From assembly GCA_964636715.1 (NCBI GenBank), contig CAZWTH010000231.1, forward strand, positions 70-64,069: a stretch of 64,000 nucleotides of DNA, given 5' to 3'. The DNA is from an uncultured Solibacteraceae bacterium. Lineage in GTDB: Bacteria; Acidobacteriota; Terriglobia; Bryobacterales; Bryobacteraceae. The notes beneath the pieces are model-generated. The model saw only the letters and a program-made list of their open reading frames with translations, had not been told where the DNA came from and made no database searches. How positions within the stretch are numbered: position 1 is the stretch's first letter; each line of letters begins with the position of its first letter. This document shows positions 1 through 64,000 of the stretch, in pieces. A program made the position numbers and the translations under genes.

Positions 1-611
1 ACTCCACGTGGGAACCGGCGGGCTTCACCAGCGGCGGCGCCTTCCTTCACCAGATCACGAAGGACTGGCAGATGTCCGGCATCTGGACGCTGGCTTCCGG
101 AGGCGCCTACACCCTCGGCTACAGCTACCAGAATCAGGGCGCCAACGTGAACATCACGGGCTCTCCGGACTTCGGCGGCACGGTGACGATGAACAACGTC
201 GGCAGTGGCTGTTCGGGCAACGTGTACTCCGAGTTCAACGCAGCCGGAGTGACGGGACCAACATACGGCAGCGCGGGTCTCGAATCGGGCCGCCTGCAGA
301 TGCGCGGTTGCGCCACAGACAATGTGGATGCTTCCGTCGTCCGCCGCTTCCGCTTCTGGAAGTTCCAGGAAAGCCGCCGGTTTGAGTTCCGCGCGGATAT
401 CTACAACACTCTGAATATCGTTCAGATCACGGGTATCAGCACGTCGGGCACGTTCAACACGCCGGCGGGCATGGCGCTGCAGAACGGCGAATTTACTTCG
501 ACGGGAGCTATCGCCTCAGGCAAGCAGTTGCCCAAGAACGCAGGCTTCGGCGCCGCCAACAACGCCGCGACCATGCGCAACATACAACTTGAAGTTCGCT
601 TCGGCTTCTAA
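1..611 (+). CDS. TonB-dependent outer-membrane receptor, C-terminal fragment (5' end outside window)
   Basis: Frame is open from base 3 with no stop until 609-611. The terminal ...MRNIQLEVRFGF resembles the barrel-closing C-terminus of the complete receptor at 34291-37527 (...ARQIQLGARFEF). Confidence 0.65.
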   Translation, partial: STWEPAGFTSGGAFLHQITKDWQMSGIWTLASGGAYTLGYSYQNQGANVNITGSPDFGGTVTMNNVGSGCSGNVYSEFNAAGVTGPTYGSAGLESGRLQMRGCATDNVDASVVRRFRFWKFQESRRFEFRADIYNTLNIVQITGISTSGTFNTPAGMALQNGEFTSTGAIASGKQLPKNAGFGAANNAATMRNIQLEVRFGF

Positions 612-633
612 GCCGGGGCCTGGTTCGCAAAAC

Positions 634-675
634 GCGGGGGGGAAGGCATAAGGCCTTCTCCCCCGCTTTTTATTT
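634..675 (+). terminator. Rho-independent terminator after the receptor gene
   Basis: 13-bp GC-rich stem: gcgggggggaagg (634-646) pairs with ccttctcccccgc (654-666) with one G.U pair. 7-nt loop, followed by tttttattt. Confidence 0.65.
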
Positions 676-714
676 GGGTGACGCAAATCTGGTAATAAAA
701 TAGTCCGCAGCCCG

Positions 715-2010
715 ATGAAGCTTCGCATCGCTCTCGCCGTCTTCGCCGCCACGGCGGTATCCATCTCCGCATTCGCGGCGGTTATCGGCGCGAACGTCGC
801 GGCCCTGCCTCTTACCGGAGAACGGATCGCCTCACTACCCGCCGCACAACAACCGGCGTGGCGGAAGTATCTGGCGCATTCCATTTCACAAATGCGCGCC
901 GACCGCGCCGCGCTCGATGCCGAAATGAAGAAAGCCGGGCTGAAGGCCCCGGTCATTCCTCCGAGCGGATCGGCCGCGAAAAGTATTCCGCTCGATAAGC
1001 CCGCCGATTGGTATGCGGGCGCGGAAGCGCGGCGCATCGCCAATATCGTCATCTCATTTCAAACGCCGGCGGGAGGGTGGAGTAAAAATCTCAACCTGGC
1101 GGATCACACGCGCGCAACAGGTGAGCACTTTGCCGGCAATAATTCCTCTCCCGTGCCGGGCGTTGCGGATTTCGACGCGTCCAAAGATCCGAAATGGGAG
1201 TATGTGGGGACGCTGGATAACGACGCAACCACAACGGAGATTCGTTTTCTCGCGAAGGTAGCCGGGGCCAACGGCGCCGATAAAGAAGCGCAGGCGTGGC
1301 GCGCCTCTTTCCTTCGCGGGATCGAATACATCCTGACGGCGCAGTACCCGAACGGCGGATGGCCGCAGATCTGGCCGCTGCAGGGCGGCTACCACGACGC
1401 GATCACGTTCAATGATGATGCCATGACCAAAGCGCTGATGGTTTTGTTCGACGCGTCGAACGGAACGGCTGACTTCTCGAGCGTTCCGGCGAATCTGCGG
1501 AGGCGAGCGCAGGCGGCGGTCGTCAGGGGCATCGAAATCATACTCGCGACCCAAATCGTAACGCAAGGCAAGCGCACCGCCTGGGGCCAGCAGTACGACA
1601 TGCTGGACCTGAAGCCCGCCGGCGCCCGCAACTACGAGCCGCCTTCGCTTTCGAGCGGCGAAACCGCCACCGTGCTGCTTTTCCTGATGAAACTCCCGAA
1701 CCCGGGTCCCGGGGAAGTGGAGGCGATTCGCGCCGGCACCGCGTGGTTGAAGTCGGTAGCCATCTATGGCAAGGCCTTCGAGCGCGGGCCGAACGGACGG
1801 ACTTTAACGTCCGCTCCCGGGGCAGGACCGATCTGGTCGCGCTACTACGAGATCGGTTCCAATCGCCCGATCTTCGGCGATCGCGACAAGACCATTCACG
1901 ACGATGTGAACGAAATTTCGCTGGAACGCCGCAACGGCTATAGCTGGTACAACGCGGGACCCCAGGCCGCGCTCGATCGCTTCGCCGAATGGAACGCCGG
2001 CCGGCCCTGA
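715..2010 (+). CDS. Pectate lyase, PL10 (PelA/Pel-15E-like), secreted
   Basis: Signal peptide MKLRIALAVFAATAVSISAFA. Motifs FQTPAGGWSKN, TLDNDATTTE, AQYPNGGWPQIWPL and WSRYYEIGSNRPIFGDRD are typical of PL10 pectate lyases. Confidence 0.75.
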   Translation: MKLRIALAVFAATAVSISAFAAVIGANVAALPLTGERIASLPAAQQPAWRKYLAHSISQMRADRAALDAEMKKAGLKAPVIPPSGSAAKSIPLDKPADWYAGAEARRIANIVISFQTPAGGWSKNLNLADHTRATGEHFAGNNSSPVPGVADFDASKDPKWEYVGTLDNDATTTEIRFLAKVAGANGADKEAQAWRASFLRGIEYILTAQYPNGGWPQIWPLQGGYHDAITFNDDAMTKALMVLFDASNGTADFSSVPANLRRRAQAAVVRGIEIILATQIVTQGKRTAWGQQYDMLDLKPAGARNYEPPSLSSGETATVLLFLMKLPNPGPGEVEAIRAGTAWLKSVAIYGKAFERGPNGRTLTSAPGAGPIWSRYYEIGSNRPIFGDRDKTIHDDVNEISLERRNGYSWYNAGPQAALDRFAEWNAGRP

Positions 2011-2085
2011 TCTGAGCGAGCCGGCCGCCCTGTCAATCTGCGTGCCGATTGTGAATCAGCCGTCCGCTACCGCCCGTGACAACCG

Positions 2086-3447
2086 CTATTTCAGTACATA
2101 CGGCTTCTCGACCGTAACGGGCGCAGGCACTTTCGGCGGATCGATTGTCGCTGCTCCCGCAAGCCCTTTGCCGGTCACATTGTGGATGCTGAGCAGCGGC
2201 CCGGAATACCCGGTCACGTGAATGTTTTTGATGTCGGCATTTTTGATGTTCGTGAGCGAAACGCCCTTTGCGCATGTACCGGATACATTCGCCAGCGTGA
2301 AGCCATCGAGCGGCTTATCCGGATGAATGCCGGTCCCGTCCACGAGCAGCGGGCAGTCCTGCACCCGCACATTCGTGAACCGGAAATTGCGGATCGTCGG
2401 GATGCCTTCGAGACCGGGGACCGGGTCCTGATCCTGCAGGCCACTGTTGAGGATGTTGAACCGGAGAAAGCCGCCATCCGTTCCGGATACATCCAGATCG
2501 TTGGCTGTGATGTCTTCAATGAAGGCGCCGCGGCCCGGGCGGCTTTTGATATAAAGCGCAAACGTTTTCGCCCTTGTGAATTTGCAGCGCTCGATACGGA
2601 CGTTGCGGATGCCCCCCGAAGTCTCGCTGCCAATCCCGATGCAGGCAAAAATCGAGTCGGCGAACGTGCAATCTGTTATGTGCACGTCTTCCGTGGTCTG
2701 CAGTAGCTTATAGCCCTCCATACCGCGGCCGGATTTGAGGGAAATGCAATCGTCGCCGGTGGAGATATCGCAGCCCTGAATGCGTACGTGTTTGCAGGAA
2801 TCGATGTCGATGCCGTCGCCATTGCCCCCGGTGCTGCGAATCGTCAGGTTGCGAATGGAAATGTTCTCACACAACGTCGGGTGAATGCTCCACATCAGGC
2901 GGTGCTCGGTCGAGAAGTCTTCGAGGCGAATATCGTTGCACCGGATGAACTCAATAAGGGCGGGATGGCGCAGGGGATTCTGCGGCGTCGGACGGCCCCC
3001 GAGCGCCGCATTGCCGGCGATCCTGCCCGGTCCCACGATGGCGATGTGTTCGGCGTCAAGCGCATAGATCAGCGCGGTGCGGCCCGAAATCCATTTGCCT
3101 TCCCAGCGCACCTGCATCACGGGATAATCGGCGAAATCGGGCGTGCCCGAGAGAATCGCATCTTTCTCCAGACGAAGCGTGACGTTGGAACGCAGCGCGA
3201 TCGCGCCCGTCAGGTAGTTGCCCGCGGGCACGACAGCCTCTCCGCCGCCGAATACCCAGCAGCGGTCAATGGTCTGCTGCAGCGCCGCGGTGTCGCGAGT
3301 CCTGCCATCGCCCGTAGCGCCGAAATCGCGCACGTTGAGACTGCGCTTCGCGGGCGCGGGGGAGGCATGTTGCTGGGCGCTGGCCTTTACCTGCGGCAGC
3401 AGGAGAACACCAGTAGCCTTGAGAACGTGGCGGCGGGTCGGGGACAT
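2086..3447 (-). CDS. Glycoside hydrolase family 28 (polygalacturonase-like), Tat signal
   Basis: Preferred start is ATG at 3447 (MSPTRRHVLKATGVLLL, twin-arginine). RDFGATGDGRTRDTAALQQTIDRC N-terminal motif, then parallel beta-helix repeats with GNGDGIDIDSC and ISTGDDCISLKSG (GH28 catalytic Asp cluster). The ORF track extends to 3519. Confidence 0.8.
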   Translation of the reverse strand: MSPTRRHVLKATGVLLLPQVKASAQQHASPAPAKRSLNVRDFGATGDGRTRDTAALQQTIDRCWVFGGGEAVVPAGNYLTGAIALRSNVTLRLEKDAILSGTPDFADYPVMQVRWEGKWISGRTALIYALDAEHIAIVGPGRIAGNAALGGRPTPQNPLRHPALIEFIRCNDIRLEDFSTEHRLMWSIHPTLCENISIRNLTIRSTGGNGDGIDIDSCKHVRIQGCDISTGDDCISLKSGRGMEGYKLLQTTEDVHITDCTFADSIFACIGIGSETSGGIRNVRIERCKFTRAKTFALYIKSRPGRGAFIEDITANDLDVSGTDGGFLRFNILNSGLQDQDPVPGLEGIPTIRNFRFTNVRVQDCPLLVDGTGIHPDKPLDGFTLANVSGTCAKGVSLTNIKNADIKNIHVTGYSGPLLSIHNVTGKGLAGAATIDPPKVPAPVTVEKPYVLK

Positions 3448-3511
3448 GGCATGGCGAGGATACCATGGCTGCGGCGGCCGATGTTTTCGTATATGATGAA
3501 CATCTGAGGTA

Positions 3512-5005
3512 ATGTTCATGTCTCAAACTATTTCCGCCCGCCGCGCCGCCGGGATCGTATTCGCGGGGCTGATCGCCCTTCCAGCCGGCAGTCTCCTGTT
3601 TCAATCCAGAGGCGCCGACGCCACGCCGCCGGTCCGGATGACCAAAGCTGAAGATCACCAGCGGACCATGGAACTGCTGGGTATCAAGGAACTCCGCAAG
3701 GGCAAGGCAGGCAGAGACAAGACCGACCCCAATTTCGCGAATTACGACGAGTCGAAAGCGAACCCGTTTCCGAACCTTCCGGACCCGCTGACGCTGAAGA
3801 ACGGCAAGAAGGTCAGGACGGCCGCCGATTGGTGGAATAAGCGCCGTCCCGAAATCGTGGAAGATTTCGACCGCGAAGTCTATGGCCGCGTGCCGAAGAA
3901 CGTTCCGAAAGTGAAGTGGGAAGTCGCGTCGACCACGAACGGAAAACGCGGTGACGTGGACATCGTCACCAAACAGTTGGTAGGCGTGGTGGATAACTCG
4001 ATGGATCCCGATATCGAAGTGAAGATCGCGCTCTCTCTCACGACGCCCGCGCACGCGACGGGACCGGTGCCGGTGATCATGCAGTTCGGTGGCTTTGGAG
4101 GGGGACAGAACGCGGCTTCGGGGCCGCCCTACGATCCGAACGCGTTCAACGCGCCGCCCGCCGGGCGCGGACCTGTCGCGGCATTCGGCGCATCCGGCGC
4201 GGGCCGTGGCCCAGGATTTGGCGGCGGCCGCGGACCCACAGGACCCACGTGGCAAGATCAGGTTCTCGCGAAAGGCTGGGGTTATGCCACACTCAACCCC
4301 GGCAGCATTCAGGCGGATAACGGCGCCGGGCTGACCCTCGGCATCATCGGGCTCTCCAACAAAGGTCAGCCGCGCAAAGCCGATGACTGGGGCGCTCTGC
4401 GCGCGTGGGCCTGGGGCGCGAGCCGCGCGATCGATTATTTCGAGACCGACAAGGCGGTGGACGCGAAGCATATCGCGATCGAAGGCCATTCGCGGTATGG
4501 CAAAGCGGCGATCGTCGCTCTCGCCTACGAACCGCGTATGTGGACGGCCTACGTCAGTTCCTCCGGCGAAGGCGGCGCGAAGCTGCATCGCCGCAACTGG
4601 GGCGAAATTATCGAGAACGTTGCGGGGATTGACGAATATCACTGGATGGCCGGCAATTTCCTGAAGTACGCGGGACCGCTCGGATGGAACGATCTGCCGG
4701 TGGATTCGCACGAGCTGGTGGCGATGATCGCGCCGCGCCCGGTGTTCCTGAGCGCGGGCAACGGCGGCTACGACGTCGAGCCCGGCGGCGATAGCTGGGT
4801 GGACGCGAAAGGCACGTTCCTCGCGGGCGCCGGAGCGGGTCCGGTGTACCGGCTGCTCGGGAAGAAAGATCTCGGAACTACTGAATTTCCGAAGATCGAA
4901 ACGCTGATCGCGACGGGCGACATCGCATTCCGCCAGCATTCGAGCGGACACACGGACGTACCGAACTGGCCGTATTTCCTGGATTTCGCGTCGAAGCACA
5001 TGTAG
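3512..5005 (+). CDS. Carbohydrate esterase family 15-like (glucuronoyl esterase)
   Basis: Signal-anchor N-terminus. The nucleophile motif GHSRYGKAA is characteristic of bacterial CE15, and the C-terminal ...HSSGHT supplies a candidate catalytic His. A paralog lies at 51621-53021. Confidence 0.65.
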   Translation: MFMSQTISARRAAGIVFAGLIALPAGSLLFQSRGADATPPVRMTKAEDHQRTMELLGIKELRKGKAGRDKTDPNFANYDESKANPFPNLPDPLTLKNGKKVRTAADWWNKRRPEIVEDFDREVYGRVPKNVPKVKWEVASTTNGKRGDVDIVTKQLVGVVDNSMDPDIEVKIALSLTTPAHATGPVPVIMQFGGFGGGQNAASGPPYDPNAFNAPPAGRGPVAAFGASGAGRGPGFGGGRGPTGPTWQDQVLAKGWGYATLNPGSIQADNGAGLTLGIIGLSNKGQPRKADDWGALRAWAWGASRAIDYFETDKAVDAKHIAIEGHSRYGKAAIVALAYEPRMWTAYVSSSGEGGAKLHRRNWGEIIENVAGIDEYHWMAGNFLKYAGPLGWNDLPVDSHELVAMIAPRPVFLSAGNGGYDVEPGGDSWVDAKGTFLAGAGAGPVYRLLGKKDLGTTEFPKIETLIATGDIAFRQHSSGHTDVPNWPYFLDFASKHM

Positions 5006-5076
5006 GCTTCACATCCAGGCTTCTGGCGGATCGGCGCCTTTCGCGATAAGCTGTCGGACGAGAGGAATACCGATCC

Positions 5077-7350
5077 ATGAGGAAAACAGGCGCTGCGGCG
5101 TTGCTTTTGGGCGCGTGCGCGGCATGGTTTGCCCTGCAGGCTGCGTCCTCAGCGAACTCTATCGGGATGACGCTGGTGACGGTTCCCGCCGGCAGCTTCG
5201 AGATGGGCGCGGACTCCGTCCCGCTGCCGCAGGAGCTGATCAAAGGTCCTTCGGGCGTAATCTATGACCGTACCTCGGCTGACGGCGACTACGACGAGAC
5301 GCCTGTCCATCGCGTCACCATCAGCCATCCGTTCGCGATGAGCGCGACTGAGGTCACGATCGAACAATTCCAGAAGTTTCGTCCGGAATTCAAGGGTGAT
5401 CCTTACTATGCGCCGTACGCTTCGGGCGTGAGTTGGGACGACGCGGTTGCGTTCACGAAATGGCTCAGTGAAAAAGAGGGCAAGCCCTATCGTCTGCCCA
5501 CGGAAGCCGAATGGGAATACGCGGCCCGTGCGGGCACAAAGACGCTCTTCTCTTCCGGCGCCCATCGGCCAGCGCCCGGGGCGGCCAATCCCTGGGGCTT
5601 GAAGAACATGAATACGAACGTGGCGGAGTGGTGTCTCGACTGGCACGGTTTGTATCCGAGCGCCGCGCAGACAGATCCCGTGGGTCCTGCCACCGGAATC
5701 GGCCGCGTGATTCGCGGCGGCGGGCTCGATTATCGTGCTGCCCCGAAGACCGATGAAGGACGCCACCTTCCCGCCGAAATGGCGTACTACGCGCGGTCCG
5801 CCAATCGCGCCAGCATGGCGCCGGGTTTCCGGGGGGCGCACGGCATCGGGTTTCGCGTAGTGCAGGCCCCGATGCCCACAACCAAGCCACTGCCCGTCAC
5901 CCCGAACTTCTTCGTCACGGACGTAAAGCAGAATGCGCCGGACCTGAAGCGCGGTCCGAATCCCGATGTTCCTTTCTATTACTCGCGTCCACTCTTCCCC
6001 AATGCCGGCGACAAAGACATGCGCGCCGTGGGCTGGAAGATCGGATTCAAAGCGGGTCTCGGCGTCGCGTATCACAACTCCGCCGTTCAGGTACTCAACA
6101 ACGGTGATCTGATCGCGGCGTACTACAACACGCCGCAGTACGAAGACGATCCCGATCAAACCGTGATGACCATGCGGCTGCGCTACGGCGCCGAGGATTG
6201 GGACATGCCCGAGCCCTGGCCCGATTTCACTGACGCGGATGACGCCGCGCCTGTGTTCTGGAATGAAGCCGGCCATCTCTGGTTCTTCTGGGGCTCGCCC
6301 CGTCTGCTGGGTGGAGGACCGTTTCAATACATGACCTCGGACGACAATGGCGCGACGTGGAGCCCGGTCACGCTGGCCCATCTCACAGCGCCTCCCGGTA
6401 AGTTCACGCCGCAGCCGATCAACAGCGTGGTGCGCGCGAAAGACGGAACCATTTATCTGCCGGTGGACGGCGACGGCAGCGTCAGCGTCGTTTTCAACTC
6501 GCATGACAACGGCAAGACGTGGACCGATCCGGGTGGGCGCACAGCGGGACGTCACACCACGCTCGTGATCGGGCGCGATGGTTCGCTCATCGGCTACGGC
6601 GGCAAGAATTCAGAGATTGATGGTTTTATGCCGAAAGCCGTTAGCCACGATGGTGGAAAGACGTGGGAGAAATCGAAAACCCCATTCCGTCCTCTGGGCA
6701 GCGGACAACGGCCGAGCATCATCCGGCTGCAATCGGGCCGGCTGCTTTTCGTGGCCGATCTCTTCAATAAGAAGAAGCTGGGCCCGGATGGCGCCGGCGC
6801 ATTCGTCGCGCTGAGTGACGATGATGGCGCCACGTGGCAGAAGCGCCAGCTTCCAGGCGTCGTCACCGTTGGCTACGTGACGGCGACGCAGGCACCGAAT
6901 GGCGTGATCCATATCGTGACGTCAAAGGGCGATCCATCGCTTCACATCGAGCTGAACGAGGCGTGGGTGTTGAAAGGTGGCGATTCCGCTCCTGCACCCA
7001 CGGAAGCGCGCGATGTTCATGAGAGCCAGGAGAAGTATCCGGATGGAAAGACGAAAGCCGTGTGGAGCGCCGGGTTCACGCCCGATAACCGCTACGTGCT
7101 GAACGGCCGGCAGACATTCTTTTATCCCAGCGGGAGAAAACAGTGGGAGGCTACGTATGTTGCCGGGCGAAAAACCGGCGTCGAAACTTTCTGGAATGCG
7201 GCGGGCGCGAAAGAGTGGGAGCGTTCGTTTGCGCCTGATGGAATCTGGATCTGGACACTCTACGGCCCGGGCGACCGGATCACGGCGCAATCGCGCTGGC
7301 GCGGCAAGAAACTGATCGATGCGAACACCAACGGAGCATTGGCGCAATGA
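5077..7350 (+). CDS. Multidomain secreted protein: FGE-sulfatase (SUMF1-like) domain + BNR/sialidase-like beta-propeller + MORN-like C-terminal repeats
   Basis: Signal peptide. VSWDDAVAFTKWLSEKEGKPYRLPTEAEWEYAARAG and NVAEWCLDW match the FGE-sulfatase fold. Four SxDxGxTW BNR motifs (SDDNGATW, SHDNGKTW, SHDGGKTW, SDDDGATW). The tail has YPDGKTK.../YPSGRKQWE... MORN-type repeats. Confidence 0.7.
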   Translation: MRKTGAAALLLGACAAWFALQAASSANSIGMTLVTVPAGSFEMGADSVPLPQELIKGPSGVIYDRTSADGDYDETPVHRVTISHPFAMSATEVTIEQFQKFRPEFKGDPYYAPYASGVSWDDAVAFTKWLSEKEGKPYRLPTEAEWEYAARAGTKTLFSSGAHRPAPGAANPWGLKNMNTNVAEWCLDWHGLYPSAAQTDPVGPATGIGRVIRGGGLDYRAAPKTDEGRHLPAEMAYYARSANRASMAPGFRGAHGIGFRVVQAPMPTTKPLPVTPNFFVTDVKQNAPDLKRGPNPDVPFYYSRPLFPNAGDKDMRAVGWKIGFKAGLGVAYHNSAVQVLNNGDLIAAYYNTPQYEDDPDQTVMTMRLRYGAEDWDMPEPWPDFTDADDAAPVFWNEAGHLWFFWGSPRLLGGGPFQYMTSDDNGATWSPVTLAHLTAPPGKFTPQPINSVVRAKDGTIYLPVDGDGSVSVVFNSHDNGKTWTDPGGRTAGRHTTLVIGRDGSLIGYGGKNSEIDGFMPKAVSHDGGKTWEKSKTPFRPLGSGQRPSIIRLQSGRLLFVADLFNKKKLGPDGAGAFVALSDDDGATWQKRQLPGVVTVGYVTATQAPNGVIHIVTSKGDPSLHIELNEAWVLKGGDSAPAPTEARDVHESQEKYPDGKTKAVWSAGFTPDNRYVLNGRQTFFYPSGRKQWEATYVAGRKTGVETFWNAAGAKEWERSFAPDGIWIWTLYGPGDRITAQSRWRGKKLIDANTNGALAQ

Positions 7351-8708
7351 AGTTTGGACTCGCGGCGGCGCTCACTGCGTCCGTTGCAACACTGGCGTTC
7401 GGCGCGGATACCGGCCGGCTGAAAGTCGCGCCCGGCGGCCACTTTCTGCAATACGAAGACGGAAGACCGTTCTTCTGGCTGGCCGACGCCGCGTGGCTGA
7501 TGTTCAACAAGCTGACGCCGGACGAAATCAAATCCTACCTTAACGACCGGCACGAAAAAGGCTTCAACGTCGTGCAGGTAATGGTGATTCGCGGTGGAGA
7601 TAAGGACACGTCCGGCGCTCCGGCGCTCATTGGCAATGACCCTGCAACGCCGGATCTCACGCACGGCCGATGGGATCGCGTGGATCAGGCAATCTCGTTC
7701 GCCGATGACGAAGGCATCTATGTCGGTATGGTGGCGGCATGGGGCTCGATGGTGAAATCGGGCGCGCTGAACGAGTCGAACGCGAAGCAGTACGCCACAT
7801 TTCTGGCGCGCCGCTATCGTGACCGGCCGAACATCGTCTGGATTCTTGGCGGCGATATTCAGGGCGATATCCATCCCGAAGTCTGGCGCATCATGGGCGC
7901 CACGCTGCGAGCCGAAGACCCGAATCATCTGATCAGCTATCATCCATTCGGCCGTATGCAGTCCTCTATGTGGTTTCATGACGAATCCTGGCTCGATTTC
8001 AACATGTTTCAGTCCGGCCATCAGCGCTATGACCAGGATGTCTCGTCGCCCCACAAATTCGGTGAGGATAACTGGCGCTACGTGCAGGAAGACTACGCGC
8101 GCAAGCCAACCAAGCCAGTGATTGACGGCGAGCCTTCCTGTGAAGGCATTCCACAGGGACTGCACGATCCGGCGCAACCTCGCTGGAAGGATGCTGACGT
8201 TCGGCGTTATGCATGGTGGTCCGTGATGGCCGGGGCCGCGGGACACACCTACGGCGATAACTCCGTGATGCAATTCCTCCGGAATGGCGACGGCGCTGCG
8301 TATGGCGCGAGGGAATTGTGGAGCGACGCGATTCACGATCCCGGCTCCGGAGAGATGCAGTATGTGAAGAAGCTGATGCTCTCAAGGCCATACTTCGAGC
8401 GCGTGCCGGATCAGACGCTGATCGCGGGGGAGAACGGCGCGAAGCACGATTACGTGATCGCGAGCCGGGGCAAAAAGTATCTGTTCGCGTATGACTACTC
8501 GGGGAAGCCCTTCCGTATTCGCATGGGCGCGATCGGAGGGACCCGCGTGCAGGCGTGGTGGTACAGTCCGCGCGATGGGTCCGCACAAAAGGCGGGAACG
8601 TTCGAGAATCGTGACGAACACGCCTTCACTCCGCCGGATCAGAACGACTGGGTGCTGGTCATCGATGATGCGGCGGCCAAATTTCCAGCGCCCGGAACGG
8701 CGCCGTGA
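7347..8708 (+). CDS. DUF4038 / GH140-like glycoside hydrolase
   Basis: ATGA overlap with the upstream stop. Signal peptide. N-terminal GHFLQYEDGRPFFWLADAAWLMFNKLTPDEIKSYLNDRHEKGFNVVQVMV is typical of the DUF4038 TIM-barrel family (GH140). Pectin-locus context. Confidence 0.6.
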   Translation: MKFGLAAALTASVATLAFGADTGRLKVAPGGHFLQYEDGRPFFWLADAAWLMFNKLTPDEIKSYLNDRHEKGFNVVQVMVIRGGDKDTSGAPALIGNDPATPDLTHGRWDRVDQAISFADDEGIYVGMVAAWGSMVKSGALNESNAKQYATFLARRYRDRPNIVWILGGDIQGDIHPEVWRIMGATLRAEDPNHLISYHPFGRMQSSMWFHDESWLDFNMFQSGHQRYDQDVSSPHKFGEDNWRYVQEDYARKPTKPVIDGEPSCEGIPQGLHDPAQPRWKDADVRRYAWWSVMAGAAGHTYGDNSVMQFLRNGDGAAYGARELWSDAIHDPGSGEMQYVKKLMLSRPYFERVPDQTLIAGENGAKHDYVIASRGKKYLFAYDYSGKPFRIRMGAIGGTRVQAWWYSPRDGSAQKAGTFENRDEHAFTPPDQNDWVLVIDDAAAKFPAPGTAP

Positions 8709-8717
8709 GCCTGTGAC

Positions 8718-10298
8718 ATGCTGAACCGCCGCCAATTCCTGGCACTGGGCGCGCCCGCTATTCTCTCGTCAACTGGCGGAGCGAAGCCGCTGCTCGATCC
8801 CGGGCAGTTCCGGTCTTACATCGAGTTTTTCAACTCAATGGTTCCGGAAGAGCCGGTCACCACCATTCCCAACTCGATGGCGTGGGAATGGATGCGCTAC
8901 AACATCCCGTTCTTCTCGTGTCCCGATGAGGCGACGGAGCAGATCTACTATTACCGCTGGTGGACTTACCGGAAGGCAATCGAATCGACCCCGGTGGGTT
9001 ACATCATCACAGAATTTCTGAAGCCAGTCAGCCACGCCGGAGAATACAACGCGCTGAGCTGCGCGCTCGGCCATCACATCGCGGAAGGCCGATGGCTGCG
9101 CGAGCCGAGCTATATCGATCAGGACATCCACTACTGGCTGCGCGGCGGCGCAGGCGGCGGACTTGCGAAGAACCTGCATCAGTTCACCGGCTGGATCGCG
9201 TCTGGCGTGACGGATCTGCTCGATGTTCGCGGCGACCGCGCAGCCGCAGCAGCTTATCTCGATGCCCTCGAAGTTGACTATGCGCGATGGGAACAGGAGC
9301 GGCTCACGCCCAGCGGACTGTTCTGGCAGCGCGATGTTTCCGATGGCATGGAAGAATCCGCAAGCGGCGGACGCAAGGTACGGAATATCCGCCCCAGCAT
9401 CAATTCCTGCATGTATGGGAACGCGGCGGCGATCGCGCGCATCGCGGGTCTGGCCGGCAAGGCCGATGTCGAAACCCGCTACCGTTCCAAAGCAGCGGCG
9501 CTGAAGGCGCGCGTGCAGCAGAAACTCTGGAATCCGGAAGCCCGCTTCTTCGAAACTCTGAATGAGCAGGGACAATTCGTCCCGGTGCGCGAGGCAATCG
9601 GCTTTACCCCGTGGTATTTCCAGTTGCCGGAAAAGGGAAAGGACTACGAAGAGGCATGGAAGCAGCTCATGGACCCGCAGGGCTTCTACGCACCCTGGGG
9701 ACCGACGACCACCGAGCGCCGCAGTCCTCTCTACAAGCTCGATTACGTTGGTGACGATTGCAAGTGGAATGGACCTTCCTGGCCGTTCGCCACGACGGTC
9801 ACGCTGCGCGGTCTGGCGAACGTACTCAATGAGTACTCCCAAATCGCTATCTCATCCGCCGACTACCGCAAAACGCTCGCGATCTACACCCACAACCATC
9901 GCCTGAAACTCGACGATGGCCGCGTGATTCCGTGGATCGATGAAAATCAGAATCCGGAAACCGGCGAGTGGATCGCGCGCACGATGAAAATCAACAAGGG
10001 TACATTCTACGGCCGCGGCGATCATTACAATCACTCCGCATACTGCGATCTCATCATCACCGGCCTCGCGGGATTGCGCCCATCGGCAGGCGACGCGTTC
10101 GAAGTCAATCCACTGGCGGATCCGGCCTGGGATTGGTTCTGTCTCGATAACGTCGCGTATCACGGCCGCTCAGTCTCGATCGTCTGGGATCGAGACGGCC
10201 ACAGGTTCGGCCGCGGCGCGGGTCTCGCCGTCTACGTTGATGGCCAGACAGTCGCACGACGCGCGACGCCCGGCCGCCTTGCCGTACGCCTTCCTTAG
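8718..10298 (+). CDS. (alpha/alpha)6 six-hairpin glycoside hydrolase, MGH1/GH63-like
   Basis: Tat-like N-terminus MLNRRQFLALGAP. Motifs FWQRDVSDGMEES, NSCMYGNAAAIARIA and KWNGPSWPFATTVTLRGLAN resemble trehalase/GH63-type six-hairpin enzymes. The exact family is not resolvable by eye. Confidence 0.5.
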   Translation: MLNRRQFLALGAPAILSSTGGAKPLLDPGQFRSYIEFFNSMVPEEPVTTIPNSMAWEWMRYNIPFFSCPDEATEQIYYYRWWTYRKAIESTPVGYIITEFLKPVSHAGEYNALSCALGHHIAEGRWLREPSYIDQDIHYWLRGGAGGGLAKNLHQFTGWIASGVTDLLDVRGDRAAAAAYLDALEVDYARWEQERLTPSGLFWQRDVSDGMEESASGGRKVRNIRPSINSCMYGNAAAIARIAGLAGKADVETRYRSKAAALKARVQQKLWNPEARFFETLNEQGQFVPVREAIGFTPWYFQLPEKGKDYEEAWKQLMDPQGFYAPWGPTTTERRSPLYKLDYVGDDCKWNGPSWPFATTVTLRGLANVLNEYSQIAISSADYRKTLAIYTHNHRLKLDDGRVIPWIDENQNPETGEWIARTMKINKGTFYGRGDHYNHSAYCDLIITGLAGLRPSAGDAFEVNPLADPAWDWFCLDNVAYHGRSVSIVWDRDGHRFGRGAGLAVYVDGQTVARRATPGRLAVRLP

Positions 10299-11458
10299 CG
10301 CGCCACCTCTTCAATCGCAGCGGCATGGATCAGCGCGGCGCGATCCAGGATCCGCCGCGCATACTCCGCAACCCGGCTTACCCCCATTTCATATGTTGAG
10401 TTCGGACTCCCCGGTCCGCCGTTATAGGCGCCGACGGCCAGACTGACATCGCCATGGAAATGGTCAAGCAGATAACGAAGCAACAGACCCGCGTAAGTCG
10501 TCAAAGTCTCCGGCGGAACGTGATCGATATCGAGCTCCCGCGGTGGCAGAAGACGCGCGGGAAGTTTGCTGTAATCGCGCGAGCGGTCCTGCAGATAGAG
10601 AGAATGCGCGAAGCGCAGCGTCTCGCGCGTGATCTGCCAGACCCCAAGCGCCGGATTTTCCACGAGCACGCCACGCTTGCCCCGCCGCACAACTATGTCT
10701 CCCGGATCGGCGCGGCGCTTCCATACCCTGTGCCGCAGATCGCCGTTGACATTCAGATAGTTGTTTTCCATCGCGCCGATTCCGAGAAAGTAAGAGAGCG
10801 GCAGATCGTAGAAATCCGCCACGGCGATGATGTCGCCCGCGAGTCCCGCCGCCTCTTCGTGACTCAGCGGCGAGAGCGCCGAATCGCCGAGCACGCGGCG
10901 ATCGGTGGCTGCTTTGAATCGCAGGAACCGGCTCACATAGGCAGCGCGTTGCGTTGGCGAAAGATCGCGGAAGACGTCGTGTACCGGCCCATTCCATGCC
11001 TGGATGAAAACCTGCGTTTCCTCCCGCAAATGAGCCACGGACGCGGGCGTGAGAAACGCCCAGTGCGAGGCGTTCCCGATTCCCCGCGAGCGTAGCCGCG
11101 CCATCTCATCCGCGCAGTCCACCAGATCGTCCGGGCATTGGACGGCGACGGCGTATGTAGGCCGATCGCCGGGATTCAGCATCAGCATCATCTCCCGGCT
11201 GTCAGCCGATACCCGAGACTGCGCCAGATCGAACATCAGGTAGGCGAAGAGCTCATTGTCGTAATGCCCCAGGAATCCGACGAGCTTGCGGCCTGGCATC
11301 GTGATCTGCTGATGGCCGCCGCCGTCAAGGCGCCAGAGCAGCGCTGGCTTCGGAATTTGGACGTCGATCGTGCGCGGCCAGAGCCGCCAGGCGGCGAAGG
11401 AGGTGAGCGCTGCCAGGGCGGCGCACCCGGCGTATACGGCTATTCGCTTGACGAACAC
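10295..11458 (-). CDS. Membrane-anchored protein with lytic-transglycosylase (SLT)-like C-terminal domain
   Basis: N-terminal TM helix. GIGAMENNY (candidate catalytic Glu), GVWQITRETL (cf. GLMQI) and AVGAYNGGPGSPN (cf. AYNAGPG) occur in SLT order. Confidence 0.5.
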   Translation of the reverse strand: MFVKRIAVYAGCAALAALTSFAAWRLWPRTIDVQIPKPALLWRLDGGGHQQITMPGRKLVGFLGHYDNELFAYLMFDLAQSRVSADSREMMLMLNPGDRPTYAVAVQCPDDLVDCADEMARLRSRGIGNASHWAFLTPASVAHLREETQVFIQAWNGPVHDVFRDLSPTQRAAYVSRFLRFKAATDRRVLGDSALSPLSHEEAAGLAGDIIAVADFYDLPLSYFLGIGAMENNYLNVNGDLRHRVWKRRADPGDIVVRRGKRGVLVENPALGVWQITRETLRFAHSLYLQDRSRDYSKLPARLLPPRELDIDHVPPETLTTYAGLLLRYLLDHFHGDVSLAVGAYNGGPGSPNSTYEMGVSRVAEYARRILDRAALIHAAAIEEVAR

Positions 11459-11502
11459 TCCATCTATATAGACGCGCTCCGCGGCGATTCGGATTTCGTG
11501 AT

Positions 11503-12105
11503 ATGTTCGGGGAAATGTTTTCGAAGGTTGTTCGCCAGACGCACATGTATCTGGCGCTGCTCCTGACGCCCTGGGTGCTGCTCTATGCCCTCAGCACTCT
11601 GGCGATGACCCATCGCGACTCGTTTCACCCGGATTTCTATTCCACCCCCTGGGAAAAGGTCGGCGAGCAGATCTTCCCCGCGCAGTTCAGCGCGGATGCC
11701 ACACCGGATTTCATGGGTCAGGAGATCCTCGAAACGCTCCATCTCGATGGAAACTTCCGCGCCACGCTCAGTAAGGACAAAAAGACGCTGACGGTGGTCC
11801 GGAATGATCCAATGGCGCCGCGGCGAATCACCTACACGCCGGCGGATGGGCATCTTCTCATCGAGAAGCAGAATTTCGCCGTCCAGCCATTTCTCGAACG
11901 GATGCATCGCCGCCGCGGCTTTGGCGGTTCATTCGTGGCCGATAACGCCTGGGCCGTTTCTGTCGACATGGTCGTAGTCGCGATGATTTTCTGGATACTC
12001 TCCGGGCTCTGGATGTGGTGGGAGCTGAAGATCACGCGCGCTACGGGACTGGCCGTCGCCCTGAGCGGCATGGCGTTGTTTGTTGTCTTGATCCTGACGA
12101 GTTAG
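11503..12105 (+). CDS. PepSY-associated TM-helix protein
   Basis: N-terminal RQTHMYLALLLTPWVLLYALS and C-terminal WILSGLWMWWELK are hallmarks of the PepSY_TM family. Confidence 0.6.
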   Translation: MFGEMFSKVVRQTHMYLALLLTPWVLLYALSTLAMTHRDSFHPDFYSTPWEKVGEQIFPAQFSADATPDFMGQEILETLHLDGNFRATLSKDKKTLTVVRNDPMAPRRITYTPADGHLLIEKQNFAVQPFLERMHRRRGFGGSFVADNAWAVSVDMVVVAMIFWILSGLWMWWELKITRATGLAVALSGMALFVVLILTS

Positions 12106-12110
12106 CAGAC

Positions 12111-12740
12111 ATGACCGGTACTGTACCAATCACGAAACGCAAACGCCGCATCGGTTTCGACAAGATCAACCGGCGGACACACCTCTACTCCGGCCTGTTC
12201 TTCATCCCGTGGTTCCTCTTCTATGCGCTGAGCTCAGCCGTTTTCAATCATCCAGCGTGGTTTGGCGGTGGCCCCGTGAAGATGATCCCGATGTTCGAGC
12301 GTACTTACGCGGCAGAGCCCGCAATCACGCAGGGCGACCCGCGCGCATTCGCCGGGCGGTTGCTGAAAGCCAATGGTCTCGACGGACAGTTCAGTGTCCG
12401 TTGGGACGACCACGACCGGAGACTCGTCATCAATCAGGTCCGCTTCCTCTACAACACCGAGATCGATTTCGATCCGTCAACGCAGCGGGTGAGCGTCTCG
12501 CGTAGTTGGGCGAACCCGCGGATTCTGCTCGGGCGAGTTCACACGCGAGGCGGCTACGATACCAACGGACCTCTGCAGATTTTCTGGGCAGTAATCGTGG
12601 ACATCATCCAGGTGACGATGATGATCTGGATCGCGTCCGGTCTCTATATGTGGTGGAACCTGAAACGATTCCGAGGCTGGGGGATGTTGGCGCTGGCCTC
12701 CGGATTCGCGCTGTTCATCGCGTTCCTGTTCGGACTGTAG
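12111..12740 (+). CDS. PepSY-associated TM-helix protein (paralog)
   Basis: In-frame ATG at 12111, just after the previous stop. INRRTHLYSGLFFIPWFLFYALS and WIASGLYMWWNLK. The ORF-track start at 12015 would overlap the upstream gene. Confidence 0.6.
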   Translation: MTGTVPITKRKRRIGFDKINRRTHLYSGLFFIPWFLFYALSSAVFNHPAWFGGGPVKMIPMFERTYAAEPAITQGDPRAFAGRLLKANGLDGQFSVRWDDHDRRLVINQVRFLYNTEIDFDPSTQRVSVSRSWANPRILLGRVHTRGGYDTNGPLQIFWAVIVDIIQVTMMIWIASGLYMWWNLKRFRGWGMLALASGFALFIAFLFGL

Positions 12741-12796
12741 CGGCGCATGCCTCTTCCCAATTACAGGATAGCAATCTAAATCATTGAAAACAAGAC

Positions 12797-13855
12797 TTGA
12801 TTTCCTTTGGAATCCGCTCTACCATCAACCCTCAGATGATTCCCCAGGAAAAAATCGAGGCAGTGACAAAAGCGCTGCGCGAAGCATTCAACGTAACAGC
12901 GCCCGACGAAATTCGCCAGATCCCGAACGGCACATTCAACAAAGTCCAGGTGTTCCGGATTGTGGTCCGCGAGAAGCCTTATCTGCTGCGGGTGATTCTG
13001 CGAACCGAAGATCCCACCTGCCATTTCACCTGCATGAGCGCCGCGGCGGAGGCCGGTCTTGCGCCGCGCGTCCGCTACACGAACGTGGAAGATCGCGTTT
13101 CGATCACGGACTTCGTGGAGGGCGTAATTCCTTTCCCGCGTACAGAAGCACTGATCCGCGTGCCGCGTCTGCTGCGCACCCTGCAGGCGCTCCCGTCATT
13201 CCCCGGCAGAGCGGGCCACCTCAACACCTCCTGCACGTTTCTTCTACAGAAAGGCCCGGTGATCGACGGCCTCCTGCAACGATGCAAAACGATGGGCGTT
13301 CTTCCGGAGGATCAGATGGAGGAACTCCTCGCCCGGCACGCGCAATTGGCCTCGGCGTATACGCCGCAGGACGCAGACATGGCGCCGAGCCACAACGATC
13401 TCTTCAAGCCGGATAACATGCTGTTCGATGGTGAGCGTACATGGCTTGTCGATTGGGAGGCGGCATTCCAGAACGATCGCTACGCCGATCTCGCCGCAGC
13501 TGCGAACATGCTTCTGACGAACGACGCGGAAGAGGACCTGTATCTAACCGAATTCTTCGGCCACCCGCCCAATCCCTGGCAGCGCGCGCGATTCTTCCTC
13601 ATGCAGCAGTTGGCGCACATCTTCTACACGATGGCCTTCCTGATTCTGCAATCCGGCGGTCAGCCGATTAACTGGTCCGAGCCGGCTCCCGGCTACAACG
13701 AATTCCAGCAGCGCTTCTGGAGCGGAGAAATCAAGCTGGATGAAACTCCGGCAAAGATCGCATACGGCCGCGTCCACTGGGAGCGGCTTCTGCGGAATGT
13801 GCAGTCGCCTCGATACGAGGAATCGCTGCGAATCGTTTCCGCCCGGAATGCCTGA
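12797..13855 (+). CDS. Aminoglycoside/choline-kinase-type phosphotransferase (APH family)
   Basis: Catalytic loop SHNDLFKPDNMLFDG followed by WLVDWEAAFQNDRYADLA (HxDxxxxN ... DxE/D pattern of the APH fold). An alternative start lies at 12836. Confidence 0.65.
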   Translation: MISFGIRSTINPQMIPQEKIEAVTKALREAFNVTAPDEIRQIPNGTFNKVQVFRIVVREKPYLLRVILRTEDPTCHFTCMSAAAEAGLAPRVRYTNVEDRVSITDFVEGVIPFPRTEALIRVPRLLRTLQALPSFPGRAGHLNTSCTFLLQKGPVIDGLLQRCKTMGVLPEDQMEELLARHAQLASAYTPQDADMAPSHNDLFKPDNMLFDGERTWLVDWEAAFQNDRYADLAAAANMLLTNDAEEDLYLTEFFGHPPNPWQRARFFLMQQLAHIFYTMAFLILQSGGQPINWSEPAPGYNEFQQRFWSGEIKLDETPAKIAYGRVHWERLLRNVQSPRYEESLRIVSARNA

Positions 13856-13858
13856 GGC

Positions 13859-14476
13859 TCAGCGGCCCGATTTCCGCGCCGCTTTTGATTCGCGCAGCGC
13901 TGCTTCCACAAGAGCGTGAATCGCCCAGCTCTTCACTTTGCGGGCTTCTGCTGGTTCGATATCGAGAACATCGCGGCAAACGATCATGCTTTCCGTGCCA
14001 AAGAGAATCGCAAGCGCCGCGCAGAGTCGTTTGTAGGTAGTGCGGTCGAACGCTTCGCGCGATGGCGCGAGCGCCGCGGCAATCAGCTCCGTGCGCCGGT
14101 TCTGCCGCCGCGGTTCATCGGCGTCCTCCTGGTTTCGTAACAGCAGATTACCGAGCCAGACGCGAAGCTGCCGCTCGTTGCGATAACTCATTTCATGCAG
14201 CGCCGCCTCCGCGCGATCCACGCGCTCCGCCGGATCGGCGGACCGGTCGCCGGCGAAAATCTCCGCGGCGCCGGGCAGGTCCGCGTCGAGGGGCGCTTCG
14301 GCGAGCAGACTCTCCACGCTGGAGAAGTAGCGGTAGGCGGTGGGCCGCGAGACCAGCGCCGCCTCCGCCACTTCCGCAAGAGTCGGCGTGCGCCCCTCCT
14401 TCAGCAACCGCTGCGCGGCCTGAAGGAGTTCTTTGCGGGTGCGCAGCCGCTGATTTGAACGATCGCGCGTAGCCAT
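13859..14476 (-). CDS. TetR-family transcriptional regulator
   Basis: ATG at 14476. N-terminal HTH RKELLQAAQRLLKEGRTPTLAEVAEAALVSRPTAYRYFSS. Confidence 0.8.
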   Translation of the reverse strand: MATRDRSNQRLRTRKELLQAAQRLLKEGRTPTLAEVAEAALVSRPTAYRYFSSVESLLAEAPLDADLPGAAEIFAGDRSADPAERVDRAEAALHEMSYRNERQLRVWLGNLLLRNQEDADEPRRQNRRTELIAAALAPSREAFDRTTYKRLCAALAILFGTESMIVCRDVLDIEPAEARKVKSWAIHALVEAALRESKAARKSGR

Positions 14477-14483
14477 GTGCGAT

Positions 14484-14906
14484 TCACGCTTGCGGCAACT
14501 GCTGCGCCACCGCCGCCATATCCACCCAAACGTTTTCTCGCTGGATGAGGCCGTCATCGGCGAATTCGACCACATGCAGCACGCGAAACTTCAGCGGACG
14601 GTTGCGCCCTTCAAGTCCGAATGGACGGCCTGTCGCCTTGCCTTCCCACAGGGATTCATCGACGAGAAAGCGCTCGCCATACAGCCGCTTGACGGGCGTC
14701 GCGGCCCCGTCGGAGAGGTCGCCGAATAATGCTTCATAGAACGGCCTGACGTTTTCCCTTCCGTGCAGGGGGCCCGCGGGCCAGCCCACCACATCGTGGG
14801 TCACGTCCGGGCGCAGCGTGGAAAGCACGCCCTGCACGTCGTCGCGCGATTCGAATTCAAAATGTTCGTTGAGTTTGCGGTCCATAGCCGCGATGGTCAG
14901 CGTCAT
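14484..14906 (-). CDS. SnoaL-like / NTF2-fold protein
   Basis: ATG at 14906 preceded by AAGGAGGAG. About 140 aa with the pattern typical of SnoaL-like polyketide cyclase / ketosteroid-isomerase-fold proteins. Lies 7 nt upstream of the TetR gene (likely an operon). Confidence 0.55.
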   Translation of the reverse strand: MTLTIAAMDRKLNEHFEFESRDDVQGVLSTLRPDVTHDVVGWPAGPLHGRENVRPFYEALFGDLSDGAATPVKRLYGERFLVDESLWEGKATGRPFGLEGRNRPLKFRVLHVVEFADDGLIQRENVWVDMAAVAQQLPQA

Positions 14907-14925
14907 CGGTGTCTCCTCCTTAAAT

Positions 14926-14958
14926 GAGACACTTGTATCATAAATACAATTCTGTCTC
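14926..14958. promoter_or_regulatory. Nested palindrome, candidate TetR operator in divergent promoter region
   Basis: GAGACA c TTGTAT cataa ATACAA ttc TGTCTC: two nested perfect 6-bp inverted repeats between the SnoaL/TetR operon start (14906) and the esterase start (15044). Confidence 0.35.
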
Positions 14959-15043
14959 GTGTCAACGGATTTGCGCGAATACCGCCCGCTGTACACGGTT
15001 TCAGTCGCATCGTGATAGCATCGGGGGCTGGAAAGGTCATCTC

Positions 15044-16678
15044 ATGAAGCGATTCCCTCAGACAGTTTTGCTGTGTTTCCTTGCGGCGGTAACGGCTTTC
15101 GGAGCCGACCGGGTGAAGACCGCGAATGGCGTTCTGGAATCCACCATCGCGCCGAAGGACGGCGTCCGGTTTTTCCGCGGCGTGCCCTTTGCCGCCCCGC
15201 CGGTCGGCGATCTGCGCTGGAAAGCGCCGCAGCCGGTGAAGAACTGGTCCGGTGTGCGAAACGCCAATGAATTTGGCGCGCGCTGTATGCAGCGCGCCGG
15301 CGGCGATTACTGGTCTCGCAGCAGCGGGACCAGCGAAGACTGTTTGTATCTGAACGTCTGGACGCCCGCGAAATCCGCCAAAGAGAAGCTCCCCGTGCTG
15401 GTCTATATTTTCGGCGGCGGCTTCCAGAATGGCGACGGCTCGGAATATCGCTATGACGGCGAGAGCATGGCGCACAAGGGAATCGTCGCGGTCGCGATCA
15501 ACTACCGCTTGGGAATCTTCGGCTTCTTCTCGCATCCCGAACTCACGAAGGAATCACCGCATCACGCGTCCGGTAATTACGGATTGCTGGATCAGGTGGC
15601 GGCGCTCGAATGGGTGCAGAAGAATATTGCCGCATTCGGTGGCGATCCCAAGCATGTGACCGTTGCCGGCGAGTCCGCCGGATCGATTTCTGTCAGCGCC
15701 CTCATGGCGTCTCCCCTTTCGAAGAACCTGATGGCCGGAGCCATTGGTGAGAGCGGCGCGCTCATCGCGACTCTGCCGCCCAAGCCGCTGGCCGAAACGG
15801 AAAAGACCGGCGTTGAATTTGCAGAAAAGGCGGGAGCCACCTCGCTCGAAGCGCTGCGCGCTCTGAGCGCGGAAAAAATTATGGAACTGACTGCTCCAGC
15901 CGGCCGCGGCGGCGGTGGTGGACGCGCCGCGGGCCCTACCCTTTCATTCGGCGTCAATCTCGATGGCTACTTCCTGCCGAAGACGCTTCCGGAGATTTTC
16001 GAAGCTGGCCAGCAGGCGAAGATTCCGGTGCTCGCCGGAAGCAATTCGGCCGAACAGGGTCCGAACAGCGTTCTGGGGCAGGCTGAGCCAACGGTGGAGA
16101 ATTTCAAAGCTGCGATCGAACGGCTCTATCCCGGTCATGCGGATGAAGTCCTCAAGGTCTACGCGCCCACCACGACCGAGGAAGTGCGCCAGGCGGCAAC
16201 CGATCTGGCCAGCGCGCGCTTCATCGCATTCGGTACCTGGAAGTGGACCGAGTTGCAGGCGGAGAATGGCGGCAAGCCGGTCTATCGCTACTACTATGCG
16301 CGCGTGCGGCCGCGCTATACCGGCATGCCCGGCGAGGCTCCCGCGGCGAACGCCGGTCGTGGCGGTGGACGCGGCCCTGCCGGTCCGCCCGCCGGCGCAG
16401 CGCACTCGTCCGAAATTCAGTACGCCATGGGCAACCTCAATCTCGACACCCGCTACGAGTGGACCGCTGACGATCACAAGGTTTCCGAAACCATGCAGGA
16501 CTACTTCGCCAATTTCATCAAGACGTTCAATCCGAACGCCGCGGGATTGCCGGAATGGCCCGCCTACAATGCGAAGACCGGCTATGAGCGGATGCGCATC
16601 GACGTGACTTCGAAAGCCGAACCGGAGCCGGATCGCGCGCGCTATCAGACGCTTGAAAAAGTGATGGCGGAGAAGTAG
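15044..16678 (+). CDS. Carboxylesterase type B (para-nitrobenzyl-esterase-like), secreted
   Basis: ATG at 15044 gives the signal peptide MKRFPQTVLLCFLAAVTAFG. EDCLYLNVWTP, FGGGFQNGDGS and nucleophile elbow GESAGS. Confidence 0.85.
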   Translation: MKRFPQTVLLCFLAAVTAFGADRVKTANGVLESTIAPKDGVRFFRGVPFAAPPVGDLRWKAPQPVKNWSGVRNANEFGARCMQRAGGDYWSRSSGTSEDCLYLNVWTPAKSAKEKLPVLVYIFGGGFQNGDGSEYRYDGESMAHKGIVAVAINYRLGIFGFFSHPELTKESPHHASGNYGLLDQVAALEWVQKNIAAFGGDPKHVTVAGESAGSISVSALMASPLSKNLMAGAIGESGALIATLPPKPLAETEKTGVEFAEKAGATSLEALRALSAEKIMELTAPAGRGGGGGRAAGPTLSFGVNLDGYFLPKTLPEIFEAGQQAKIPVLAGSNSAEQGPNSVLGQAEPTVENFKAAIERLYPGHADEVLKVYAPTTTEEVRQAATDLASARFIAFGTWKWTELQAENGGKPVYRYYYARVRPRYTGMPGEAPAANAGRGGGRGPAGPPAGAAHSSEIQYAMGNLNLDTRYEWTADDHKVSETMQDYFANFIKTFNPNAAGLPEWPAYNAKTGYERMRIDVTSKAEPEPDRARYQTLEKVMAEK

Positions 16679-16684
16679 CCGCCG

Positions 16685-17509
16685 TCAGATCCCCATCAGC
16701 TCGTTGAGCTGCGCGGTTGTTTTGCCGCGGTCGACAAAACCGAACGCGCCGGCGTCTCTCGCTTCGAGCGCCGCATCGATCAGGCCTGTCATCGCGGCCC
16801 GATAGAGCGATGTCGCGAAGCTGATCCGCTTAACGCCGGCCGCGGCGAGTTCGGTAACCGGAAATGATTTTCCCGGAAGGCCCGCCATGAAGTTGAACGG
16901 CCGCGAAGTGGTGGAGCACACGGTTCGGACGGCTGCGACATCCGGCAGACCAGGCGCGAACAGAACTTGCGCCCCTGCTTTTTCGAATGCCTGCAGGCGG
17001 CGAATGGTGTCCTCCAGTTTCGGCGACGCGTAGAGAAAGTTGTGCGCCCGCGCCGTGAGAAGAAACGGGAATGGAAGAGTACGCGCCGCCTCCGCACCTG
17101 CGGCGATTCGCTCAACAGCGAGTTGCTCGTCGTAAAGCGGATGCGCCGGATCGCCAGTCGAGTCTTCGATCGTGCAGCCAACCAGTCCGGCCACGGCCGC
17201 CTGCCGCACCGTCTCGGCGACGGCTTCCGGTCGATCGCCAAAACCAATTCCCAGATCGGCGGAGACCGGGAGGGTGGTTGCGTTTACGATGGCGCGGGCA
17301 TGCGACAGCGATTCCTCGCGGCTGAGGCCATGATCTCTTCGTCCTTCGACGGCCGCCGCGGCGGCGCTCGAAGTCGCGAGTGCGGAAAAACCAAGGCCTG
17401 TGAGAATGCGCGCGGAAAGCGTGTCCCAGGGATTCGGGATCAGGAAAACGCCTGGCGCTGCGTGGAGCGCCTGAAACCGGATTGCCTTTTCGTGCTGAGT
17501 GCTATCCAT
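16685..17509 (-). CDS. Isocitrate lyase / PEP mutase family enzyme (2-methylisocitrate-lyase-like)
   Basis: FLIPNPWDTLSARILTGLGFSALATSS, PVSADLGIGFGD and GCTIEDS match the ICL/PEPM superfamily pattern. Confidence 0.7.
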   Translation of the reverse strand: MDSTQHEKAIRFQALHAAPGVFLIPNPWDTLSARILTGLGFSALATSSAAAAAVEGRRDHGLSREESLSHARAIVNATTLPVSADLGIGFGDRPEAVAETVRQAAVAGLVGCTIEDSTGDPAHPLYDEQLAVERIAAGAEAARTLPFPFLLTARAHNFLYASPKLEDTIRRLQAFEKAGAQVLFAPGLPDVAAVRTVCSTTSRPFNFMAGLPGKSFPVTELAAAGVKRISFATSLYRAAMTGLIDAALEARDAGAFGFVDRGKTTAQLNELMGI

Positions 17510-17526
17510 GCCTGATTCTAAACTCG

Positions 17527-18063
17527 ATGAAGGAGATGACGCGGCTCTATCAGATTCAGGAGCAGGTACGGACGCGCACGCAGGAGATCGCCGCGGCCCA
17601 TGGCAACTGGCCTTGCCATAAAGGCTGTGACGATTGCTGCCGGCATTTGGCTTCCGTACCGCGCGTGACGCACGACGAGTGGCTGCTGATCGAAAGCGCG
17701 CTTAACCGGGAGCTTCGAGCGCGCATCCGCGATTCCGCTCAGCAGGTGCGGCCGGTCGTCTGCCCGCTCCTCGATGAGGATTCCGGCGCGTGCCTCATTT
17801 ATAAAGTGCGGCCCGTCGCCTGCCGGTCATACGGATTTTACGCCGAACGCGACAAAGTTCTGGGCTGCCACCGAATCGAGACGCTCGCGCAGGAAGCGAG
17901 CGATGTGATTTGGGGTAATCACGAACCGCTCGAAGATCGCCTGGATCGGCTCGGGCCAGCGCTCGAACTATTCGAATGGCTGGCTACAGCGTCCGAAGGA
18001 ACGCAATCAGATCCTTCTTCTCCGTCGCCGTCAGCTTCAGGCCAAATGGATGGCCCGGTATAG
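17527..18063 (+). CDS. YkgJ-family (UPF0153) cysteine-cluster protein
   Basis: CHKGCDDCCRHL and CPLLDEDSGACLIYKVRPVACRSYG motifs. The 3' 80 nt overlap the convergent cytochrome gene. Confidence 0.55.
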   Translation: MKEMTRLYQIQEQVRTRTQEIAAAHGNWPCHKGCDDCCRHLASVPRVTHDEWLLIESALNRELRARIRDSAQQVRPVVCPLLDEDSGACLIYKVRPVACRSYGFYAERDKVLGCHRIETLAQEASDVIWGNHEPLEDRLDRLGPALELFEWLATASEGTQSDPSSPSPSASGQMDGPV

Positions 18064-19432
18064 ACCGCGCCTTGCCGTCATACCCTTTGAATCCGGTTGG
18101 AACATAATCGGAATTCAGCCGCGCTGGATCGAGCCATTCTTCGAGCGTCATCGCCGCGCCGGTGTGGCCGAGAGGACCGCGATACCAGACGCCCTTGAGC
18201 GAAGGCACTTTGTAGAAGCCCGTCCCCTTGTGGCTATCGAGCGCGTAACGCGGGTCCACGCCAATGTGGCGGCCCATCACCTCATCCGACGCCGGAGGAT
18301 CGAAGCCATCCGCCGGTACCAGTTTGTTGTTCGTATAGAGCGGCGGCGTATGGCAGTTCACGCACGTTTCGCGCTCAAACAGCTTCTGGCCGCGCCGCGC
18401 GGACGCATCGAATGGATTCGGATTGGCCGGCGGTTTCAGCGAATAAAGATAACTCGCCAGCGCAAAGAGCTCCGCATCGCTGTATCGCGCGCCAGGCATC
18501 TGCGTGGGAGCAGCCGCGGACGCGCCATAGCGATCCGCGTTGAACATATCCTGGGCCAGCGTGCTGTATCGCATCAGATCGCCAATGCTGCGCTGGCGAA
18601 TCAGCCCCGTATGATCCAGAAACTTTCGCTCGCTCACGCCAATCAGATCCGGAATCTGCGGCGGCAGCAGCATGCTGGTGTTCGCGCGCGCGGTTACGCC
18701 AGGCGGAATGGCCTCGCCCGCCGCGATGAATTCATCGAGACTCATTTTCTCGGTCGCGCGATTGAGATCATTCTCCACCCACGGCGATTCGAACTGCAGC
18801 GCGAATTTACGAACCGTCGCCAGAATGCGGTCCGGTCCCATCGCCTGCGCGGACGCGCGCAGCAGCATGGCGCCTTCACGATCCGCGGGGTTGTTGCCCT
18901 GGGCGCCCGCAATCACCGCTCCGTCGGACATGACGCGCGTGTGGCACGTCACGCAGCCCATCGATCCGAGTTCCACCGTGCCCTTCTTGCGAATCACCCA
19001 GCTGGCGAATGGAATCGTGCCGTCCTTCGCCACCGGAACGCCGGCCTTGCGGATGTACTCCGGATCCTGAAGGTTCTGCGCCGTGAAGAAAACCGGATTG
19101 AACGAAGTCGGCGCGTTGAAAACGATTTCACCGGCGGCTATCCAGTCCGCCTGCCTGGCGATCTTCGAAGCATCAAAAGCCACTACTGGGTCGAGCGTCC
19201 GCAGATGCTCCATGTAGCCCGCGGGCTCGCGTCCCGGCGCATACACCGGATACGACTTATAAATAACGCGCTCGGGAATCCTGTAATACGCTTCCTCGCT
19301 GATATGGATCGCCGAAAACTCCGGCCGCGCGAGCGGCACTTCCAGAGATTCCACGGCGGACTTCTCCCACGTCCGCGGGATATCGGCCGCGAACAGCGGC
19401 AGCGCAAGCAACAACAACAGCAGAGCCTTCAT
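17984..19432 (-). CDS. Di-haem c-type cytochrome family protein, secreted
   Basis: Signal peptide MKALLLLLLALPLFA. Two CxxCH sites (CVTCH, CVNCH). Confidence 0.6.
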   Translation of the reverse strand: MKALLLLLLALPLFAADIPRTWEKSAVESLEVPLARPEFSAIHISEEAYYRIPERVIYKSYPVYAPGREPAGYMEHLRTLDPVVAFDASKIARQADWIAAGEIVFNAPTSFNPVFFTAQNLQDPEYIRKAGVPVAKDGTIPFASWVIRKKGTVELGSMGCVTCHTRVMSDGAVIAGAQGNNPADREGAMLLRASAQAMGPDRILATVRKFALQFESPWVENDLNRATEKMSLDEFIAAGEAIPPGVTARANTSMLLPPQIPDLIGVSERKFLDHTGLIRQRSIGDLMRYSTLAQDMFNADRYGASAAAPTQMPGARYSDAELFALASYLYSLKPPANPNPFDASARRGQKLFERETCVNCHTPPLYTNNKLVPADGFDPPASDEVMGRHIGVDPRYALDSHKGTGFYKVPSLKGVWYRGPLGHTGAAMTLEEWLDPARLNSDYVPTGFKGYDGKARSIPGHPFGLKLTATEKKDLIAFLRTL

Positions 19433-19536
19433 AACGAATGAAATCGCCGCTCACCAGTATCTCAGGGCGGCCCTGGGAACCGGAAAATGACCATGTCCGA
19501 AAACCGCCAGTATAGAATCGGCGACGCTGCGAAAAT

Positions 19537-21030
19537 GTGGTCATGGAGTTGCCGGACAAGGAGACCTGCTACCGGGCGCTGGAGAGCCGGGACCCGCGAT
19601 TTGACGGCCTTCTGTTCACTGGCGTCAAAACCACCGGCATCTATTGCCGGCCCGTTTGCCCGGCGCGAACGCCCAAATACGTGAATTGCGAATTTTTCGG
19701 CTCGGCAGCGGCCGCGCAGGAAGCGGGATACCGTCCCTGCCTGCGCTGCCGCCCGGAAACCGCGCCGGACCTCGCGTCCTGGCGAGGAACGTCAAACACC
19801 GTTTCCCGCGCGCTCGCTTTGATCACGGATGGAGCTCTCGATGGCTCCGAAGCCGGCGTGGAAACTCTGGCGGAACGGCTCGGAATCGGCGAGCGGCATT
19901 TGCGCCGCCTCTTTGTCCAGCATCTGGGAGCGTCGCCGATTGCGGTAGCGCAGACGCGCCGCGTCCTGTTCGCAAAGCAACTCATCCAGGAAACCACGAT
20001 GCCGATGACGGAAGTCGCTCTCGCCGCGGGCTTCGGCAGCATCCGGCGTTTCAACGAAACGTTTCTCGGATTGTTCGGCAGGCCACCGAGCGCGCTGCGA
20101 AGAAAGAATTCATCGGCCGAAGCAGGCGTAACGCTGCGCCTGCGCTATCGGCCGCCCTACGACTGGGATTCCATGCTGAGCTTTCTCGCGGCCCGCGCCA
20201 TCCCCGGCGTCGAAGTGGTGGAGAACGGCCGCTACCTGCGCACCGTCGGCATCGATGGTTTTACCGGAAGCGTTCAGGTCTCGCATCTGCCGGCGCGCCA
20301 GAGTCTGTGCGTGACCATCCGTTTTCCCCGAGTGCAGGCGCTGCCCGCCATTGTGGGGCGCGTCCGCAGGCTGTTCGATCTCGGCGCCGATATCGAAACG
20401 ATTGATTCGCATCTCTCGCTCGATCCACGGCTCGCGCCGCTCATCGCGCGGCGTCCCGGCCTGCGAGCGCCGGGCGGTTGGGATGGATTTGAGCTCGCCA
20501 TCCGCGCCGTGCTCGGTCAGCAGGTCAGCGTGGCTGCCGCAAGGAATCTCGCGCGGCAACTCGTGGAAGTTCATGGCGAACGCGTACAGAAGCAATTCGC
20601 CATCGATCCGCGGCTGACGCACGTCTTTCCGGATGCCCACCGCCTGGCGAACGCGAAGTCGATTGAAGTCGGAATGCCGGAGGCTCGCCGCGCGGCGCTG
20701 AAGGGCGTTGCGGAAGCCGCTGTCGCGGATCCCTGTCTGTTCCGGCCTCTGGGCACGATGGAAGAGGCAATCGCGAGGCTGCGAAAGATCAAAGGCGTCG
20801 GCGAATGGACCGCCCAATACATCGCGCTTCGCGCCATGCGTGAAACCGACGCCTTCCCGGCCGCCGACGTCGGTTTGCTGCGCGGCGCCGAGGTGGTGGA
20901 TGGAGTGAGGCCGACCGTGCCTGCTTTGCTGATGCGGTCGGAAACATGGCGGCCCTGGCGCGCCTATGCGGCGCAGCATTTGTGGGCCGCGGATTCCGGA
21001 ATTTCTGAAATGAGGAGCAACTATGTCTGA
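19537..21030 (+). CDS. Ada-like methylphosphotriester sensor / AraC HTH fused to AlkA DNA-3-methyladenine glycosylase II
   Basis: N-terminal Ada Zn domain (GIYCRPVCPAR ... CLRCRP), AraC-type HTH (RHLRRLFVQHLGASP, IRRFNETF), AlkA_N and HhH-GPD region (IKGVGEWTAQYIALRA ... D). Confidence 0.85.
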   Translation: MVMELPDKETCYRALESRDPRFDGLLFTGVKTTGIYCRPVCPARTPKYVNCEFFGSAAAAQEAGYRPCLRCRPETAPDLASWRGTSNTVSRALALITDGALDGSEAGVETLAERLGIGERHLRRLFVQHLGASPIAVAQTRRVLFAKQLIQETTMPMTEVALAAGFGSIRRFNETFLGLFGRPPSALRRKNSSAEAGVTLRLRYRPPYDWDSMLSFLAARAIPGVEVVENGRYLRTVGIDGFTGSVQVSHLPARQSLCVTIRFPRVQALPAIVGRVRRLFDLGADIETIDSHLSLDPRLAPLIARRPGLRAPGGWDGFELAIRAVLGQQVSVAAARNLARQLVEVHGERVQKQFAIDPRLTHVFPDAHRLANAKSIEVGMPEARRAALKGVAEAAVADPCLFRPLGTMEEAIARLRKIKGVGEWTAQYIALRAMRETDAFPAADVGLLRGAEVVDGVRPTVPALLMRSETWRPWRAYAAQHLWAADSGISEMRSNYV

Positions 21031-21568
21031 AGTGTTGAAGCTGTTTCTGGATCGGATCGAGACGCCAATCGGCGAGATGCTGCTGACAACGGACGCGGCC
21101 GGCAAGGTCCGCTCACTCGATTGGAATGACTACGAGCCGAGAATGTCGACGCTGCTCGATCGTTATTACGGCAAGGGCCGCTACACGCTCGAACCGGCGC
21201 AGAACACGCAGGCGCTGCGAGACATCATGCGCCGCTACTTCGCGGGCGATGTGAACGCGATTGACGAAATCCCGACGGAAGCAACCGGTACCGAATTCCA
21301 GAAAAGCGTCTGGAACGAGCTGCGCCACATCCCGGTGGGGACTTCCATCTCCTACGGAACGCTGGCAAAACGCATCGAACGCCCAAAGGCGGTACGGGCC
21401 GTGGGGCTTGCGAACGGATCGAACCCCATCGGACTCATCGTGCCGTGCCACCGCGTGATCGGCGCCAATGGATCGCTCACCGGCTACGGCGGCGGGCTCC
21501 CCCGAAAGAAGTGGCTCCTCGAGCACGAGCGCATGCACGCAAAAGGTGCTAGCCTGTTCGCTGCATGA
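21023..21568 (+). CDS. ogt: Methylated-DNA--protein-cysteine methyltransferase
   Basis: Active site PCHRVIGANGSLTGY. 8-nt overlap with the upstream gene. Confidence 0.9.
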   Translation: MSEVLKLFLDRIETPIGEMLLTTDAAGKVRSLDWNDYEPRMSTLLDRYYGKGRYTLEPAQNTQALRDIMRRYFAGDVNAIDEIPTEATGTEFQKSVWNELRHIPVGTSISYGTLAKRIERPKAVRAVGLANGSNPIGLIVPCHRVIGANGSLTGYGGGLPRKKWLLEHERMHAKGASLFAA

Positions 21569-22122
21569 AGCCATTGAACAGATGCAGTTGGGCTGAGAGT
21601 AGCGCGGGGATGCGCGACTATCACGATACCGAGTGGGGCGTCCCGGAATTCGATAGCCGCGCGCTTTGGGAGAAACTCGTTCTGGATGGATTCCAGGCGG
21701 GGCTCTCCTGGAGCACCATCCTGAAAAAACGTGAAGCTTTCCGCAAGGCGTTCAAGGGTTTTTATCCCGTAGCGGTCGCGCGATTCACCGCGCGCGATGT
21801 CGATCGGCTGCTGCAGGACGCCGCGATTGTCCGCTCACGGGCAAAAATCGAAGCAGCCATCGGAAGCGCGCAGGCCTACCTGAAAATAGACGATTTTTCG
21901 AAGTGGGTCTGGGATTTCGTGGACGGCAAGCCCATCCAGACCGCCGGTCCGCGGCCCGTGAAGACGGAGCTTTCCGAACGAATCTCAAAGGAGCTGAAGC
22001 AGCGTGGCTTCAAATTCGTCGGACCGACCATCGTCTACGCCTGGATGCAGGCGGTGGGGCTTGTAAACGACCACGCCGACGACTGTTTCCGCCGCCGCGC
22101 AGTGAAGAAATTAAGCTTATAG
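21565..22122 (+). CDS. tag: DNA-3-methyladenine glycosylase I
   Basis: YHDTEWGVP and LVLDGFQAGLSWSTILKKR motifs. ATGA overlap with ogt. Confidence 0.9.
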   Translation: MKPLNRCSWAESSAGMRDYHDTEWGVPEFDSRALWEKLVLDGFQAGLSWSTILKKREAFRKAFKGFYPVAVARFTARDVDRLLQDAAIVRSRAKIEAAIGSAQAYLKIDDFSKWVWDFVDGKPIQTAGPRPVKTELSERISKELKQRGFKFVGPTIVYAWMQAVGLVNDHADDCFRRRAVKKLSL

Positions 22123-22124
22123 CT

Positions 22125-23024
22125 ATGCCGGAGTTACCGGACATAGCCGCTTATCTCAGCGCGCTCGAGCCGCGGGTGCTCGGCGAGCCGCTCACGAAAA
22201 TACGGATCAACAGCCCCTTCCTTCTGCGCAGCGTGACGCCCCCGCCTTCTGCATTCGAAGGCAAGACTGTGCGCTCACTCCGGCGCGTCGGGAAACGAAT
22301 CGCCTTCGGCCTGGAAGACGATCTCTGGCTCGTTCTGCATCTGATGATCGCCGGACGTCTGCACTGGAAGCCCGCCGGCGCGAAGATCGGCGGCAAGTAT
22401 CAGCTCGCCGCCTTCGATTTTCCGAACGGCGTGCTCGTCCTGACCGAAGCCGGGTCGAAGCGGCGCGCTTCACTCACGCTCTTCGGAAGCGAAGCCGAAA
22501 TGATGGCGAGCGATCCCGGCGGCGCGGACGTTTTCTCCATCGACCTCGATACCTTCCGCACCGTCCTCACACACGAAAACCACACGCTCAAACGAGCCCT
22601 CACCGATCCGCGAATTCTCAGCGGCATCGGCAACGCCTATTCCGACGAGATCCTCCATGCCGCGAAGCTCTCCCCCATTCTCCTGACTCAGAAGCTCAGC
22701 CCCGAAGAATGGCAGCGCCTGTTCGATTCCACTCACGCCGTCCTGAAACTATGGATCGATCGCCTCGGCAGCGAAGCCGCCGGCGGGTTCCCGGAAAAAG
22801 TCACGGCTTTCCGCGACGACATGGCCGTCCACGGCCGCTTCGGTAAACCCTGCCCGGTTTGCGGACAGCCAGTCCAGCGAATCCGTTACGCCGATAATGA
22901 AACGAACTACTGCGCGCACTGCCAGACCGGCGGACGCCTGCTCGCCGACCGCGGCTTATCACGCCTGCTGGGCAAGGATTGGCCCCGCACGCTCGAAGAT
23001 ATGGAAGAGCTAAAAAAGCACTGA
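22125..23024 (+). CDS. Fpg/Nei-family DNA glycosylase/AP lyase
   Basis: ATG at 22125, 2 nt after the tag stop, gives the canonical MPELPD N-terminus. H2TH region and C-terminal zinc finger CPVCGQPVQRIRYADNETNYCAHCQ. The ORF-track start at 21903 overlaps tag and is rejected. Confidence 0.8.
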   Translation: MPELPDIAAYLSALEPRVLGEPLTKIRINSPFLLRSVTPPPSAFEGKTVRSLRRVGKRIAFGLEDDLWLVLHLMIAGRLHWKPAGAKIGGKYQLAAFDFPNGVLVLTEAGSKRRASLTLFGSEAEMMASDPGGADVFSIDLDTFRTVLTHENHTLKRALTDPRILSGIGNAYSDEILHAAKLSPILLTQKLSPEEWQRLFDSTHAVLKLWIDRLGSEAAGGFPEKVTAFRDDMAVHGRFGKPCPVCGQPVQRIRYADNETNYCAHCQTGGRLLADRGLSRLLGKDWPRTLEDMEELKKH

Positions 23025-23035
23025 TTTTCCGCTGA

Positions 23036-24397
23036 CTAAGCCACTTCAAGTCCGCGCATCGTGCCGGTCGAAGTCGCGAACTTATCTTCCTCGATACCGA
23101 GGCGCTGCAGAATCGAAACAAAAAGATTCGGCAGCGGATAATTGCGATCCCGATCGAACGAAAGATGCTGCCCGTGCCGGAAGCCGCCACCGGCGAAAAT
23201 CGTCGGCAGATTAGTCGTCACGTGCGTATCGGCATTGCCGAGATTCGTCCCGTAGAGAACCATCGTTCGATCGAGCAGCGTCTCGCCGCCTTCGCCGCAG
23301 CCCTTCAGATCGCCGTAAAGCTTCGCGAGCAGCTTCATGTGCTCGCGATCGATCATTTCGAGCTGCGCGAGCTTCTTCGGATTCTTGCCGTGATGCGAAA
23401 GATTGTGATAGCCGTCGTCAGTCGGCTCACCATTTACTGTAATCGCCGGCGAATTCACGCCGTCCAGCAGCAACGCAACAAACCGCGTGGAATCGGTTTC
23501 AAACGCCAGGCGCGCCATGTCGTACATGAGCCGCACCTTCTCCATATACGCCTTCGGATCCGCGGGATCGAGCGGCGGTTTTTCCTTCACCACCGGCTTG
23601 GGCTTCGTTTCCCACTCCGCCGCGCTGACCATCCGCTGTTCCAGATCGCGCACGCCGGTCATGTACTGATCGAGCCGGGCGCGATCGGCCGCGCCGACAT
23701 TGCGCTCCAGAGTCTTCGTCTGGTCGGCAATCGTATCCATGATGCTCTGGCCGAGCGCCAGCCGCCGGGTCTGCGCCTGCACTTCATCGGGCGTCCCGGT
23801 AATGAACATCTTCGCGAAAACGGCCGAAGCCTTGTCTTCCGCGGGAATCAAAACGCCGCCGCGAGTCCACGAAAGGCTGCGTTGGCCCTGCGAAACATTC
23901 ACCCCCAGCGTCAGCGAGGGGAACCGCGTCTGATTGCCCAGCCGCTCCGCTGCATGCTGGTCGAGCGAGATGGTATTCCGAAAACCACCGTTGCCGGGAT
24001 GCGGCGCCGCAGTCAGAAAAACATTATCGGCAGGGTGGCCGGCATCCACATCCGGATGCATAACGCCCGAAAACACCGTGAAATCATTCCGGAAATCCGC
24101 CAGATGCTCCAGATAAGTGGAAGGAGTGTAGTCAAAACCAGTGGAACCGGCCGCCGGGAAAAACTTATCGGGAAGAAGTCCCAGGTTGTTGCAGATGCCG
24201 AAGAATCGTCGCGGCGGTGTGGATTCCGCGGCGCGCGCAAAGGCCGGAGTCATCACCTCCAGCAGAGGAAGCGCCAGCGCAACGCCAGTTCCCCGCAGAA
24301 TCGTGCGCCGGGAAAGCGTGTTCTTCGTGGAAATTTGAGGCATCCTGCGGCTCCTTCCAAAAAATGCTGGCTTGATTATATCTCTTTTCTCCGCCAA
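23036..24397 (-). CDS. DUF1552 domain protein (Tat signal)
   Basis: [22 protein letters not shown]-terminus and overall similarity to the second DUF1552 protein at 44113-45441. Abuts the stop of the DUF1592 gene. An alternative start lies at 24343. Confidence 0.8.
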
Positions 24398-26956
24398 TCA
24401 TTTACAGCGGAAAAGCGGGCTCTGGACGATCGCGTCCACGATCGAACGAACCCCGTACCCAGTCGGCTTCGCCTCGTCCAGAATTGCTTCCAGTTTCGGA
24501 CGATCGCTGAACCGCACCGGCGCCCCCGTCGCAAAAACAATCAGTTGCGACGCGAGATTGCGGGCAAGCTGGCGCTCGTCGGCAAGCAGCAGAGTCTTGA
24601 GTTCACGCACGTCCACAAACTGCCGCCCATCCGGCAGGATGCCGGAAGCGTCCACCGGCAGACCGTAATGGAACGCAAACGGCTGCCCATTCTTCCCGAT
24701 ACCCGTAGCCTTCGTTCCATCGCCGAGCGCGCGGTACTGCTCACGCTGCGCGCCCACAACGTCGAACGCCTCCAGCGCAAATCCGGGCGGATCGATCAGC
24801 GCATGGCACGAATTGCAGACCGGCTGGCTCCGGTGCTTCGCCAGCAACTCGCGAATAGTCGCTGCCCCGCGCGTGTCGCTGGGCAGCGCCGGCACGCCGG
24901 TCGGACGCGGCGGAATCGGCTTCCCAAGAATCCGTTCATTGATCCACACGCCGCGCAGCACCGGCGATGTACTCGTGCCGTTAGCCGTCACCTTGAGCAC
25001 GCTCGCCTGCGTCAGGAACCCGCCGCGAATCGAACCCGCCGGCAGTTCCACCCGCCGGATCGCCGAACCCTGCACCCCATCGATCCCATAGACATTCGCC
25101 AGGTGCTCATTGATCATCACGAACGAAGAAGAAACAATGTTGCTTGCCGGCAAATTGCCCTTCAGCAACTCCGTGAAAAACGCGCGCGACTCCGCGCCGG
25201 CTGATTCGGTCAGATAATCGTCCAGATAATAATCCGGATACAGATTTTCATCGGGCGACGTGTTATCGAGCTTGCGAAGGTCGAGCCAGTAATCGAGAAA
25301 CGCCTTTACGAACCGCTGCGACTTCGGATCGTCGAGCAGACGTTTTGTCTGCGCCTTCAGCACAGCGGAATCCTGCAGTTTGCCCTCAACCGCAAGCTGA
25401 CGAAGCTGAGAATCCGGCTCTGAATTCCAAAGGAAATAAGAAAGCCGCGACGCCATCGCATAGCTGTCGAGCGTACCTGGCTTCTCCTCCAGCGTGACGA
25501 ACGCCGGCGAGCAAAGGACCGCCTCATACGCCGAAATCATGCCATCGGTAAACGAAAACCCGGCTGACATCGATTTCGCGGCGAGCGCGGCGAACCGTTC
25601 CACATCGCCATCCGGAACCGGCCTGCGATACGCGCGCGCCAGAAACGCCTTCAGCAGACGCCGGCTATCAGCCGCCGGGTCCTTCGATTCATATTGCGGA
25701 TTCCCTTTCGCATCGAGCGTATAAGGAAGATCGCCGAAGAGCAGGTTCGCTCCCTGCATCGGCCATTGATCCACAATCGGCCCTTCCACTTCGAGCCAAT
25801 TGAAGACAACACCAGGCTGGCCGTCTCTCGTAGCCAGCGGATTCTTCCAGTTCGGCGGCCGCGAACGGAAAAATCGAACTGCGTCTGGCCGAACCGAATC
25901 CCCTTTTAAGAGATAGACCTCAACCTCATTAATTGTCGGCTCCGGACGGACGTCAAACGTGCCAAGAAACCGCATCTCGCGCGGCGGCACTTCCGAATAG
26001 AGAGTCACCGGCTCAATCGTCCGTCCATGAGTGATGTCTTCCGGGTTCGGACGCCACCAACGCGGCATCTTATCCGGTCCCACCCACATCGTATGGGCTT
26101 TCAGCCGCAGCTTGTACCGGCCCGAAACCGGCGCGGTGAACTGCTGGAAGCGCATTTCGAGCGGCTCATACGTGCTGGCCACCACCCCAAGGCCTTCCTG
26201 TTCGCGAACCTCCGGATTCTCCGGACCCACGGTGCGCCTGCCGTCCTTCTTCAGCATCGCAAGATCCGCGGAATCCCCCACCACGGGAAACATATTGCGC
26301 TCCGGCGTGCCTGGAAACGCAACTTTGCCGTACATCGATCTCTGATCGCGCGCGTAGTAGCGCTTCGTCGTCGCCGGCGGACGTTCCGTATAGTGCGGGA
26401 GCGCCTGCCGCAGCGCGTACTCCGCCGCCATGAGGTACTGGCTCATCTGCACATGCGAAACATCCAGCGCCTCGCCCGACTTATTGAAGTGATACGCCTC
26501 GCCGTCTTCCGGAAGAAGCTCTTTCACCTGCAGCCAGGGCGCGCCCAGCAAATCCCGCAGCGTGTCTTCATACTCATAACGATTCATGCGCCGCCACAGC
26601 GTGCGGCCCTGCGCGGCGTACCGCGCCGCGTCGGCGGTCCTCAGCGGAGTTTCGAGCGCGTTCACAAACGCCGCGCGCGAAGCCGGAGTGAGCGATGGCA
26701 CCTGGATGGGCGGCATTTCCTGATCCCGCACGCGATCGTGAATGCGCGCCCAACGCGCGAAGTTCGCTGGATCGGAAGGGTGAAACGGCAGGGTCGTCAG
26801 GTCCAGATTCGACTGTTTGAGCGTCGAGTTATGGCACGGAGCGCAGTTTTTGGCGATGAACGTGCGCACCGCAACTGGTTGCTGCTGGCCCAGAAGAGCA
26901 GGCACAGCGGCAGTAACGAGGAGAATCAGGCGTTTCACGCAATTGAACGTTATCAT
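24398..26956 (-). CDS. PSCyt / DUF1587-DUF1592-DUF1595-DUF1588-DUF1585 multidomain protein
   Basis: Signal peptide from ATG 26956 ([23 protein letters not shown]). N-terminal CAPCHN haem-like motif and C-terminal [19 protein letters not shown]. Paralog at 42153-44132. The ORF track extends to 27007. Confidence 0.8.
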
Positions 26957-27000
26957 ATTTCGCGGGTAAAGGCTTCCTGTGCCGCTATAGTGACAGAAGC

Positions 27001-30000
27001 GTGGCATTTAACAGGTCGATTCGCTTCTCTGACTACAGCAGTTCCTCGCCGCAATCCCTGCCGCGTAAGGTCTCCGGATACTTCACGAATGGAGTACGAA
27101 GCCGAGGTCTCGATTATTTCGCACAGGGCCGCGTTGTCATTACGCGGGGAACGCCCGTGGCCGTGGAAGCGCGGGTTCGGGGGCACCGTCCTTACAACGT
27201 CGAGATTTCCTTCGAGAATCCCACGCTGTCGGTGGACTGCGAGTGTGAGTACTTCGATAGCTCCGGCGCCTGCAAACACATCTGGGCCACTCTACTGGCG
27301 GCGGACCAGCAAATGTTTCTCTCGGAAGCGGCTACAGCGGCGGATGAGATTGTGTTCGAGGACGGCGGGCCGATGGCAGCCACGGAGCTCCATCTCAAAC
27401 CCCCGCCTTCGAAACGGTTCGACTGGCGCAGGCATCTCGATGAAATCTCCCGCCCCAGCGTAACGAAGACTTCGTATCCGTACGAAGCTCCCTGGCCCGG
27501 GAAGAGGGAGATCCGCTACTGGGTAGATGTCGCGGCCAGCCGCGCGAACGGTGAAATCGTGGTCAACCTGCAGATGCAGGATCGAAAGCAGAATGGAACG
27601 TTTTCGCGCGCTGTCCCGCTGCGCATGAAGCGCACGCAGATCGCGCAGGCGAGCCGCGGCGAAGATCGCAACGCGCTGGCCGCGCTCGCCGGCGCGCGCC
27701 AGTATTACAGCTACAGCCTCTCTTATGAATACGACACTGTCCCGGAAAGCGTACGGATGGGGCCGGACCTGGCCCGCATCGCGCTGCCGTTAGTTGTCCG
27801 GACGGGGCAGTGTTTCCTGCAGACCGGGCCGGCCAGGGTTCCGGAAGAAGCCTCCCCGCTCCGCTGGGATGACGGCGGCGTCTGGCAATTTCGCGTTGAA
27901 CTGAAGCCGACCGCTCAGGGATGGGGCCTTTCCGGATTCCTGTCGCGAGGCGAGGAGCGTATGGATCTCTCCGCGCCCGCCCTGATCACGGAGGGTGGAT
28001 TCGTCTTCACCGGGGATTCCGTCGCTCCCCTCGATCCCACCGCGCCCTTTCAGTGGCTCGTCTGGCTGCGCAGTCATGGAATGCTGGAAGCGCCGGAGAG
28101 TGAGCGCGACCTGCTCCTTTCCTCTCTGCTGACGAGTCCTGGAGTCCCGTCCGTCGAGCTCCCGAAGGAACTGGCGTTTGAAGAAACGCACATTGCGCCT
28201 CATCCGCGTCTTCGGCTGCGCGCCCCCTCGGCGAAGACGGAAAGCGCGGCGCGGCTGACAGCCCGGCTTTCGTTCGATTATGAAGGGCATCAGGTCGATG
28301 AACGCTCGCAGCAGAGCGCCCTTTTCGACGCGAAAACGCGCAGGCTGGTGCGGCGCGACCCTTCGGCGGAGGCCGGGGCCGCGGCGCAACTGTTCGAAGC
28401 CGGCGCCCGCCGCCGCACCCGTGTTCTCTCTGACCCCGGCGATCTCTGGGAGGTGGCGCCCTCAAAGCTTCCCTCCGTGGTCCGCGCCCTGACTGCCGCT
28501 GGCTGGATGGTGGAGGCCGACGGCAAGATGTTCCGGGCCGCCGGCAACTATACCCTGAACGTAGCCAGCGGACTCGACTGGTTCGAGCTGGAGGGCAACG
28601 TCGATTATGGCGGACACTCGGCCGGTCTGCCGGCTCTGCTGAGGGCCGTGCGACGAGGCGAGAGTATGATCCAGCTGGATGACGGCAGCTACGGCCTCAT
28701 TCCGGAAGAATGGCTGGCGCGCGTTGCGATGGTTGCGGGGATGGGTCAGGTGGAAGACGAGAGCATTCGCTTCCGGCGCAGTCAGGCGGGGCTGTTGGAC
28801 GCATTGCTCGCGGCGCAGCCCGAGGCCACGTTCGACGCTCAGTTCGAAACTGTGCGCGCGGAGCTGCGCAGCTTCGAAGGCGTGAATGCCATGGAACAAC
28901 CCGCGGGCTTCCACGGCCAGTTGCGCGATTACCAGAAGGAAGGCCTCGGCTGGATGGAATTCCTTCGGCGATTTTCCTTCGGCGGCTGTCTCGCGGACGA
29001 TATGGGTACCGGCAAGACGGCGCAAGTGCTGGCGCTGCTGGAATCCCGCCGCGCCGAGCGAAAAAAATCCCGGCAGAAAGTACGTCCCTCGCTCGTGGTG
29101 GCGCCCCGTTCCCTGATCTTCAACTGGAGAGAAGAAGCCGCGCGTTTCACACCGCTCCTCAGCATTCTGGATTACACCGGCCCGCAACGGGATCTGAACG
29201 CCATCGGGCATTTCGATGTGGTTCTTACGACTTACGGAACGCTGCGCCGCGATATCGCGCAACTGCGCGAGATCGAATTCGATTACGCCGTGCTGGACGA
29301 AGCGCAGGCGGTGAAGAATAGCGGCTCAGAAGGCGCGAAAGCGGTTCGGCTCATCCATGCCTCGCATCGGCTGGCGCTGAGCGGAACGCCGGTGGAAAAT
29401 CATCTGGGCGAATTGTGGTCGTTGTTCGAATTTCTCAATCCGGGAATGCTGGGATCGGCAAGCGTGTTTCGTCTGGTGGGCGGAGCCGCGCGCAATCCCG
29501 ATGAAGAGTCCCGGCACGTGCTGGCGCAGGCGGTACGGCCTTTCATTCTGCGGCGCACGAAAGCCCAGGTGGCGCGCGAACTCCCGGAGCGGACCGAACA
29601 GACCATCTACTGTGAGCTCGGCCAGGAACAGCGGGCGCTCTACGATGAGTTGCGCGATCATTACCGCGGCGCGCTCCTCACCCGCATCGATAAGCAGGGT
29701 CTGGCGAAATCGAAGATCATGGTGCTTGAAGCGCTGCTACGGCTCAGACAGGCCGCATGCCACCCCGGCCTGATCGATGCGGATCGGAAAGAAGAACAGA
29801 GCGCGAAGCTCGAAGCGTTGATCGGCCAGCTTCAGGAAGTTCTGGAATCGGGGCACAAAGCGCTGGTCTTTTCGCAGTTCACCAGTCTGCTGGCGATCGT
29901 GCGCAAGCGTCTCGATGAGCTCGGCCTGGTCTACGAGTACCTCGACGGAAAAACGCGCGACCGTCAGGCGCGCGTGGAACGCTTCCAGAACGATCCGGCT

Positions 30001-30306
30001 TGTCCGCTGTTCCTCATCAGCCTCAAGGCCGGCGGTCTGGGACTGAATCTGACCGCCGCCGATTATGTATTTCTGATGGACCCGTGGTGGAACCCCGCGG
30101 TCGAAGCGCAGGCGATCGACCGCGCGCATCGCATCGGCCAGTTACGGCGGGTTTCGGCCTACCGGCTGATCGCGCGGGGCACGGTGGAAGAGAAGGTGCT
30201 CGATCTGCAGAAGACAAAGCGGGATCTCGCGGCGGCAATCATTGGGGAGAGCAACAGCCTGATCCGGGATCTGAAGCGCGAAGATCTCGAACTGCTGCTC
30301 TCGTAG
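27001..30306 (+). CDS. SWIM zinc-finger + SNF2-family helicase
   Basis: SWIM CxCx(n)CxH ([18 protein letters not shown]). Helicase motifs [26 protein letters not shown] and [40 protein letters not shown]. The start codon is uncertain (GTG at 27001). Confidence 0.85.
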
Positions 30307-30312
30307 GAGACC

Positions 30313-32130
30313 TCAGGCCGGAACAGCCGCGGCTGCGCGGTTCTCCGCCAGCTTCCACGTGAAAGCGAAGCGTGCGCCGTTTTCTCCGTCTACCGTCAGC
30401 TTCGCGCCGAGTTGCCGGATCAGCGTGCTCACCACCTGATGTCCGAGCGTGTTGCTCTGCGACATGCTGAAGTTTGCTGGCAGGCCCGGGCCATCGTCGG
30501 CAACGCAGAGCGAAATGTCGCCCTCTTCGCCGCTGGTGAGCGAAATGCGAATCGTCCCCTCTCTGCCATCGTTGAATGCGTGTTTGAGGGCGTTCGAAAT
30601 CAGTTCATTCAGAATAAGCCCGCAGGGAATGGATTGGTCCAGGCTGAGATTGATCGGCTCCACGCTCATTTCGAGATGAATGCGCACCGGATCGACGCAG
30701 TACGCCGCGAATAGTTTGCTGGCCAGAACTTCGATATAAGCGCCGAAATTCAGGTCGGCAAGCGTGTCGGATTGATAGATGAGTTCGTGAATCAGCGACA
30801 TCGAGAGCACGCGGCTGTGGGCATCGTTCAGAGGCCGCTGGGCGTCTTCCGCGGCGCAGGAAATCTGCATGGAAAGCAGGCTGCAGATGACCTGAAGATT
30901 GTTCTTGACGCGGTGGTGAACTTCTTTCAGGAGCGCTGTCTTTTCCGTCAGCGACCGCCGGATTTCGGCGGTGCGGCGATCCAGCCGTTCTTCGAGCAGC
31001 TTGCGGTCGGTGACGTCGCGCGCGATTGCCTCGATGGCGGTCAGGTTGCCCTGCGCATCGCGAACCGGCATCGAGCGCTGTTCCAGCCAGACGATGTGCC
31101 CCAGACGATGGGTACACCGCATTCGCACAACTCCGCCGTTAGCGCGTTGCCCGCTGAGCACCGCGTCCAGATGCGCGAGATCGTCGGTGTGGATCATGCG
31201 GAAGATGAGCTGGCGGTCCGCGTAAAATTCGTCGGGGGTATAGCCGGTAGAGGCCGTTACCGCGCGATTGACATAGGCCAGACGCGGCGCAGGGTCGAAA
31301 TCGTAGCGGAAGATAATATCCGGCGCGTTCTCGGTGAGCCGCCGGTACTGCTGGTCGGCCGCGCGCACTTTTTCGATGAGCGATGTCGCCTCCAGCGCGG
31401 AAGCGGCGGCGCTCGCGAGAATTCGCAGCGCCTTCATCTGGCCGTTCGAAACCGGCCGGCGCGGGTTCTCGAAATGGAAATTCAGGAAACCGACGAGATA
31501 GCCCCCCACCTGCATCGGAACGGACAGATCGCAGGGCTCCGCAACCGCGTCCGCTGCGCCGTGCGCCAGTTGGACGGCTGCGGCGCGCACGCCGTTCTGC
31601 GCGGCCGCGGCTTCGTTCACCTTTCGAAGCACGGCGTCGAAATCGAGCGTGGTGCTCATGGTCTTGCTGAGTTCGTACATCCCCACAGCCTGCTGGAGCT
31701 CGATGTTTTCGGTGCGGACTCGGCGTACCGCGAGCGACCGGGCCAGAACCGGCAGCACGGTGCTTAAGCGAAATGGCTTGAGAATATAGTCGAGCGCTCC
31801 GGTCTGCATCGCCTGCACGGCCGTATCGAGCGTGCCGTGCCCGGTCATCACGATGGCGGCGAGCGTGGGATCGATGGCCAGCGCCTCCCGGAGAAAGGCA
31901 ATCCCGTCCATCTCCGGCATCATGAGGTCGGTGAGAACCAGATCGAATGGATTCGCGCGCAGCGCCTCGAGCGCGCGTGCGGGAGAGGTGAATCCCGTGA
32001 TGCGGTAGCCCTCGGCTTCGAGCGTATCCTGAAGCGCTCTGGTGTGCGCGGCCTCATCGTCCACGATGAGCAGGGAAGCAATCGGTTCAGCCGGCATAGG
32101 CGGAATCACGGACAACTCAGTTCTGGACAA
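30313..32130 (-). CDS. Response-regulator receiver + PAS + HisKA_2-type histidine kinase
   Basis: Receiver (LLIVDDE ... [14 protein letters not shown]), PAS region and H-box HHRVKNNLQ (HisKA_2/HWE type). C-terminal ATPase with DDGPGLP. Confidence 0.8.
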
Positions 32131-34288
32131 CTGGCACCAGTTCCGCGAGCGCCGAGCGAAGCTGGTGAAGCTTGGGCGGCTTGTTCAGGACGCGGTCGAC
32201 GTTTTCGGGAATTTCCTCATCCTCCACCAGGCGCTGCCCCCAGCCGGTGAGAAGGATGACCGGCGTTTCCTGGCATGCCGCCTTCACGGCGTTGGCCACT
32301 TTCCGCCCGTCCACGTAAGGCATGCCGAGATCCGTAATGACGGCCGCAAAGCGCTCTTTGCGCGTCACGCTGGCTTTCAGAATGTCTATGCCCTCCTGCC
32401 CGCCTGTGGCCGTGGTGACCGCGTGCCCGTCTTCCTCGAGGATGGCCTGCAGCGAGCGAATGATCAGCGGATCGTCATCCACCAGCAGAATGTGAAGCCG
32501 GGACAGCGGGACATAGGGCCGCGCGATGGCGGATGTGCCCGCCGATATCGGCGACGGTTTGAAAACCAGCCCAACCGTCGTGCCTTTTCCGGGGGTACTG
32601 TCAATCGAAAGTTCAGCGTTCTGGCGCTGGGCGACGCCGTAGACCATGGCGAGACCAAGTCCGGTGCCGCGCTCTCCCTTGGTCGTGAAAAACGGCTCCA
32701 GACACCGGCGGCGCGTTTCCGGGTCCATACCGACACCGGAATCCTCTACCTCCACGTGAATACGGTCAGGCGATGACGAGCTTCGGGTACGCAGCACCAG
32801 CGGGCCGCCGGAAGGCATCGCATCCACCGCGTTGAAAACCAGATTCGTCAGAGCTTCACGAATTTCGCTTTCGATACCGGGCGCCGGCGGGAGATTCGCC
32901 TCCAGCTCGGTACGCATGCGGATCACGATGCCGCGCTGAAGCGGGAGATCGCTCCAGTGGGAACGGGTCAGGTCCATCACCTGGGTCACCAGAGCGTTGA
33001 GGTCTACCGGGGAGAGCACCAGTTGCGGCTCGCGCTTCCGGCAGAACTCACGCATGCGCCCGACGGTGTGGGTGACGTCGCCGATGGCCCGCTGCGTCGT
33101 TTCCAGGTAGGATCGGGTCCGCGGGCTCAGATTCGGTTCGCGTTCGAGCAGCGATTCCGTATAAAGAGCCACGGGCGAAAGCGCGTTGTTAATGTCGTGC
33201 GCGATGCCGCTCGCCATTTGTCCCAGCACGCGCAGGCGTTCCTGCTCCATGACGGCCTGCTGGGTGCGGCGAAGATCCTCATAAGCCTGTTGCAGCGCGG
33301 TATACATCTGCGATTGGTGGGCGGCCACGGCCACGTGTTCGCTGAGTTGGCGAAGAAACTCGCAGTCGCCGCTGCTGAAGGCTTCGGGTTGCTTTCGGGC
33401 GGCCACCAGGATCCCGAAGATCTTGCTCTCCGATCGCAACGGGGCTGCGACGACGCAGGCGAGCCCGCCCTGCGCCAGGCGCCGCGGAAACGGCAGGTCC
33501 ATTTCGCGGATATCGGGCTCGTAGACCAGTTGTCCGTTGATGCACCGCACAAGGCCGTTCTGATCCACGGGAATCCGCGATTGCTCCGTCAGCGCAAGAT
33601 CGAGCGCCAGGCTGTAGCTCCGCACTCCCACACAGGTGACCGTCAGCATTTCCGCCTCCGGGTCGTAGAGGCACACACAGCCGAAATCGATCGGCATGCT
33701 GTCTTCCAGCGTCCGGATCACCACCTGGAAAATGCTGCTGAGATCCTGACGTTCTCCGATCGCGCGGGTGATGTGGTCGAGCAGACTCATCCGCCCGAGC
33801 TGCTTCTGGAGTTTTTCCTCGGAATCTTTGCGCCGCAGCACCTCGGCCCATAATTCTTCAACCGCATGCGCGAGCTCTTCCCGGCTGCCCTGGGCGCTCT
33901 CGCCGAGCGCCGCATTCGCATCGGTGAGGGAATCGTTCGCGTCGGCAAGAACGTCCCGGGCGCGGCGCTGCATGTTGCCCACCCAGCTGATTGCCAGAGA
34001 GACCAGCAGAAATACGCCCAGCCGCGTGTAATCCGCCAGAGTCAGCGTCAGGCCATGTCCGCCGGCCAGCGGAAGCCCCACCATCGTGATCAGACAGCCA
34101 ATCACCCCCGGCCAGACGCCGCCGAACCAGGCGGACGCGAACACCGCGATCAGGTAAAAGAACGGATACGGAAAATCGAAGCCCTTTGGCAGCGCGCTCA
34201 TGACCGCGAATTGCGTCGCCAGCGCGGCGGCGATAGCGCCGAATGGCATGGAATAGCGAATGAATTTCGATAGTCTCGGTTGCGGCAT
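32117..34288 (-). CDS. Hybrid sensor histidine kinase (membrane DUF4118-like + GAF + HisKA + HATPase + receiver)
   Basis: ATG at 34288 ([13 protein letters not shown]...), 2 nt after the receptor stop. TM region, GAF, H-box [22 protein letters not shown] and receiver HILLVDDD ... [11 protein letters not shown]. The upstream extension in the ORF track (to 34942) overlaps the receptor gene and is rejected. Confidence 0.8.
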
Positions 34289-34290
34289 GA

Positions 34291-37200
34291 TCAGAATTCG
34301 AAGCGCGCTCCCAACTGGATCTGGCGCGCGGGAGCGGAACTGGTAATCGCCCCCAATGCGGGTGAATCGATCGAGGCTTGCGGAAGCCCGAAGTTGGTAT
34401 GGTTCAAAGCGTTGAAAAACTCGCCCCGCAGTTGCAGCCGGCGCTTCGCTGCGTCCGGCGCGAGCGCGAACGAACGCGCAACGCCCAGATCGAGATTGAC
34501 GCTGCCGGGCCCGCGCAGAATATCGCGGCCGGCGTTGCCCCACGCCTGCGGCGATGGAATCGCGAATGCCCGCGTATCGAACCACTTCGCAATCGACCGC
34601 TGGGCTTCTGGCAGGGCCCCGCTCGCCAGCCGATTCGGACGGCAATTGTTGCCTTCCGCATTCACATCGGCGCAATTCATCAGGACGCTGAACGGAGGCC
34701 CGGTTTCGGCGGTCAGGATGCCGCTCAACTGCCACCCCGCGGTCACGGCGCGCAGCGGGCGCCATCCGGTATGGCGAAACGGAATCTCCCAGACCGCATT
34801 CGCCACCAGAACCTCGGAGCGGTCGAAGCTCGAAAGCCCCCGGTCCAGTGCGGGATGCAGCGGATCCTGCGGATACTGCCCGCCGGACGCCACGTTGTCG
34901 GTCCCGTTGCTCTGATCGTCCAGCGACTTCGACCAGGTCCATGAGCCAAGCATGTGGAACCCGTGCGTGAAGCGGCGCTCATAGCGGAGCTCGAGGCCGT
35001 GATAAATCGACTGCGCGGTATTCGAAAGCTCCCGGACTTCAGCGACCGCGGAGCCGTAGGGGCGGCGCGCCGCGGGAGCCGTTGCGCCCGGCTGCGCCGC
35101 GTTGATATTCGACGCCATCAGCAGGCGGTTGCCGGAGGCGCCCACGTACGAAATCGAAACCAGCGACGTCTTGCTCAGCGCCCGCTGAATTTCCAGACTC
35201 CACGTTCCGGAGAACGGATTGCGGCCATCGGGAACCAGGTACCGCTGATTGCCCGAAGGGGCCGTGACAGAAGGAGAAGCGAGCGGCGGCGGCCCCCCGC
35301 TGAGCCGCACCGTGGGGGAGGTAAACGGAAAAATCGTGGTATTGCCGACGTAGTAAAAAGGCGCGTTAAATTCGTTGGAGTTGAGAATGCCCGCGCCGCC
35401 ATAAGGGTCGGTGTAGCTGAGGCCGAAGCCCGCCCGCACCACGGTGCTTGCCGCGTTCCCCGGCGACCACGCCAGCCCGATCCGCGGCGCGACATCGCCG
35501 AAGTCCGTGCGTACCAGCCGTTCGTCCGCATCCTTCCCCGCGATTCGAATCGTGCCGGACGCCGGATCGAAATTCGAAAGCCGGTTATGCATCTCGCGCG
35601 GATACGGCATCACGTCGTAGCGAAGCCCCAGGTTGACCGTCAGCCGCGGCGTGAGCCGGATGTCATCCTGCGCGAAAAGACCGTATCGCCAGGAAAAAAG
35701 TCCGGCCATGCCAGGCGAGAACTGATCCTGCAGGATCTGATACGGAGCTCCGGTCAGAAAACTCGCATAGGCATTGCCGCCCGGCGTCCCCGTGAGCGTA
35801 CTCGTTGTGAGATTCAGGAACGTGTAGAACCCGCGGCCATAGACGAGATATCCCGTGCTGCCGAGGCCGCGCTGATAGTCGATGCCCGCCCGGAATACGT
35901 GCCGCCCGCGCGCCCATGTGATCTTTTCCGTCAGATTCTCGTCCGTCGTCGCCAGCGAGAGGGGCGTCAGCAGGCTGTCTCCCACATCGAAAAGCCCTGC
36001 CACCGAGAGATTCGCGAGCCCCGAAGTCTGCGGACTGGTGTTGATGCCGGGAATCCGGAATTGCGCCGAAAGGTTCTGGCCGTAATCCTCCTGCGTCAGA
36101 AACGTCGTCTGCCGGTTGATTCCGATACGCAACTCATGAAAGAGCGAAGGCGAGAACTGATAGATATTTCCAAGCGCCACATTCTGCAGACGCGCCCGCG
36201 TGATTCCTGCGCCCAGCAGCGACCCGCCGAGAGGCGGCCCGAACAACGAGGGCACATTGGCATCCGTGTTCTGAAAGGAATACCGCACAAAGACCGAATT
36301 CGCCTGGGTGAACTGATGGTCAATGCGCGTATCGAACGACTGAACCGTGGAGGTGCTGACCCGCGTCACCGCATAGTTGTTGAAGGCCAGCGGTTGACCC
36401 GGCCCGCTGAACTGATTGGGAAGCGGCAACGCCTTGCTGATCGCCGCCGCCGCCGGATCGATCATGCTGGGCGGAATCACGTTCCCGGGAAAGGGGGAAC
36501 GCGCCGGAAATGCGCTCAAGGGATCGTAGATGGGCGCGGTCTGCGCTGAAAAATCGCCGCCCCGCTGCCCCTCTGTTGGCAGACTGGTGACCATCGGAGC
36601 CGAATTGTGGACCGGCGTCGCCTGGTAATCGGCGAAAAACAGAGTCCGGCCCCGCCGCAGCGGCCCGCCCAGCGAACCTCCGAACTGGTTGTAACGCAGC
36701 GGGTTTCGCGCCTGCCCGGTGGCGTTCGAAAAGAAATCGGCTGCGTCCAGCCGGTCGTTGCGCACGAATTCGAACAGCGATCCATGCCAGTCGTTTGTCC
36801 CCGATTTCGATTGCAGATTGATGACGGCGCCCGCCACATCCCCAAATTCCGCCGAATAGGCGCCCGATTGCACGGAAAACTCCTGCACCGCCTCGATCGG
36901 GATATTGAAACTGTTTCCCCGGCCCTGCGCCGAGGAGGTTACCGAAATCCCATCCGCCAGAAAGAGGTTGCCCTTGGTGCGCTGCCCGTAGACATTGACC
37001 GGATGCGGCGAACCGCTCTCGCCGGGCGCGCCGGGGTTCACGCCCCCGCTCAGCAGAATCAATTGCTGCCAGGCCCGGCCGTTCAGGGGCATCTCCGCTA
37101 CCTGCTTCGCGCCGATCACCTGCGAAAGTTCCGCGCTCTCCACTCCCAGCATCTGCCCGGCCGCGGCCTCTACCTGCATCGATTCGCTCTGTTCCCCCAC

Positions 37201-37527
37201 CTGCAGCCCAAAATCCACCCGGACTGTCTGATTCACATCGAGCTGAACGGGTCCCGCCACCTCCGTCTGGAAGCCAGTCCGTTCCGCGCGCAGCGTCCAC
37301 ATCCCCGGAATCAGATCGGAGGAAACGTATAAACCCTGCCCGTTCGATTCCGCCGTTACGGTCAGACCGGTCGCCGCCGAATGAAATTCGACCCGGGCAT
37401 GCGGAATCACCGCCCCGGTCACATCGCGAATTTCGCCGCGGAACACTCCGCCCGTAGTCTGCGCCACCGCCGCGGCGGCCAGCAGGCCGGCCGCCGCCAG
37501 ACGGAAGGGAATGACCAGGCGACACAT
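34291..37527 (-). CDS. TonB-dependent receptor with N-terminal carboxypeptidase-regulatory-like domain
   Basis: Signal peptide from ATG 37527 (MCRLVIPFRLAAAGLLAAAAVAQ). CarboxypepD_reg-like GVFRGEIRDVTGAVIPHARVEF, plug region and C-terminal ...QIQLGARFEF. Confidence 0.8.
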   Translation of the reverse strand: MCRLVIPFRLAAAGLLAAAAVAQTTGGVFRGEIRDVTGAVIPHARVEFHSAATGLTVTAESNGQGLYVSSDLIPGMWTLRAERTGFQTEVAGPVQLDVNQTVRVDFGLQVGEQSESMQVEAAAGQMLGVESAELSQVIGAKQVAEMPLNGRAWQQLILLSGGVNPGAPGESGSPHPVNVYGQRTKGNLFLADGISVTSSAQGRGNSFNIPIEAVQEFSVQSGAYSAEFGDVAGAVINLQSKSGTNDWHGSLFEFVRNDRLDAADFFSNATGQARNPLRYNQFGGSLGGPLRRGRTLFFADYQATPVHNSAPMVTSLPTEGQRGGDFSAQTAPIYDPLSAFPARSPFPGNVIPPSMIDPAAAAISKALPLPNQFSGPGQPLAFNNYAVTRVSTSTVQSFDTRIDHQFTQANSVFVRYSFQNTDANVPSLFGPPLGGSLLGAGITRARLQNVALGNIYQFSPSLFHELRIGINRQTTFLTQEDYGQNLSAQFRIPGINTSPQTSGLANLSVAGLFDVGDSLLTPLSLATTDENLTEKITWARGRHVFRAGIDYQRGLGSTGYLVYGRGFYTFLNLTTSTLTGTPGGNAYASFLTGAPYQILQDQFSPGMAGLFSWRYGLFAQDDIRLTPRLTVNLGLRYDVMPYPREMHNRLSNFDPASGTIRIAGKDADERLVRTDFGDVAPRIGLAWSPGNAASTVVRAGFGLSYTDPYGGAGILNSNEFNAPFYYVGNTTIFPFTSPTVRLSGGPPPLASPSVTAPSGNQRYLVPDGRNPFSGTWSLEIQRALSKTSLVSISYVGASGNRLLMASNINAAQPGATAPAARRPYGSAVAEVRELSNTAQSIYHGLELRYERRFTHGFHMLGSWTWSKSLDDQSNGTDNVASGGQYPQDPLHPALDRGLSSFDRSEVLVANAVWEIPFRHTGWRPLRAVTAGWQLSGILTAETGPPFSVLMNCADVNAEGNNCRPNRLASGALPEAQRSIAKWFDTRAFAIPSPQAWGNAGRDILRGPGSVNLDLGVARSFALAPDAAKRRLQLRGEFFNALNHTNFGLPQASIDSPALGAITSSAPARQIQLGARFEF

Positions 37528-37704
37528 GCGGTACTCGTCCGAATTGCGCACCCCCGGCAGGTTGCCGGGAGTGCGGCTAATAGCTCTATCGGCGTTCCGC
37601 ACGGACAACTTTAGTCGCGCAAACAAGACCAGGTAAAATATCAGTATTCAGCCCGGAAGCAGTGGTAATATGACGTATAACCCTTCCGGTACTTCGGCGA
37701 TAGA

Positions 37705-39729
37705 ATGTCCGATAATCCTCTTCTTTCCATTGAATTTGAGGTCCCTTTCGACCAGGTGCGCCCCGAGCACGTCGTTCCGGGAATCCGGCAGCTTCTCGCG
37801 GATTCTCAGGCGCGCATTGACGCCATCGCGGCGGACGAATCGGAGAGAACCTTCGCCAACACTATGCTGGCGCTCGAACAGGCGACCGAGCCCCTCGGCT
37901 ACGCCATGGGTATTGTGCGCCATCTGGAAGCAGTGGCTACATCGCCCGCCCTGCGCGCCGCCTGGAACGAAGTCGAACCAGCAACCAGCGAATTCTTCTC
38001 CCGCATTCCTCTCCACGAAGGCCTCTGGAAGCAACTGCGCCGTTACGCCGAAACGAACGAAGCCAAATCGCTCACCGGGACGAAGAAGCGCTTCCTGACC
38101 AAGACGCTCGATTCCTTCCGCCGCAGCGGCGCGGAGCTGGACGCGGCCGGCAAGAACCGCCTCGCCGAAATCGACGTGGAATTGGCGAAATGCACGACAA
38201 AATTCGCCGAAAATGTTTTGGATTCCACCAACTCATTTGAGCTGATTATCACGGACGAGTCGAAGCTCGAAGGCCTTCCCCCCAGCGCCCTCGCGGCGGC
38301 GCGCCAGAGCGCGGAGTCGAAAGGTCAGGCCGGCTGGAGGTTCACCCTCCAGGCGCCCAGCTATATCGCGGCTATCACTTATCTGGCGGATGCCGGCATC
38401 CGCGAACAGCTTTATCGCGCCCACATCGCGCGGGCCACGGAAGGCGAGCGCGACAATCGCCCCCTGATCGGCCGGGCTCTCGAACTACGTCGCGCGAAAG
38501 CTACCCTGCTGGGTTTCGGCGACTTCGCCGATTTTGTCATCTACGACCGCATGGCCCACACCGGCGCGCGCGCCCAGGAATTCCTCGGCGATCTCGAGGC
38601 CCGCACCCAGCCCGCCTTCGAACGCGAGAACGCCGCGCTCGAAGCTTTCGCCGGCCGCCGTCTGGAGCCCTGGGATATCGGTTACTACGCCGAGCTCCAG
38701 CGTCGCAAACTCTACGATTTCGACGAAGAGCAATTGCGCCCCTACTTCCCCGCCAAACGCGTGGTGAGCGGGATGTTCGGGATCGTCGAAAAGCTTTACG
38801 GCATCCAGGTGAAACGGCGCGAGGGCGTGCCGGTGTGGCATCCCGACGTCCGCTATTACGAAGTGCGCGACGCCGGCGGTCTCCTGCTTGGCGCCTTTTA
38901 CGCCGACTGGTTCCCGCGCGAAACCAAGCGCGATGGCGCCTGGATGGACGGGTTCATCACCGGCGTGGATGCGCCGGATCGCTTCGAGCCGCACGTTGGG
39001 TGCGTTTGCGGGAATCTGACCCCGCCCCTCGGCGACAAGCCGGCTCTGCTCACGCACCGCGAAGTCGAAACGATTTTCCATGAGTTCGGGCACCTGCTGC
39101 ATCACGTGCTGAGCCGCGTGGAAGTGAAGAGTCTGGCGGGCACGTCCGTCGCCTGGGATTTCGTCGAACTGCCGAGCCAGATCATGGAGAACTGGTGCTG
39201 GGAGCGCGAAGCGCTCGATATGTTCGCGCGGCACTACCTCACGGACGATCCTATTCCCGAAGACCTGTTCCGCAAGATGGTGGCGGCGCGAACGTACCGG
39301 AGCGCCAACGGTCAGATGCGGCAGCTCGGCTTCGGCGTGGTCGATCTCAAACTGCACCGCGAATACGATCCGGCGCGCGATGGCGACGTGTGCCGCTATG
39401 CGCGCAATATTCTTCAGGAATTCAACCCGGCCGAACTCCCGCGGGACTACTCCATGATCGCGGCGTTTACTCATCTCTTCGCGAGCCCGGTGGGATACGG
39501 CGCGGGCTACTACTCTTACAAGTGGGCCGAGGTCCTCGACGCCGACGCCTTCTCGCGCTTCCGAGTGGAGGGCATCTTCAGCCGCGAAGCGGGCGGCGCT
39601 TTCCGGGAGACGATTCTTTCGAAGGGCGACAGCGACGATCCGGCCGAACTCTACCGCCGCTTCATGGGCCGCGATCCGGATCCGAACGCGCTGCTGGTGC
39701 GCTCCGGTCTGCTGCCGGCCGCATCCTGA
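37705..39729 (+). CDS. M3-family zinc oligopeptidase (oligopeptidase A / Dcp-like)
   Basis: HEFGHLLHH zinc motif, length and overall M3 architecture. Confidence 0.85.
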   Translation: MSDNPLLSIEFEVPFDQVRPEHVVPGIRQLLADSQARIDAIAADESERTFANTMLALEQATEPLGYAMGIVRHLEAVATSPALRAAWNEVEPATSEFFSRIPLHEGLWKQLRRYAETNEAKSLTGTKKRFLTKTLDSFRRSGAELDAAGKNRLAEIDVELAKCTTKFAENVLDSTNSFELIITDESKLEGLPPSALAAARQSAESKGQAGWRFTLQAPSYIAAITYLADAGIREQLYRAHIARATEGERDNRPLIGRALELRRAKATLLGFGDFADFVIYDRMAHTGARAQEFLGDLEARTQPAFERENAALEAFAGRRLEPWDIGYYAELQRRKLYDFDEEQLRPYFPAKRVVSGMFGIVEKLYGIQVKRREGVPVWHPDVRYYEVRDAGGLLLGAFYADWFPRETKRDGAWMDGFITGVDAPDRFEPHVGCVCGNLTPPLGDKPALLTHREVETIFHEFGHLLHHVLSRVEVKSLAGTSVAWDFVELPSQIMENWCWEREALDMFARHYLTDDPIPEDLFRKMVAARTYRSANGQMRQLGFGVVDLKLHREYDPARDGDVCRYARNILQEFNPAELPRDYSMIAAFTHLFASPVGYGAGYYSYKWAEVLDADAFSRFRVEGIFSREAGGAFRETILSKGDSDDPAELYRRFMGRDPDPNALLVRSGLLPAAS

Positions 39730-39752
39730 TTCATTGCTATCCTGAGGGTGCG

Positions 39753-40352
39753 ATGTTTCTGAAAATCCTGTCGCACCCGGTTTTCGCCAATCTCAACTTC
39801 CACATGCCGATGGTGGTGGATCTTTCGCATCCGCTGATCATGCTGACGGGCGATAACGGGTCGGGCAAGTCCACGCTTCTGCATTCGATTCAATATGCGC
39901 TGAAAGGCGAGCGAGCCGAAGGCTATATCTACCGGCTCGACCGCGGCGACGTCAAGCCCGGCAGCGTATTTCTCTTCGACGCCGAGCAGCATAATCCGCG
40001 CATGCAGCTCGAAGTGTTTCGCGACCAGCCGGAGATGCTGGAATTTCTGCAGCTGGCCAGTCACGGCCAGGTGATGCTCGCCATGTTCCGGACGAATTTT
40101 CCGTCGCTCGAATCGGGCACTACTCTGCTGCTCGATGAGCCGGAGATGGCGCTCTCGGTTTCCAACCAGCGCCGCATTCTCAAAATGCTGCACGAGCTGG
40201 TGGATCAGCGCGGCTTCCGTATCATCTGCGCGACGCATTCGCCGGTCCTGATCGAAGATCCGTCCACCTACGTGATCAACCTCGATAACCACATCAACCG
40301 CAACGTCCCGCTCGAATCGTTCGGGGTCGAAGGGGCCAGCACCATTCAGTAG
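39753..40352 (+). CDS. Minimal ABC/SMC-type (AAA_21-like) ATPase, 199 aa
   Basis: ATG at 39753 after GAGGG. Walker A GDNGSGKST, signature-like ASHGQ, Walker B LLLDEPE and H-loop ATHSP. No extra domain. The ORF-track start at 39195 overlaps the peptidase gene and is rejected. Confidence 0.7.
   Translation: MFLKILSHPVFANLNFHMPMVVDLSHPLIMLTGDNGSGKSTLLHSIQYALKGERAEGYIYRLDRGDVKPGSVFLFDAEQHNPRMQLEVFRDQPEMLEFLQLASHGQVMLAMFRTNFPSLESGTTLLLDEPEMALSVSNQRRILKMLHELVDQRGFRIICATHSPVLIEDPSTYVINLDNHINRNVPLESFGVEGASTIQ
40271..40352 (+). repeat. Direct repeat copy 1 (the functional 3' end of the ATPase gene, including its stop)
   Basis: 82 nt, cgtgatcaacctcgataaccacatcaaccg...accattcagtag, identical to 42017-42098 except G at 40334 versus C at 42080. 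Confidence 0.9.
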
Positions 40353-40377
40353 TGAGGACTGGTACGATACAAGTTCC

Positions 40378-41031
40378 ATGAGTCTGGAGGCAGAGGTGGC
40401 GGCGGTGAATGCAGCGGGATTCGAGATAGCCAACTCAAATGCCGGGAAGGCCGTGGATGTATATTTCTCGGCCGATGTCGAGACGGACGGCCCAATTCCG
40501 GGACCATACTCCATTCTCTCTTTTGCTCTTGTCTACGCAGGCTCGTTTGACGGTGAACAATTTGTGAAGCCAGATCGCGAACCCATTGTCTTTTATCGGG
40601 AGCTGAGACCGATATCAGCAAATTTTGAGCCGGAAGCGCTGCGAGTCAACGGCCTCGACAGGGAAAGATTACTGCGGGAGGGTGTTTCGCCGGAAGATGC
40701 GATGACCGAGGCCGCTCACTGGATCAAGCAGAGAGCTGGGGCTGGCCGTCCCGTACTAGTCGCCTATCCACTCAGTTTCGATTGGTCGTGGCTGTATTGG
40801 TATTTCGTGAAGTTTTCCGCAAGCGGGTCTCCGTTTGACTACTCGCGGTGCTTCGATATTAAAACCGCAGTGGCGGTCAAGGCGCGAATACCGATTTCCA
40901 ATGCGGGCAGGTCCCGGTTGATCCCCTCACTACAGAGCTATCGAGTCCACACTCACCACGCCGTTGAAGATGCAATTGAGCAGGCGGAAATTTTCGCAAA
41001 CGTTTTCGAATGGGGAGGAATCGGTGGGTGA
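40378..41031 (+). CDS. DEDDh-family 3'-5' exonuclease (DnaQ/RNase T fold)
   Basis: Exo I ADVETDG, Exo II LVAYPLSFDWSWL and Exo III HHAVEDAIEQAEIF (H-x4-D). Possible alternative GTG start at 40396, preceded by GGAGG at 40386-40390. Confidence 0.75.
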   Translation: MSLEAEVAAVNAAGFEIANSNAGKAVDVYFSADVETDGPIPGPYSILSFALVYAGSFDGEQFVKPDREPIVFYRELRPISANFEPEALRVNGLDRERLLREGVSPEDAMTEAAHWIKQRAGAGRPVLVAYPLSFDWSWLYWYFVKFSASGSPFDYSRCFDIKTAVAVKARIPISNAGRSRLIPSLQSYRVHTHHAVEDAIEQAEIFANVFEWGGIGG

Positions 41032-42013
41032 ACTTTTGGCCGCCCGCCGCAATGAGACCAATCTTCGCCTTGCGGAAATGCAGAAACGGCTCGCCGCAGC
41101 GGAAAAGCTTGTTAGCGGAAAGGCCTGCGTTTATGCGACGGGCTCATTTGGCCGCGGGGAAGCGAGCAGGTTCAGCGACCTGGATCTATTCATTGTTGGT
41201 GGTTCCGAGCAGATTGGTGGCAGACGCCTGCTTTCGAGGCTCGACGAAATTTGCGTGAAGGCCGACCTTGTCGAAGTCACTCGGGACCTGAAGATTCCGG
41301 AGTTCTCGGGAGACGGCGAGTACCTGGAGCACTACACTGTTGGGGAACTTATTAGAGCACTGGGGACGCCGGAGGATGATTCGAGCAATGCCTTCACCGC
41401 TCGCCTTCTTCTGCTGCTCGAGAGCCAGCCGCTGGTGGGGGCAGAAAGCTATAGGGCACTGACATCCGAGGTCATCGCCGCCTACTGGCGCGATTACGAG
41501 AATCACAGGAACGAGTTCATGCCGGCTTACCTGGCGAACGACATCCTGCGCCTGTGGCGTACTTTCTGTGTCAATTACGAGGCGCGCACATCCTCCGATC
41601 CGCCCCCTAAAAAGGCAAAGAGAAAACTGAAGAACTATAAGCTCAAACACAGCAGATTGTTGACCTGTTATTCAGCGCTGCTGTATTTGCTCGCGGTCTA
41701 CTCCAGAAACAAAACCGTTCACCCGGAAGATGCGGTCGCAATGATTCAAATGACTCCAACGCAACGGCTGGAATGGCTGATGACGCAGGAATGTTTGTCC
41801 GAAGCGAGGGAGACGGTGGCGGCGGTCATCGAGCGATACGAGCAATTCCTGCGGCAGACGGAAATGCCGGAAGAAGATCTCGTGAAACAATTCATGGAAA
41901 GGGATACCGCCAGAAAATTCATGGCGTCCGCCCCTGCATTTGGAGATTTGGTCTACTCCCTGTTATCAAGGCTCGGTGGTAACGGACGCTTCTTCCGTCT
42001 TCTTGTTGTCTAG
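41024..42013 (+). CDS. Pol-beta-superfamily nucleotidyltransferase with helical C-terminal domain (GlnD/GlnE-like signature)
   Basis: GTG at 41024 preceded by GGGGAGGA (41012-41019), overlapping the exonuclease stop by 8 nt. Active-site pattern TGSFGRGEASRFSDLDLFIV (G-S-x-G-R-G-E ... D-x-D). About 250 aa of all-helical tail. The ORF-track ATG at 40964 is also possible. Confidence 0.7.
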   Translation: MGELLAARRNETNLRLAEMQKRLAAAEKLVSGKACVYATGSFGRGEASRFSDLDLFIVGGSEQIGGRRLLSRLDEICVKADLVEVTRDLKIPEFSGDGEYLEHYTVGELIRALGTPEDDSSNAFTARLLLLLESQPLVGAESYRALTSEVIAAYWRDYENHRNEFMPAYLANDILRLWRTFCVNYEARTSSDPPPKKAKRKLKNYKLKHSRLLTCYSALLYLLAVYSRNKTVHPEDAVAMIQMTPTQRLEWLMTQECLSEARETVAAVIERYEQFLRQTEMPEEDLVKQFMERDTARKFMASAPAFGDLVYSLLSRLGGNGRFFRLLVV

Positions 42014-42016
42014 AGC

Positions 42017-42098
42017 CGTGATCAACCTCGATAACCACATCAACCGCAACGTCCCGCTCGAATCGTTCGGGGTCGAAGGCGCCAGCACCATTCAGTAG
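42017..42098 (+). pseudogene. Direct repeat copy 2: orphan duplicate of the last 27 codons + stop of the ATPase gene
   Basis: 81/82 identity to 40271-40352. Starts 3 nt after the NTase stop. No upstream coding continuation in that frame. Confidence 0.85.
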
Positions 42099-42152
42099 CC
42101 ACTCCCTTGCGCGCTGCCTTCCCTGGCGATAGCATGACTAGCGAGGGCTTTC

Positions 42153-44132
42153 TTGCGTTTTCGCCATCTTTTCCTCCTTTTCGCCCTGGCCTGGACCGCC
42201 TCCGCGCAGGATCGCCCATTCGGTTCCGGCCTTTACCAGGTCATGCAGAACGCCGGATGCCCGCTCTGCCATAACCCGAACGGCGTCGCCTCCGCCACCC
42301 GAATCCACTTCCCTGAAGCCGATGCCTCGCCCGAAAAGATCGAAGCCTTCGGCCGATCCCTCGTCGTTGTCGTCGATCGCAACAACCCCGAGGCATCTCT
42401 GTTACTGAACAAACCCACCGCCCGGATTCCACACACCGGCGGCGAACGAATTAAACCGGGTAGTCCCGAAGAGGCCGTCCTCAAAGCCTGGGTCAACCGC
42501 CTCGCCCGCCTCTCCGGCCCCGACCTCGCAGCCGCCCTGAAGTATCGCGAAATGGAAAACGCGGGCAGTGGCGAAAGCCGTCCGCGCGTGGATCTCCGCC
42601 GGCTCACGCACAGCCAGTACAACCACACCGTTCGCGACCTCCTTGGCGACACGACCCAGCCATCCAATCAGTTCCCGCCCGAAGACTTCGTCAACGGCTT
42701 CCGCAATCAGGGACAGGCCGAGACCATTTCTCCGCTCCTGATGGAAAACTACAGCACCGCCGCCGAGCGCCTGGCGAAAAGCGCCTTTCGCGGCGGCGAC
42801 GCCAGTCTGATCCCCTGCAAACCTTCCGCCGCCTGCCGCACCCGCTTCGTGAAGGATTTTGGCCTGAAGGCGTTCCGGCGTCCGCTCGAACCGACCGAGC
42901 AGAAACGGTACGAAACCCTGATGATGCGCGAAAAGGATTTCACCGCCGGCGCTCAGCTCGTCATCGAAGCGATGCTGCAATCCCCCGACTTCCTCTTTCG
43001 TTTCGAAGAAACGTCATACCCGGCCTGGAAACCGTACGCGGCCGCGAGCCGGCTTTCTTATGCCCTCTGGGACAGCATGCCGGACGCCGAGCTGTTCGCC
43101 GCCGCTGCTCGCGGCGATCTGAACACCCGGCAGGGCGTCGATCGACAGGCCCGCCGCCTGCTCGACGACCCGCGCGCTCATGAAGCCCTCAACGAATTCG
43201 TCAGCCAGTGGCTGCGGTTCGATCGCGTTCTCACCGCGTCGAAAGACCGCCGCAAGTACCCCGATTTCACTCTCGAAACCGCCGAATCGATGACCGAAGA
43301 AGCACGAGTCTTCGTAGGCGATCTCGTCTGGAACGATCGCAACTTCATGGATCTGTTCAGCGCAGGCTACACGTTCGCGAACGCGGACCTCGCCGCCATC
43401 TACGGCATCAAACCGCCGGCGAAAGAGTTCGGGAAGGTCAGCTTTCCCGCGGATTCCGAACGGGCCGGCGTTCTCGGCCAAACTCTTTTCCTCGCTCTCA
43501 CCGCGAAGCCTGAAGACTCCTCGCCCACCGCGCGCGGTCTCTTCGTGCGCGAACAATTCCTCTGCCAGCACGTGCCGCCTCCGCCACCCGGCGTGAATAC
43601 CAATCTGCCGCCGGTGACCGAAGCGAAGCCGCAAACCAATCGCGACCGCATGACTGAGCACGCCAGCAATCCGATGTGCGCCTCCTGTCACAAGCTGATG
43701 GACCCCATCGGCTTCGGTCTCGAAAAGTTCGATTCCGTCGGCGCGCGTCGCGATAAATACACGCTGACCTTCGCAACCGGACGCGGCGGCGGAAACGGCA
43801 ATGGCAACAATCGCCCCGCCACAAAGAAGATCGACCTGGATCTCAACACCGCCGGAACCGTAGCCGGCCTGCCCGATTCATCATTCTCTTCGCCCGCTCA
43901 GCTCGGCGCCATTCTTGCGAAGAGCGCGCAGTGCCAGGAATGCGTTGTGAAACAATATTTCCGGTACACCACGGGACGCATGGAAGTTCCGGCCGACCGT
44001 CCTGTCATCACCCAGGCGCTGGACGATTTCCGGAAATCGCAATATCACTTTAAAGATCTGATGCTGTCGCTGGTTCGGTTGCGGGAATTTCCCGGGTCAG
44101 GAGAGATCGCCGATGTCGGAAATCATCACTAA
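42153..44132 (+). CDS. PSCyt / DUF1592-DUF1588-DUF1585 multidomain protein (paralog 2)
   Basis: TTG start with GAGGG upstream. Signal peptide [27 protein letters not shown] and [19 protein letters not shown]. Confidence 0.8.
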
Positions 44133-45441
44133 GCGCGTCCGGCTGTCGCGCCGTTCCGTCCTGAAAGGAATCACCGCCGCCGGCGCTCGCATCGCCATCG
44201 GACTGCCGCCGCTCGTTTCCATGTTCAATTCGGCGGGCACGGCCTACGCCGCCGAATCGAAGCCGATCGAGAACCGCTTCGTTCTCTGGTTCAACGGCAA
44301 CGGCATCCCGGAAGGCGCATGGATCCCGTCCGAAGAAGGCCCCGATTACCGGCTGACGCACTGCCTCGCCCCACTCGCCCAGCATCGCGACGATATCCAC
44401 GTGATCAGCGGCCTCGATAACGCCGCCGCCATGATTCCCGGGCCCGGCGTGGGCAATGGCCACCATAATTCCATGGCGGGGCTCATGACCTGCACGCAGT
44501 TCAGCGGGCGCGGCGCGAGCGGGCCTTCGATCGATCAGGCAATCGCGGCGCGCATTGGAGGCGACTCGCGTTTCCGCTCGCTCCAGATCGGCGTTTCGCA
44601 GGAATCCTTCGGCGAAAGCATCCAGCGCAACATGAGCTGGGCCGGATACGAGAAGGCGCTGCCGCCGGAGATGATCCCGCACCGACTCTTCGACCGCCTG
44701 TTCGGCGCCCGCGAAGAAGGGTGGGCCGACCGTAAACGCAGCATTCTCGATGCGATTCGCGAGGACGCGGACGATCTGAAGAAGAAGCTTCCCGCCGATG
44801 ATCGCCTTCGCGTGGACGAGCACCTGGCCGGTGTACGCGATATCGAGCATTCGATCGCGGCCCTGCCGCCCGAATATCGCCACGTCGATCCGCCGGATTT
44901 CGAAGGCGACCCCAAGGACTGGCCGCGCATCGCCCGCCTGCAGAGCGATCTTCTGGTTCAGGCGCTCGCCACGCACCAGACTCGCGTCGCGTCCTACATG
45001 CTCACGAAGTGCCAGGGTCTTTCGCGTTTCCCGTGGCTCGGTTACACGTCCGCACGGCATCACGATTACACCCACACCATGGGCAAGCTTGGAGCCGATG
45101 GCGTGGAAGGCCAGAAGGTGCTGCGCGACATCTGCAAGTGGCATGTCCAGGAGTTCTCATATCTCCTCGATCGTCTGAAAGCGGTTCCGGAAGGCGACGG
45201 CTCCGTTTTCGATCACACGCTGGTTGCATTCGTTCACGAACACGCTGAGGCGGATCCGCATAAGAACACCGGCCTAGCCATGATTCTTGCGGGCGGCGTC
45301 CCGAAGCTTGCCAAGGGCACGCACACGCGCGTCACCGGCACCGTGGGCGATCTCTATCTGACGCTGACGGATGACGTCCTCAACGTAGGCCTCGGCAAAT
45401 TCCCGACCGCGACCCGAAGAGTGGCCACGGTGGTGGCGTGA
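44113..45441 (+). CDS. DUF1552 domain protein (paralog 2)
   Basis: [28 protein letters not shown] Tat-like N-terminus. Collinear similarity to 23036-24397. 20-nt overlap with the upstream gene. Confidence 0.8.
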
Positions 45442-47435
45442 TCACGCTCCGAAAATCCGCGCTCGCCGTGGCGCTGGTGGCTGTGGCTGCATTGCCGCTC
45501 GCCGCGTCGGAACACGACGTCGCCGAATGGGCGATTCGCAGTGGCGGCCGCGTGATTCTCGCGGGCAATCCCGCGCCAATCGATTCCGTTCTGTCGCTCC
45601 CCGCGGGAGACGTTCACCTCACCGGCATCGATCTCGCCGGAACCCTGATCACCCCGGATCAACTGGAAATGATCAGCGGACTCACCGGCCTCAAAGAGCT
45701 GTCGCTCCCCGGCCCGATCTGGAATCCGGCCTCCGGCAGTTCGCTCGACGCGAATGACAAGCTGAAATTCCTCGCGGGTCTCACCGGCCTCGAAAAGCTT
45801 TCGTTCAGCCTCCACTTCCTGACCAACATCAATATTCAGGACAAAGGCGTCGTCCTCCTGACCGGCCTCGACAACCTGCGTGAGCTCCGTTGCGCCCAGT
45901 GCCGCATCTCGAAGGCCAGCCTCGCGATCTTCCCGAAACTCGAATCGCTCGACCTGAGCCTCTCTTCTTTCAATGACAAGGGCATGCAGGGCCTCGCGAG
46001 CCTCCACGACTTGCGGCGTCTCAATCTGCGGGATACGCTCGTGACGGGCGATGGCCTGCAGAGCCTCAGCGAACTCACGAAGCTCGAAGAACTCGACCTC
46101 GCCGGCACGCACGTGACGGACGCGGGCCTGGCGAATCTTCGCAATCTGAAATCGATGCGCGCTCTCAGCCTGCTCGGCTCCGAGGTGAGCGATGAATCGG
46201 CCGGCCTGCTGGCGGGGATGACCGAACTGCGCGAGCTCAATCTTTATCGCAGCCAGATCACCAATGCCGGCCTGGCGAAACTTGCCACGCTGAAAAATCT
46301 GGAAGCAATCGACCTCCGCTATTCGCGCGTCACCGCGTCGGGCGTGCAGGCTTTCCGCGCGGCGCTGCCGCAATGCAGAGTCGAATTTTCCGGCAATGAA
46401 CCTGTTTCGCAGAAGGGTCCCGCGCCGAAACCCAATGGAGCCGGCGATGCCGCGCTCGCCGCCTGGGTGCGAGCCGTCGGCGGCAAGGCCGTTTTGACGG
46501 ACGGCAAACTGCGTTCCGTCTCACTGCGCTCCACCGCGATCTCCGATGCCACACTGAAAAATCTCGCAACCGCGGGAAATGTGGAGAGCGTGGACCTTGA
46601 AGGCACGGAAATCGGCGATCTGGGCCTCGCGGCGTTGAAGAATCTGACCAGCCTGCGCGAGCTCAATCTGAATCAAACAACGGTATCGGATAACGGTCTC
46701 GCTTCACTCACCGGTCTCATCAAACTGACGACCCTCAAACTGGGCGGCACTCTCGTACGTGGACAAGGCCTGGTTCGATTGAAGGATCTCGCATCGCTCC
46801 GCGAGCTCGATCTCACGTCCGCGCCGATCGACGACGAAGGATTGGCCAACATCGGCGAAATCAAAGGCCTCGAACGCCTTTATCTCGGCGACACGAACGT
46901 TACGAACGCAGGTCTCAGCCATCTCTCCGCGCTGACTTCGCTGAGGACGCTCGAACTCGCCGGGACCGACACGAGCGATGAAGGTCTGGAAAGCCTCGCC
47001 GCCCTCACACGCCTGCGCGTCCTCAATCTCGATTACACGAAGGTGACGGACAAGGGCGTCGCGCATCTGGCGGGCCTGAAAAATCTGGAGCGCCTCCAAC
47101 TCGTCCGCACGCGAACCGGCGATCCCTCTGCCGAAGTCTTCGCGGGATTGACAAATCTCGCTTTTCTCGACATGAGTTACACGTCGTTCTCGGATTCCGG
47201 CCTCAAACAGATTCAGGGCCTCCCCAGACTTCGCGAGCTCCGCCTCGATTCGGCGGGAATTACGGACGCCGCGGCTGAAACTCTGAAATTGATGACCGGC
47301 CTCCAGACGCTGAATCTTTATCACACGCCGCTGACCGCAACGGGGTACGAGCAGATCAAAGCCGCGCTGCCCTCGTGCCGCATCATCTTCGACGCCGCCT
47401 CTTCGCCAGACGCCCGCAAGACCACCAAATTATGA
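45438..47435 (+). CDS. Secreted leucine-rich-repeat protein (two LRR blocks)
   Basis: GTGA overlap with the DUF1552 stop. Signal peptide. About 24-aa repeats LxxLxxLxLxxTxVTDxGLxxL. Each block ends in an AALPxCRhxF-type cap. Confidence 0.8.
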
Positions 47436-48358
47436 AGCGCGCCATCCACATCGCCGCTCTTCTCTCGCTCACGGCCTTCTGGCTCACGGGCGCCGACGAT
47501 ACCTGGATCGCGAAAGCTGGCGGCGCCGTCACGCGCGACGCATCCGGCCACATCACGCGCGTCGACCTCCGCTCCAGTTGGGTAACCGATACCGATCTCG
47601 CCCAGCTCGCCGCCATCCCCACTCTCCAGTCGCTCGACTTGTCGCTGACCCGCATCACCGATCACGGGATGCAGCAACTGAAGACCGCCCCGAATATCAC
47701 CGACTTCAATCTCTACTACGCCGAACTCGTGACGGATGAAGGCGTCGCTGCCATCAAAGACTGGAAACATCTGAAGCGCATCAATCTGCGCGGCACGCAC
47801 ATCACGGACACGACGCTGGAGCATCTCGCCGGGATGGAAACGCTGGAATCGATCGACGTGGGCTTCGCGCAAATCACGGACGTTGGTCCGGATCGCCTCG
47901 CCGGGCTTCCTCACCTGAAGGAACTCACGCTCGGCGGAAATAAACTCACCGATGTCGGTCTGCTGCCGCTTCGCCATCTCCAGACGCTCACGTACCTCGA
48001 TCTCAGCGGCGTGCAGCGCGCGGATTCGGGGCTCTGGTCCGTCAACCTCGGCGACCGCGGCATCGAGACAATTGCAGCGCTCCACGAGCTGCATGAACTG
48101 CGACTGACAGGCCTGCCGGTCACCGCGGCTTCGATTGAAAAGCTGAAGGGCCTGAGCAAGCTGGAGCGTATCGAGTTGCAGGGATGCAAACGAATCGCCG
48201 ATGACGCCGCGCCGGCGCTCGGAGCCTTGTCTGCCCTGCAGATCGCCGATCTGAAAAACACGGCGTTCACGGAAGCCGGCGCTCGCGCGCTCAAAGCCGC
48301 GAAGCCAGACACTCAGGTTCTTTACGGGCCCATTCCGTCGCTCGCCAGCGTACGATAG
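47432..48358 (+). CDS. Secreted leucine-rich-repeat protein
   Basis: ATGA overlap with the upstream LRR gene. Signal peptide [21 protein letters not shown]. Same LRR type. Confidence 0.8.
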
Positions 48359-48399
48359 CATATTTGTTCGGTTCCGGAACTATTTCGGGAGGAAATCAT

Positions 48400-49578
48400 A
48401 TGGGTCGATTCAATCGGCGTTCATTCATGAAAGCGGCGGGGCCGGCGAGCCTGATGCCGGCATTACCCCATTCGCTGTTTGCGCAGGTTGCCGCCGGGCG
48501 CGGACCGCGCATCATTGAGGAAGTCGTACCGCCTTCGCCGGAAGTGAAGCCGAAATACTCCATCAAATTCGCGGTCATCGGCATCGATCACAACCATATT
48601 CTCGGGATCACCGCCGCCATGCAACGCGGCGGAGGCCAACTGGTCTCCGTATTTTCGATGAATCCTCAATACCCGAAGACCATCGCGGATTTCAAAGCGC
48701 GTTTCGGCGACGTGAAAATCGCCCGCAGCGAGGATGAGATCCTGAACGATCCCGAAATCAAGCTGGTCTGCGCCGCGCCTATTCCCGATCAGCGGGCCGC
48801 GCTCGGCATTCGCGTCATGAAGCATGGCAAGGACTATCTGGTCGACAAGCCCGGCATCATCACGCTCGCGGAACTGGCCGAGGTTCGCAAGACGATCAAA
48901 GAAACGGGCCGCATCTACGGAATTCTTTTCTCCGAACGCCTCGAAGTGAGAGCCGCCGTGCAGGCCGGTGTGCTCGTCAAAGCCGGCGCTATCGGCAAAG
49001 TGGTTCAGACGATCAACATTGCCCCGCACCAGGTGAATGCGCCGTCTCGTCCCGACTGGTTCTGGGATCCCGCGCGCTACGGCGGCATCCTGTGCGACAT
49101 CGGTTCTCACCAGGTCGATCAGTTTCTCTATTACACGGGCTCAACGACCGCTGACGTGACGGCATCGCAGATCGCCAACGTCCACTATCCGAAATACCCG
49201 AAGTTCCAGGATTTCGGCGATGTGATGCTGCACGGCAATGGCGGCGCAGGCTATGTGCGCGTCGATTGGTTCACGCCCGATGGACTCGGCGTCTGGGGCG
49301 ACGGACGCCTCTTCATCCTCGGCACGGACGGCTACATCGAACTACGCAAGTATGCCGATATCGGCGGCCGCAAAGGCGGCAACCATCTGTTCCTCGTGGA
49401 CAATAAATCCCAGCGTTATGTCGATTGCACGAACGTGGTGCTGCCGTTCGGACCGCAGTTCGTGGGCGACATTGTCAATCGCACCCACGTGGCGCAGGAT
49501 CAGGTGGAGACGCTGCTCACGACCGAACTGGTACTGAAAGCGCAGCAGCAGGCGAAAGTTCTCAAGTTCACCACATAA
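48400..49578 (+). CDS. Gfo/Idh/MocA-family oxidoreductase (Tat signal)
   Basis: MGRFNRRSFMKAAGP twin-arginine leader. Rossmann N-terminus FAVIGIDHNHILG. Confidence 0.75.
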   Translation: MGRFNRRSFMKAAGPASLMPALPHSLFAQVAAGRGPRIIEEVVPPSPEVKPKYSIKFAVIGIDHNHILGITAAMQRGGGQLVSVFSMNPQYPKTIADFKARFGDVKIARSEDEILNDPEIKLVCAAPIPDQRAALGIRVMKHGKDYLVDKPGIITLAELAEVRKTIKETGRIYGILFSERLEVRAAVQAGVLVKAGAIGKVVQTINIAPHQVNAPSRPDWFWDPARYGGILCDIGSHQVDQFLYYTGSTTADVTASQIANVHYPKYPKFQDFGDVMLHGNGGAGYVRVDWFTPDGLGVWGDGRLFILGTDGYIELRKYADIGGRKGGNHLFLVDNKSQRYVDCTNVVLPFGPQFVGDIVNRTHVAQDQVETLLTTELVLKAQQQAKVLKFTT

Positions 49579-49589
49579 GGAACGCCGCG

Positions 49590-50945
49590 ATGAATACCAG
49601 ACGTACGTTCCTGAAGACTGGCGCAGCAGCCGCCGTTTTCCCCGCCATCGTGCCTTCGAGTGTGTTCGGCCAGAATGCGCCGAGCAATCGCATCAACGTG
49701 GGCGCGATCGGCGTGGGCCGTATCTCTCTCGCGCATGATCTGCCGGGTATCTGGCAGCACGATATCGCCCGCATCATGGCGGTTTGCGATCTCGATTCGA
49801 AGCGCGTGGAACTGGGCAAGCAGTTCATCAACTCGCATTACGCCGAAAAGAGCGGGAAGCCTTATGACGGCGTTACAGGCTACAGCAACCATCACGAACT
49901 GCTGGCCAATAAAGATATCGACGCCGTCGTTATCTCGACGCCCGACCATCAGCATGCCCTCTGCGCGGCGGCCGCCGTGCGCGCCGGCAAGGATGTCTAT
50001 CTTCAGAAACCGGCGTCACTCACTATTGCCGAAGGACGGTACCTGAGCGACGTCGTTCAGAAATCCGGCCGCATATTTCAGATCGGCTCGCAGCAACGCT
50101 CGCTGAGCCCCTGGAAGCAGTTTCATCGCACCTGCGAGCTCGTGCGCAACGGCCGCATCGGCCAGTTGAAGCATGTCGAGATCGGTCTGCCGGGCGATCC
50201 CAGCGGTCCCGAGGCGCCGCAGATGCCGGTACCGAAGAATCTGAACTACGATGCCTGGCTGGGCTCGACGCCGGACGTCTATTACACCGAAATCCGCGTG
50301 CATCCGCAGAGCGATTTCAGCCGCCCCGGCTGGCTGCGCTGCGAGCAATTCGGAGCCGGCATGATCACCGGTTGGGGCGCGCACCATGTGGATACCGCGC
50401 ACTGGGGCATGGACACCGAACACACCGGTCCGGTTGAAATCTGGGGCACGGCGGAATTTCCGAAGAGCGGCCTGTGGGATGTGCACGGCCCCTTCAAAAC
50501 CGAAGCCCGTTACGCGAACGGCGTCACGATGGCGATCTCCGGCGACTTTCCGAACGGCATCAAATTCTATGGCAGCGAAGGCTGGATCTTCGTCACGCGT
50601 GACGATACTGTCACCGAGTCCGACCCCGTCACCAAAGAAAAATTACCCCCGCTGATGGCGAGCAATCCGAAGATCCTGTCGAGCGTCATCGGGCCGAACG
50701 AGATCCATCTCTACGAAAGCCCGGAGCATCACCTGAACTGGCTGCAATGCATCAAAAGCCGCAAGCCGACGATCGCGCCGGTCGAAATCGCGCACCGCGC
50801 CTGCTCCACCTGCCTGCTGCATCACATTGCGATGAAGACGAAGCGGCATTTGAAGTGGGATCCGGCGAAGGAGCGTTTCATCGGCGACGATGCCGCGAAC
50901 GCCATGCTGAGCCGCCCGCAACGCGCTGCTTATAAGCTCGCTTAG
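49590..50945 (+). CDS. Gfo/Idh/MocA-family oxidoreductase (Tat signal)
   Basis: ATG at 49590 gives MNTRRTFLKTGAAAAVFP. INVGAIGVGRIS Rossmann motif and ISTPDHQHA. The ORF-track start at 49425 overlaps the upstream gene. Confidence 0.8.
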   Translation: MNTRRTFLKTGAAAAVFPAIVPSSVFGQNAPSNRINVGAIGVGRISLAHDLPGIWQHDIARIMAVCDLDSKRVELGKQFINSHYAEKSGKPYDGVTGYSNHHELLANKDIDAVVISTPDHQHALCAAAAVRAGKDVYLQKPASLTIAEGRYLSDVVQKSGRIFQIGSQQRSLSPWKQFHRTCELVRNGRIGQLKHVEIGLPGDPSGPEAPQMPVPKNLNYDAWLGSTPDVYYTEIRVHPQSDFSRPGWLRCEQFGAGMITGWGAHHVDTAHWGMDTEHTGPVEIWGTAEFPKSGLWDVHGPFKTEARYANGVTMAISGDFPNGIKFYGSEGWIFVTRDDTVTESDPVTKEKLPPLMASNPKILSSVIGPNEIHLYESPEHHLNWLQCIKSRKPTIAPVEIAHRACSTCLLHHIAMKTKRHLKWDPAKERFIGDDAANAMLSRPQRAAYKLA

Positions 50946-51538
50946 CGCGCGGTCCGGCGGCGCCTCAGGGCCGCAAAGCCCAGCGAGGCGAAGCCGAATG
51001 CAGCCAGCCCGAGGCTCGCGGGCTCAGGCGCATTCGCCACTTCGATAATCCCGTAGTAAGGACCTTCGGTTCCGCCGCCATAGTTGGTGGTTCCCCCGAA
51101 CGGAGCATCGTTCCACGTCGCTTTATCGGAAGTGTAGCCCCACGCGTAATGCCAGGCAATCGCCGTGTAGTATTCATCGTCGTTGGCATTGTTCGGCTCG
51201 CCGCCCTGCCAGTCCGTATAGTCCACGGCGCTTCCGTCGCTCCAGGCGAAGTTCGACGCGTGCGACCCCCCGAGGCTATCGAAGGACAGGTCCGCAAGCC
51301 CAATCCAGAGAGGAGCCCCAGCTACGAACGTATTGGCGAGGAGTTGGTTGTCCGCCGAATTATGAATGGACGCCAAATGTCCGCCGAGCGCTACCGCTTC
51401 GTCCTCGGCTGCCTGCCAGCTTTCCGCCTGTGACGTCAAAAAGTACGTGTTACCGCCGAAACTGATCGACGATGCGTGAGCGTTTGCCGCCAAAAGCGCG
51501 AGGGGAAGAGCAAAGGTCAGGGCTGTGAGTTTACGCAC
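50942..51538 (-). CDS. C-type lectin-like domain protein with PEP-CTERM anchor
   Basis: Signal peptide. SWQAAEDEAVALGGHLASIHN, WIGL, WSDGS, GEPNN (EPN) and WND motifs. C-terminal PEP + hydrophobic stretch + RRRR. Confidence 0.7.
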   Translation of the reverse strand: MRKLTALTFALPLALLAANAHASSISFGGNTYFLTSQAESWQAAEDEAVALGGHLASIHNSADNQLLANTFVAGAPLWIGLADLSFDSLGGSHASNFAWSDGSAVDYTDWQGGEPNNANDDEYYTAIAWHYAWGYTSDKATWNDAPFGGTTNYGGGTEGPYYGIIEVANAPEPASLGLAAFGFASLGFAALRRRRTAR

Positions 51539-51620
51539 TTTATAAATTCCTCCGAAAAATCAGTATAGAGACGCGGACCGCGATTCTGTCCAGTACTGTT
51601 GTCAGAAGAAGTACTGGTAC

Positions 51621-53021
51621 TTAGCGGGCAGGAGCGGCGGCGACCGCTGCCGCGTCGAGTTCCTGTTCAGTCGGGAAATAGTCGAACGTGCGGTCGATTT
51701 TCTTCCCGCGCAGCGTTTTATCGAAGAAATCCATCATCGCGGTCCAGTCTTCGGCCGTGAACGCGTGGGCGTGATGGGAGTAATGCACACCCAGATTGCC
51801 CTTCGCGCCCAGCAGATCGTATGCCGGCTCAGCCGCGAGAATCGACTGGTGAACGGCTTCAGGAAGCGAGATCGTATCCATCATGCCTTCGAGCGCGATG
51901 AACGGACGCGGCGCGGCGAGCGCAAGAAACCAGTGCTCGTCGAACGGAAGCTTTTCGCGCTGTCCCCAGAATTCATGCAGGTGAGGCGAGAACCAGTTCG
52001 GATATTTCTTCTGCATGACGTCGAGCGTTTCGCTCTTGCGCGGTCCGGCGAAGCGGTATGCGCCGATGCCGCCACCGCCCGTAACTACCGGCGCCCCCAT
52101 CAGGCGATCGTCGAACGCCGCCGCAACCATAGAGGATTTGCCATTGCGCGACGCGCCCGTGATGATGAGCTTCGTCTTATCGATCGCGCGGTCGGTCTCG
52201 AGATAGTCCGCCACGCGCGAAGCGCCCCACGCCCACCCCGCGAGAATGCCCCAGTCATAGCCCGGATACGCCGGGAAGAATCGGGTGGTGCGGAATGCCC
52301 AGCTTCCATCCGCATTCCGTAGAGTCGTATCTTCGGCGCAGTCATTCGGGTTGAAGACCGTGAGCGCATAGCCCCGCTGAAAGACATTCGCATACTGCTT
52401 TGCCACGCTGTCCGCGGTGGCGCGATTGGCGAAGCCACCCGGAATCACCGCCGGTTTCGGCGCGGCCGACGGCGCCGCGGGACCGGCGAGCATCAGCACA
52501 TCCTCGCCTTTTCCCTGATTCGGACCCTGCGGCAAACGCGAGAGCGGGGTTGCGCCAGGAACCGCGCCGCTCTGGAGAATAATCGTTGGGAATGGACCGC
52601 CTTCCACGGGCGTGAAGACGCCAATGTCGAGGCCGAGCTTTTCGCCGGGACCGAAGGTCAGATGGATCAGGCGATAGTTCACCGACCCCTCGAGCACCTT
52701 TTCCGAACTGATTTCTTTTCCTTTCACATTCCCGGGCGCGGGCGGCATCTGGCCGACGGCATACCAGGCGAGGATCTTTCGCATCTCCTCGCGCCGCTTC
52801 CGCCACTGGCGCGCGTTCGTGACCTTCGCGCCATCGTTCATCGTGAGCACATCGGGCATCGCCGCGCGCACCGGCAGATCTTTCACGCCGGGCATCGGCG
52901 CAAGGGGGGTTTTGATCTCCGGAATGGGAATCTCGCGCGGATCGGGTCCCACGTTCTGCCCGAGCAACTCAATCGAGAGCAGGCCGAGCGCGGCGAATAG
53001 AATCCGGAGTCTCACGGTCAT
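51621..53021 (-). CDS. Carbohydrate esterase family 15-like (glucuronoyl esterase), paralog 2
   Basis: ATG at 53021 (ATGA overlap with the ThuA-gene stop) gives the signal peptide MTVRLRILFAALGLL. Nucleophile motif GASRNGKSS. Confidence 0.65.
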   Translation of the reverse strand: MTVRLRILFAALGLLSIELLGQNVGPDPREIPIPEIKTPLAPMPGVKDLPVRAAMPDVLTMNDGAKVTNARQWRKRREEMRKILAWYAVGQMPPAPGNVKGKEISSEKVLEGSVNYRLIHLTFGPGEKLGLDIGVFTPVEGGPFPTIILQSGAVPGATPLSRLPQGPNQGKGEDVLMLAGPAAPSAAPKPAVIPGGFANRATADSVAKQYANVFQRGYALTVFNPNDCAEDTTLRNADGSWAFRTTRFFPAYPGYDWGILAGWAWGASRVADYLETDRAIDKTKLIITGASRNGKSSMVAAAFDDRLMGAPVVTGGGGIGAYRFAGPRKSETLDVMQKKYPNWFSPHLHEFWGQREKLPFDEHWFLALAAPRPFIALEGMMDTISLPEAVHQSILAAEPAYDLLGAKGNLGVHYSHHAHAFTAEDWTAMMDFFDKTLRGKKIDRTFDYFPTEQELDAAAVAAAPAR

Positions 53022-53968
53022 TTCGCTGTACCTGGCGCGATCGGCGGGGCCGGGAAGTATGCCGGATCCATCGCCGCGATATCCGGACGATAGCTGACCG
53101 AGTCCGCCGTGGGGAAGTTCGCCGGGACCTTCTGGGTCACTTTTCCCGTCGCCGCCCATTCCGCGCCGCGCAGGAACGTGGTAATAAAGCCGACGCAGCT
53201 CATTGCCGAAACGTCATGCCCCATGGTGGTGTGGAAGATGCGTCCTTTGCCATAGTTAAGAACAATCAGATCCGGCTCGTCGCGATTCGTGCCTTTGCCC
53301 GGTGTGGGATCGGAGTGCGCCGTCGCTAGCACGGTCATGTTCTCGCCAGGACCGCGCAGCGAATTGTAGAGCTCGTCGCCCTGATGCATCCACTCTTTGG
53401 GAAGACCCTTCGTGATCGGATGATCGCTGTTGCGGATCGTGACCTTGTAAGGAAGCCGGTTGACGTGCGAGCCGCCCCGCCCGGGCGTGGTATCGGAAAC
53501 CAGCTTCCCTTCCTTGTAATACCAAAGCGCTCCGGATTTTTCATCGCGGCTCCCCCAGCCGCCGATCCCGATCATCAGATTGTACGCGCGCCAGGTGGGG
53601 AAAGAATTATCCGCGGCGTGCACGGAGACCATGCCGCCGCCATTCTGCATGAAGTCTTCGAAAGCTTTCTGCGTTTCCGTGGGCCAGTCGATGGTTAGGG
53701 CGTCGTTGTTGTAATTCATGACAACCACCTGGTATTTCGAAAACTCAGGCTTAAATCCGGAGAGATCGCTGCCTTTGGGCGGCGCGGTCACGATGTCCGT
53801 CTGGAACAGACCCGCTTCGTCGAGAACCTTTTTGAGCACCGGCGTGGTGAGTTGCCAGCGATGGTTGTTCTGGCCATCCACGATCAGCACTCGAATTGGC
53901 GCTGCCTGTGCGTTAATCACGCTCGAGAGCAGGAATCCTCCGGCGGCAATAAACGGGGACATTCTCAT
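53018..53968 (-). CDS. ThuA-domain protein (trehalose-utilisation-like, GATase1 fold)
   Basis: ATG at 53968 preceded by AAGGAG. Signal peptide. RVLIVDGQNNHRW and GGGMVSVHAADNSF. Confidence 0.7.
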   Translation of the reverse strand: MRMSPFIAAGGFLLSSVINAQAAPIRVLIVDGQNNHRWQLTTPVLKKVLDEAGLFQTDIVTAPPKGSDLSGFKPEFSKYQVVVMNYNNDALTIDWPTETQKAFEDFMQNGGGMVSVHAADNSFPTWRAYNLMIGIGGWGSRDEKSGALWYYKEGKLVSDTTPGRGGSHVNRLPYKVTIRNSDHPITKGLPKEWMHQGDELYNSLRGPGENMTVLATAHSDPTPGKGTNRDEPDLIVLNYGKGRIFHTTMGHDVSAMSCVGFITTFLRGAEWAATGKVTQKVPANFPTADSVSYRPDIAAMDPAYFPAPPIAPGTAK

Positions 53969-54314
53969 GGAACGCTCCTTCAGGCCTCCGCATGGAAGCG
54001 GTTCCGGCCAAGCCTGGTCCGTAGTATATCCGAATGGCGGAATCCTGATAGCATTCCCCGAACAGGCTCGCCATGGCCAAAAAGCCATTCCAACGACAGC
54101 AGATTGCACGGTTAGATCCTGCGCGGTCGGGATTCCGAGAGCCGATTCCGACCGATGGGTGTTTGCGCAAGCCCGAGCCGAAGCGGTTGGCGAAGTGCCG
54201 AGTTTATGGAGGTTCGAGCTACAGACGAAGTTCTTCGCCGCGTTTGCGAACGATTCACGTCAGAATCGGTCGGAGGTTGGGCTACCCCCATTAAGTGCGT
54301 GGAGCGCCGAGGAC

Positions 54315-54408
<94 letters not shown>

Positions 54409-54489
54409 GCGAGATGCGATACGGCCGAACAGTCTCGATCTTAGCATGGCGGCGGCCCGTTCCGCCGTGCGTTAGAATGAAGAACGTAC

Positions 54490-54566
54490 GCGCCCGTAGC
54501 TCAGCTGGATAGAGCGTTTGCCTCCGGAGCAAAAGGTCAGAGGTTCGAATCCTCTCGGGCGTACCA
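54490..54566 (+). tRNA. tRNA-Arg (anticodon CCG), CCA encoded
   Basis: GCGCCCGTAGCTCAGCTGGATAGAGC..., anticodon loop CTCCGGA and T-arm AGAGG-TTCGAAT-CCTCT. Confidence 0.9.
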
Positions 54567-54591
54567 CCCTTCTCTATCAGTCCCCCTGGGA

Positions 54592-54618
54592 CGCGGGTAT
54601 CCACACCCGGCGGATTTT
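54592..54618 (+). terminator. Possible terminator after tRNA-Arg
   Basis: cgcgggt / acccg(g)cg stem with one bulge, followed by gatttt. Confidence 0.35.
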
Positions 54619-55037
54619 GTATTCAAATTTCAAATAACTCTCGGGTAGTGGTCTTTGGCAGACTTGCCCTCATCGCGTGATGATAGCGCCCTGGGGCTCT
54701 GTATCGCGATATGACTTCCGCCGTCTCAAACCCAGCTCCGAGGGCACACGTCCGGTTCGCTCGGCTTCGTTCGCCCCCCTAAAAAAGTGGGTTTGTTCAG
54801 GCTTCGCTGCGGAAATTTCGCGTTGACGGCCGAATTCCGCGCTGCCGGGGGGCAGGATGGCGAGTCGTTTGGCTCTCATGGGCGTCCATGTTAGCTTGCC
54901 CGCGCCCGGGCTCCGCCGGTTCGGTAGTTGATTTTGCACGAGAAAAAAGCTGTGACTGAAGTTTCAGCTTAACTATTTTCACTCGCTTTGCGGCGCATGT
55001 GACGATATGCGAACATTGGGCGTACCCCCTTCCGATC

Positions 55038-55907
55038 ATGCTCATACGGGACCGGCTCGCCTCTGGAAAGCCATCCATCTCTTTCGAATTCTTTCCGCCG
55101 AAATCGGACGAGGCCGCGGCGCAACTGGAACGAACCATCGCGGAACTGGGCGCTCTGGAGCCAGCTTTTGTTTCCGTCACTTACGGGGCCGGCGGCTCTA
55201 CGCGCGAGAAGACGCTGGAGATCGTGTCGCGGATCCGCCAGCAGGCGGGGATTGAAGCAATGGCGCATCTCACGTGCGTCGGGGCGACGCGCGAGGAGAT
55301 CGGTGGCGTGGTCGGGCGGCTGACTGATGCCGGGGTCACCAACATTCTTGCGCTGCGGGGCGATCCCCCGAAAGGCGAGACGAAGTTCCGGCCTGTCGAA
55401 AATGGGTTCGTTTATGCGAATGAGCTGGTGAGCTTTATCCGGGATCGCCATGGAGCCGGCCTCTCCGTGGGAGGGGCGGCTTATCCGGAAACGCATACAG
55501 AGTGTGTGGATTCGGCGACGGATCTGGCGAATCTGAAGCGCAAGGTCGATGCGGGCGTGGATTTCCTGATCACGCAGCTCTTCTTCGATAATCGGCGCTA
55601 TTGGGATTTTTGCGACCGGGCCCGCGCGGCGGGAATTCGCGTGCCGATCATTCCGGGTATTATGCCGCTGACGAGCGCCGGTCAGGCGGAGCGTTTCGGC
55701 GCGTCATTGCCGGATGGGCTGGCGGAGGAGATCGACCGGCGGCGGCACGATCCGGCGGCGATTGCGCAGCTGGGCGTGGCGCATGCTACCGCGCAGTCGA
55801 TCGATCTGCTGCGTGGCGGCGCGCCGGGGGTTCATTTTTATACGCTGAACCGGAGCACGGCGACCAAGGATGTGTTCACGGAGCTACGCGTAGCCGGGCT
55901 CGCCTGA
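55038..55907 (+). CDS. metF: Methylenetetrahydrofolate reductase
   Basis: SFEFFPPK, VSVTYGAGGSTR, HLTCVG, LRGDPP and FLITQLFFD motifs. Confidence 0.85.
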   Translation: MLIRDRLASGKPSISFEFFPPKSDEAAAQLERTIAELGALEPAFVSVTYGAGGSTREKTLEIVSRIRQQAGIEAMAHLTCVGATREEIGGVVGRLTDAGVTNILALRGDPPKGETKFRPVENGFVYANELVSFIRDRHGAGLSVGGAAYPETHTECVDSATDLANLKRKVDAGVDFLITQLFFDNRRYWDFCDRARAAGIRVPIIPGIMPLTSAGQAERFGASLPDGLAEEIDRRRHDPAAIAQLGVAHATAQSIDLLRGGAPGVHFYTLNRSTATKDVFTELRVAGLA

Positions 55908-55932
55908 CGGGGTAAGCTATACTGGTTCAGTT

Positions 55933-56262
55933 GTGATTGCAACTCTTCTTATCATTGTTCATGTGATCGTGTGCCTGTTCCTGATGGTGGTTGTCCTGCT
56001 GCAGAGCGGCAAGGCGGCGGACCTGGCGGGGGCATTCGGCGGAATGGGCTCTCAGACGGCCTTCGGTCCGCGGGGTTCGGCGACTCTGCTTTCGAAGGCG
56101 ACGACGGTTTCGGCGATTATTTTTATGCTGACGTCGATTTCGCTCTCGGTGGTGGCGACGCGCGGCGCGGGTGTCTCGAAGGCTCCCGTTCTGGAACGTC
56201 ATGGGTCGCGGCCGGCGCCGACAGCGCCTGCGACGCCTCAGCCCGCGCCGCAGAAGAAGTAG
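55933..56262 (+). CDS. secG: Preprotein translocase subunit SecG
   Basis: GTG start. TM helix, LLQSGKAADLAGAFGGMGSQTAFGPRG, a second TM helix and a Pro/Ala-rich tail. Confidence 0.8.
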   Translation: MIATLLIIVHVIVCLFLMVVVLLQSGKAADLAGAFGGMGSQTAFGPRGSATLLSKATTVSAIIFMLTSISLSVVATRGAGVSKAPVLERHGSRPAPTAPATPQPAPQKK

Positions 56263-56283
56263 TTGTAAAATCGCCCCAGTATT

Positions 56284-56370
56284 GCGGAGGTGGCGGAATT
56301 GGCAGACGCACTAGCTTGAGGTGCTAGCGGGAGCAATCTCGTGGGGGTTCAAGTCCCCCTCTCCGCACCA
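56284..56370 (+). tRNA. tRNA-Leu (anticodon GAG), class II, CCA encoded
   Basis: GCGGAGGTGGCGGAATTGGCAGACGC, anticodon stem-loop CTAGC-TTGAGGT-GCTAG and T-arm GGGGG-TTCAAGT-CCCCC. Confidence 0.9.
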
Positions 56371-56387
56371 TAGATTCTAAATAACTT

Positions 56388-56421
56388 AACGGCCATCAGG
56401 CGATTGATGGCCGTTTTGTGT
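56388..56421. terminator. Bidirectional Rho-independent terminator
   Basis: Perfect 11-bp stem aacggccatca (56388-56398) / tgatggccgtt (56405-56415) with a 6-nt loop. T-rich run downstream on + and A/T-rich on -. Sits between tRNA-Leu and the convergent TPR gene. Confidence 0.6.
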
Positions 56422-57492
56422 TTACTTTTGGCCTTTCCCGAGCTTATCCGCTTCTTTGGTATGCAGAGCCGCCTTTGCCGCGTCGCCCTTCTGCAGGTAG
56501 AGTTCCGCCAGGCGGCGGTGGATCACTGCGCGGCTGGGGTCGAAATCCAGGGCGCGGGTGTACTGATCGATCGCCTGCGTATACATTTTCTTCTCCTTGT
56601 ACGCTACGGCGCGTTCCACTGCGATATCCGCCTGGAGTCCCTGGTAATACTCCGACGCTGGGAACTCCTTGCCTTCCGGCAGCGCGGCGCTCAGCGCCGC
56701 CAGCGCTTTGTCGCTCGCGTGCTGGCCGTTATAAACTCGCGCGATGTTCAGGTATGCGGCAGGCTGCGAGCTATCCATCGCGATGGATTTCCGGCATAAG
56801 TCCTCGGCTTCGGCGAAGCGCTGCTTCCGGATATAAACCGCCGCCAGCGAATTCAGCATCTCCGGCGTGGCGTAGGGCGTGTGAATCACTTTTTCGAACT
56901 CGTCGATCGCGGCGGGGTCCTGCTTCAGGTCCACATACGCCAGCGCCAGAAAATAGTGCGCCGGGACCATCGTGGGATCGGCCGCGAGGGCCTTATGGTT
57001 TAAATCCAGAGACGCGGCTGGATCTCCGAGTTTGCGACGGACTTCCCCCAGCAGCGAAAGAAGAGTCGGTAAGCCGGGGCTTTGCTTCAGCCCGAGCTCC
57101 AATTGCTCCTGGGCCTTTTCGTTCAGGCCCTGATCGAGATAGAGACGGGCCAAATAGAAGCGCGCCCACACCAGCTCCGGATCGAGATCGATCGCCTGCT
57201 GCAATTCGGCCTTGGCGTCGCCGATCATCGCAGTCGACTTCTCCGCGATATACGCCATGCCCAGAAGCATGTGGGCGGACGCGGATCGCGGATCGGCCGC
57301 CAGCACGGACTTGCATTCGCGAACCGCCTGTTCGACGTTCCCCTGTTGCAGGTGCTGCGCGGCGATGCCCAGTTGTGCGCCGTGTGGATCGGCAGGAGGG
57401 GCCTGCGCCCACATCGTGCCCGAAGCCAGGAGGACAACAGCGATCAGAAGCCGCGGCACGGCGCCATTATATCGGAGGCGCTCAGTGGGCAT
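56422..57492 (-). CDS. Tetratricopeptide-repeat protein, secreted
   Basis: ATG at 57492 gives a signal peptide (...RLLIAVVLLASGTMWAQA). Multiple 34-aa TPR units (e.g. AHMLLGMAYIAEKS..., YFLALAYVDLKQDP...). Confidence 0.7.
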   Translation of the reverse strand: MPTERLRYNGAVPRLLIAVVLLASGTMWAQAPPADPHGAQLGIAAQHLQQGNVEQAVRECKSVLAADPRSASAHMLLGMAYIAEKSTAMIGDAKAELQQAIDLDPELVWARFYLARLYLDQGLNEKAQEQLELGLKQSPGLPTLLSLLGEVRRKLGDPAASLDLNHKALAADPTMVPAHYFLALAYVDLKQDPAAIDEFEKVIHTPYATPEMLNSLAAVYIRKQRFAEAEDLCRKSIAMDSSQPAAYLNIARVYNGQHASDKALAALSAALPEGKEFPASEYYQGLQADIAVERAVAYKEKKMYTQAIDQYTRALDFDPSRAVIHRRLAELYLQKGDAAKAALHTKEADKLGKGQK

Positions 57493-59167
57493 CCGCTTCG
57501 TCCACCTGCAAAATCTGATCCGCGCGAACGCCGTCCAGCACCTGCTTCTTTCCGCTGGGCCATTCGATCTCGACGCGAGCGACGGTTTCATTACCCAGGC
57601 CGAAATACAAACGCGTATCGCTGGTGCTGAGGTAACTTCCGTACGGATTCACTTCCCGGAACTGCGTCCTGCCGCCGCTTGTCACGCGCACCTTCGCGCC
57701 CACTCCAAAACGATTGCTCTCCCGGCCGCGCGCGCGAAGCGCGATCCAGTGATTGCGATTGCCCCCGTCATTACGCAGCAGCAGCGGACTCCCGCCGGAA
57801 TCGCTCACCACAACATCCAGATCGCCGTCGTTATCGAAATCCGCCACCGCCAGACCGCGGCCCACGTGTTGAATGCGAAGCCCCGGCCCGCTCTCCGCCG
57901 AGACGTCCCGAAAATGGCCGCCACCCAGGTTGCGGTACAGCAGGTCGGTCTGCCGATACGAAAGCCGCGGATCGTAGAGCGCCACGTTATCGATGACGTG
58001 TCCATTGGTCACATAGATATCCGGATACCCGTCATTGTCGAAGTCGAAAACTTTCGCGCCGAAGCCGAGCGTCTTCACGCTGGATGGCAATCCGGCTTTG
58101 ACCGTGCCATCTTCAAAAATCAGCTTCCCCTGGTTGTGATAGATCGGGTTGTACTGGTCCGAAAAGGCTGTGAAGAAAATGTCGGGCAAGCCATCGCCAT
58201 CGAGATCCACCATCTCGACGCCCATGCCGGCGAGCGCCTTACCGTTCATGTCGAAACCCACGCCGGCGCTGTAGGTGACGTCGTCAAACGTGCCGTCGCC
58301 TTTGTTGCGATACAGAAAATTGCGGACGCCATCGTTGGCCACGAAAATATCGGGCCATCCATCGCCATCGATATCGCCGATGGCCACCCCCAGAGCCTTT
58401 CCCGCCGGATTCGCCACGCCCGCTTTGCGGGAAACCTCCGTGAACGTGCCATTCCGGTTGTTGTGGAACAGCAACGACGGCGTCCCGTCGAACTGCTGCG
58501 GTTCGCAGTACATGCGATAGCCCGGTTTTTTGTATCCACAGTAGGGCGGTTTATGGATGTCGTAATCGACGTAGCGTCCCACAAACAGATCCAGGTAGCC
58601 GTCGCGGTCGTAGTCGATCCACGCGGCGCTGCTGCTCCACCCCGTGGCGCCGACTCCGGCTTTGGCCGTTACATCAGTGAAGGTCCCGTCGCCGTTGTTG
58701 CGGAAAAGCTGGGAGCCTCCGAAGCCGGTGAGATAGATATCCAGATTGCCGTCGTTATCGTAGTCGCCCACGGTCACGCCGGTCGCGAACATCCCATTGC
58801 CTTTGACGCCGGCTTTAGCGGTCACATCCGCGAATTTGCCGTTGCCCAGATTGCGATAGAGCACATTGCCGGGCGATGGCTTGCCATGGGCGAGATCGGC
58901 CCCGTTGGCGAAAAACAAATCGGGATAGCCGTCATTATCGAAATCGATCACGCCCACGCCCGAGCCGAACGTCTCGAACATGTGCTTATCCGTCGACGCG
59001 CCGCTTTCGTGACGAAACGTAATGCCGGATTCCGCCGCAACGTCATTGAACTGCACCGGTCTGGGCGCCTGCTGGCTCTCGAGAGACAGGGGCGCGAGGA
59101 GAAGCAGCACATTGGCGCTGAAAATCAGGGGAGTTTTGCGCAGGAGCGGCGCGATGCGGGATTTCAT
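57482..59167 (-). CDS. FG-GAP/VCBS-repeat + ASPIC/UnbV protein (CRTAC1 family)
   Basis: ATG at 59167 gives a signal peptide. Repeated DFDNDGYPD / DYDNDGNLD / DIDGDGWPD calcium-type loops. C-terminal NHWIALRARG...GVGAKVRV...YLSTSD...LYFGLG...VEIEWPSG (ASPIC/UnbV). Confidence 0.8.
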   Translation of the reverse strand: MKSRIAPLLRKTPLIFSANVLLLLAPLSLESQQAPRPVQFNDVAAESGITFRHESGASTDKHMFETFGSGVGVIDFDNDGYPDLFFANGADLAHGKPSPGNVLYRNLGNGKFADVTAKAGVKGNGMFATGVTVGDYDNDGNLDIYLTGFGGSQLFRNNGDGTFTDVTAKAGVGATGWSSSAAWIDYDRDGYLDLFVGRYVDYDIHKPPYCGYKKPGYRMYCEPQQFDGTPSLLFHNNRNGTFTEVSRKAGVANPAGKALGVAIGDIDGDGWPDIFVANDGVRNFLYRNKGDGTFDDVTYSAGVGFDMNGKALAGMGVEMVDLDGDGLPDIFFTAFSDQYNPIYHNQGKLIFEDGTVKAGLPSSVKTLGFGAKVFDFDNDGYPDIYVTNGHVIDNVALYDPRLSYRQTDLLYRNLGGGHFRDVSAESGPGLRIQHVGRGLAVADFDNDGDLDVVVSDSGGSPLLLRNDGGNRNHWIALRARGRESNRFGVGAKVRVTSGGRTQFREVNPYGSYLSTSDTRLYFGLGNETVARVEIEWPSGKKQVLDGVRADQILQVDEADAH

Positions 59168-59190
59168 ATCTGTCGTTGAATCGCCCGGCG

Positions 59191-60075
59191 CTACTTGCCG
59201 GAAATCAGGACCTCCACATAGTCTCCCAGTTGACGAGCGCTGAATTGATTGCCTTCGAAATCGGCCGCAAGACGGCCCCGCCGATCGATTACCAGTGTAT
59301 GCATCGAGTGTGTGAAGTAGCCATCGTCGGGCCAGAAATTCAATCCGAACCGGCGCGAAACGGCCTTCACTTCGTCGAGCTGTCCGGTCAGGAAGTGCCA
59401 CGATTCCGGATTGGCCTTCCAGGTCGACGCATATTTGGCCAGTACTTTGGGCTGATCGTGCACCGGATCGAAGCTGACGCTGAGCAGCACCAGATCGCGG
59501 CCCATGCGGCTGGCGAAGCGTTGATTCAGTTGTCCGAAGTTGTTGGAGAGCCGGAAGCAGTAATCGGGCAGGGGGCAACTCGTATAGATGAATGTCATGG
59601 CGACTACTTTTCCGGCCCATTGCGAGAGGGACACGCGGCGCCCGGTCTGATCGGTCAAAGTGAAGTCAGGCACGGCGTCACCCGTGTGTACGGTGGCGCG
59701 AGGAGCCTGGAGCAATTGCAGACGGCGCGCGAGCATCGGCTCCCACTCGGAGCTTTCGTAATGGTGAACGCGGATGCCTTCCGCATACGACCGGTCCTTC
59801 TCTACGACCAGCGTGAAATCCACATAGGCGCCCGGCTTCAGATTGGCCAGTTCACGATTATCCAGAACGGAATACGCCATGGTCATCGCTTCCATGTAAC
59901 CGGGGATGGCTGAGCAGGAGGCGTCAAAACTGCGTTGCGTCTGATCCACTTTCAGAACAATCCCAGTGACCGGATATCGCGCGGCGGCGGCCAGATTCAG
60001 GCCAGCCAGGAGCAATAGGGCGATGACCCCGGAGAGTGTCCGCGCCCCAGCCGGGCTAGTTGACCGGGCGAGCAT
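59191..60075 (-). CDS. SCO1/SenC-family copper protein with N-terminal CusF-like Met-rich domain
   Basis: N-terminal domain SCSAIPGYMEAMTMAYSV. Thioredoxin-fold domain with FIYTSCPLPDYC (CxxxC) and a downstream ...THS... candidate Cu-ligand His. Confidence 0.7.
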   Translation of the reverse strand: MLARSTSPAGARTLSGVIALLLLAGLNLAAAARYPVTGIVLKVDQTQRSFDASCSAIPGYMEAMTMAYSVLDNRELANLKPGAYVDFTLVVEKDRSYAEGIRVHHYESSEWEPMLARRLQLLQAPRATVHTGDAVPDFTLTDQTGRRVSLSQWAGKVVAMTFIYTSCPLPDYCFRLSNNFGQLNQRFASRMGRDLVLLSVSFDPVHDQPKVLAKYASTWKANPESWHFLTGQLDEVKAVSRRFGLNFWPDDGYFTHSMHTLVIDRRGRLAADFEGNQFSARQLGDYVEVLISGK

Positions 60076-62614
60076 CGTGCCCTCCCAACCGGTACCGCGG
60101 CCGTTCGATCGCGCGATAGCCGGCGGCGGATTGCCGGACTTCGATCGCGCGGTTTTCAGGCACGGAATTGAACCGCTGCGGCTGCGCGCCTCCCGGCCAC
60201 TGAATTTCCAAGCCTACGATTTTCGCCGATTTACCCAGCCCGATGTGCTGCTCCAGCGGCGAGGCTCCAAACGACCCTCCGCTTCCCACGGTCCGATAAA
60301 CCGCTCGCGTCTGCGCGCCGTTTTTCACTGTCACTTTTATCCTGGCGCCGATGGCCGCGCGGTTTGCTTTGACTCCCACCAGCCGCACGCTGATCCAGTC
60401 ATTGTCGTGGCCTGGATTTTCGAAAAGCCGGAACGCGTGGCTGTCGCCTGGAATGGCGCCGCCGACCACTTCCAGCAGATCTTCATCTCCATCATTGTCG
60501 ATGTCCGCAAACGCCACGCCATGCCCTTTGTGCAACTCACCCGTGCCGGAGGAGGCGGTGATGTCCAGGAATTTCTTTCCGTCTTTGTTATGCAGCAGTA
60601 CATTGGGGACCAGAGCCGTATAGGACGGTTCTCCGGTGCCGAAATAAATGTCGGGATATCCGTCGTTATCCACATCGCCGAAATTCGAACCCATCGGCAT
60701 GAAAGCTTTGTTCAGACCCGTTTCTTCCGTGACATCGCGAAAAGCGCCATTGCCCAGATTGCGATAGAGCTTCATGGTGGGGCCGTTATGGGGCAGGTCC
60801 AGGTATGTGCGCGCGGTCTCGTCCACGGACATCGAGTAGCCGGTCGCCAGAAGATCCGGCCAGCCGTCGTTGTCGTAATCGAAAAACCAGGCGGCGAATC
60901 CATGGCCTGGGCCCTGCACGCCGGCCTGCGGAGCTACGTCCGTGAAAGTCCCGTTGTGGTTGTTATGAAACAGCGCGTTATCGCCGCGGTAGTTGGAGAC
61001 GTAGAGGTCGGCATAGCCGTCATTGTCATAGTCGGCCGCTACTACCGCCTTGGCAAATACGGAGAGGTCAGTTCCCGACGAATGCGAAATGTCCTTAAAT
61101 GTGCCGTCGCCGTTGTTCAGGAAAAGCTGATTCGGCTCGTTTTCGTTGCCGACGTAGAGATCGAGGAAACCGTCGTTATTGATATCCGCCCACACGGCGG
61201 TCTGCGTCGTGGTGGGCTCGGCCAGGCCGGCTTCCACCGTGACATCGGTGAAAACGCCCTTGCAGTTATTGCGCAAGAGCGATTTCCGCTGGGGCGTTTC
61301 CCAGCCGCCGCGCAGGACCAGGATATCGAGGCAACCATCATTGTTGTAATCGGCCTGGATGAGGTTGAGTCCACCCACCTGGGACGCCAGCCCTGATTGC
61401 GCGGTGCGGTCCGTAAACGTGCCATCCCCGTTGTTGTGGAAGAAATGCATGGGCGCGCAGAAGTCCCAGTCGGAGGTGACGATATCGAACAGACCGTCGT
61501 TATCGAAATCGTCGACGATCAGGCCTCCCGCTTCCGAGAAAATTTTATCGAGTCCCGCGAGCGGCGCCGTATCGGTAAAGCGGCCAATGTCTTCTGCGGA
61601 TGCAAATCGCGAAGGCTCCAGCAGTTGCTCTTTAGGTACGCCGTCCGGATATTGGCCCAGCGTCATATAGGCAACGTTCAATAGCCACCTGGTCTCGAGG
61701 TCGCCCGGTCGTAGCTGGAGCGACGCGAGGAAGTGCTGGATGGCTTTTTGCGAATCGTCGCCTTTGGCGTATTTGAATTCGGGACGAATCGGAAAGAGGC
61801 AACGCTCCGCGGGATGACGGTATACGTCATTGACCATCTCCGACCGGTGAAGATATGACACGCCCAGCATCTCTTCCACCTCCGGCAGCATTTGCGGCGC
61901 CGCCGCCGAAGCCATGCGGAGGGCCGCCTCAAACTGGGCGATGGCCGGATCCATTTCTCCCCGATAGGCGTATACCTGCGCCACTCCGAGGTGCAGCGAC
62001 ACCGCATCGGAAGGCGAGTGATCGGCTTCATCCGCAGCCGCGGCCAGTTCGTCTGCCCGAGTTCTCAGATCGGTCAATGACTGCTGGCGCATGGCGCACG
62101 ACATGGCCGGATCGGCATTCCAGTGGTCAGGCTTGACATAATCCGCCAGCGCCGACCCCGCTTCAATAAACCCGGCGACGTTCGCGTCAAACCGGATGCT
62201 GCCTTCGGCGCGAACGGCGGCCTGACGGGCTCGCTGGAACTCTTCGATTCCGGCGAATTCGTCCGCGGTCAGCACTTTGAGGATTGCGAAGCCGGAAGGA
62301 ATCCGGAACACGGGCGAAAGCTGACCGGGAGCGAGTCCGGCGAGGGCGGTTCGGATCTCAGCGCGAAGGCTGGAGGGATCGACTTTGCCCAGCAGGCCGC
62401 CATCGAGCGATGTCGCATCCACGGATTTCTCGCGGGCGAGCACGGCGAAATCAGCGCCTTTCTCGATCTCCGCGCGGATTCGAGCCGCTTCTTCCGCTGA
62501 ATTGAGAACCAGGAGCCGCAACGGGACAGCGCTGGAAGTTTGCTCCTGGCCGGGGGCGAAGAGGACAAAGGCCAGCAGCAGACAGACAAGCGCGCGCGGC
62601 ATGGATACCCGCAA
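60056..62614 (-). CDS. Parvulin(PpiC)-like domain + TPR + FG-GAP/VCBS repeats + ASPIC/UnbV (CRTAC1 family)
   Basis: Signal peptide. LRLLVLNSAEEAARIRAEIEKGADFAVLAREKSVDATSLDGGLLGKV...FAILKVL resembles a PpiC rotamase domain. Then a TPR-like region, DFDNDG/DYNNDG/DINNDG/DYDNDG repeats and a C-terminal UnbV_ASPIC motif set. Confidence 0.7.
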   Translation of the reverse strand: MRVSMPRALVCLLLAFVLFAPGQEQTSSAVPLRLLVLNSAEEAARIRAEIEKGADFAVLAREKSVDATSLDGGLLGKVDPSSLRAEIRTALAGLAPGQLSPVFRIPSGFAILKVLTADEFAGIEEFQRARQAAVRAEGSIRFDANVAGFIEAGSALADYVKPDHWNADPAMSCAMRQQSLTDLRTRADELAAAADEADHSPSDAVSLHLGVAQVYAYRGEMDPAIAQFEAALRMASAAAPQMLPEVEEMLGVSYLHRSEMVNDVYRHPAERCLFPIRPEFKYAKGDDSQKAIQHFLASLQLRPGDLETRWLLNVAYMTLGQYPDGVPKEQLLEPSRFASAEDIGRFTDTAPLAGLDKIFSEAGGLIVDDFDNDGLFDIVTSDWDFCAPMHFFHNNGDGTFTDRTAQSGLASQVGGLNLIQADYNNDGCLDILVLRGGWETPQRKSLLRNNCKGVFTDVTVEAGLAEPTTTQTAVWADINNDGFLDLYVGNENEPNQLFLNNGDGTFKDISHSSGTDLSVFAKAVVAADYDNDGYADLYVSNYRGDNALFHNNHNGTFTDVAPQAGVQGPGHGFAAWFFDYDNDGWPDLLATGYSMSVDETARTYLDLPHNGPTMKLYRNLGNGAFRDVTEETGLNKAFMPMGSNFGDVDNDGYPDIYFGTGEPSYTALVPNVLLHNKDGKKFLDITASSGTGELHKGHGVAFADIDNDGDEDLLEVVGGAIPGDSHAFRLFENPGHDNDWISVRLVGVKANRAAIGARIKVTVKNGAQTRAVYRTVGSGGSFGASPLEQHIGLGKSAKIVGLEIQWPGGAQPQRFNSVPENRAIEVRQSAAGYRAIERPRYRLGGHDARPVN

Positions 62615-62709
62615 AGTTCTGCAATAATATCACGGCTGGCGCCCGCATTTCTTTGACCCTATGGGCGTTGTCGCGCCGGCGCCCAGGGAATATCGGCTCA
62701 ACCGGCGTT

Positions 62710-63645
62710 CTAAGGGTAAGGGTTGGCGACGGGGTGGGTCTCGATCCACACCTGTTCGCGGGAAGCGTCATCCGTCTTGCCCAGGGCCGTCAATGAGCGC
62801 GCAAGAATCCCGTGAGCAGTTCGCTCAAAATTCAAATCGTTTCCCGAATTTTGCAAGGCGAGCCGCGCCGCTTCAGCCGCCTTATCCGGCTGACCCTGCC
62901 GGTCGAAAAATTTAGCGCGTTCGAGGAGCGCCGGTCCATACCCGGGAACGCGCTCGAGAATCTCGCCGGCAATCGACTGCACCTCGGCCTCCTCGCCGTA
63001 GCGTTGCAGGAATGCCGCGTATTGCCATGCCGCATCCGGATCGTAGGTCTTCCGGCGTAGATTGACTGCGTTCGCCCTTCGAAAAGCGGCCCGCGCTCCC
63101 GTTGCATCCTCGACCCCGCTGGAACAGGCGCCCAACAGCGTATTGATCGGCACGAGCGCATCGTCGCTGAGACCGGGCAGGAGCAGAGCGGCTTTTTCCT
63201 GCTCCACGCAGGCGCGGTCGCGCCAATTCATATGGGCCCACTGCGCGTAGGAATTCCTTGCTTCCGGATCGCGCGGCGTCAGGCGAACCACATGCTCGAG
63301 TAGTTGGCCCGCCTCCACGCTGTTGGACTGCAAGTCCATCAGCAACTCGCCCAGGGCCAGCTCCAGACCAGGATGGGCGGGATGGGCCGAAAGTCCCTTG
63401 CGAAGAATCTGTTCGGCGTCCGCCGGTTGTTTCATCTGCGCATAGCAATCGAAGAGCGACAAGTAGGGCGCGGCGGTTGGCGCGGGGGAGGATGCCAAAG
63501 CCGAAGTCAGAGTCTGCACGGCGGCGGCGCAATTCCCTTCTTTCGCCTGCCGCGCGCCGAGATCCCAGGGGGATGGCGCCGGAGCGAAAGCCTGCAAACC
63601 CGGCAGACTGGCAACGATCGCCAATGTCAGACGAGCCAGACGCAT
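62710..63645 (-). CDS. Tetratricopeptide-repeat protein, secreted
   Basis: ATG at 63645 (MRLARLTLAIVASLPGLQAFA), overlapping the upstream stop (TAATG). TPR-like helical repeats. The ORF-track extension to 63915 overlaps the upstream gene. Confidence 0.6.
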   Translation of the reverse strand: MRLARLTLAIVASLPGLQAFAPAPSPWDLGARQAKEGNCAAAVQTLTSALASSPAPTAAPYLSLFDCYAQMKQPADAEQILRKGLSAHPAHPGLELALGELLMDLQSNSVEAGQLLEHVVRLTPRDPEARNSYAQWAHMNWRDRACVEQEKAALLLPGLSDDALVPINTLLGACSSGVEDATGARAAFRRANAVNLRRKTYDPDAAWQYAAFLQRYGEEAEVQSIAGEILERVPGYGPALLERAKFFDRQGQPDKAAEAARLALQNSGNDLNFERTAHGILARSLTALGKTDDASREQVWIETHPVANPYP

Positions 63646-64000
63646 TATTTTGGCTCCGTCACGCGCAGGATCTCGTTCGCGCGCAGATTTTGTGTAACCA
63701 CCTGGTCGCGGCCGGAAGGCCAGTGAATCTCGACCCGCGAGATCGCGCTTTCGTCGCCAAGCCCGAAGTAGAGCGGCAGGGAACTCTGCGAAAGATATCC
63801 TGACTTGCCGTCGTTGTACTTGAAATACTTTGCGCCACCCGCGGTAGTCACGCGTACCGCGGCGCCCAGGCCATCGCGGTTCGACGCCGTCCCGGTCAGC
63901 AGCACTTTGAGCCAATGGATCTGTTTGCGCGCCGCAAGATCGCTCACGAGAACCTGTGGTTCCGAATTAAAGTCGCTGGTCACCAGATCCAGATCCCCGT
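63645..64000 (-). CDS. ASPIC/UnbV C-terminal fragment of a third CRTAC1-family protein (5' end outside window)
   Basis: Frame is open to the window edge (...GDLDLVTSDF...). HWLKVLLTGTASNRDGLGAAVRV...YLSQSSLPLYFGLG...VEIHWPSG. Confidence 0.7.
   Translation of the reverse strand, partial: GDLDLVTSDFNSEPQVLVSDLAARKQIHWLKVLLTGTASNRDGLGAAVRVTTAGGAKYFKYNDGKSGYLSQSSLPLYFGLGDESAISRVEIHWPSGRDQVVTQNLRANEILRVTEPK

Follow-up and report, generated by a model that had tools for sequence, protein, structure and literature searches.

GlnE, DrrA, and ANT each place a single NMP on a hydroxyl group, and GlnD, GlnE, and DrrA/SidD constitute writer–eraser pairs. DEDD and 2H enzymes act as processors and healers of RNA 3′ ends beside template-independent nucleotidyltransferases, and 2H enzymes such as Acb1 break down immune nucleotide signals. 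Cap18 is reported to hydrolyze the 2′–5′-linked products of its partner nucleotidyltransferase and to be inactive on ordinary DNA or RNA (bioRxiv 10.1101/2025.03.04.641389); selective 2′–5′ phosphodiesterase activity is known only for the Sm, Vc, and Ec Exo enzymes (bioRxiv 10.1101/2025.03.04.641389). The locus described here lies in a stretch of 64,000 nucleotides (the window) from an uncultured Solibacteraceae bacterium, assigned to the Bryobacteraceae by GTDB, and encodes a Cap18-like exonuclease directly upstream of a nucleotidyltransferase (NTase) with a GlnE/DrrA-like fold. The pair is a widespread uncharacterized module by which nucleotides are probably first added and later removed; a search of the literature on the component families, their combinations, and the candidate system PDC-M70 returned no published description of it.

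A mobile cassette behind a native ATPase gene

The locus consists of the following features:

39753-40352, + strand: minimal ABC/AAA_21 ATPase, 199 aa (Pfam AAA_21, 1.2e-17)
40271-40352, + strand: direct repeat copy 1, 82 nt, the functional ATPase 3′ end, stop codon included
40353-42016, + strand: low-GC two-gene cassette, 1664 nt (1.66 kb), bracketed by the 82-nt repeat
40378-41031, + strand: Cap18-like DEDDh exonuclease/phosphodiesterase, 217 aa, the proposed eraser
41024-42013, + strand: Pol-beta-superfamily NTase with a C-terminal helical domain, 329 aa, GlnE/DrrA-like fold, the proposed writer
42017-42098, + strand: direct repeat copy 2, in which the ATPase 3′ end recurs, displaced and non-coding

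All three open reading frames are present on the plus strand with the motifs that a first-pass annotation had described, those of the ATPase being GDNGSGKST, ASHGQ, LLLDEPE, and ATHSP. The end of the locus had been placed at 42098, which is correct as the end of repeat copy 2 but not as the NTase stop (42013). The two repeat copies are identical at 81 of 82 nt, including an exact-match stretch of 63 nt, and homology to the downstream DNA of relatives picks up again at 42104, past the second copy. The repeat, which duplicates the ATPase 3′ end, shows that the pair entered behind a complete gene for the ATPase. The GC content of the cassette is 0.547 as against 0.612 for the window; the annotated foreign composition holds for both the exonuclease and the NTase (GC3 of 0.58 and 0.65, respectively), whereas the ATPase is host-like, with a GC3 of 0.78 that equals that of the gene for the M3 peptidase. 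The two genes in the interval 40353-42016 came in by horizontal transfer, as a cassette set right behind the stop codon of the native gene for the ATPase.

Homologues of the ATPase (more than 120 cluster representatives with 82–98% identity) are nearly all exactly 199 aa long and always have a Peptidase_M3 gene directly upstream, while the genes on their 3′ side vary. The ATPase is a lineage-core Bryobacteraceae gene, unrelated to the pair and merely its insertion target. The first-pass annotation had grouped all three genes into one unit and compared it to anti-phage systems that combine an ATPase with a separate nuclease. A three-gene defense system, with the ATPase as sensor and the nuclease as effector in the manner of PARIS, Septu, or Gabija, would be in keeping with the co-orientation and close spacing of the genes, with the matches of the ATPase to generic AAA_21, AriA, PtuA, and mad3 models (Pfam and PADLOC profiles), and with the existence of a second genome with the same trio. 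However, among 80 genome loci the ATPase adjoins the pair in a single one, and this sole other trio (L010) occupies the orthologous site of insertion in a related member of the Bryobacteraceae; other relatives keep the order of M3 peptidase and ATPase without the pair, and both the host-like GC3 of the ATPase and the position of the repeat set it apart. Because the ATPase is so rarely found beside the pair and its own neighborhoods are M3-linked, the trio is not a unit, and because the ATPase lies outside the module, the analogy to PARIS, Septu, and Gabija does not apply. The co-occurrence data effectively refute the three-gene system, which we regard as extremely improbable. The neighboring ATPase shares AAA_21/AAA_15 profiles with PARIS (AriA/AriB), Septu (PtuA/PtuB), and Gabija (GajA/GajB), but its 199 aa leave out insertion and effector-binding domains, no Toprim, HNH, or UvrD partner is present, and the conserved co-occurrence of ATPase and nuclease that defines these systems and Lamassu is not seen here. 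Telling the lineage-core ATPase apart from the mobile cassette is in itself a gain in annotation.

In the close relative L178, the same flanks enclose 563 nt of unrelated DNA, so that the cassette site is otherwise occupied, and the position just 3′ of the ATPase gene is a recurrent cargo slot. The foreign composition extends to the family at large, the GC content of the pair being below that of its flanks in 76 of 76 loci, with a mean difference of 8.2 points. That a flanking repeat generally marks the cassette was considered and rejected, as the repeat is absent at L001, L003, and L004 and occurs only at the ATPase site (in the window and at L010). A 1743-nt Logan contig with an identical NTase was examined as a candidate circular form; it corresponds exactly to 40304-42046 and is no evidence for a circle, since assembly at k=31 with a break at the exact repeat of 63 nt would give the same contig. 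An Rfam search at the cassette detected neither an ncRNA nor a tRNA attachment site, the nearest tRNA being 6 kb away, and no sigma-70-like promoter for the cassette was found on the plus strand, where site counts are at chance level and uninformative. Among 98 flanking ORFs, a Pfam census gave a flat picture made up mostly of housekeeping genes, with no enrichment of defense or mobility genes beside the pair, and a defense-island or mobile-element context was rejected on this ground. A phage origin was dismissed as well: just 2 of the 2.9 million IMG/VR viral contigs carry the pair, the structural search of BFVD returned no significant match, and PHROG contained no match for the NTase.

Family and fold of the two enzymes

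By sequence and by fold, the nearest characterized relative of the exonuclease is Cap18 from E. coli upec-117 (PDB 7T2S). A phmmer search of the PDB scores 7t2s at 1.3e-19 as compared to 4e-8 for RNase T, and Foldseek aligns 7t2s with a TM score of 0.82, an rmsd of 2.7, and 32% identity, the next match, RNase T, reaching a TM score of ~0.6 at an rmsd >5. Both scores place the protein closer to Cap18 than to canonical 3′–5′ exonucleases, with RNase T and Rv2179c-like exoribonucleases as runners-up (Pfam Rv2179c-like, 1.9e-7), and PADLOC PDLC00753, the "Exonuclease" model of CBASS operons, is matched at 2.5e-35. The DEDDh catalytic set is complete, and its residues (D33-x-E35, D135, and H193-x4-D198) are invariant in 85 homologues. 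Also common to Cap18 and the present exonuclease are the proline following D-x-E and a "PF" phenylalanine that aligns with the dimer-stacking phenylalanine; of the substrate-contact residues reported for VcExo, mapped here through the EcCap18 alignment only, Pro15 and Phe120 correspond to the conserved Pro39 and Phe153, whereas Asn97 corresponds to an invariant Pro131. As Pro131 replaces the sugar-contacting (ribose-contacting) Exo II asparagine of Cap18 and RNase T, the specificity of the exonuclease may differ from that of Cap18. A further difference is an N-terminal extension of ~25 residues, which is disordered in the model. Like Cap18, the exonuclease is encoded beside a Pol-beta-type NTase, but this partner is GlnE-like and the setting is not a CBASS operon: no SMODS/CD-NTase or effector, and no Cap2/3 or HORMA/TRIP13, accompanies the pair in the window and in 80 genome loci. 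A Cap18-type phosphodiesterase acting on small substrates is a better reading of the exonuclease than an effector that degrades DNA. If the writer–eraser reading given below is right, Cap18-type exonucleases would gain a second genomic home, one much commoner than CBASS.

The NTase most likely starts at a GTG codon at 41024, preceded by an SD-like GGAGGA at 41014-41019, and thereby overlaps the exonuclease stop by 8 nt. It contains GSFGRGEASRFSDLDLFIV and displays the Pol-beta motif G-[GS]-x9-13-D-x-D, invariant among homologues (G40, S41, D52, and D54) and followed by a helical domain that includes a conserved, very basic helix (K195-R211). Pfam assigns it to NTP_transf_2 (2.6e-6) and, less clearly, DUF294 (0.006), and no homologue was detected in the PDB at the sequence level. 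In Foldseek searches with the AF2 model (pLDDT 91.6), GlnE (1v4a, E 8.7e-4), DrrA (6yx5_B, TM 0.49), and ANT(4′) are the top matches, a remote similarity that is in keeping with the annotated GlnD/GlnE-like character at the level of fold; NCBIfam GlnD models match at 0.004-0.04 only. With GlnE, GlnD, and DrrA(SidM)-SidD, the NTase has in common the G-S...D-x-D core, the helical domain, and the genetic coupling of a proposed writer to a proposed eraser activity, and GlnE and DrrA are its best whole-protein structural matches. However, identity to these proteins is 10–14% and TM scores stay below 0.5, and the proposed eraser is a separate DEDDh or 2H phosphodiesterase rather than an HD, NTase-like, or PP2C domain. 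From structural matches as weak as these (best E 8.7e-4, TM 0.36-0.49), the acceptor of the NTase cannot be deduced.

Other NTase systems are more distant. No SMODS/CD-NTase Pfam match was obtained for the NTase, which thus does not group with the cGAS/DncV-like enzymes of CBASS; CD-NTase and OAS structures rank low in Foldseek (CdnC at rank 43 with a probability of 0.21), and in the profile search CdnD aligns along no more than the generic Pol-beta core of 60 residues (E ~2e-3). MNT-HEPN modules (MntA/HepT, type VII toxin–antitoxin) have a minimal NTase of ~100-140 aa, in contrast to the 329 aa with a large helical domain found here; the MntA model scores 0.065, and no HEPN neighbor was found. 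The PADLOC candidate PDC-M70 component A is matched by the present NTase at 1.1e-23 and, along most of the protein, by all NTases of the family at 1e-22 to 1e-27. As these scores are modest (~80-94 bits on a 355-position model), the NTase represents a family related to PDC-M70A and not the same one, and its partners (exonuclease, 2H, and 2H-methyltransferase) match no PDC-M70 component. No papers mentioning PDC-M70 were found.

Pairing, distribution, and exchange of the hydrolase

The exonuclease gene lies directly upstream of the NTase gene in 79 of 79 testable species genomes, usually with overlapping ORFs. Together with the foreign GC content and the hydrolase pairing in a sister clade, this supports the coupled, accessory, and uncharacterized module that the first-pass annotation had seen in the two genes; of the two neighborhood questions raised there, the co-occurrence of exonuclease and NTase is borne out and the adjacency of an AAA_21-like ATPase is not. 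Clustering of all ORFs from 80 loci yielded the pair, antisense shadow ORFs, and small synteny groups only, with no recurrent third gene or effector. Distribution is sporadic: a pattern scan found the pair in at least 198 of 185,579 species genomes, among them members of Acidobacteriota, Alphaproteobacteria, Binatia, Myxococcota, Verrucomicrobiota, and other groups. In some Acidobacteriaceae the chromosomal position is stable, 12 loci having one flanking gene in common. Across phyla, identity amounts to ~60% for the NTase and ~70% for the exonuclease. The searches retrieved 4,286 related protein clusters for the exonuclease and 2,497 for the NTase.

Among 82 loci with more distant NTases, the exonuclease is present in 28 (divergently oriented in 6), a 2H phosphoesterase is encoded directly downstream in 47, and the remaining 7 leave no room to test for a partner. 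The 2H partner carries HxT twice in its consensus and matches Pfam 2_5_RNA_ligase2 (8.6e-7) and, weakly, Acb1 (0.049); it is sometimes fused to an N6-adenine methyltransferase. While the exonuclease gene precedes that of the NTase, the 2H phosphoesterase gene follows it. The conserved unit is an NTase plus a phosphodiesterase, the proposed eraser having been swapped non-homologously in the sister clade. This exchange of DEDDh for 2H constitutes a natural experiment that points to the removal of phosphodiesters, possibly in 2′–5′ linkages. Two fusions were observed, an in-frame exonuclease–NTase fusion (P0479/L091) and a TIR(ThsB-like)–NTase fusion with a 2H ORF after it (P0502/L090).

Possible functions of the pair

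The pair may be an antagonistic nucleotidyl writer–eraser that acts like a toxin–antidote or conflict module, a reading to which we assign an even chance. The NTase would use NTPs to make a nucleotidyl phosphodiester, and the exonuclease would hydrolyze the bond thus formed. The product might be a short 2′–5′-linked oligonucleotide or a nucleotide on a hydroxyl of a conserved cellular target such as an RNA 3′ end or a protein, and the module would be self-contained, with no separate effector, in the manner of the DarT/DarG, DrrA/SidD, or GlnD writer–erasers. We propose that this antagonism keeps the product below a harmful or signaling threshold in normal cells. Were this true, two enzymes would suffice for a minimal system whose output is the nucleotidyl mark or 2′–5′ oligonucleotide itself. 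Obligate pairing, with no other gene recurring, and the structural proximity of the NTase to single-NMP transferases argue for this reading, as do the displacement by 2H enzymes, the kinship with Cap18, the fusions, the mobile signature, and the invariant catalytic residues. Against it stand the conservation of both proteins, which is unusual for conflict genes, the housekeeping flanks, the near-absence from viral contigs, Pro131, and the weak structural matches of the NTase. With the DarT/DarG writer–eraser toxin–antitoxin system and the NTase toxins MenT and AbiEii, the pair has in common the format of a small, overlapping two-gene mobile module among housekeeping genes and an NTase never encoded without its hydrolase partner at testable loci; obligate pairing, overlapping genes, isolated islets, and foreign GC content are its genomic proxies of toxin–antitoxin character. 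In contrast, there is no homology to components of DarTG, MenT, or AbiE, and gene order differs between clades.

To judge from sequence, a role of the pair in conflict or defense is plausible. The defense function that had been suggested for the locus thus stands as plausible for the pair, in view of the distant match of the NTase to PDC-M70A, the strong match of the exonuclease to the CBASS model, and the TIR fusion, but not for the ATPase as a member. A more specific scenario, possible though tentative, is free-standing immunity or addiction: the GlnE-like NTase would steadily make a toxic or growth-arresting 2′–5′ or otherwise non-canonical product that the Cap18-type exonuclease (2H in sister systems) would steadily destroy, and loss or inhibition of the eraser, for example by phage shut-off or loss of the cassette, would lead to arrest. 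Such modules would then have been the source from which CBASS took Cap18, or CBASS the source for the modules.

A DEDDh or 2H enzyme and an NTase could equally work in sequence on RNA ends. Under such cooperative 3′-end repair or turnover, the hydrolase would trim or heal RNA or tRNA ends and the NTase would re-add nucleotides, countering RNA-targeting toxins. DEDD and 2H enzymes are known in RNA 3′-end processing alongside template-independent NTases (context in PMC9503650), the runner-up relatives of the exonuclease are RNases, and the basic helix of the NTase fits as well; however, the closest relative, Cap18, is reported to be inactive on DNA and RNA (bioRxiv 10.1101/2025.03.04.641389), in its fold the NTase resembles GlnE, DrrA, and ANT more than it does CCA-adding or poly(A) polymerases, the fusions of relatives to TIR and to an N6-adenine DNA methyltransferase fit poorly, and neither ligase nor kinase is associated with the pair in 80 loci, which leaves repair unlikely. 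Distinctly unlikely, too, is a synthase of nucleotide second messengers whose product a hydrolase keeps below threshold, on the model of CBASS and Cap18; the effector of such a system would be encoded elsewhere or, in some relatives, be the fused TIR. The precedent of Cap18, which is reported to degrade an NTase intermediate (bioRxiv 10.1101/2025.03.04.641389), speaks for it along with the TIR–NTase fusion, the resemblance to PDC-M70A, and the weak Acb1 match of the 2H partner, given the action of such enzymes on immune nucleotide signals; yet no effector or receptor gene recurs beside the pair in 80 genome loci, the NTase lacks CD-NTase character in both Pfam and structural ranking, and two genes alone make up the mobile unit. 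A housekeeping regulator outside any genetic conflict, either reversibly nucleotidylylating a host protein in the style of GlnD/GlnE or modifying a small molecule (an antibiotic) like ANT, we consider very unlikely. The fold similarity to GlnE, DrrA, ANT, and AadA, the high conservation of both proteins, the housekeeping neighbors, and the stable position in some Acidobacteriaceae would suit this role, but sporadic distribution, consistently foreign GC content, insertion that varies between close relatives, and a TIR fusion within the family would not, and an eraser that reverses the modification would make no sense for antibiotic resistance.

The antagonistic writer–eraser reading, like its rivals, concerns genes that are carried by culturable soil bacteria (Bradyrhizobium spp., Microvirga aerilata, and Paraliomyxa miuraensis), which makes genetics on the pair feasible.

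The cassette and its insertion site

The first-pass annotation had described three plus-strand open reading frames, for an ATPase, an exonuclease and a nucleotidyltransferase (NTase), as one module ending at 42098. All three are present in the window. Every ATPase motif quoted was found in the 199-aa ORF, and the DEDDh motifs D33-x-E35, D135 and H193-x4-D198 in the 217-aa ORF; these five residues are invariant among 85 homologues. The coordinate 42098 marks where the second of two 82-nt direct-repeat copies ends, the NTase itself stopping at 42013.

Features of the locus
39753-40352, + strand: ATPase gene, 199 aa (AAA_21, 1.2e-17)
40271-40352: direct repeat copy 1, the 3′-terminal 82 nt of the ATPase gene, stop codon included
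40378-41031, + strand: exonuclease gene, 217 aa, five DEDDh residues
41024-42013, + strand: NTase gene, 329 aa, GTG start
42017-42098: direct repeat copy 2, beginning 3 nt past the NTase stop

The GTG at 41024 is the best start for the NTase: GGAGGA lies 5 nt upstream, the overlap with the exonuclease stop is 8 nt (GTGGGTGA), and both the N-termini of homologues and a database protein of identical sequence (329 aa) fit this position.

The exonuclease–NTase pair is an inserted cassette. In a close relative (L178), whose ATPase is 97% identical to that of the window, collinearity with the window extends over 39178-40352 (86.8% nucleotide identity) and resumes at 42104 (81.7%), spanning the 659-aa gene that follows. 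Where the window has 1746 nt of cassette plus repeat between these flanks, L178 (1178-1740) carries 563 nt of unrelated DNA and has no repeat. A related Bryobacteraceae MAG (L010) has the cassette with a 66-70-nt version of the repeat (2367-2436 and 4126-4195), and the DNA past the repeat is unrelated. These differences identify the position just 3′ of the ATPase stop as a cargo slot whose content varies between conserved flanks, occupied by the cassette in the window and L010 and by the unrelated 563 nt in L178. Copies of the repeat resemble each other more closely within a genome (81/82 identical in the window) than between genomes (60-74/82), a pattern that suggests either gene conversion or several independent, site-specific insertions at the same position. 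Since no flanking repeats were found at three other pair-bearing loci, the repeat belongs to this site and not to the cassette, within which no recombinase gene was found. One public Logan contig, 1743 nt long, encodes a 100% identical NTase and corresponds to window 40304-42046. It was considered as a circular form and rejected as such, 1743 nt being the exact expectation of a k=31 assembly that breaks where the repeat copies match exactly over 63 nt; a second assembly thus shows the repeat structure independently.

The ATPase does not belong to the module, as follows from the distribution of its homologues, its constant neighbour, its rare adjacency to the pair and its codon-position GC. More than 120 cluster representatives, 82-98% identical and nearly all exactly 199 aa long, are annotated as Bryobacteraceae or Acidobacteriota. 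A Peptidase_M3 gene lies directly 5′ of the ATPase wherever the upstream side is present (loci L006, L007, L009 and L010, a JGI contig and the window); in L008 and L178 the upstream ORF is cut by the contig end, that of L178 being collinear with the M3 gene of the window. The DNA 3′ of the ATPase differs among loci, and the pair is found there only in the window and L010. The M3 peptidase and the ATPase share a GC3 of 0.78, whereas the exonuclease and the NTase have values of 0.58 and 0.65. The proposal that the three genes form one system fares accordingly: the ATPase adjoins the pair in one of 80 NTase-encoding species genomes, namely L010, the orthologous locus, and a single three-gene system is very improbable indeed. 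The peptidase (an oligopeptidase) and the ATPase, separated by about 20 nt (window 37705-40352; L006-L010 and L178), form a conserved pair of their own, in which the minimal ABC/AAA_21 ATPase is without a transporter or effector partner.

Conservation, partner exchange and fusions

Searches with the NTase recovered 2,497 related clusters (353 at 50% identity with E < 1e-30), and those with the exonuclease 4,286. Screening one genome per species located the NTase in at least 198 genomes, mostly of Acidobacteriota; other carriers include Bradyrhizobium, Xanthobacteraceae, Rhodopseudomonas, Binatia, Myxococcota, Verrucomicrobiota, a spirochaete and a Saccharimonadales MAG. The exonuclease lies immediately 5′ of the NTase, usually overlapping it, in 79 of 80 retrieved loci, the single exception having its NTase at a contig edge. 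No third gene recurs beside the pair in these loci, and the Pfam families of 98 flanking ORFs show a flat distribution, mostly of housekeeping genes. The GC content of the pair is below that of its flanks in 76/76 loci (mean gap 8.2 points; Wilcoxon p = 4e-14), and only two IMG/VR contigs carry it. The pair therefore behaves as a small, horizontally moving islet, like toxin–antitoxin modules and unlike residents of defence islands or phages.

Among more distant NTases (31-45% identical), collected by a profile scan of metagenomes with neighbours classified by HMMs, the phosphodiesterase partner is replaced non-homologously. Of 82 loci, 28 have a Cap18-like exonuclease, which in six (L140, L153, L157, L159, L162 and L163) is divergent, head to head with the NTase on the opposite strand, so that adjacency is retained even without a shared operon; seven hold too little DNA for the neighbour test. 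The other 47 have a different gene in its place, which starts only a few bases from the NTase stop. Both H-x-T motifs that characterise the 2H phosphoesterase superfamily are present in its product (consensus AHITvrGPY ... PH.TiYDG). The best case passes the Pfam 2_5_RNA_ligase2 cut-off (8.6e-7, 29.6 bits), and there is also a weak match to Acb1. The protein comes in two lengths: roughly 200 aa, and roughly 740 aa where it is joined to an adenine methyltransferase of the Eco57I/N6_Mtase type, which matches PADLOC MTase_II at 1e-102 to 1e-131. The long architecture, found in a sister clade (L100 3968-7153, L104 4001-7257, L106 563-3839 and eight similar loci), is unusual, joining a nucleotidyl eraser to DNA-type methylation. 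Family representatives also include an in-frame exonuclease–NTase fusion (P0479, locus L091) and an NTase with an N-terminal ThsB-like TIR domain (P0502, L090 2999-4913), 3′ of which an ORF with 2H motifs (PHVTVRY ... FHVTVYDG) runs off the contig. Partner exchange and fusions thus leave a GlnE-like NTase plus a phosphodiesterase as the invariant theme. Members of both eraser families are known to cut 2′-5′ or signalling phosphodiesters: Cap18 on one side and, on the 2H side, viral and AKAP7 2′,5′-phosphodiesterases and Acb1.

Affinities of the two enzymes

The top profile for the exonuclease is PADLOC PDLC00753, built from CBASS-operon exonucleases (2.5e-35). PDB 7T2S, annotated as 'E. coli upec-117 Cap18 3'-5' exonuclease', is matched by sequence (1.3e-19) and by fold (TM 0.82, rmsd 2.7 Å, 32% identity), RNase T being the next fold match (TM ~0.6). 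The name Cap18 originates in PMC9122588. According to a 2026 preprint (bioRxiv 10.1101/2025.03.04.641389), CBASS Exo/Cap18 enzymes leave ordinary DNA and RNA intact and selectively hydrolyse 2′-5′ oligoadenylate and the 2′-5′-linked linear intermediates made by the partner cGAS-like NTase, thereby setting the activation threshold. When its contact residues are transferred through the EcCap18 alignment, Pro39, which follows D-x-E, and the stacking residue Phe153 are retained, whereas the Exo II Asn, which contacts the terminal sugar in Cap18, RNase T and other DEDDh enzymes, is replaced by an invariant Pro131 (codon at window 40768-40770). The dipeptide Tyr130-Pro131 occurs in 85/85 aligned NTase-associated exonucleases and may mark a different substrate.

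The NTase has no homologue by sequence in the PDB. The label 'GlnD/GlnE-like' holds at the level of fold, from Foldseek matches to a confident AF2 model (pLDDT 91.6), and only as a remote similarity: the best match is the GlnE N-terminal domain (E 8.7e-4), followed by the DrrA AMPylation domain (TM 0.49/0.48), ANT(4'), the GlnE C-terminal domain, AadA and MntA, while CD-NTase, OAS and HalB rank low. All family NTases match the PADLOC candidate model PDC-M70A (1e-22 to 1e-27); PDC-M70 is not mentioned in the searchable literature.

A possible writer and eraser

The chances seem about even that the pair constitutes an antagonistic writer and eraser. The NTase would make a nucleotidyl phosphodiester, either a short 2′-5′-linked oligonucleotide or an NMP on a hydroxyl of a conserved target, and the exonuclease would remove it, so that accumulation would be set by the balance of the two activities. 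As no effector is linked, the product itself probably harms or arrests the cell, which would make the pair toxin–antidote-like. The analysis shows the insertion, the obligate pairing, the partner exchange, the fusions, intact active sites in both enzymes and the affinities to Cap18 and to GlnE/DrrA; antagonism, product chemistry, toxicity and any role against phages are inferred. Several points weigh against antagonism: the structural matches of the modelled NTase are weak, the Asn-to-Pro change appears to lie within the sugar pocket of the exonuclease, conservation across phyla is unusually high for conflict genes, and the flanking genes are housekeeping.

The enzymes might instead cooperate in RNA 3′-end healing and re-addition; with Cap18 enzymes reported to spare ordinary RNA, this seems unlikely. 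A signal synthase with a thresholding hydrolase would follow the Cap18 example, acting through an unlinked effector, and is quite unlikely. A physiological GlnD-like regulator or a modifier of small molecules is improbable. No description of the exonuclease–NTase pair was found in the searchable literature. Both components come from known superfamilies, and the antagonistic logic would have precedents in CBASS Cap18, GlnD/GlnE, DrrA/SidD and DarTG. The pair, and not the three-gene system of the first-pass annotation, constitutes a cleanly testable candidate.

Two overlapping genes lie 3′ of the cassette (42153-45441). Their products, one of 659 aa with the CxxCH-type motif CPLCHNP and one of 442 aa, resemble a DUF1592/DUF1552-type pair. 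Such pairs are common in Acidobacteria and Planctomycetes.

Follow-up and report, generated by a model that had tools for sequence, protein, structure and literature searches.

How does a pair of accessory genes come to lie between two copies of the end of a conserved gene, with no mobility enzyme alongside? This question is raised by a locus in a 64,000-nt stretch of DNA from an uncultured Solibacteraceae bacterium (the window), which is organized as follows:

37705..39729, plus strand: M3 oligopeptidase, the conserved upstream neighbour of the ATPase (Pfam Peptidase_M3, 1.3e-133)
39753..40352, plus strand: ABC/AAA_21-type ATPase, 199 aa, the target of the cassette (Pfam AAA_21, AAA_15)
40271..40352, plus strand: proximal repeat copy (copy 1), the functional final 27 ATPase codons and stop, attL-like
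40353..40377, plus strand: cassette leader, 25 nt (TGAGGACTGGTACGATACAAGTTCC), homologous to the leader of a second occupied locus, L003 (ACTGCTACGATACAGGGACG)
40378..41031, plus strand: Cap18-family DEDDh 3'-5' exonuclease, 217 aa (Pfam Rv2179c-like; PADLOC PDLC00753)
41024..42013, plus strand: Pol-beta-fold nucleotidyltransferase (NTase), 329 aa (Pfam NTP_transf_2; PADLOC PDC-M70A, 1.1e-23)
42014..42016, plus strand: trailer AGC, 3 nt, joining the NTase stop to the distal repeat
42017..42098, plus strand: repeat copy 2 (distal), a displaced, non-functional ATPase 3' end, attR-like
42099..48360, plus strand: DUF1592, DUF1552, and two LRR genes (Pfam), a separate, older block in the same hotspot
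48364..50945, plus strand: two GFO/IDH/MocA oxidoreductase genes (Pfam), the ancestral downstream neighbours of the ATPase

The 82-bp direct repeat of the original prediction was recovered by a repeat search, with 81 of 82 positions identical (99%) and a spacing of 1746. The sole mismatch lies at the third position of a glycine codon, which is GGG in copy 1 and GGC in copy 2; nearly all relatives have GGC. The right end of the repeat coincides exactly with the ATPase stop codon TAG, and its left end is the third base of a TAC codon, preceded by A at one copy and by C at the other. The sequence on the DUF1592 side of copy 2 is CCACTCCC. With a BLAST E value of 1e-41 within the flanks, the pair is far beyond chance and stands alone: the 64-kb window holds no other long near-identical repeat, and its second repeat family, at 57.9-61.3 kb, is made of protein-repeat units with 61-79% identity. 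No known RNA or att-like RNA gene was detected by Rfam in the repeat region, and the right end of the DUF1592 block has no third copy of the ATPase end.

Such a structure could arise in silico if an assembler joined an empty-site chromosome to a free 1746-bp circle, or joined a mixture of strains. A Logan unitig from SRR12170510 matches window positions 40304-42046 at 100%; this is the unitig expected at k=31 for a real repeat, so a second assembler backs both junctions. In a k=31 graph, however, the integrated form is topologically the same as a circle plus an empty site, and the unitig ends at the collapsed repeat. Against an artefact, ordinary reads span a repeat of 82 nt that is identical over 62 nt, and one base separates the two copies. 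Moreover, the same architecture was assembled independently in L003, from another species and another project, and an analogous one in a further locus, L157. We consider an artefact very improbable.

The 1664 bp between the copies hold, as predicted, just the exonuclease and NTase genes with the 25-nt leader and the 3-nt trailer. The most likely NTase start is the GTG at 41024, which gives an 8-nt overlap with the end of the exonuclease gene. The insert is also richer in A/T, as had been claimed: GC content is 0.546 in the exonuclease gene and 0.551 in the NTase gene, compared with 0.633 in the M3 peptidase gene, 0.617 in DUF1592, and 0.612 over the window, and GC3 is 0.58 and 0.65 in the two cargo genes versus 0.73-0.78 in the flanks. 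The cassette is thus compositionally deviant, foreign-looking DNA. In the protein database, the best NTase homologue is 69% identical (the window's own sequence, P0121, at 100% aside), and a separate search gave 80% for the NTase of L003; ATPase homologues reach 82-98%. Identical-protein records for the window ATPase and exonuclease were not found. The leader contains TACGAT, a -10-like box, and no convincing consensus promoter or terminator was seen at the cassette boundaries. As a separate observation, the 8-mer TACGATAC occurs in the cassette leader and also between the ATPase and oxidoreductase genes of the native arrangement, about equally far from the stop. This -10-like motif is also found upstream of other genes here, and the likeness of the leader may reflect homology or convergence.

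The original prediction had noted the lack of an integrase, transposase, or terminal inverted repeats; we found none in the insert or within ~10 kb, and a Pfam search of window positions 30-56 kb returned no recombinase genes. A transposon, IS, or MITE was ruled out, since the insert ends carry no inverted repeats and the duplication is 82 nt rather than 2-14 bp. An integron cassette was likewise rejected: there is no attC, with only 3 nt between the NTase stop and the repeat, and no integrase within ~10 kb.

The target gene encodes an intact protein of 199 aa with Walker A (GDNGSGKST) and Walker B (LLLDEPE) motifs; a longer mechanical ORF at 39195-40352 was set aside in favour of 39753-40352. 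Nearly all of the 120 best homologues are 199 aa long (range, 199-219), with 82-98% identity, and a relative is encoded in 316 matching stretches of GTDB species-representative genomes. These homologues mark the ATPase as a core gene conserved in Bryobacteraceae/Bryobacterales; the host is itself assigned to Bryobacteraceae. The M3 oligopeptidase gene adjoins it in most related loci, and the oxidoreductase pair lies directly 3' of it in L004-L008 and L168-L175. In 24 P0361 contigs, the ATPase gene is followed by the oxidoreductases, with neither a cassette nor a second ATPase end. The 6.3-kb DUF1592/DUF1552/LRR block is missing in L003-L008 and found in L001, the sole relative that shares it, where a different small gene separates the ATPase and DUF1592 genes. 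The predicted geometry is correct in that 54 nt separate the ATPase stop in copy 2 from the TTG at 42153. Yet an ATPase-DUF1592 junction is not the ancestral operon junction, since the ancestral neighbour is the oxidoreductase pair and the DUF1592 block is lineage specific. For the same locus, an empty site had been expected in relatives. L004-L008 have the M3 peptidase and ATPase genes without the cassette or a second ATPase end, but an empty site with the ATPase followed by DUF1592 was not found. From these comparisons, the ATPase 3' flank reads as a hotspot with the exonuclease-NTase pair, the small hypothetical gene of L001, and the DUF1592 block as its occupants.

Among 82 related ATPase loci, a second copy of the ATPase end is present only in L003, a locus from another species representative, and no other cargo lies between ATPase-end repeats. 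L003 has the same ATPase-exonuclease-NTase order, with a 70-nt repeat at 2367-2436 and 4126-4195, and its left junction is also present in a Logan unitig (L166). P0242 is a probable third occupied case, with an exonuclease 89% identical that, as in the window, begins 25 nt after an upstream gene, here incomplete. The claim of an insertion therefore stands on empty relatives, deviant composition, the lack of mobility genes, and occupation of the same site in L003; relatives do not all carry the arrangement, and the insert does differ in composition from its surroundings.

Two histories may explain the two occupied loci. Either cassettes entered this site separately, or a single ancient insertion with its duplication occurred in the common ancestor of the window and L003 lineages and was followed by vertical descent, gene conversion, and repeated loss (in L001, L004, L005, and others). 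The left junctions suit the latter, as the site is the same and the stop and a homologous leader of 20-25 nt are common to both. Loss through an 82-nt repeat would be easy and would leave a clean empty site, and the number of events is similar, with at least two losses versus two gains. The right junctions, in contrast, are unlike: the trailer is 3 nt in the window and 33 unrelated nt in L003, and the L003 repeat begins 13 nt later. The cassettes are also more diverged than their surroundings. Amino acid identity between the window and L003 is 80-82% in the cassette versus 94-98% in the flanks, third-position identity is 0.475 versus 0.60-0.70, and dS is 2.3-2.6 versus 0.6-1.2, although dS values above 2 are saturated and are inflated here by lower codon bias. 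Neither cassette-bearing genome is the closest relative of the other.

The repeats themselves also bear on the age of the insertions. The two copies differ at 1 of 82 positions in the window and at 4 of 70 in L003. The window-specific synonymous alleles A25 and C39 are found in both window copies, and the L003 alleles are found in both L003 copies; as the copies share lineage-specific alleles in both genomes, the duplications are young or have been homogenized. Flank dS between L003 and the window is 0.63-1.19, and a value of at least 0.63 predicts far more differences in a non-coding copy, so the repeats appear far younger than the split of the lineages. Under a single ancient insertion, they would have had to last through this divergence without decay or deletion, although gene conversion between old repeats could be another way of keeping the copies alike. 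All four L003 differences are confined to the leftmost 21 nt of the distal copy, and each affects a third codon position of the ATPase reading frame. The chance of four such hits is (1/3)^4 = 0.012, and they would not be expected if a non-coding copy had simply decayed in place. Variants of the L003 type exist elsewhere: L012, L023, and L066 each combine the AAT variants, and L006 has GTA. This clustering, together with the occurrence of the alleles in other lineages, indicates that the left part of the L003 distal copy evolved as coding sequence in another ATPase gene. Such a coding history is as expected for an arm carried by the element. Alternatively, the 49 identical nucleotides beside the 21 nt with four differences could represent a partial conversion tract of an old duplication. 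Overall, a single ancient insertion seems unlikely, though it deserves some weight.

We favour, as the probable explanation, a cassette without a recombinase that integrated by a Campbell-type single crossover at the conserved ATPase 3' end. The incoming DNA would have carried its own last ~80 nt of the ATPase gene through the stop, then the leader, and then the two genes. Recombination within the shared segment would rebuild an intact ATPase gene (copy 1) and leave the resident 3' end, now dead, on the downstream side of the insert (copy 2). Either host RecA, using 70-110 nt of shared sequence, or a tyrosine integrase supplied in trans could have performed the crossover; the data fit both. 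The original prediction had offered Campbell-type integration or an att duplication: the structure, the empty sites, and L003 are what integration by either of these routes predicts. The same repeats would permit precise excision, yielding an empty site like those of the relatives and a 1746-bp circle in which the NTase end, AGC, the repeat, and TGAGGACTGG would be joined. In the window lineage itself, neither a circle or other excision product nor a polymorphic empty site was seen. A cycle of excision and integration may then have spread the cassette among Bryobacteraceae that share the conserved ATPase end. Because the alleles of the distal copy in the window are those of the window itself, the ATPase fragment must have come from a donor of the same lineage. 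Such a donor fits a cycle within a population, and the repeat itself bears no sign of foreign origin. We infer from these patterns that the cassette is accessory and moves horizontally, and that a circular intermediate, a crossover enzyme, and ongoing mobility are involved.

The hallmark of tyrosine-integrase elements is a duplicated 3' end of a target gene or tRNA, and L157 displays such a duplication at a tRNA-Ser gene. The cassette might therefore be what internal deletion left of a larger island or prophage that had its own integrase and had inserted site-specifically at the ATPase 3' end, with only the two cargo genes surviving. Strictly, it would be a CIME, a class already described (PMC5704250), and in L085/L091 a Phage_integrase gene does lie ~370 nt downstream of the NTase gene. 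However, two diverged alleles in two species have equal minimal content, with a leader of 20-25 nt, a trailer of 3-33 nt, and nothing else left of an element. The insert and its surroundings contain no integrase, pseudogene, or further relic, and no larger island was seen at the ATPase end among the loci listed of the 82 related ATPase loci. An origin by decay from an island is thus improbable.

What the cassette carries may be a module of its own. The exonuclease has intact DEDDh motifs (DVE, SFDW, HHAVEDA) and matches PADLOC PDLC00753 "Effector / Exonuclease" (2.5e-35) and PDB 7T2S, Escherichia coli Cap18 (E = 1.3e-19); by these two matches it is a Cap18-type accessory exonuclease like that of CBASS. 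The NTase was modelled with AlphaFold2 (pLDDT 88.8), and its best fold matches are DrrA, GlnE, ANT, MNT, and HalB, all with a low TM score of at most 0.44. Its Pfam matches are restricted to NTP_transf_2, Polbeta, and DUF294, and in PADLOC it matches PDC-M70A only and no cyclase model. A CBASS CD-NTase was therefore rejected, the protein not being cGAS/DncV-like by Pfam, PADLOC, or best folds. A CBASS effector gene was also sought and rejected: the cassette has two genes only, and its neighbours are the core ATPase and DUF1592 genes. The NTase fits component A of PDC-M70 (1.1e-23), the exonuclease fits no PDC-M70 model, and we found no literature on PDC-M70. Matches to AAA_21, Gabija-like, and PARIS-like models had suggested one defence system of ATPase, exonuclease, and NTase. 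This was rejected because the ATPase is vertically conserved, lacks the cassette in most relatives, and is absent from 80/80 other cassette loci.

The exonuclease gene lies directly upstream of the NTase gene in all metagenome loci where the region is present. This constant order and the 8-nt overlap would suit a toxin-antitoxin pair, in which the partner would neutralize a toxic product. Together, the two enzymes resemble a coupled "writer/eraser" acting on a nucleotide product: the NTase would make or attach nucleotides, and the Cap18-like exonuclease would hydrolyze the product or an intermediate. We infer a defence-type or toxin-antitoxin-type module. Studied exonucleases of the Cap18 clade cut 2'-5' dinucleotides, not DNA (bioRxiv 10.1101/2025.03.04.641389).

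Homologues of the module number in the thousands, and the pair occurs in ~60 other, unrelated contexts, where frequent neighbours are of defence or mobile type (DUF3732, DUF3644, PD-(D/E)XK, integrase). One match in IMG/VR and no close match in PLSDB were found for carriage by phages or plasmids. In L157, the pair lies between a functional tRNA-Ser gene and a degenerate duplicate, whose differences are at its 5' end, on the cassette side, which is the classical polarity of integration. Duplications bracketing the pair measure 70-113 nt and involve two kinds of target, and the orientation of the cassette relative to the target in the ATPase case is unlike that in the tRNA case. Long flanking repeats surround the pair in 3/63 loci versus 0/364 control segments (p = 0.003), but we do not claim an enrichment, as the comparison is not significant once the two ascertained loci are removed (1/61 versus 0/364, p = 0.14). 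A 26-nt flanking repeat in L153 was rejected as a fourth case, because it is a REP-like hairpin that L114 and L126 share.

Bracketing by long duplications at two kinds of target, with no other mobility gene present, could mean that the pair mobilizes itself, its enzymes processing DNA ends and creating the duplications. Yet 60/63 loci lack a long flanking repeat, there are no common terminal sequences, and the orientation to the target varies as described. The dinucleotide specificity of the studied Cap18-clade members also speaks against it, and the left junction common to the window and L003 suggests that repeat and leader were inherited as one unit. Self-mobilization is, to our minds, scarcely credible.

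Single-crossover integration at the ATPase 3' end, if correct, makes this locus a concrete case of accessory, probably defence-type genes moving in uncultured soil Acidobacteriota without a mobility gene of their own, the address of insertion being the conserved tail of a core gene. Movement without an own mobility enzyme is not unprecedented, and this is a clean case. Should the excision/integration cycle be real and driven by RecA, surveys based on integrases and transposases would miss such cassettes. The module itself is very common and always paired and has no described function, consisting of a Cap18-clade exonuclease and an NTase that is no CD-NTase. A bolder and rather doubtful extension is that these cassettes represent a distinct and under-recognized class of homology-addressed mobile DNA. 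Its members would carry only a conserved host-gene 3' end, cycle between chromosome and circle by host recombination, and spread within the family that shares the address gene; the exonuclease-NTase pair would be one cargo and might itself be a novel immune or toxin-antitoxin module that writes and erases nucleotides on its own.

Several known systems resemble parts of this locus. The window exonuclease is a sequence relative of Cap18/Exo of CBASS (PDB 7T2S; PMC9122588) and is also paired with an NTase. Unlike CBASS, the pair stands alone, with an NTase that is not a cGAS/DncV-like CD-NTase and with no effector, HORMA/TRIP13, or E1/E2. CIMEs retain flanking att sites but no longer have genes for integration and transfer (Guedon et al. 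2017, PMC5704250). The window cassette similarly lacks a recombinase and would need one supplied in trans. CIMEs, however, are decayed ICEs or IMEs, usually with remnants, whereas the cassette has no ICE/IME remnants, no known cognate integrase, and the same minimal unit in two species. The likeness to tRNA-targeted islands is best seen in L157, with its cargo between an intact tRNA-Ser gene and a degenerate duplicate of classical polarity; the window target, in contrast, is protein coding, and there is no integrase either.

Elements e14 and phage 21 insert into the 3' end of E. coli icd and replace that end; elements of this type are 15-40 kb long and have their own integrase/excisionase. As in these, the window element supplies a substitute 3' end, the target stays intact, the original end is left on the far side, and the copies differ mainly at synonymous sites, but the window insert spans 1.66 kb, holds two cargo genes, and lacks a recombinase. 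In Neisseria, minimal mobile elements are variable cassettes that lie among conserved genes and are swapped through homologous recombination. The region 3' of the ATPase gene is a comparable hotspot whose occupants vary by lineage, although the Neisseria elements move by a double crossover, one in each flank, without creating a duplication. To our knowledge, Campbell-type crossover is no established class as a natural route for small cassettes. Single crossover of circular non-replicating DNA is, nevertheless, the basis of insertion-duplication mutagenesis in the laboratory, and its product is the arrangement seen here: a homologous segment, the insert, and a second homologous segment, reversible through the duplicates.

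An 82-nt direct repeat had been proposed, and it is present: positions 40271-40352 and 42017-42098 match at 81 of 82 sites (BLAST E = 1e-41 in a search within the local flanks). A repeat search recovered no other long near-identical repeat in the 64-kb window. The proximal copy comprises the final 27 codons and stop of an ATPase gene, and the distal copy differs from it at one synonymous third position (GGC instead of GGG). As the original prediction also stated, the 1664 bp between the copies, hereafter the cassette, consist of a 25-nt leader, an exonuclease gene, a nucleotidyltransferase (NTase) gene and a 3-nt AGC end. The locus is organized as follows.

39753-40352, ATPase gene, 199 aa
40378-41031, exonuclease gene, 217 aa
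41024-42013, NTase gene, most likely start GTG 41024
42099-48360, 6.3-kb block of four genes on one strand: DUF1592, DUF1552, an LRR protein of 665 aa and another LRR protein (~47375-48358)
48364-50945, two GFO/IDH/MocA oxidoreductase genes

With the GTG start, the two genes overlap by 8 nt at the exonuclease stop (GTGGGTGA). A longer mechanical ORF from 39195, which overlaps the M3 peptidase gene, was rejected as the ATPase gene. The claim that the insert is AT-richer than its flanks holds for GC content (0.546 and 0.551 for the two genes, 0.633 and 0.617 around them, window mean 0.612) and for GC3 (0.58 and 0.65 versus 0.73-0.78); the exonuclease has the lowest GC3 among the credible genes of the window. 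Misassembly is unlikely to have created this arrangement: reads can span so short a repeat, one base separates its copies, and independent assemblies show the same architecture. Positions 40304-42046 of the window match a Logan unitig from run SRR12170510 at 100%; this is exactly what a k=31 graph gives for a real repeat, so both cassette-repeat junctions occur in reads that a second assembler processed.

Elsewhere in the window, ARAGORN called an 88-nt tRNA-Pro at 33365-33452, inside a histidine-kinase ORF (32117-34942); Rfam gave no support for it at the gathering threshold, and the call is probably spurious. A 42-nt unit recurs in seven diverged copies (61-79% identity) at 57900-61280, within two large ORFs of the minus strand (57482-59620 and 60056-62614). 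These units look like protein-level repeats, with no family assigned.

ATPase homologues carry the names Bryobacteraceae, Bryobacterales, Solibacteraceae or Terriglobia. Among the best 120 database matches the length is 199 aa almost throughout and identity is 82-98%; 316 matching stretches in GTDB species-representative genomes encode a relative, and in related loci an M3 oligopeptidase gene usually directly precedes it. Given this uniform length, wide occurrence and usual neighbor, the ATPase is a conserved core gene, and membership in a defense operon was rejected despite matches to generic AAA_21/ABC models.

Comparison of orthologous loci revealed empty sites. In the closest relatives (L004, L005, L006, L007 and L008), and in 24 contigs carrying the protein P0361, the ATPase is followed directly by the two oxidoreductase genes; the same adjacency is found in the related loci L168-L175. 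Since these genes lie at 48364-50945 in the window, the window holds two separate additions at this junction, the cassette and the DUF1592 block. The block is the second, older insertion, because the oxidoreductases directly adjoin the ATPase (in L003, its repeated end) in L003-L008 and L168-L175; no repeat flanks it (42099-48360). It is common to L001, a Logan contig with an ATPase 97% identical to that of the window and no cassette. There, the ATPase stop and DUF1592 are separated by a different gene of ~550 nt (1178-1740) that encodes a small hypothetical protein with a hydrophobic N-terminal segment; no repeat is present. L001 is a third state of this junction, and the proposal that ATPase-DUF1592 represents an ancestral operon junction fails: relatives have oxidoreductases there, and L001 has another gene. 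These differing occupants make the ATPase 3' flank an insertion hotspot.

The window DUF1592 gene carries a 1-nt insertion relative to L001 (within 42134-42160), just past the ATG from which L001 starts; that ATG is out of frame in the window, leaving either a start at TTG 42153 or a 5' frameshift. A -10-like motif, TACGATA(C/G), recurs at similar spacing 3' of the ATPase stop (window 40363-40370 and 48313-48320; L005 ~7610; L003 2448 and 4250), both at empty sites and within the cassette leader, as well as 5' of an oxidoreductase gene, and GATAGCAT is found upstream of DUF1592. Homology and a common promoter element are both possible explanations for the recurrence.

One GTDB species representative, DASZVV010000358 (L003), carries the cassette at the ATPase, in the order M3 peptidase, ATPase, exonuclease, NTase, 70-nt repeat, oxidoreductase. 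Its repeat is its own ATPase end (2367-2436 and 4126-4195, 94%), and a Logan unitig from a sibling run also contains its left junction. P0242, whose exonuclease is 89% identical, is probably a third occupied site: the same 25-nt gap follows a partial upstream gene, and the contig stops at the NTase end. Among 82 related ATPase loci, a duplicated ATPase end occurs in L003 alone. The window and L003 share the left junction, a stop codon and then the homologous leader ACTG(G/C)TACGATACA. On the right, the NTase stop is separated from the repeat by 3 nt in the window and by 33 unrelated nt in L003, and the repeat begins 13 nt later in L003.

The main rival scenario, which may also explain two occupied species, is a single old insertion with repeated losses, its copies homogenized by gene conversion. 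It fits less well, since the right junctions differ, cassette divergence exceeds that of the flanks, and the differences between the L003 copies follow a third-position pattern. Between the window and L003, dS is 0.99 for the M3 peptidase, 0.63 for the ATPase and 1.19 for the oxidoreductase; the cassette genes diverge more, with dS of 2.3-2.6 (dN 0.11-0.12) and third-position identity of 0.475 versus 0.60-0.70 in the flanks. The nearest relative of the window by flanking genes, L005 (dS 0.40-0.61), has an empty site, as does L004, whose ATPase is closest to that of L003. In each genome, the two copies of the repeat hardly differ and have lineage-specific synonymous states in common (window, A25 and C39; L003, A51, G63 and a TAA stop). 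Because a noncoding copy retained since the split should differ at far more sites than the 1.2% (window) and 5.7% (L003) observed, the duplications are much younger than the window-L003 split, or recombination keeps the copies alike. All four L003 differences are confined to the leftmost 21 nt of the distal copy, at ATPase third-codon positions (chance (1/3)^4 = 0.012), and three are synonymous; related alleles occur in other lineages (AAT variants together in L012, L023 and L066; GTA in L006). In-place decay of the distal copy does not predict such clustered third-position differences. They are as expected if this arm arrived with the element and derives from a different functional ATPase allele, in which case the crossover would have lain to the right of the arm.

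The exonuclease, a DEDDh enzyme whose motifs are intact, is akin in sequence to Escherichia coli Cap18 (PDB 7T2S, E = 1.3e-19; identified as Cap18 in PMC12345164), and matches the PADLOC CBASS exonuclease model (2.5e-35). Cap18 is an accessory CBASS gene whose catalytic mutant left protection against phage lambda unchanged (PMC9122588); its clade is reported to cleave the 2'-5'-linked linear intermediate of cGAS-like enzymes, thereby setting the activation threshold (bioRxiv 10.1101/2025.03.04.641389). The NTase bears a GS...DxD Pol-beta signature and matches the PADLOC candidate PDC-M70A (1.1e-23). Its confident AlphaFold2 model (pLDDT 88.8) is only distantly like DrrA, GlnE, aminoglycoside NTases, MNT antitoxins and Hailong HalB (TM at most 0.44). 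We rejected a CBASS system, since the NTase falls outside the CD-NTases and an effector gene is lacking. The fixed gene order, the overlap and the kinship to Cap18 suggest a coupled writer and eraser of a nucleotide product, which could serve as a threshold-controlled signaling or defense module or as an NTase toxin with an enzymatic antidote.

Database relatives number ~2,500 for the NTase and ~4,300 for the exonuclease. Once the sequence of the window itself is set aside (P0121, 100%), the best NTase match is only 69% identical; the L003 NTase, from a separate search, is 80% identical. In 80 metagenome loci the exonuclease is always directly 5' of the NTase wherever the contig reaches, and the ATPase is beside the pair in none; the flanks represent ~60-70 unrelated contexts. 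Neighbors include DUF3732, DUF3644, a PD-(D/E)XK nuclease, a trypsin-like protease and, in L085/L091, a phage-type integrase. In L085 (7367-11235, minus strand), the Phage_integrase-family gene lies ~370 nt downstream of the NTase, with three more same-strand ORFs (229, 320 and 351 aa; Pfam run on the first) behind it, which may form a recombinase-in-trio type element. The pair is almost absent from viral contigs (one match), and the plasmid collection yielded no close relative, just two weak ~30% partial matches.

At the locus L157, the pair lies between two tRNA-Ser(UGA) copies (566-655 and 2668-2757) within a 113-nt repeat of 95.6% identity. The right-hand tRNA scores 53.7 bits and is intact; the left-hand one is degenerate (44.6 bits), with broken acceptor-stem pairs and differences at its 5' end, adjoining the cassette, which is the polarity classically seen when an element integrates at a tRNA gene. 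Few loci with the pair have long flanking repeats (3/63 loci versus 0/364 control segments, p = 0.003); we claim no special association, because removing two ascertained loci leaves 1/61 (p = 0.14). A 26-nt flanking repeat in L153 (5110-5135 and 6989-7014) was not counted as an insertion scar, as its hairpin also occurs elsewhere: GGCACGAC-TGAA-GTCGTGCC lies right behind stop codons in L153, L114 and L126 and looks like a REP-like or terminator element. L164, an unrelated 4.2-Mb contig also bearing the pair, has a 271-nt direct repeat (94%; 5704-5974 and 6755-7025) that duplicates the 3' end of a PEMT-family gene, beginning 1 nt past the stop codon, and brackets a single RibD_C gene: the same architecture with other cargo. 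Its differences are spread evenly over codon positions (7:4:5).

An intact target gene, an insert and a displaced copy of the target 3' end form the signature that a single reciprocal crossover between the chromosome and circular DNA bearing that 3' end would leave. A circle with the ATPase 3' end and the cassette may have integrated in this way. Since a domain search found the cassette to lack a recombinase, as predicted, host RecA or an integrase acting in trans would have catalyzed the crossover. The structure thus fits the Campbell- or att-type integration originally suggested, without telling these two routes apart. The variation in repeat length (70, 82 or 113 nt), the two target kinds and the opposite cassette orientation at the tRNA speak for general recombination; the preference for a tRNA and for a conserved gene's 3' end speaks for integrases. 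An integrated, excisable cassette fits the empty sites in relatives, the recurrence at the same address in another species (where the allele is diverged, the left junction shared and the right one different), the coding-type differences of the L003 distal arm and the tRNA-Ser case with the same cargo.

Integrating elements that duplicate a gene's 3' end are classical, as in tRNA islands and in the icd gene with e14 or phage 21. Recombinase-less att-flanked elements have also been described, as CIMEs (PMC5704250). The present case is unusual in its minimal size, in its lack of any element remnant, and in that one protein-gene address holds this two-gene unit in different species. As cargo, a Cap18-clade exonuclease paired to a non-cGAS NTase is undescribed yet very common.
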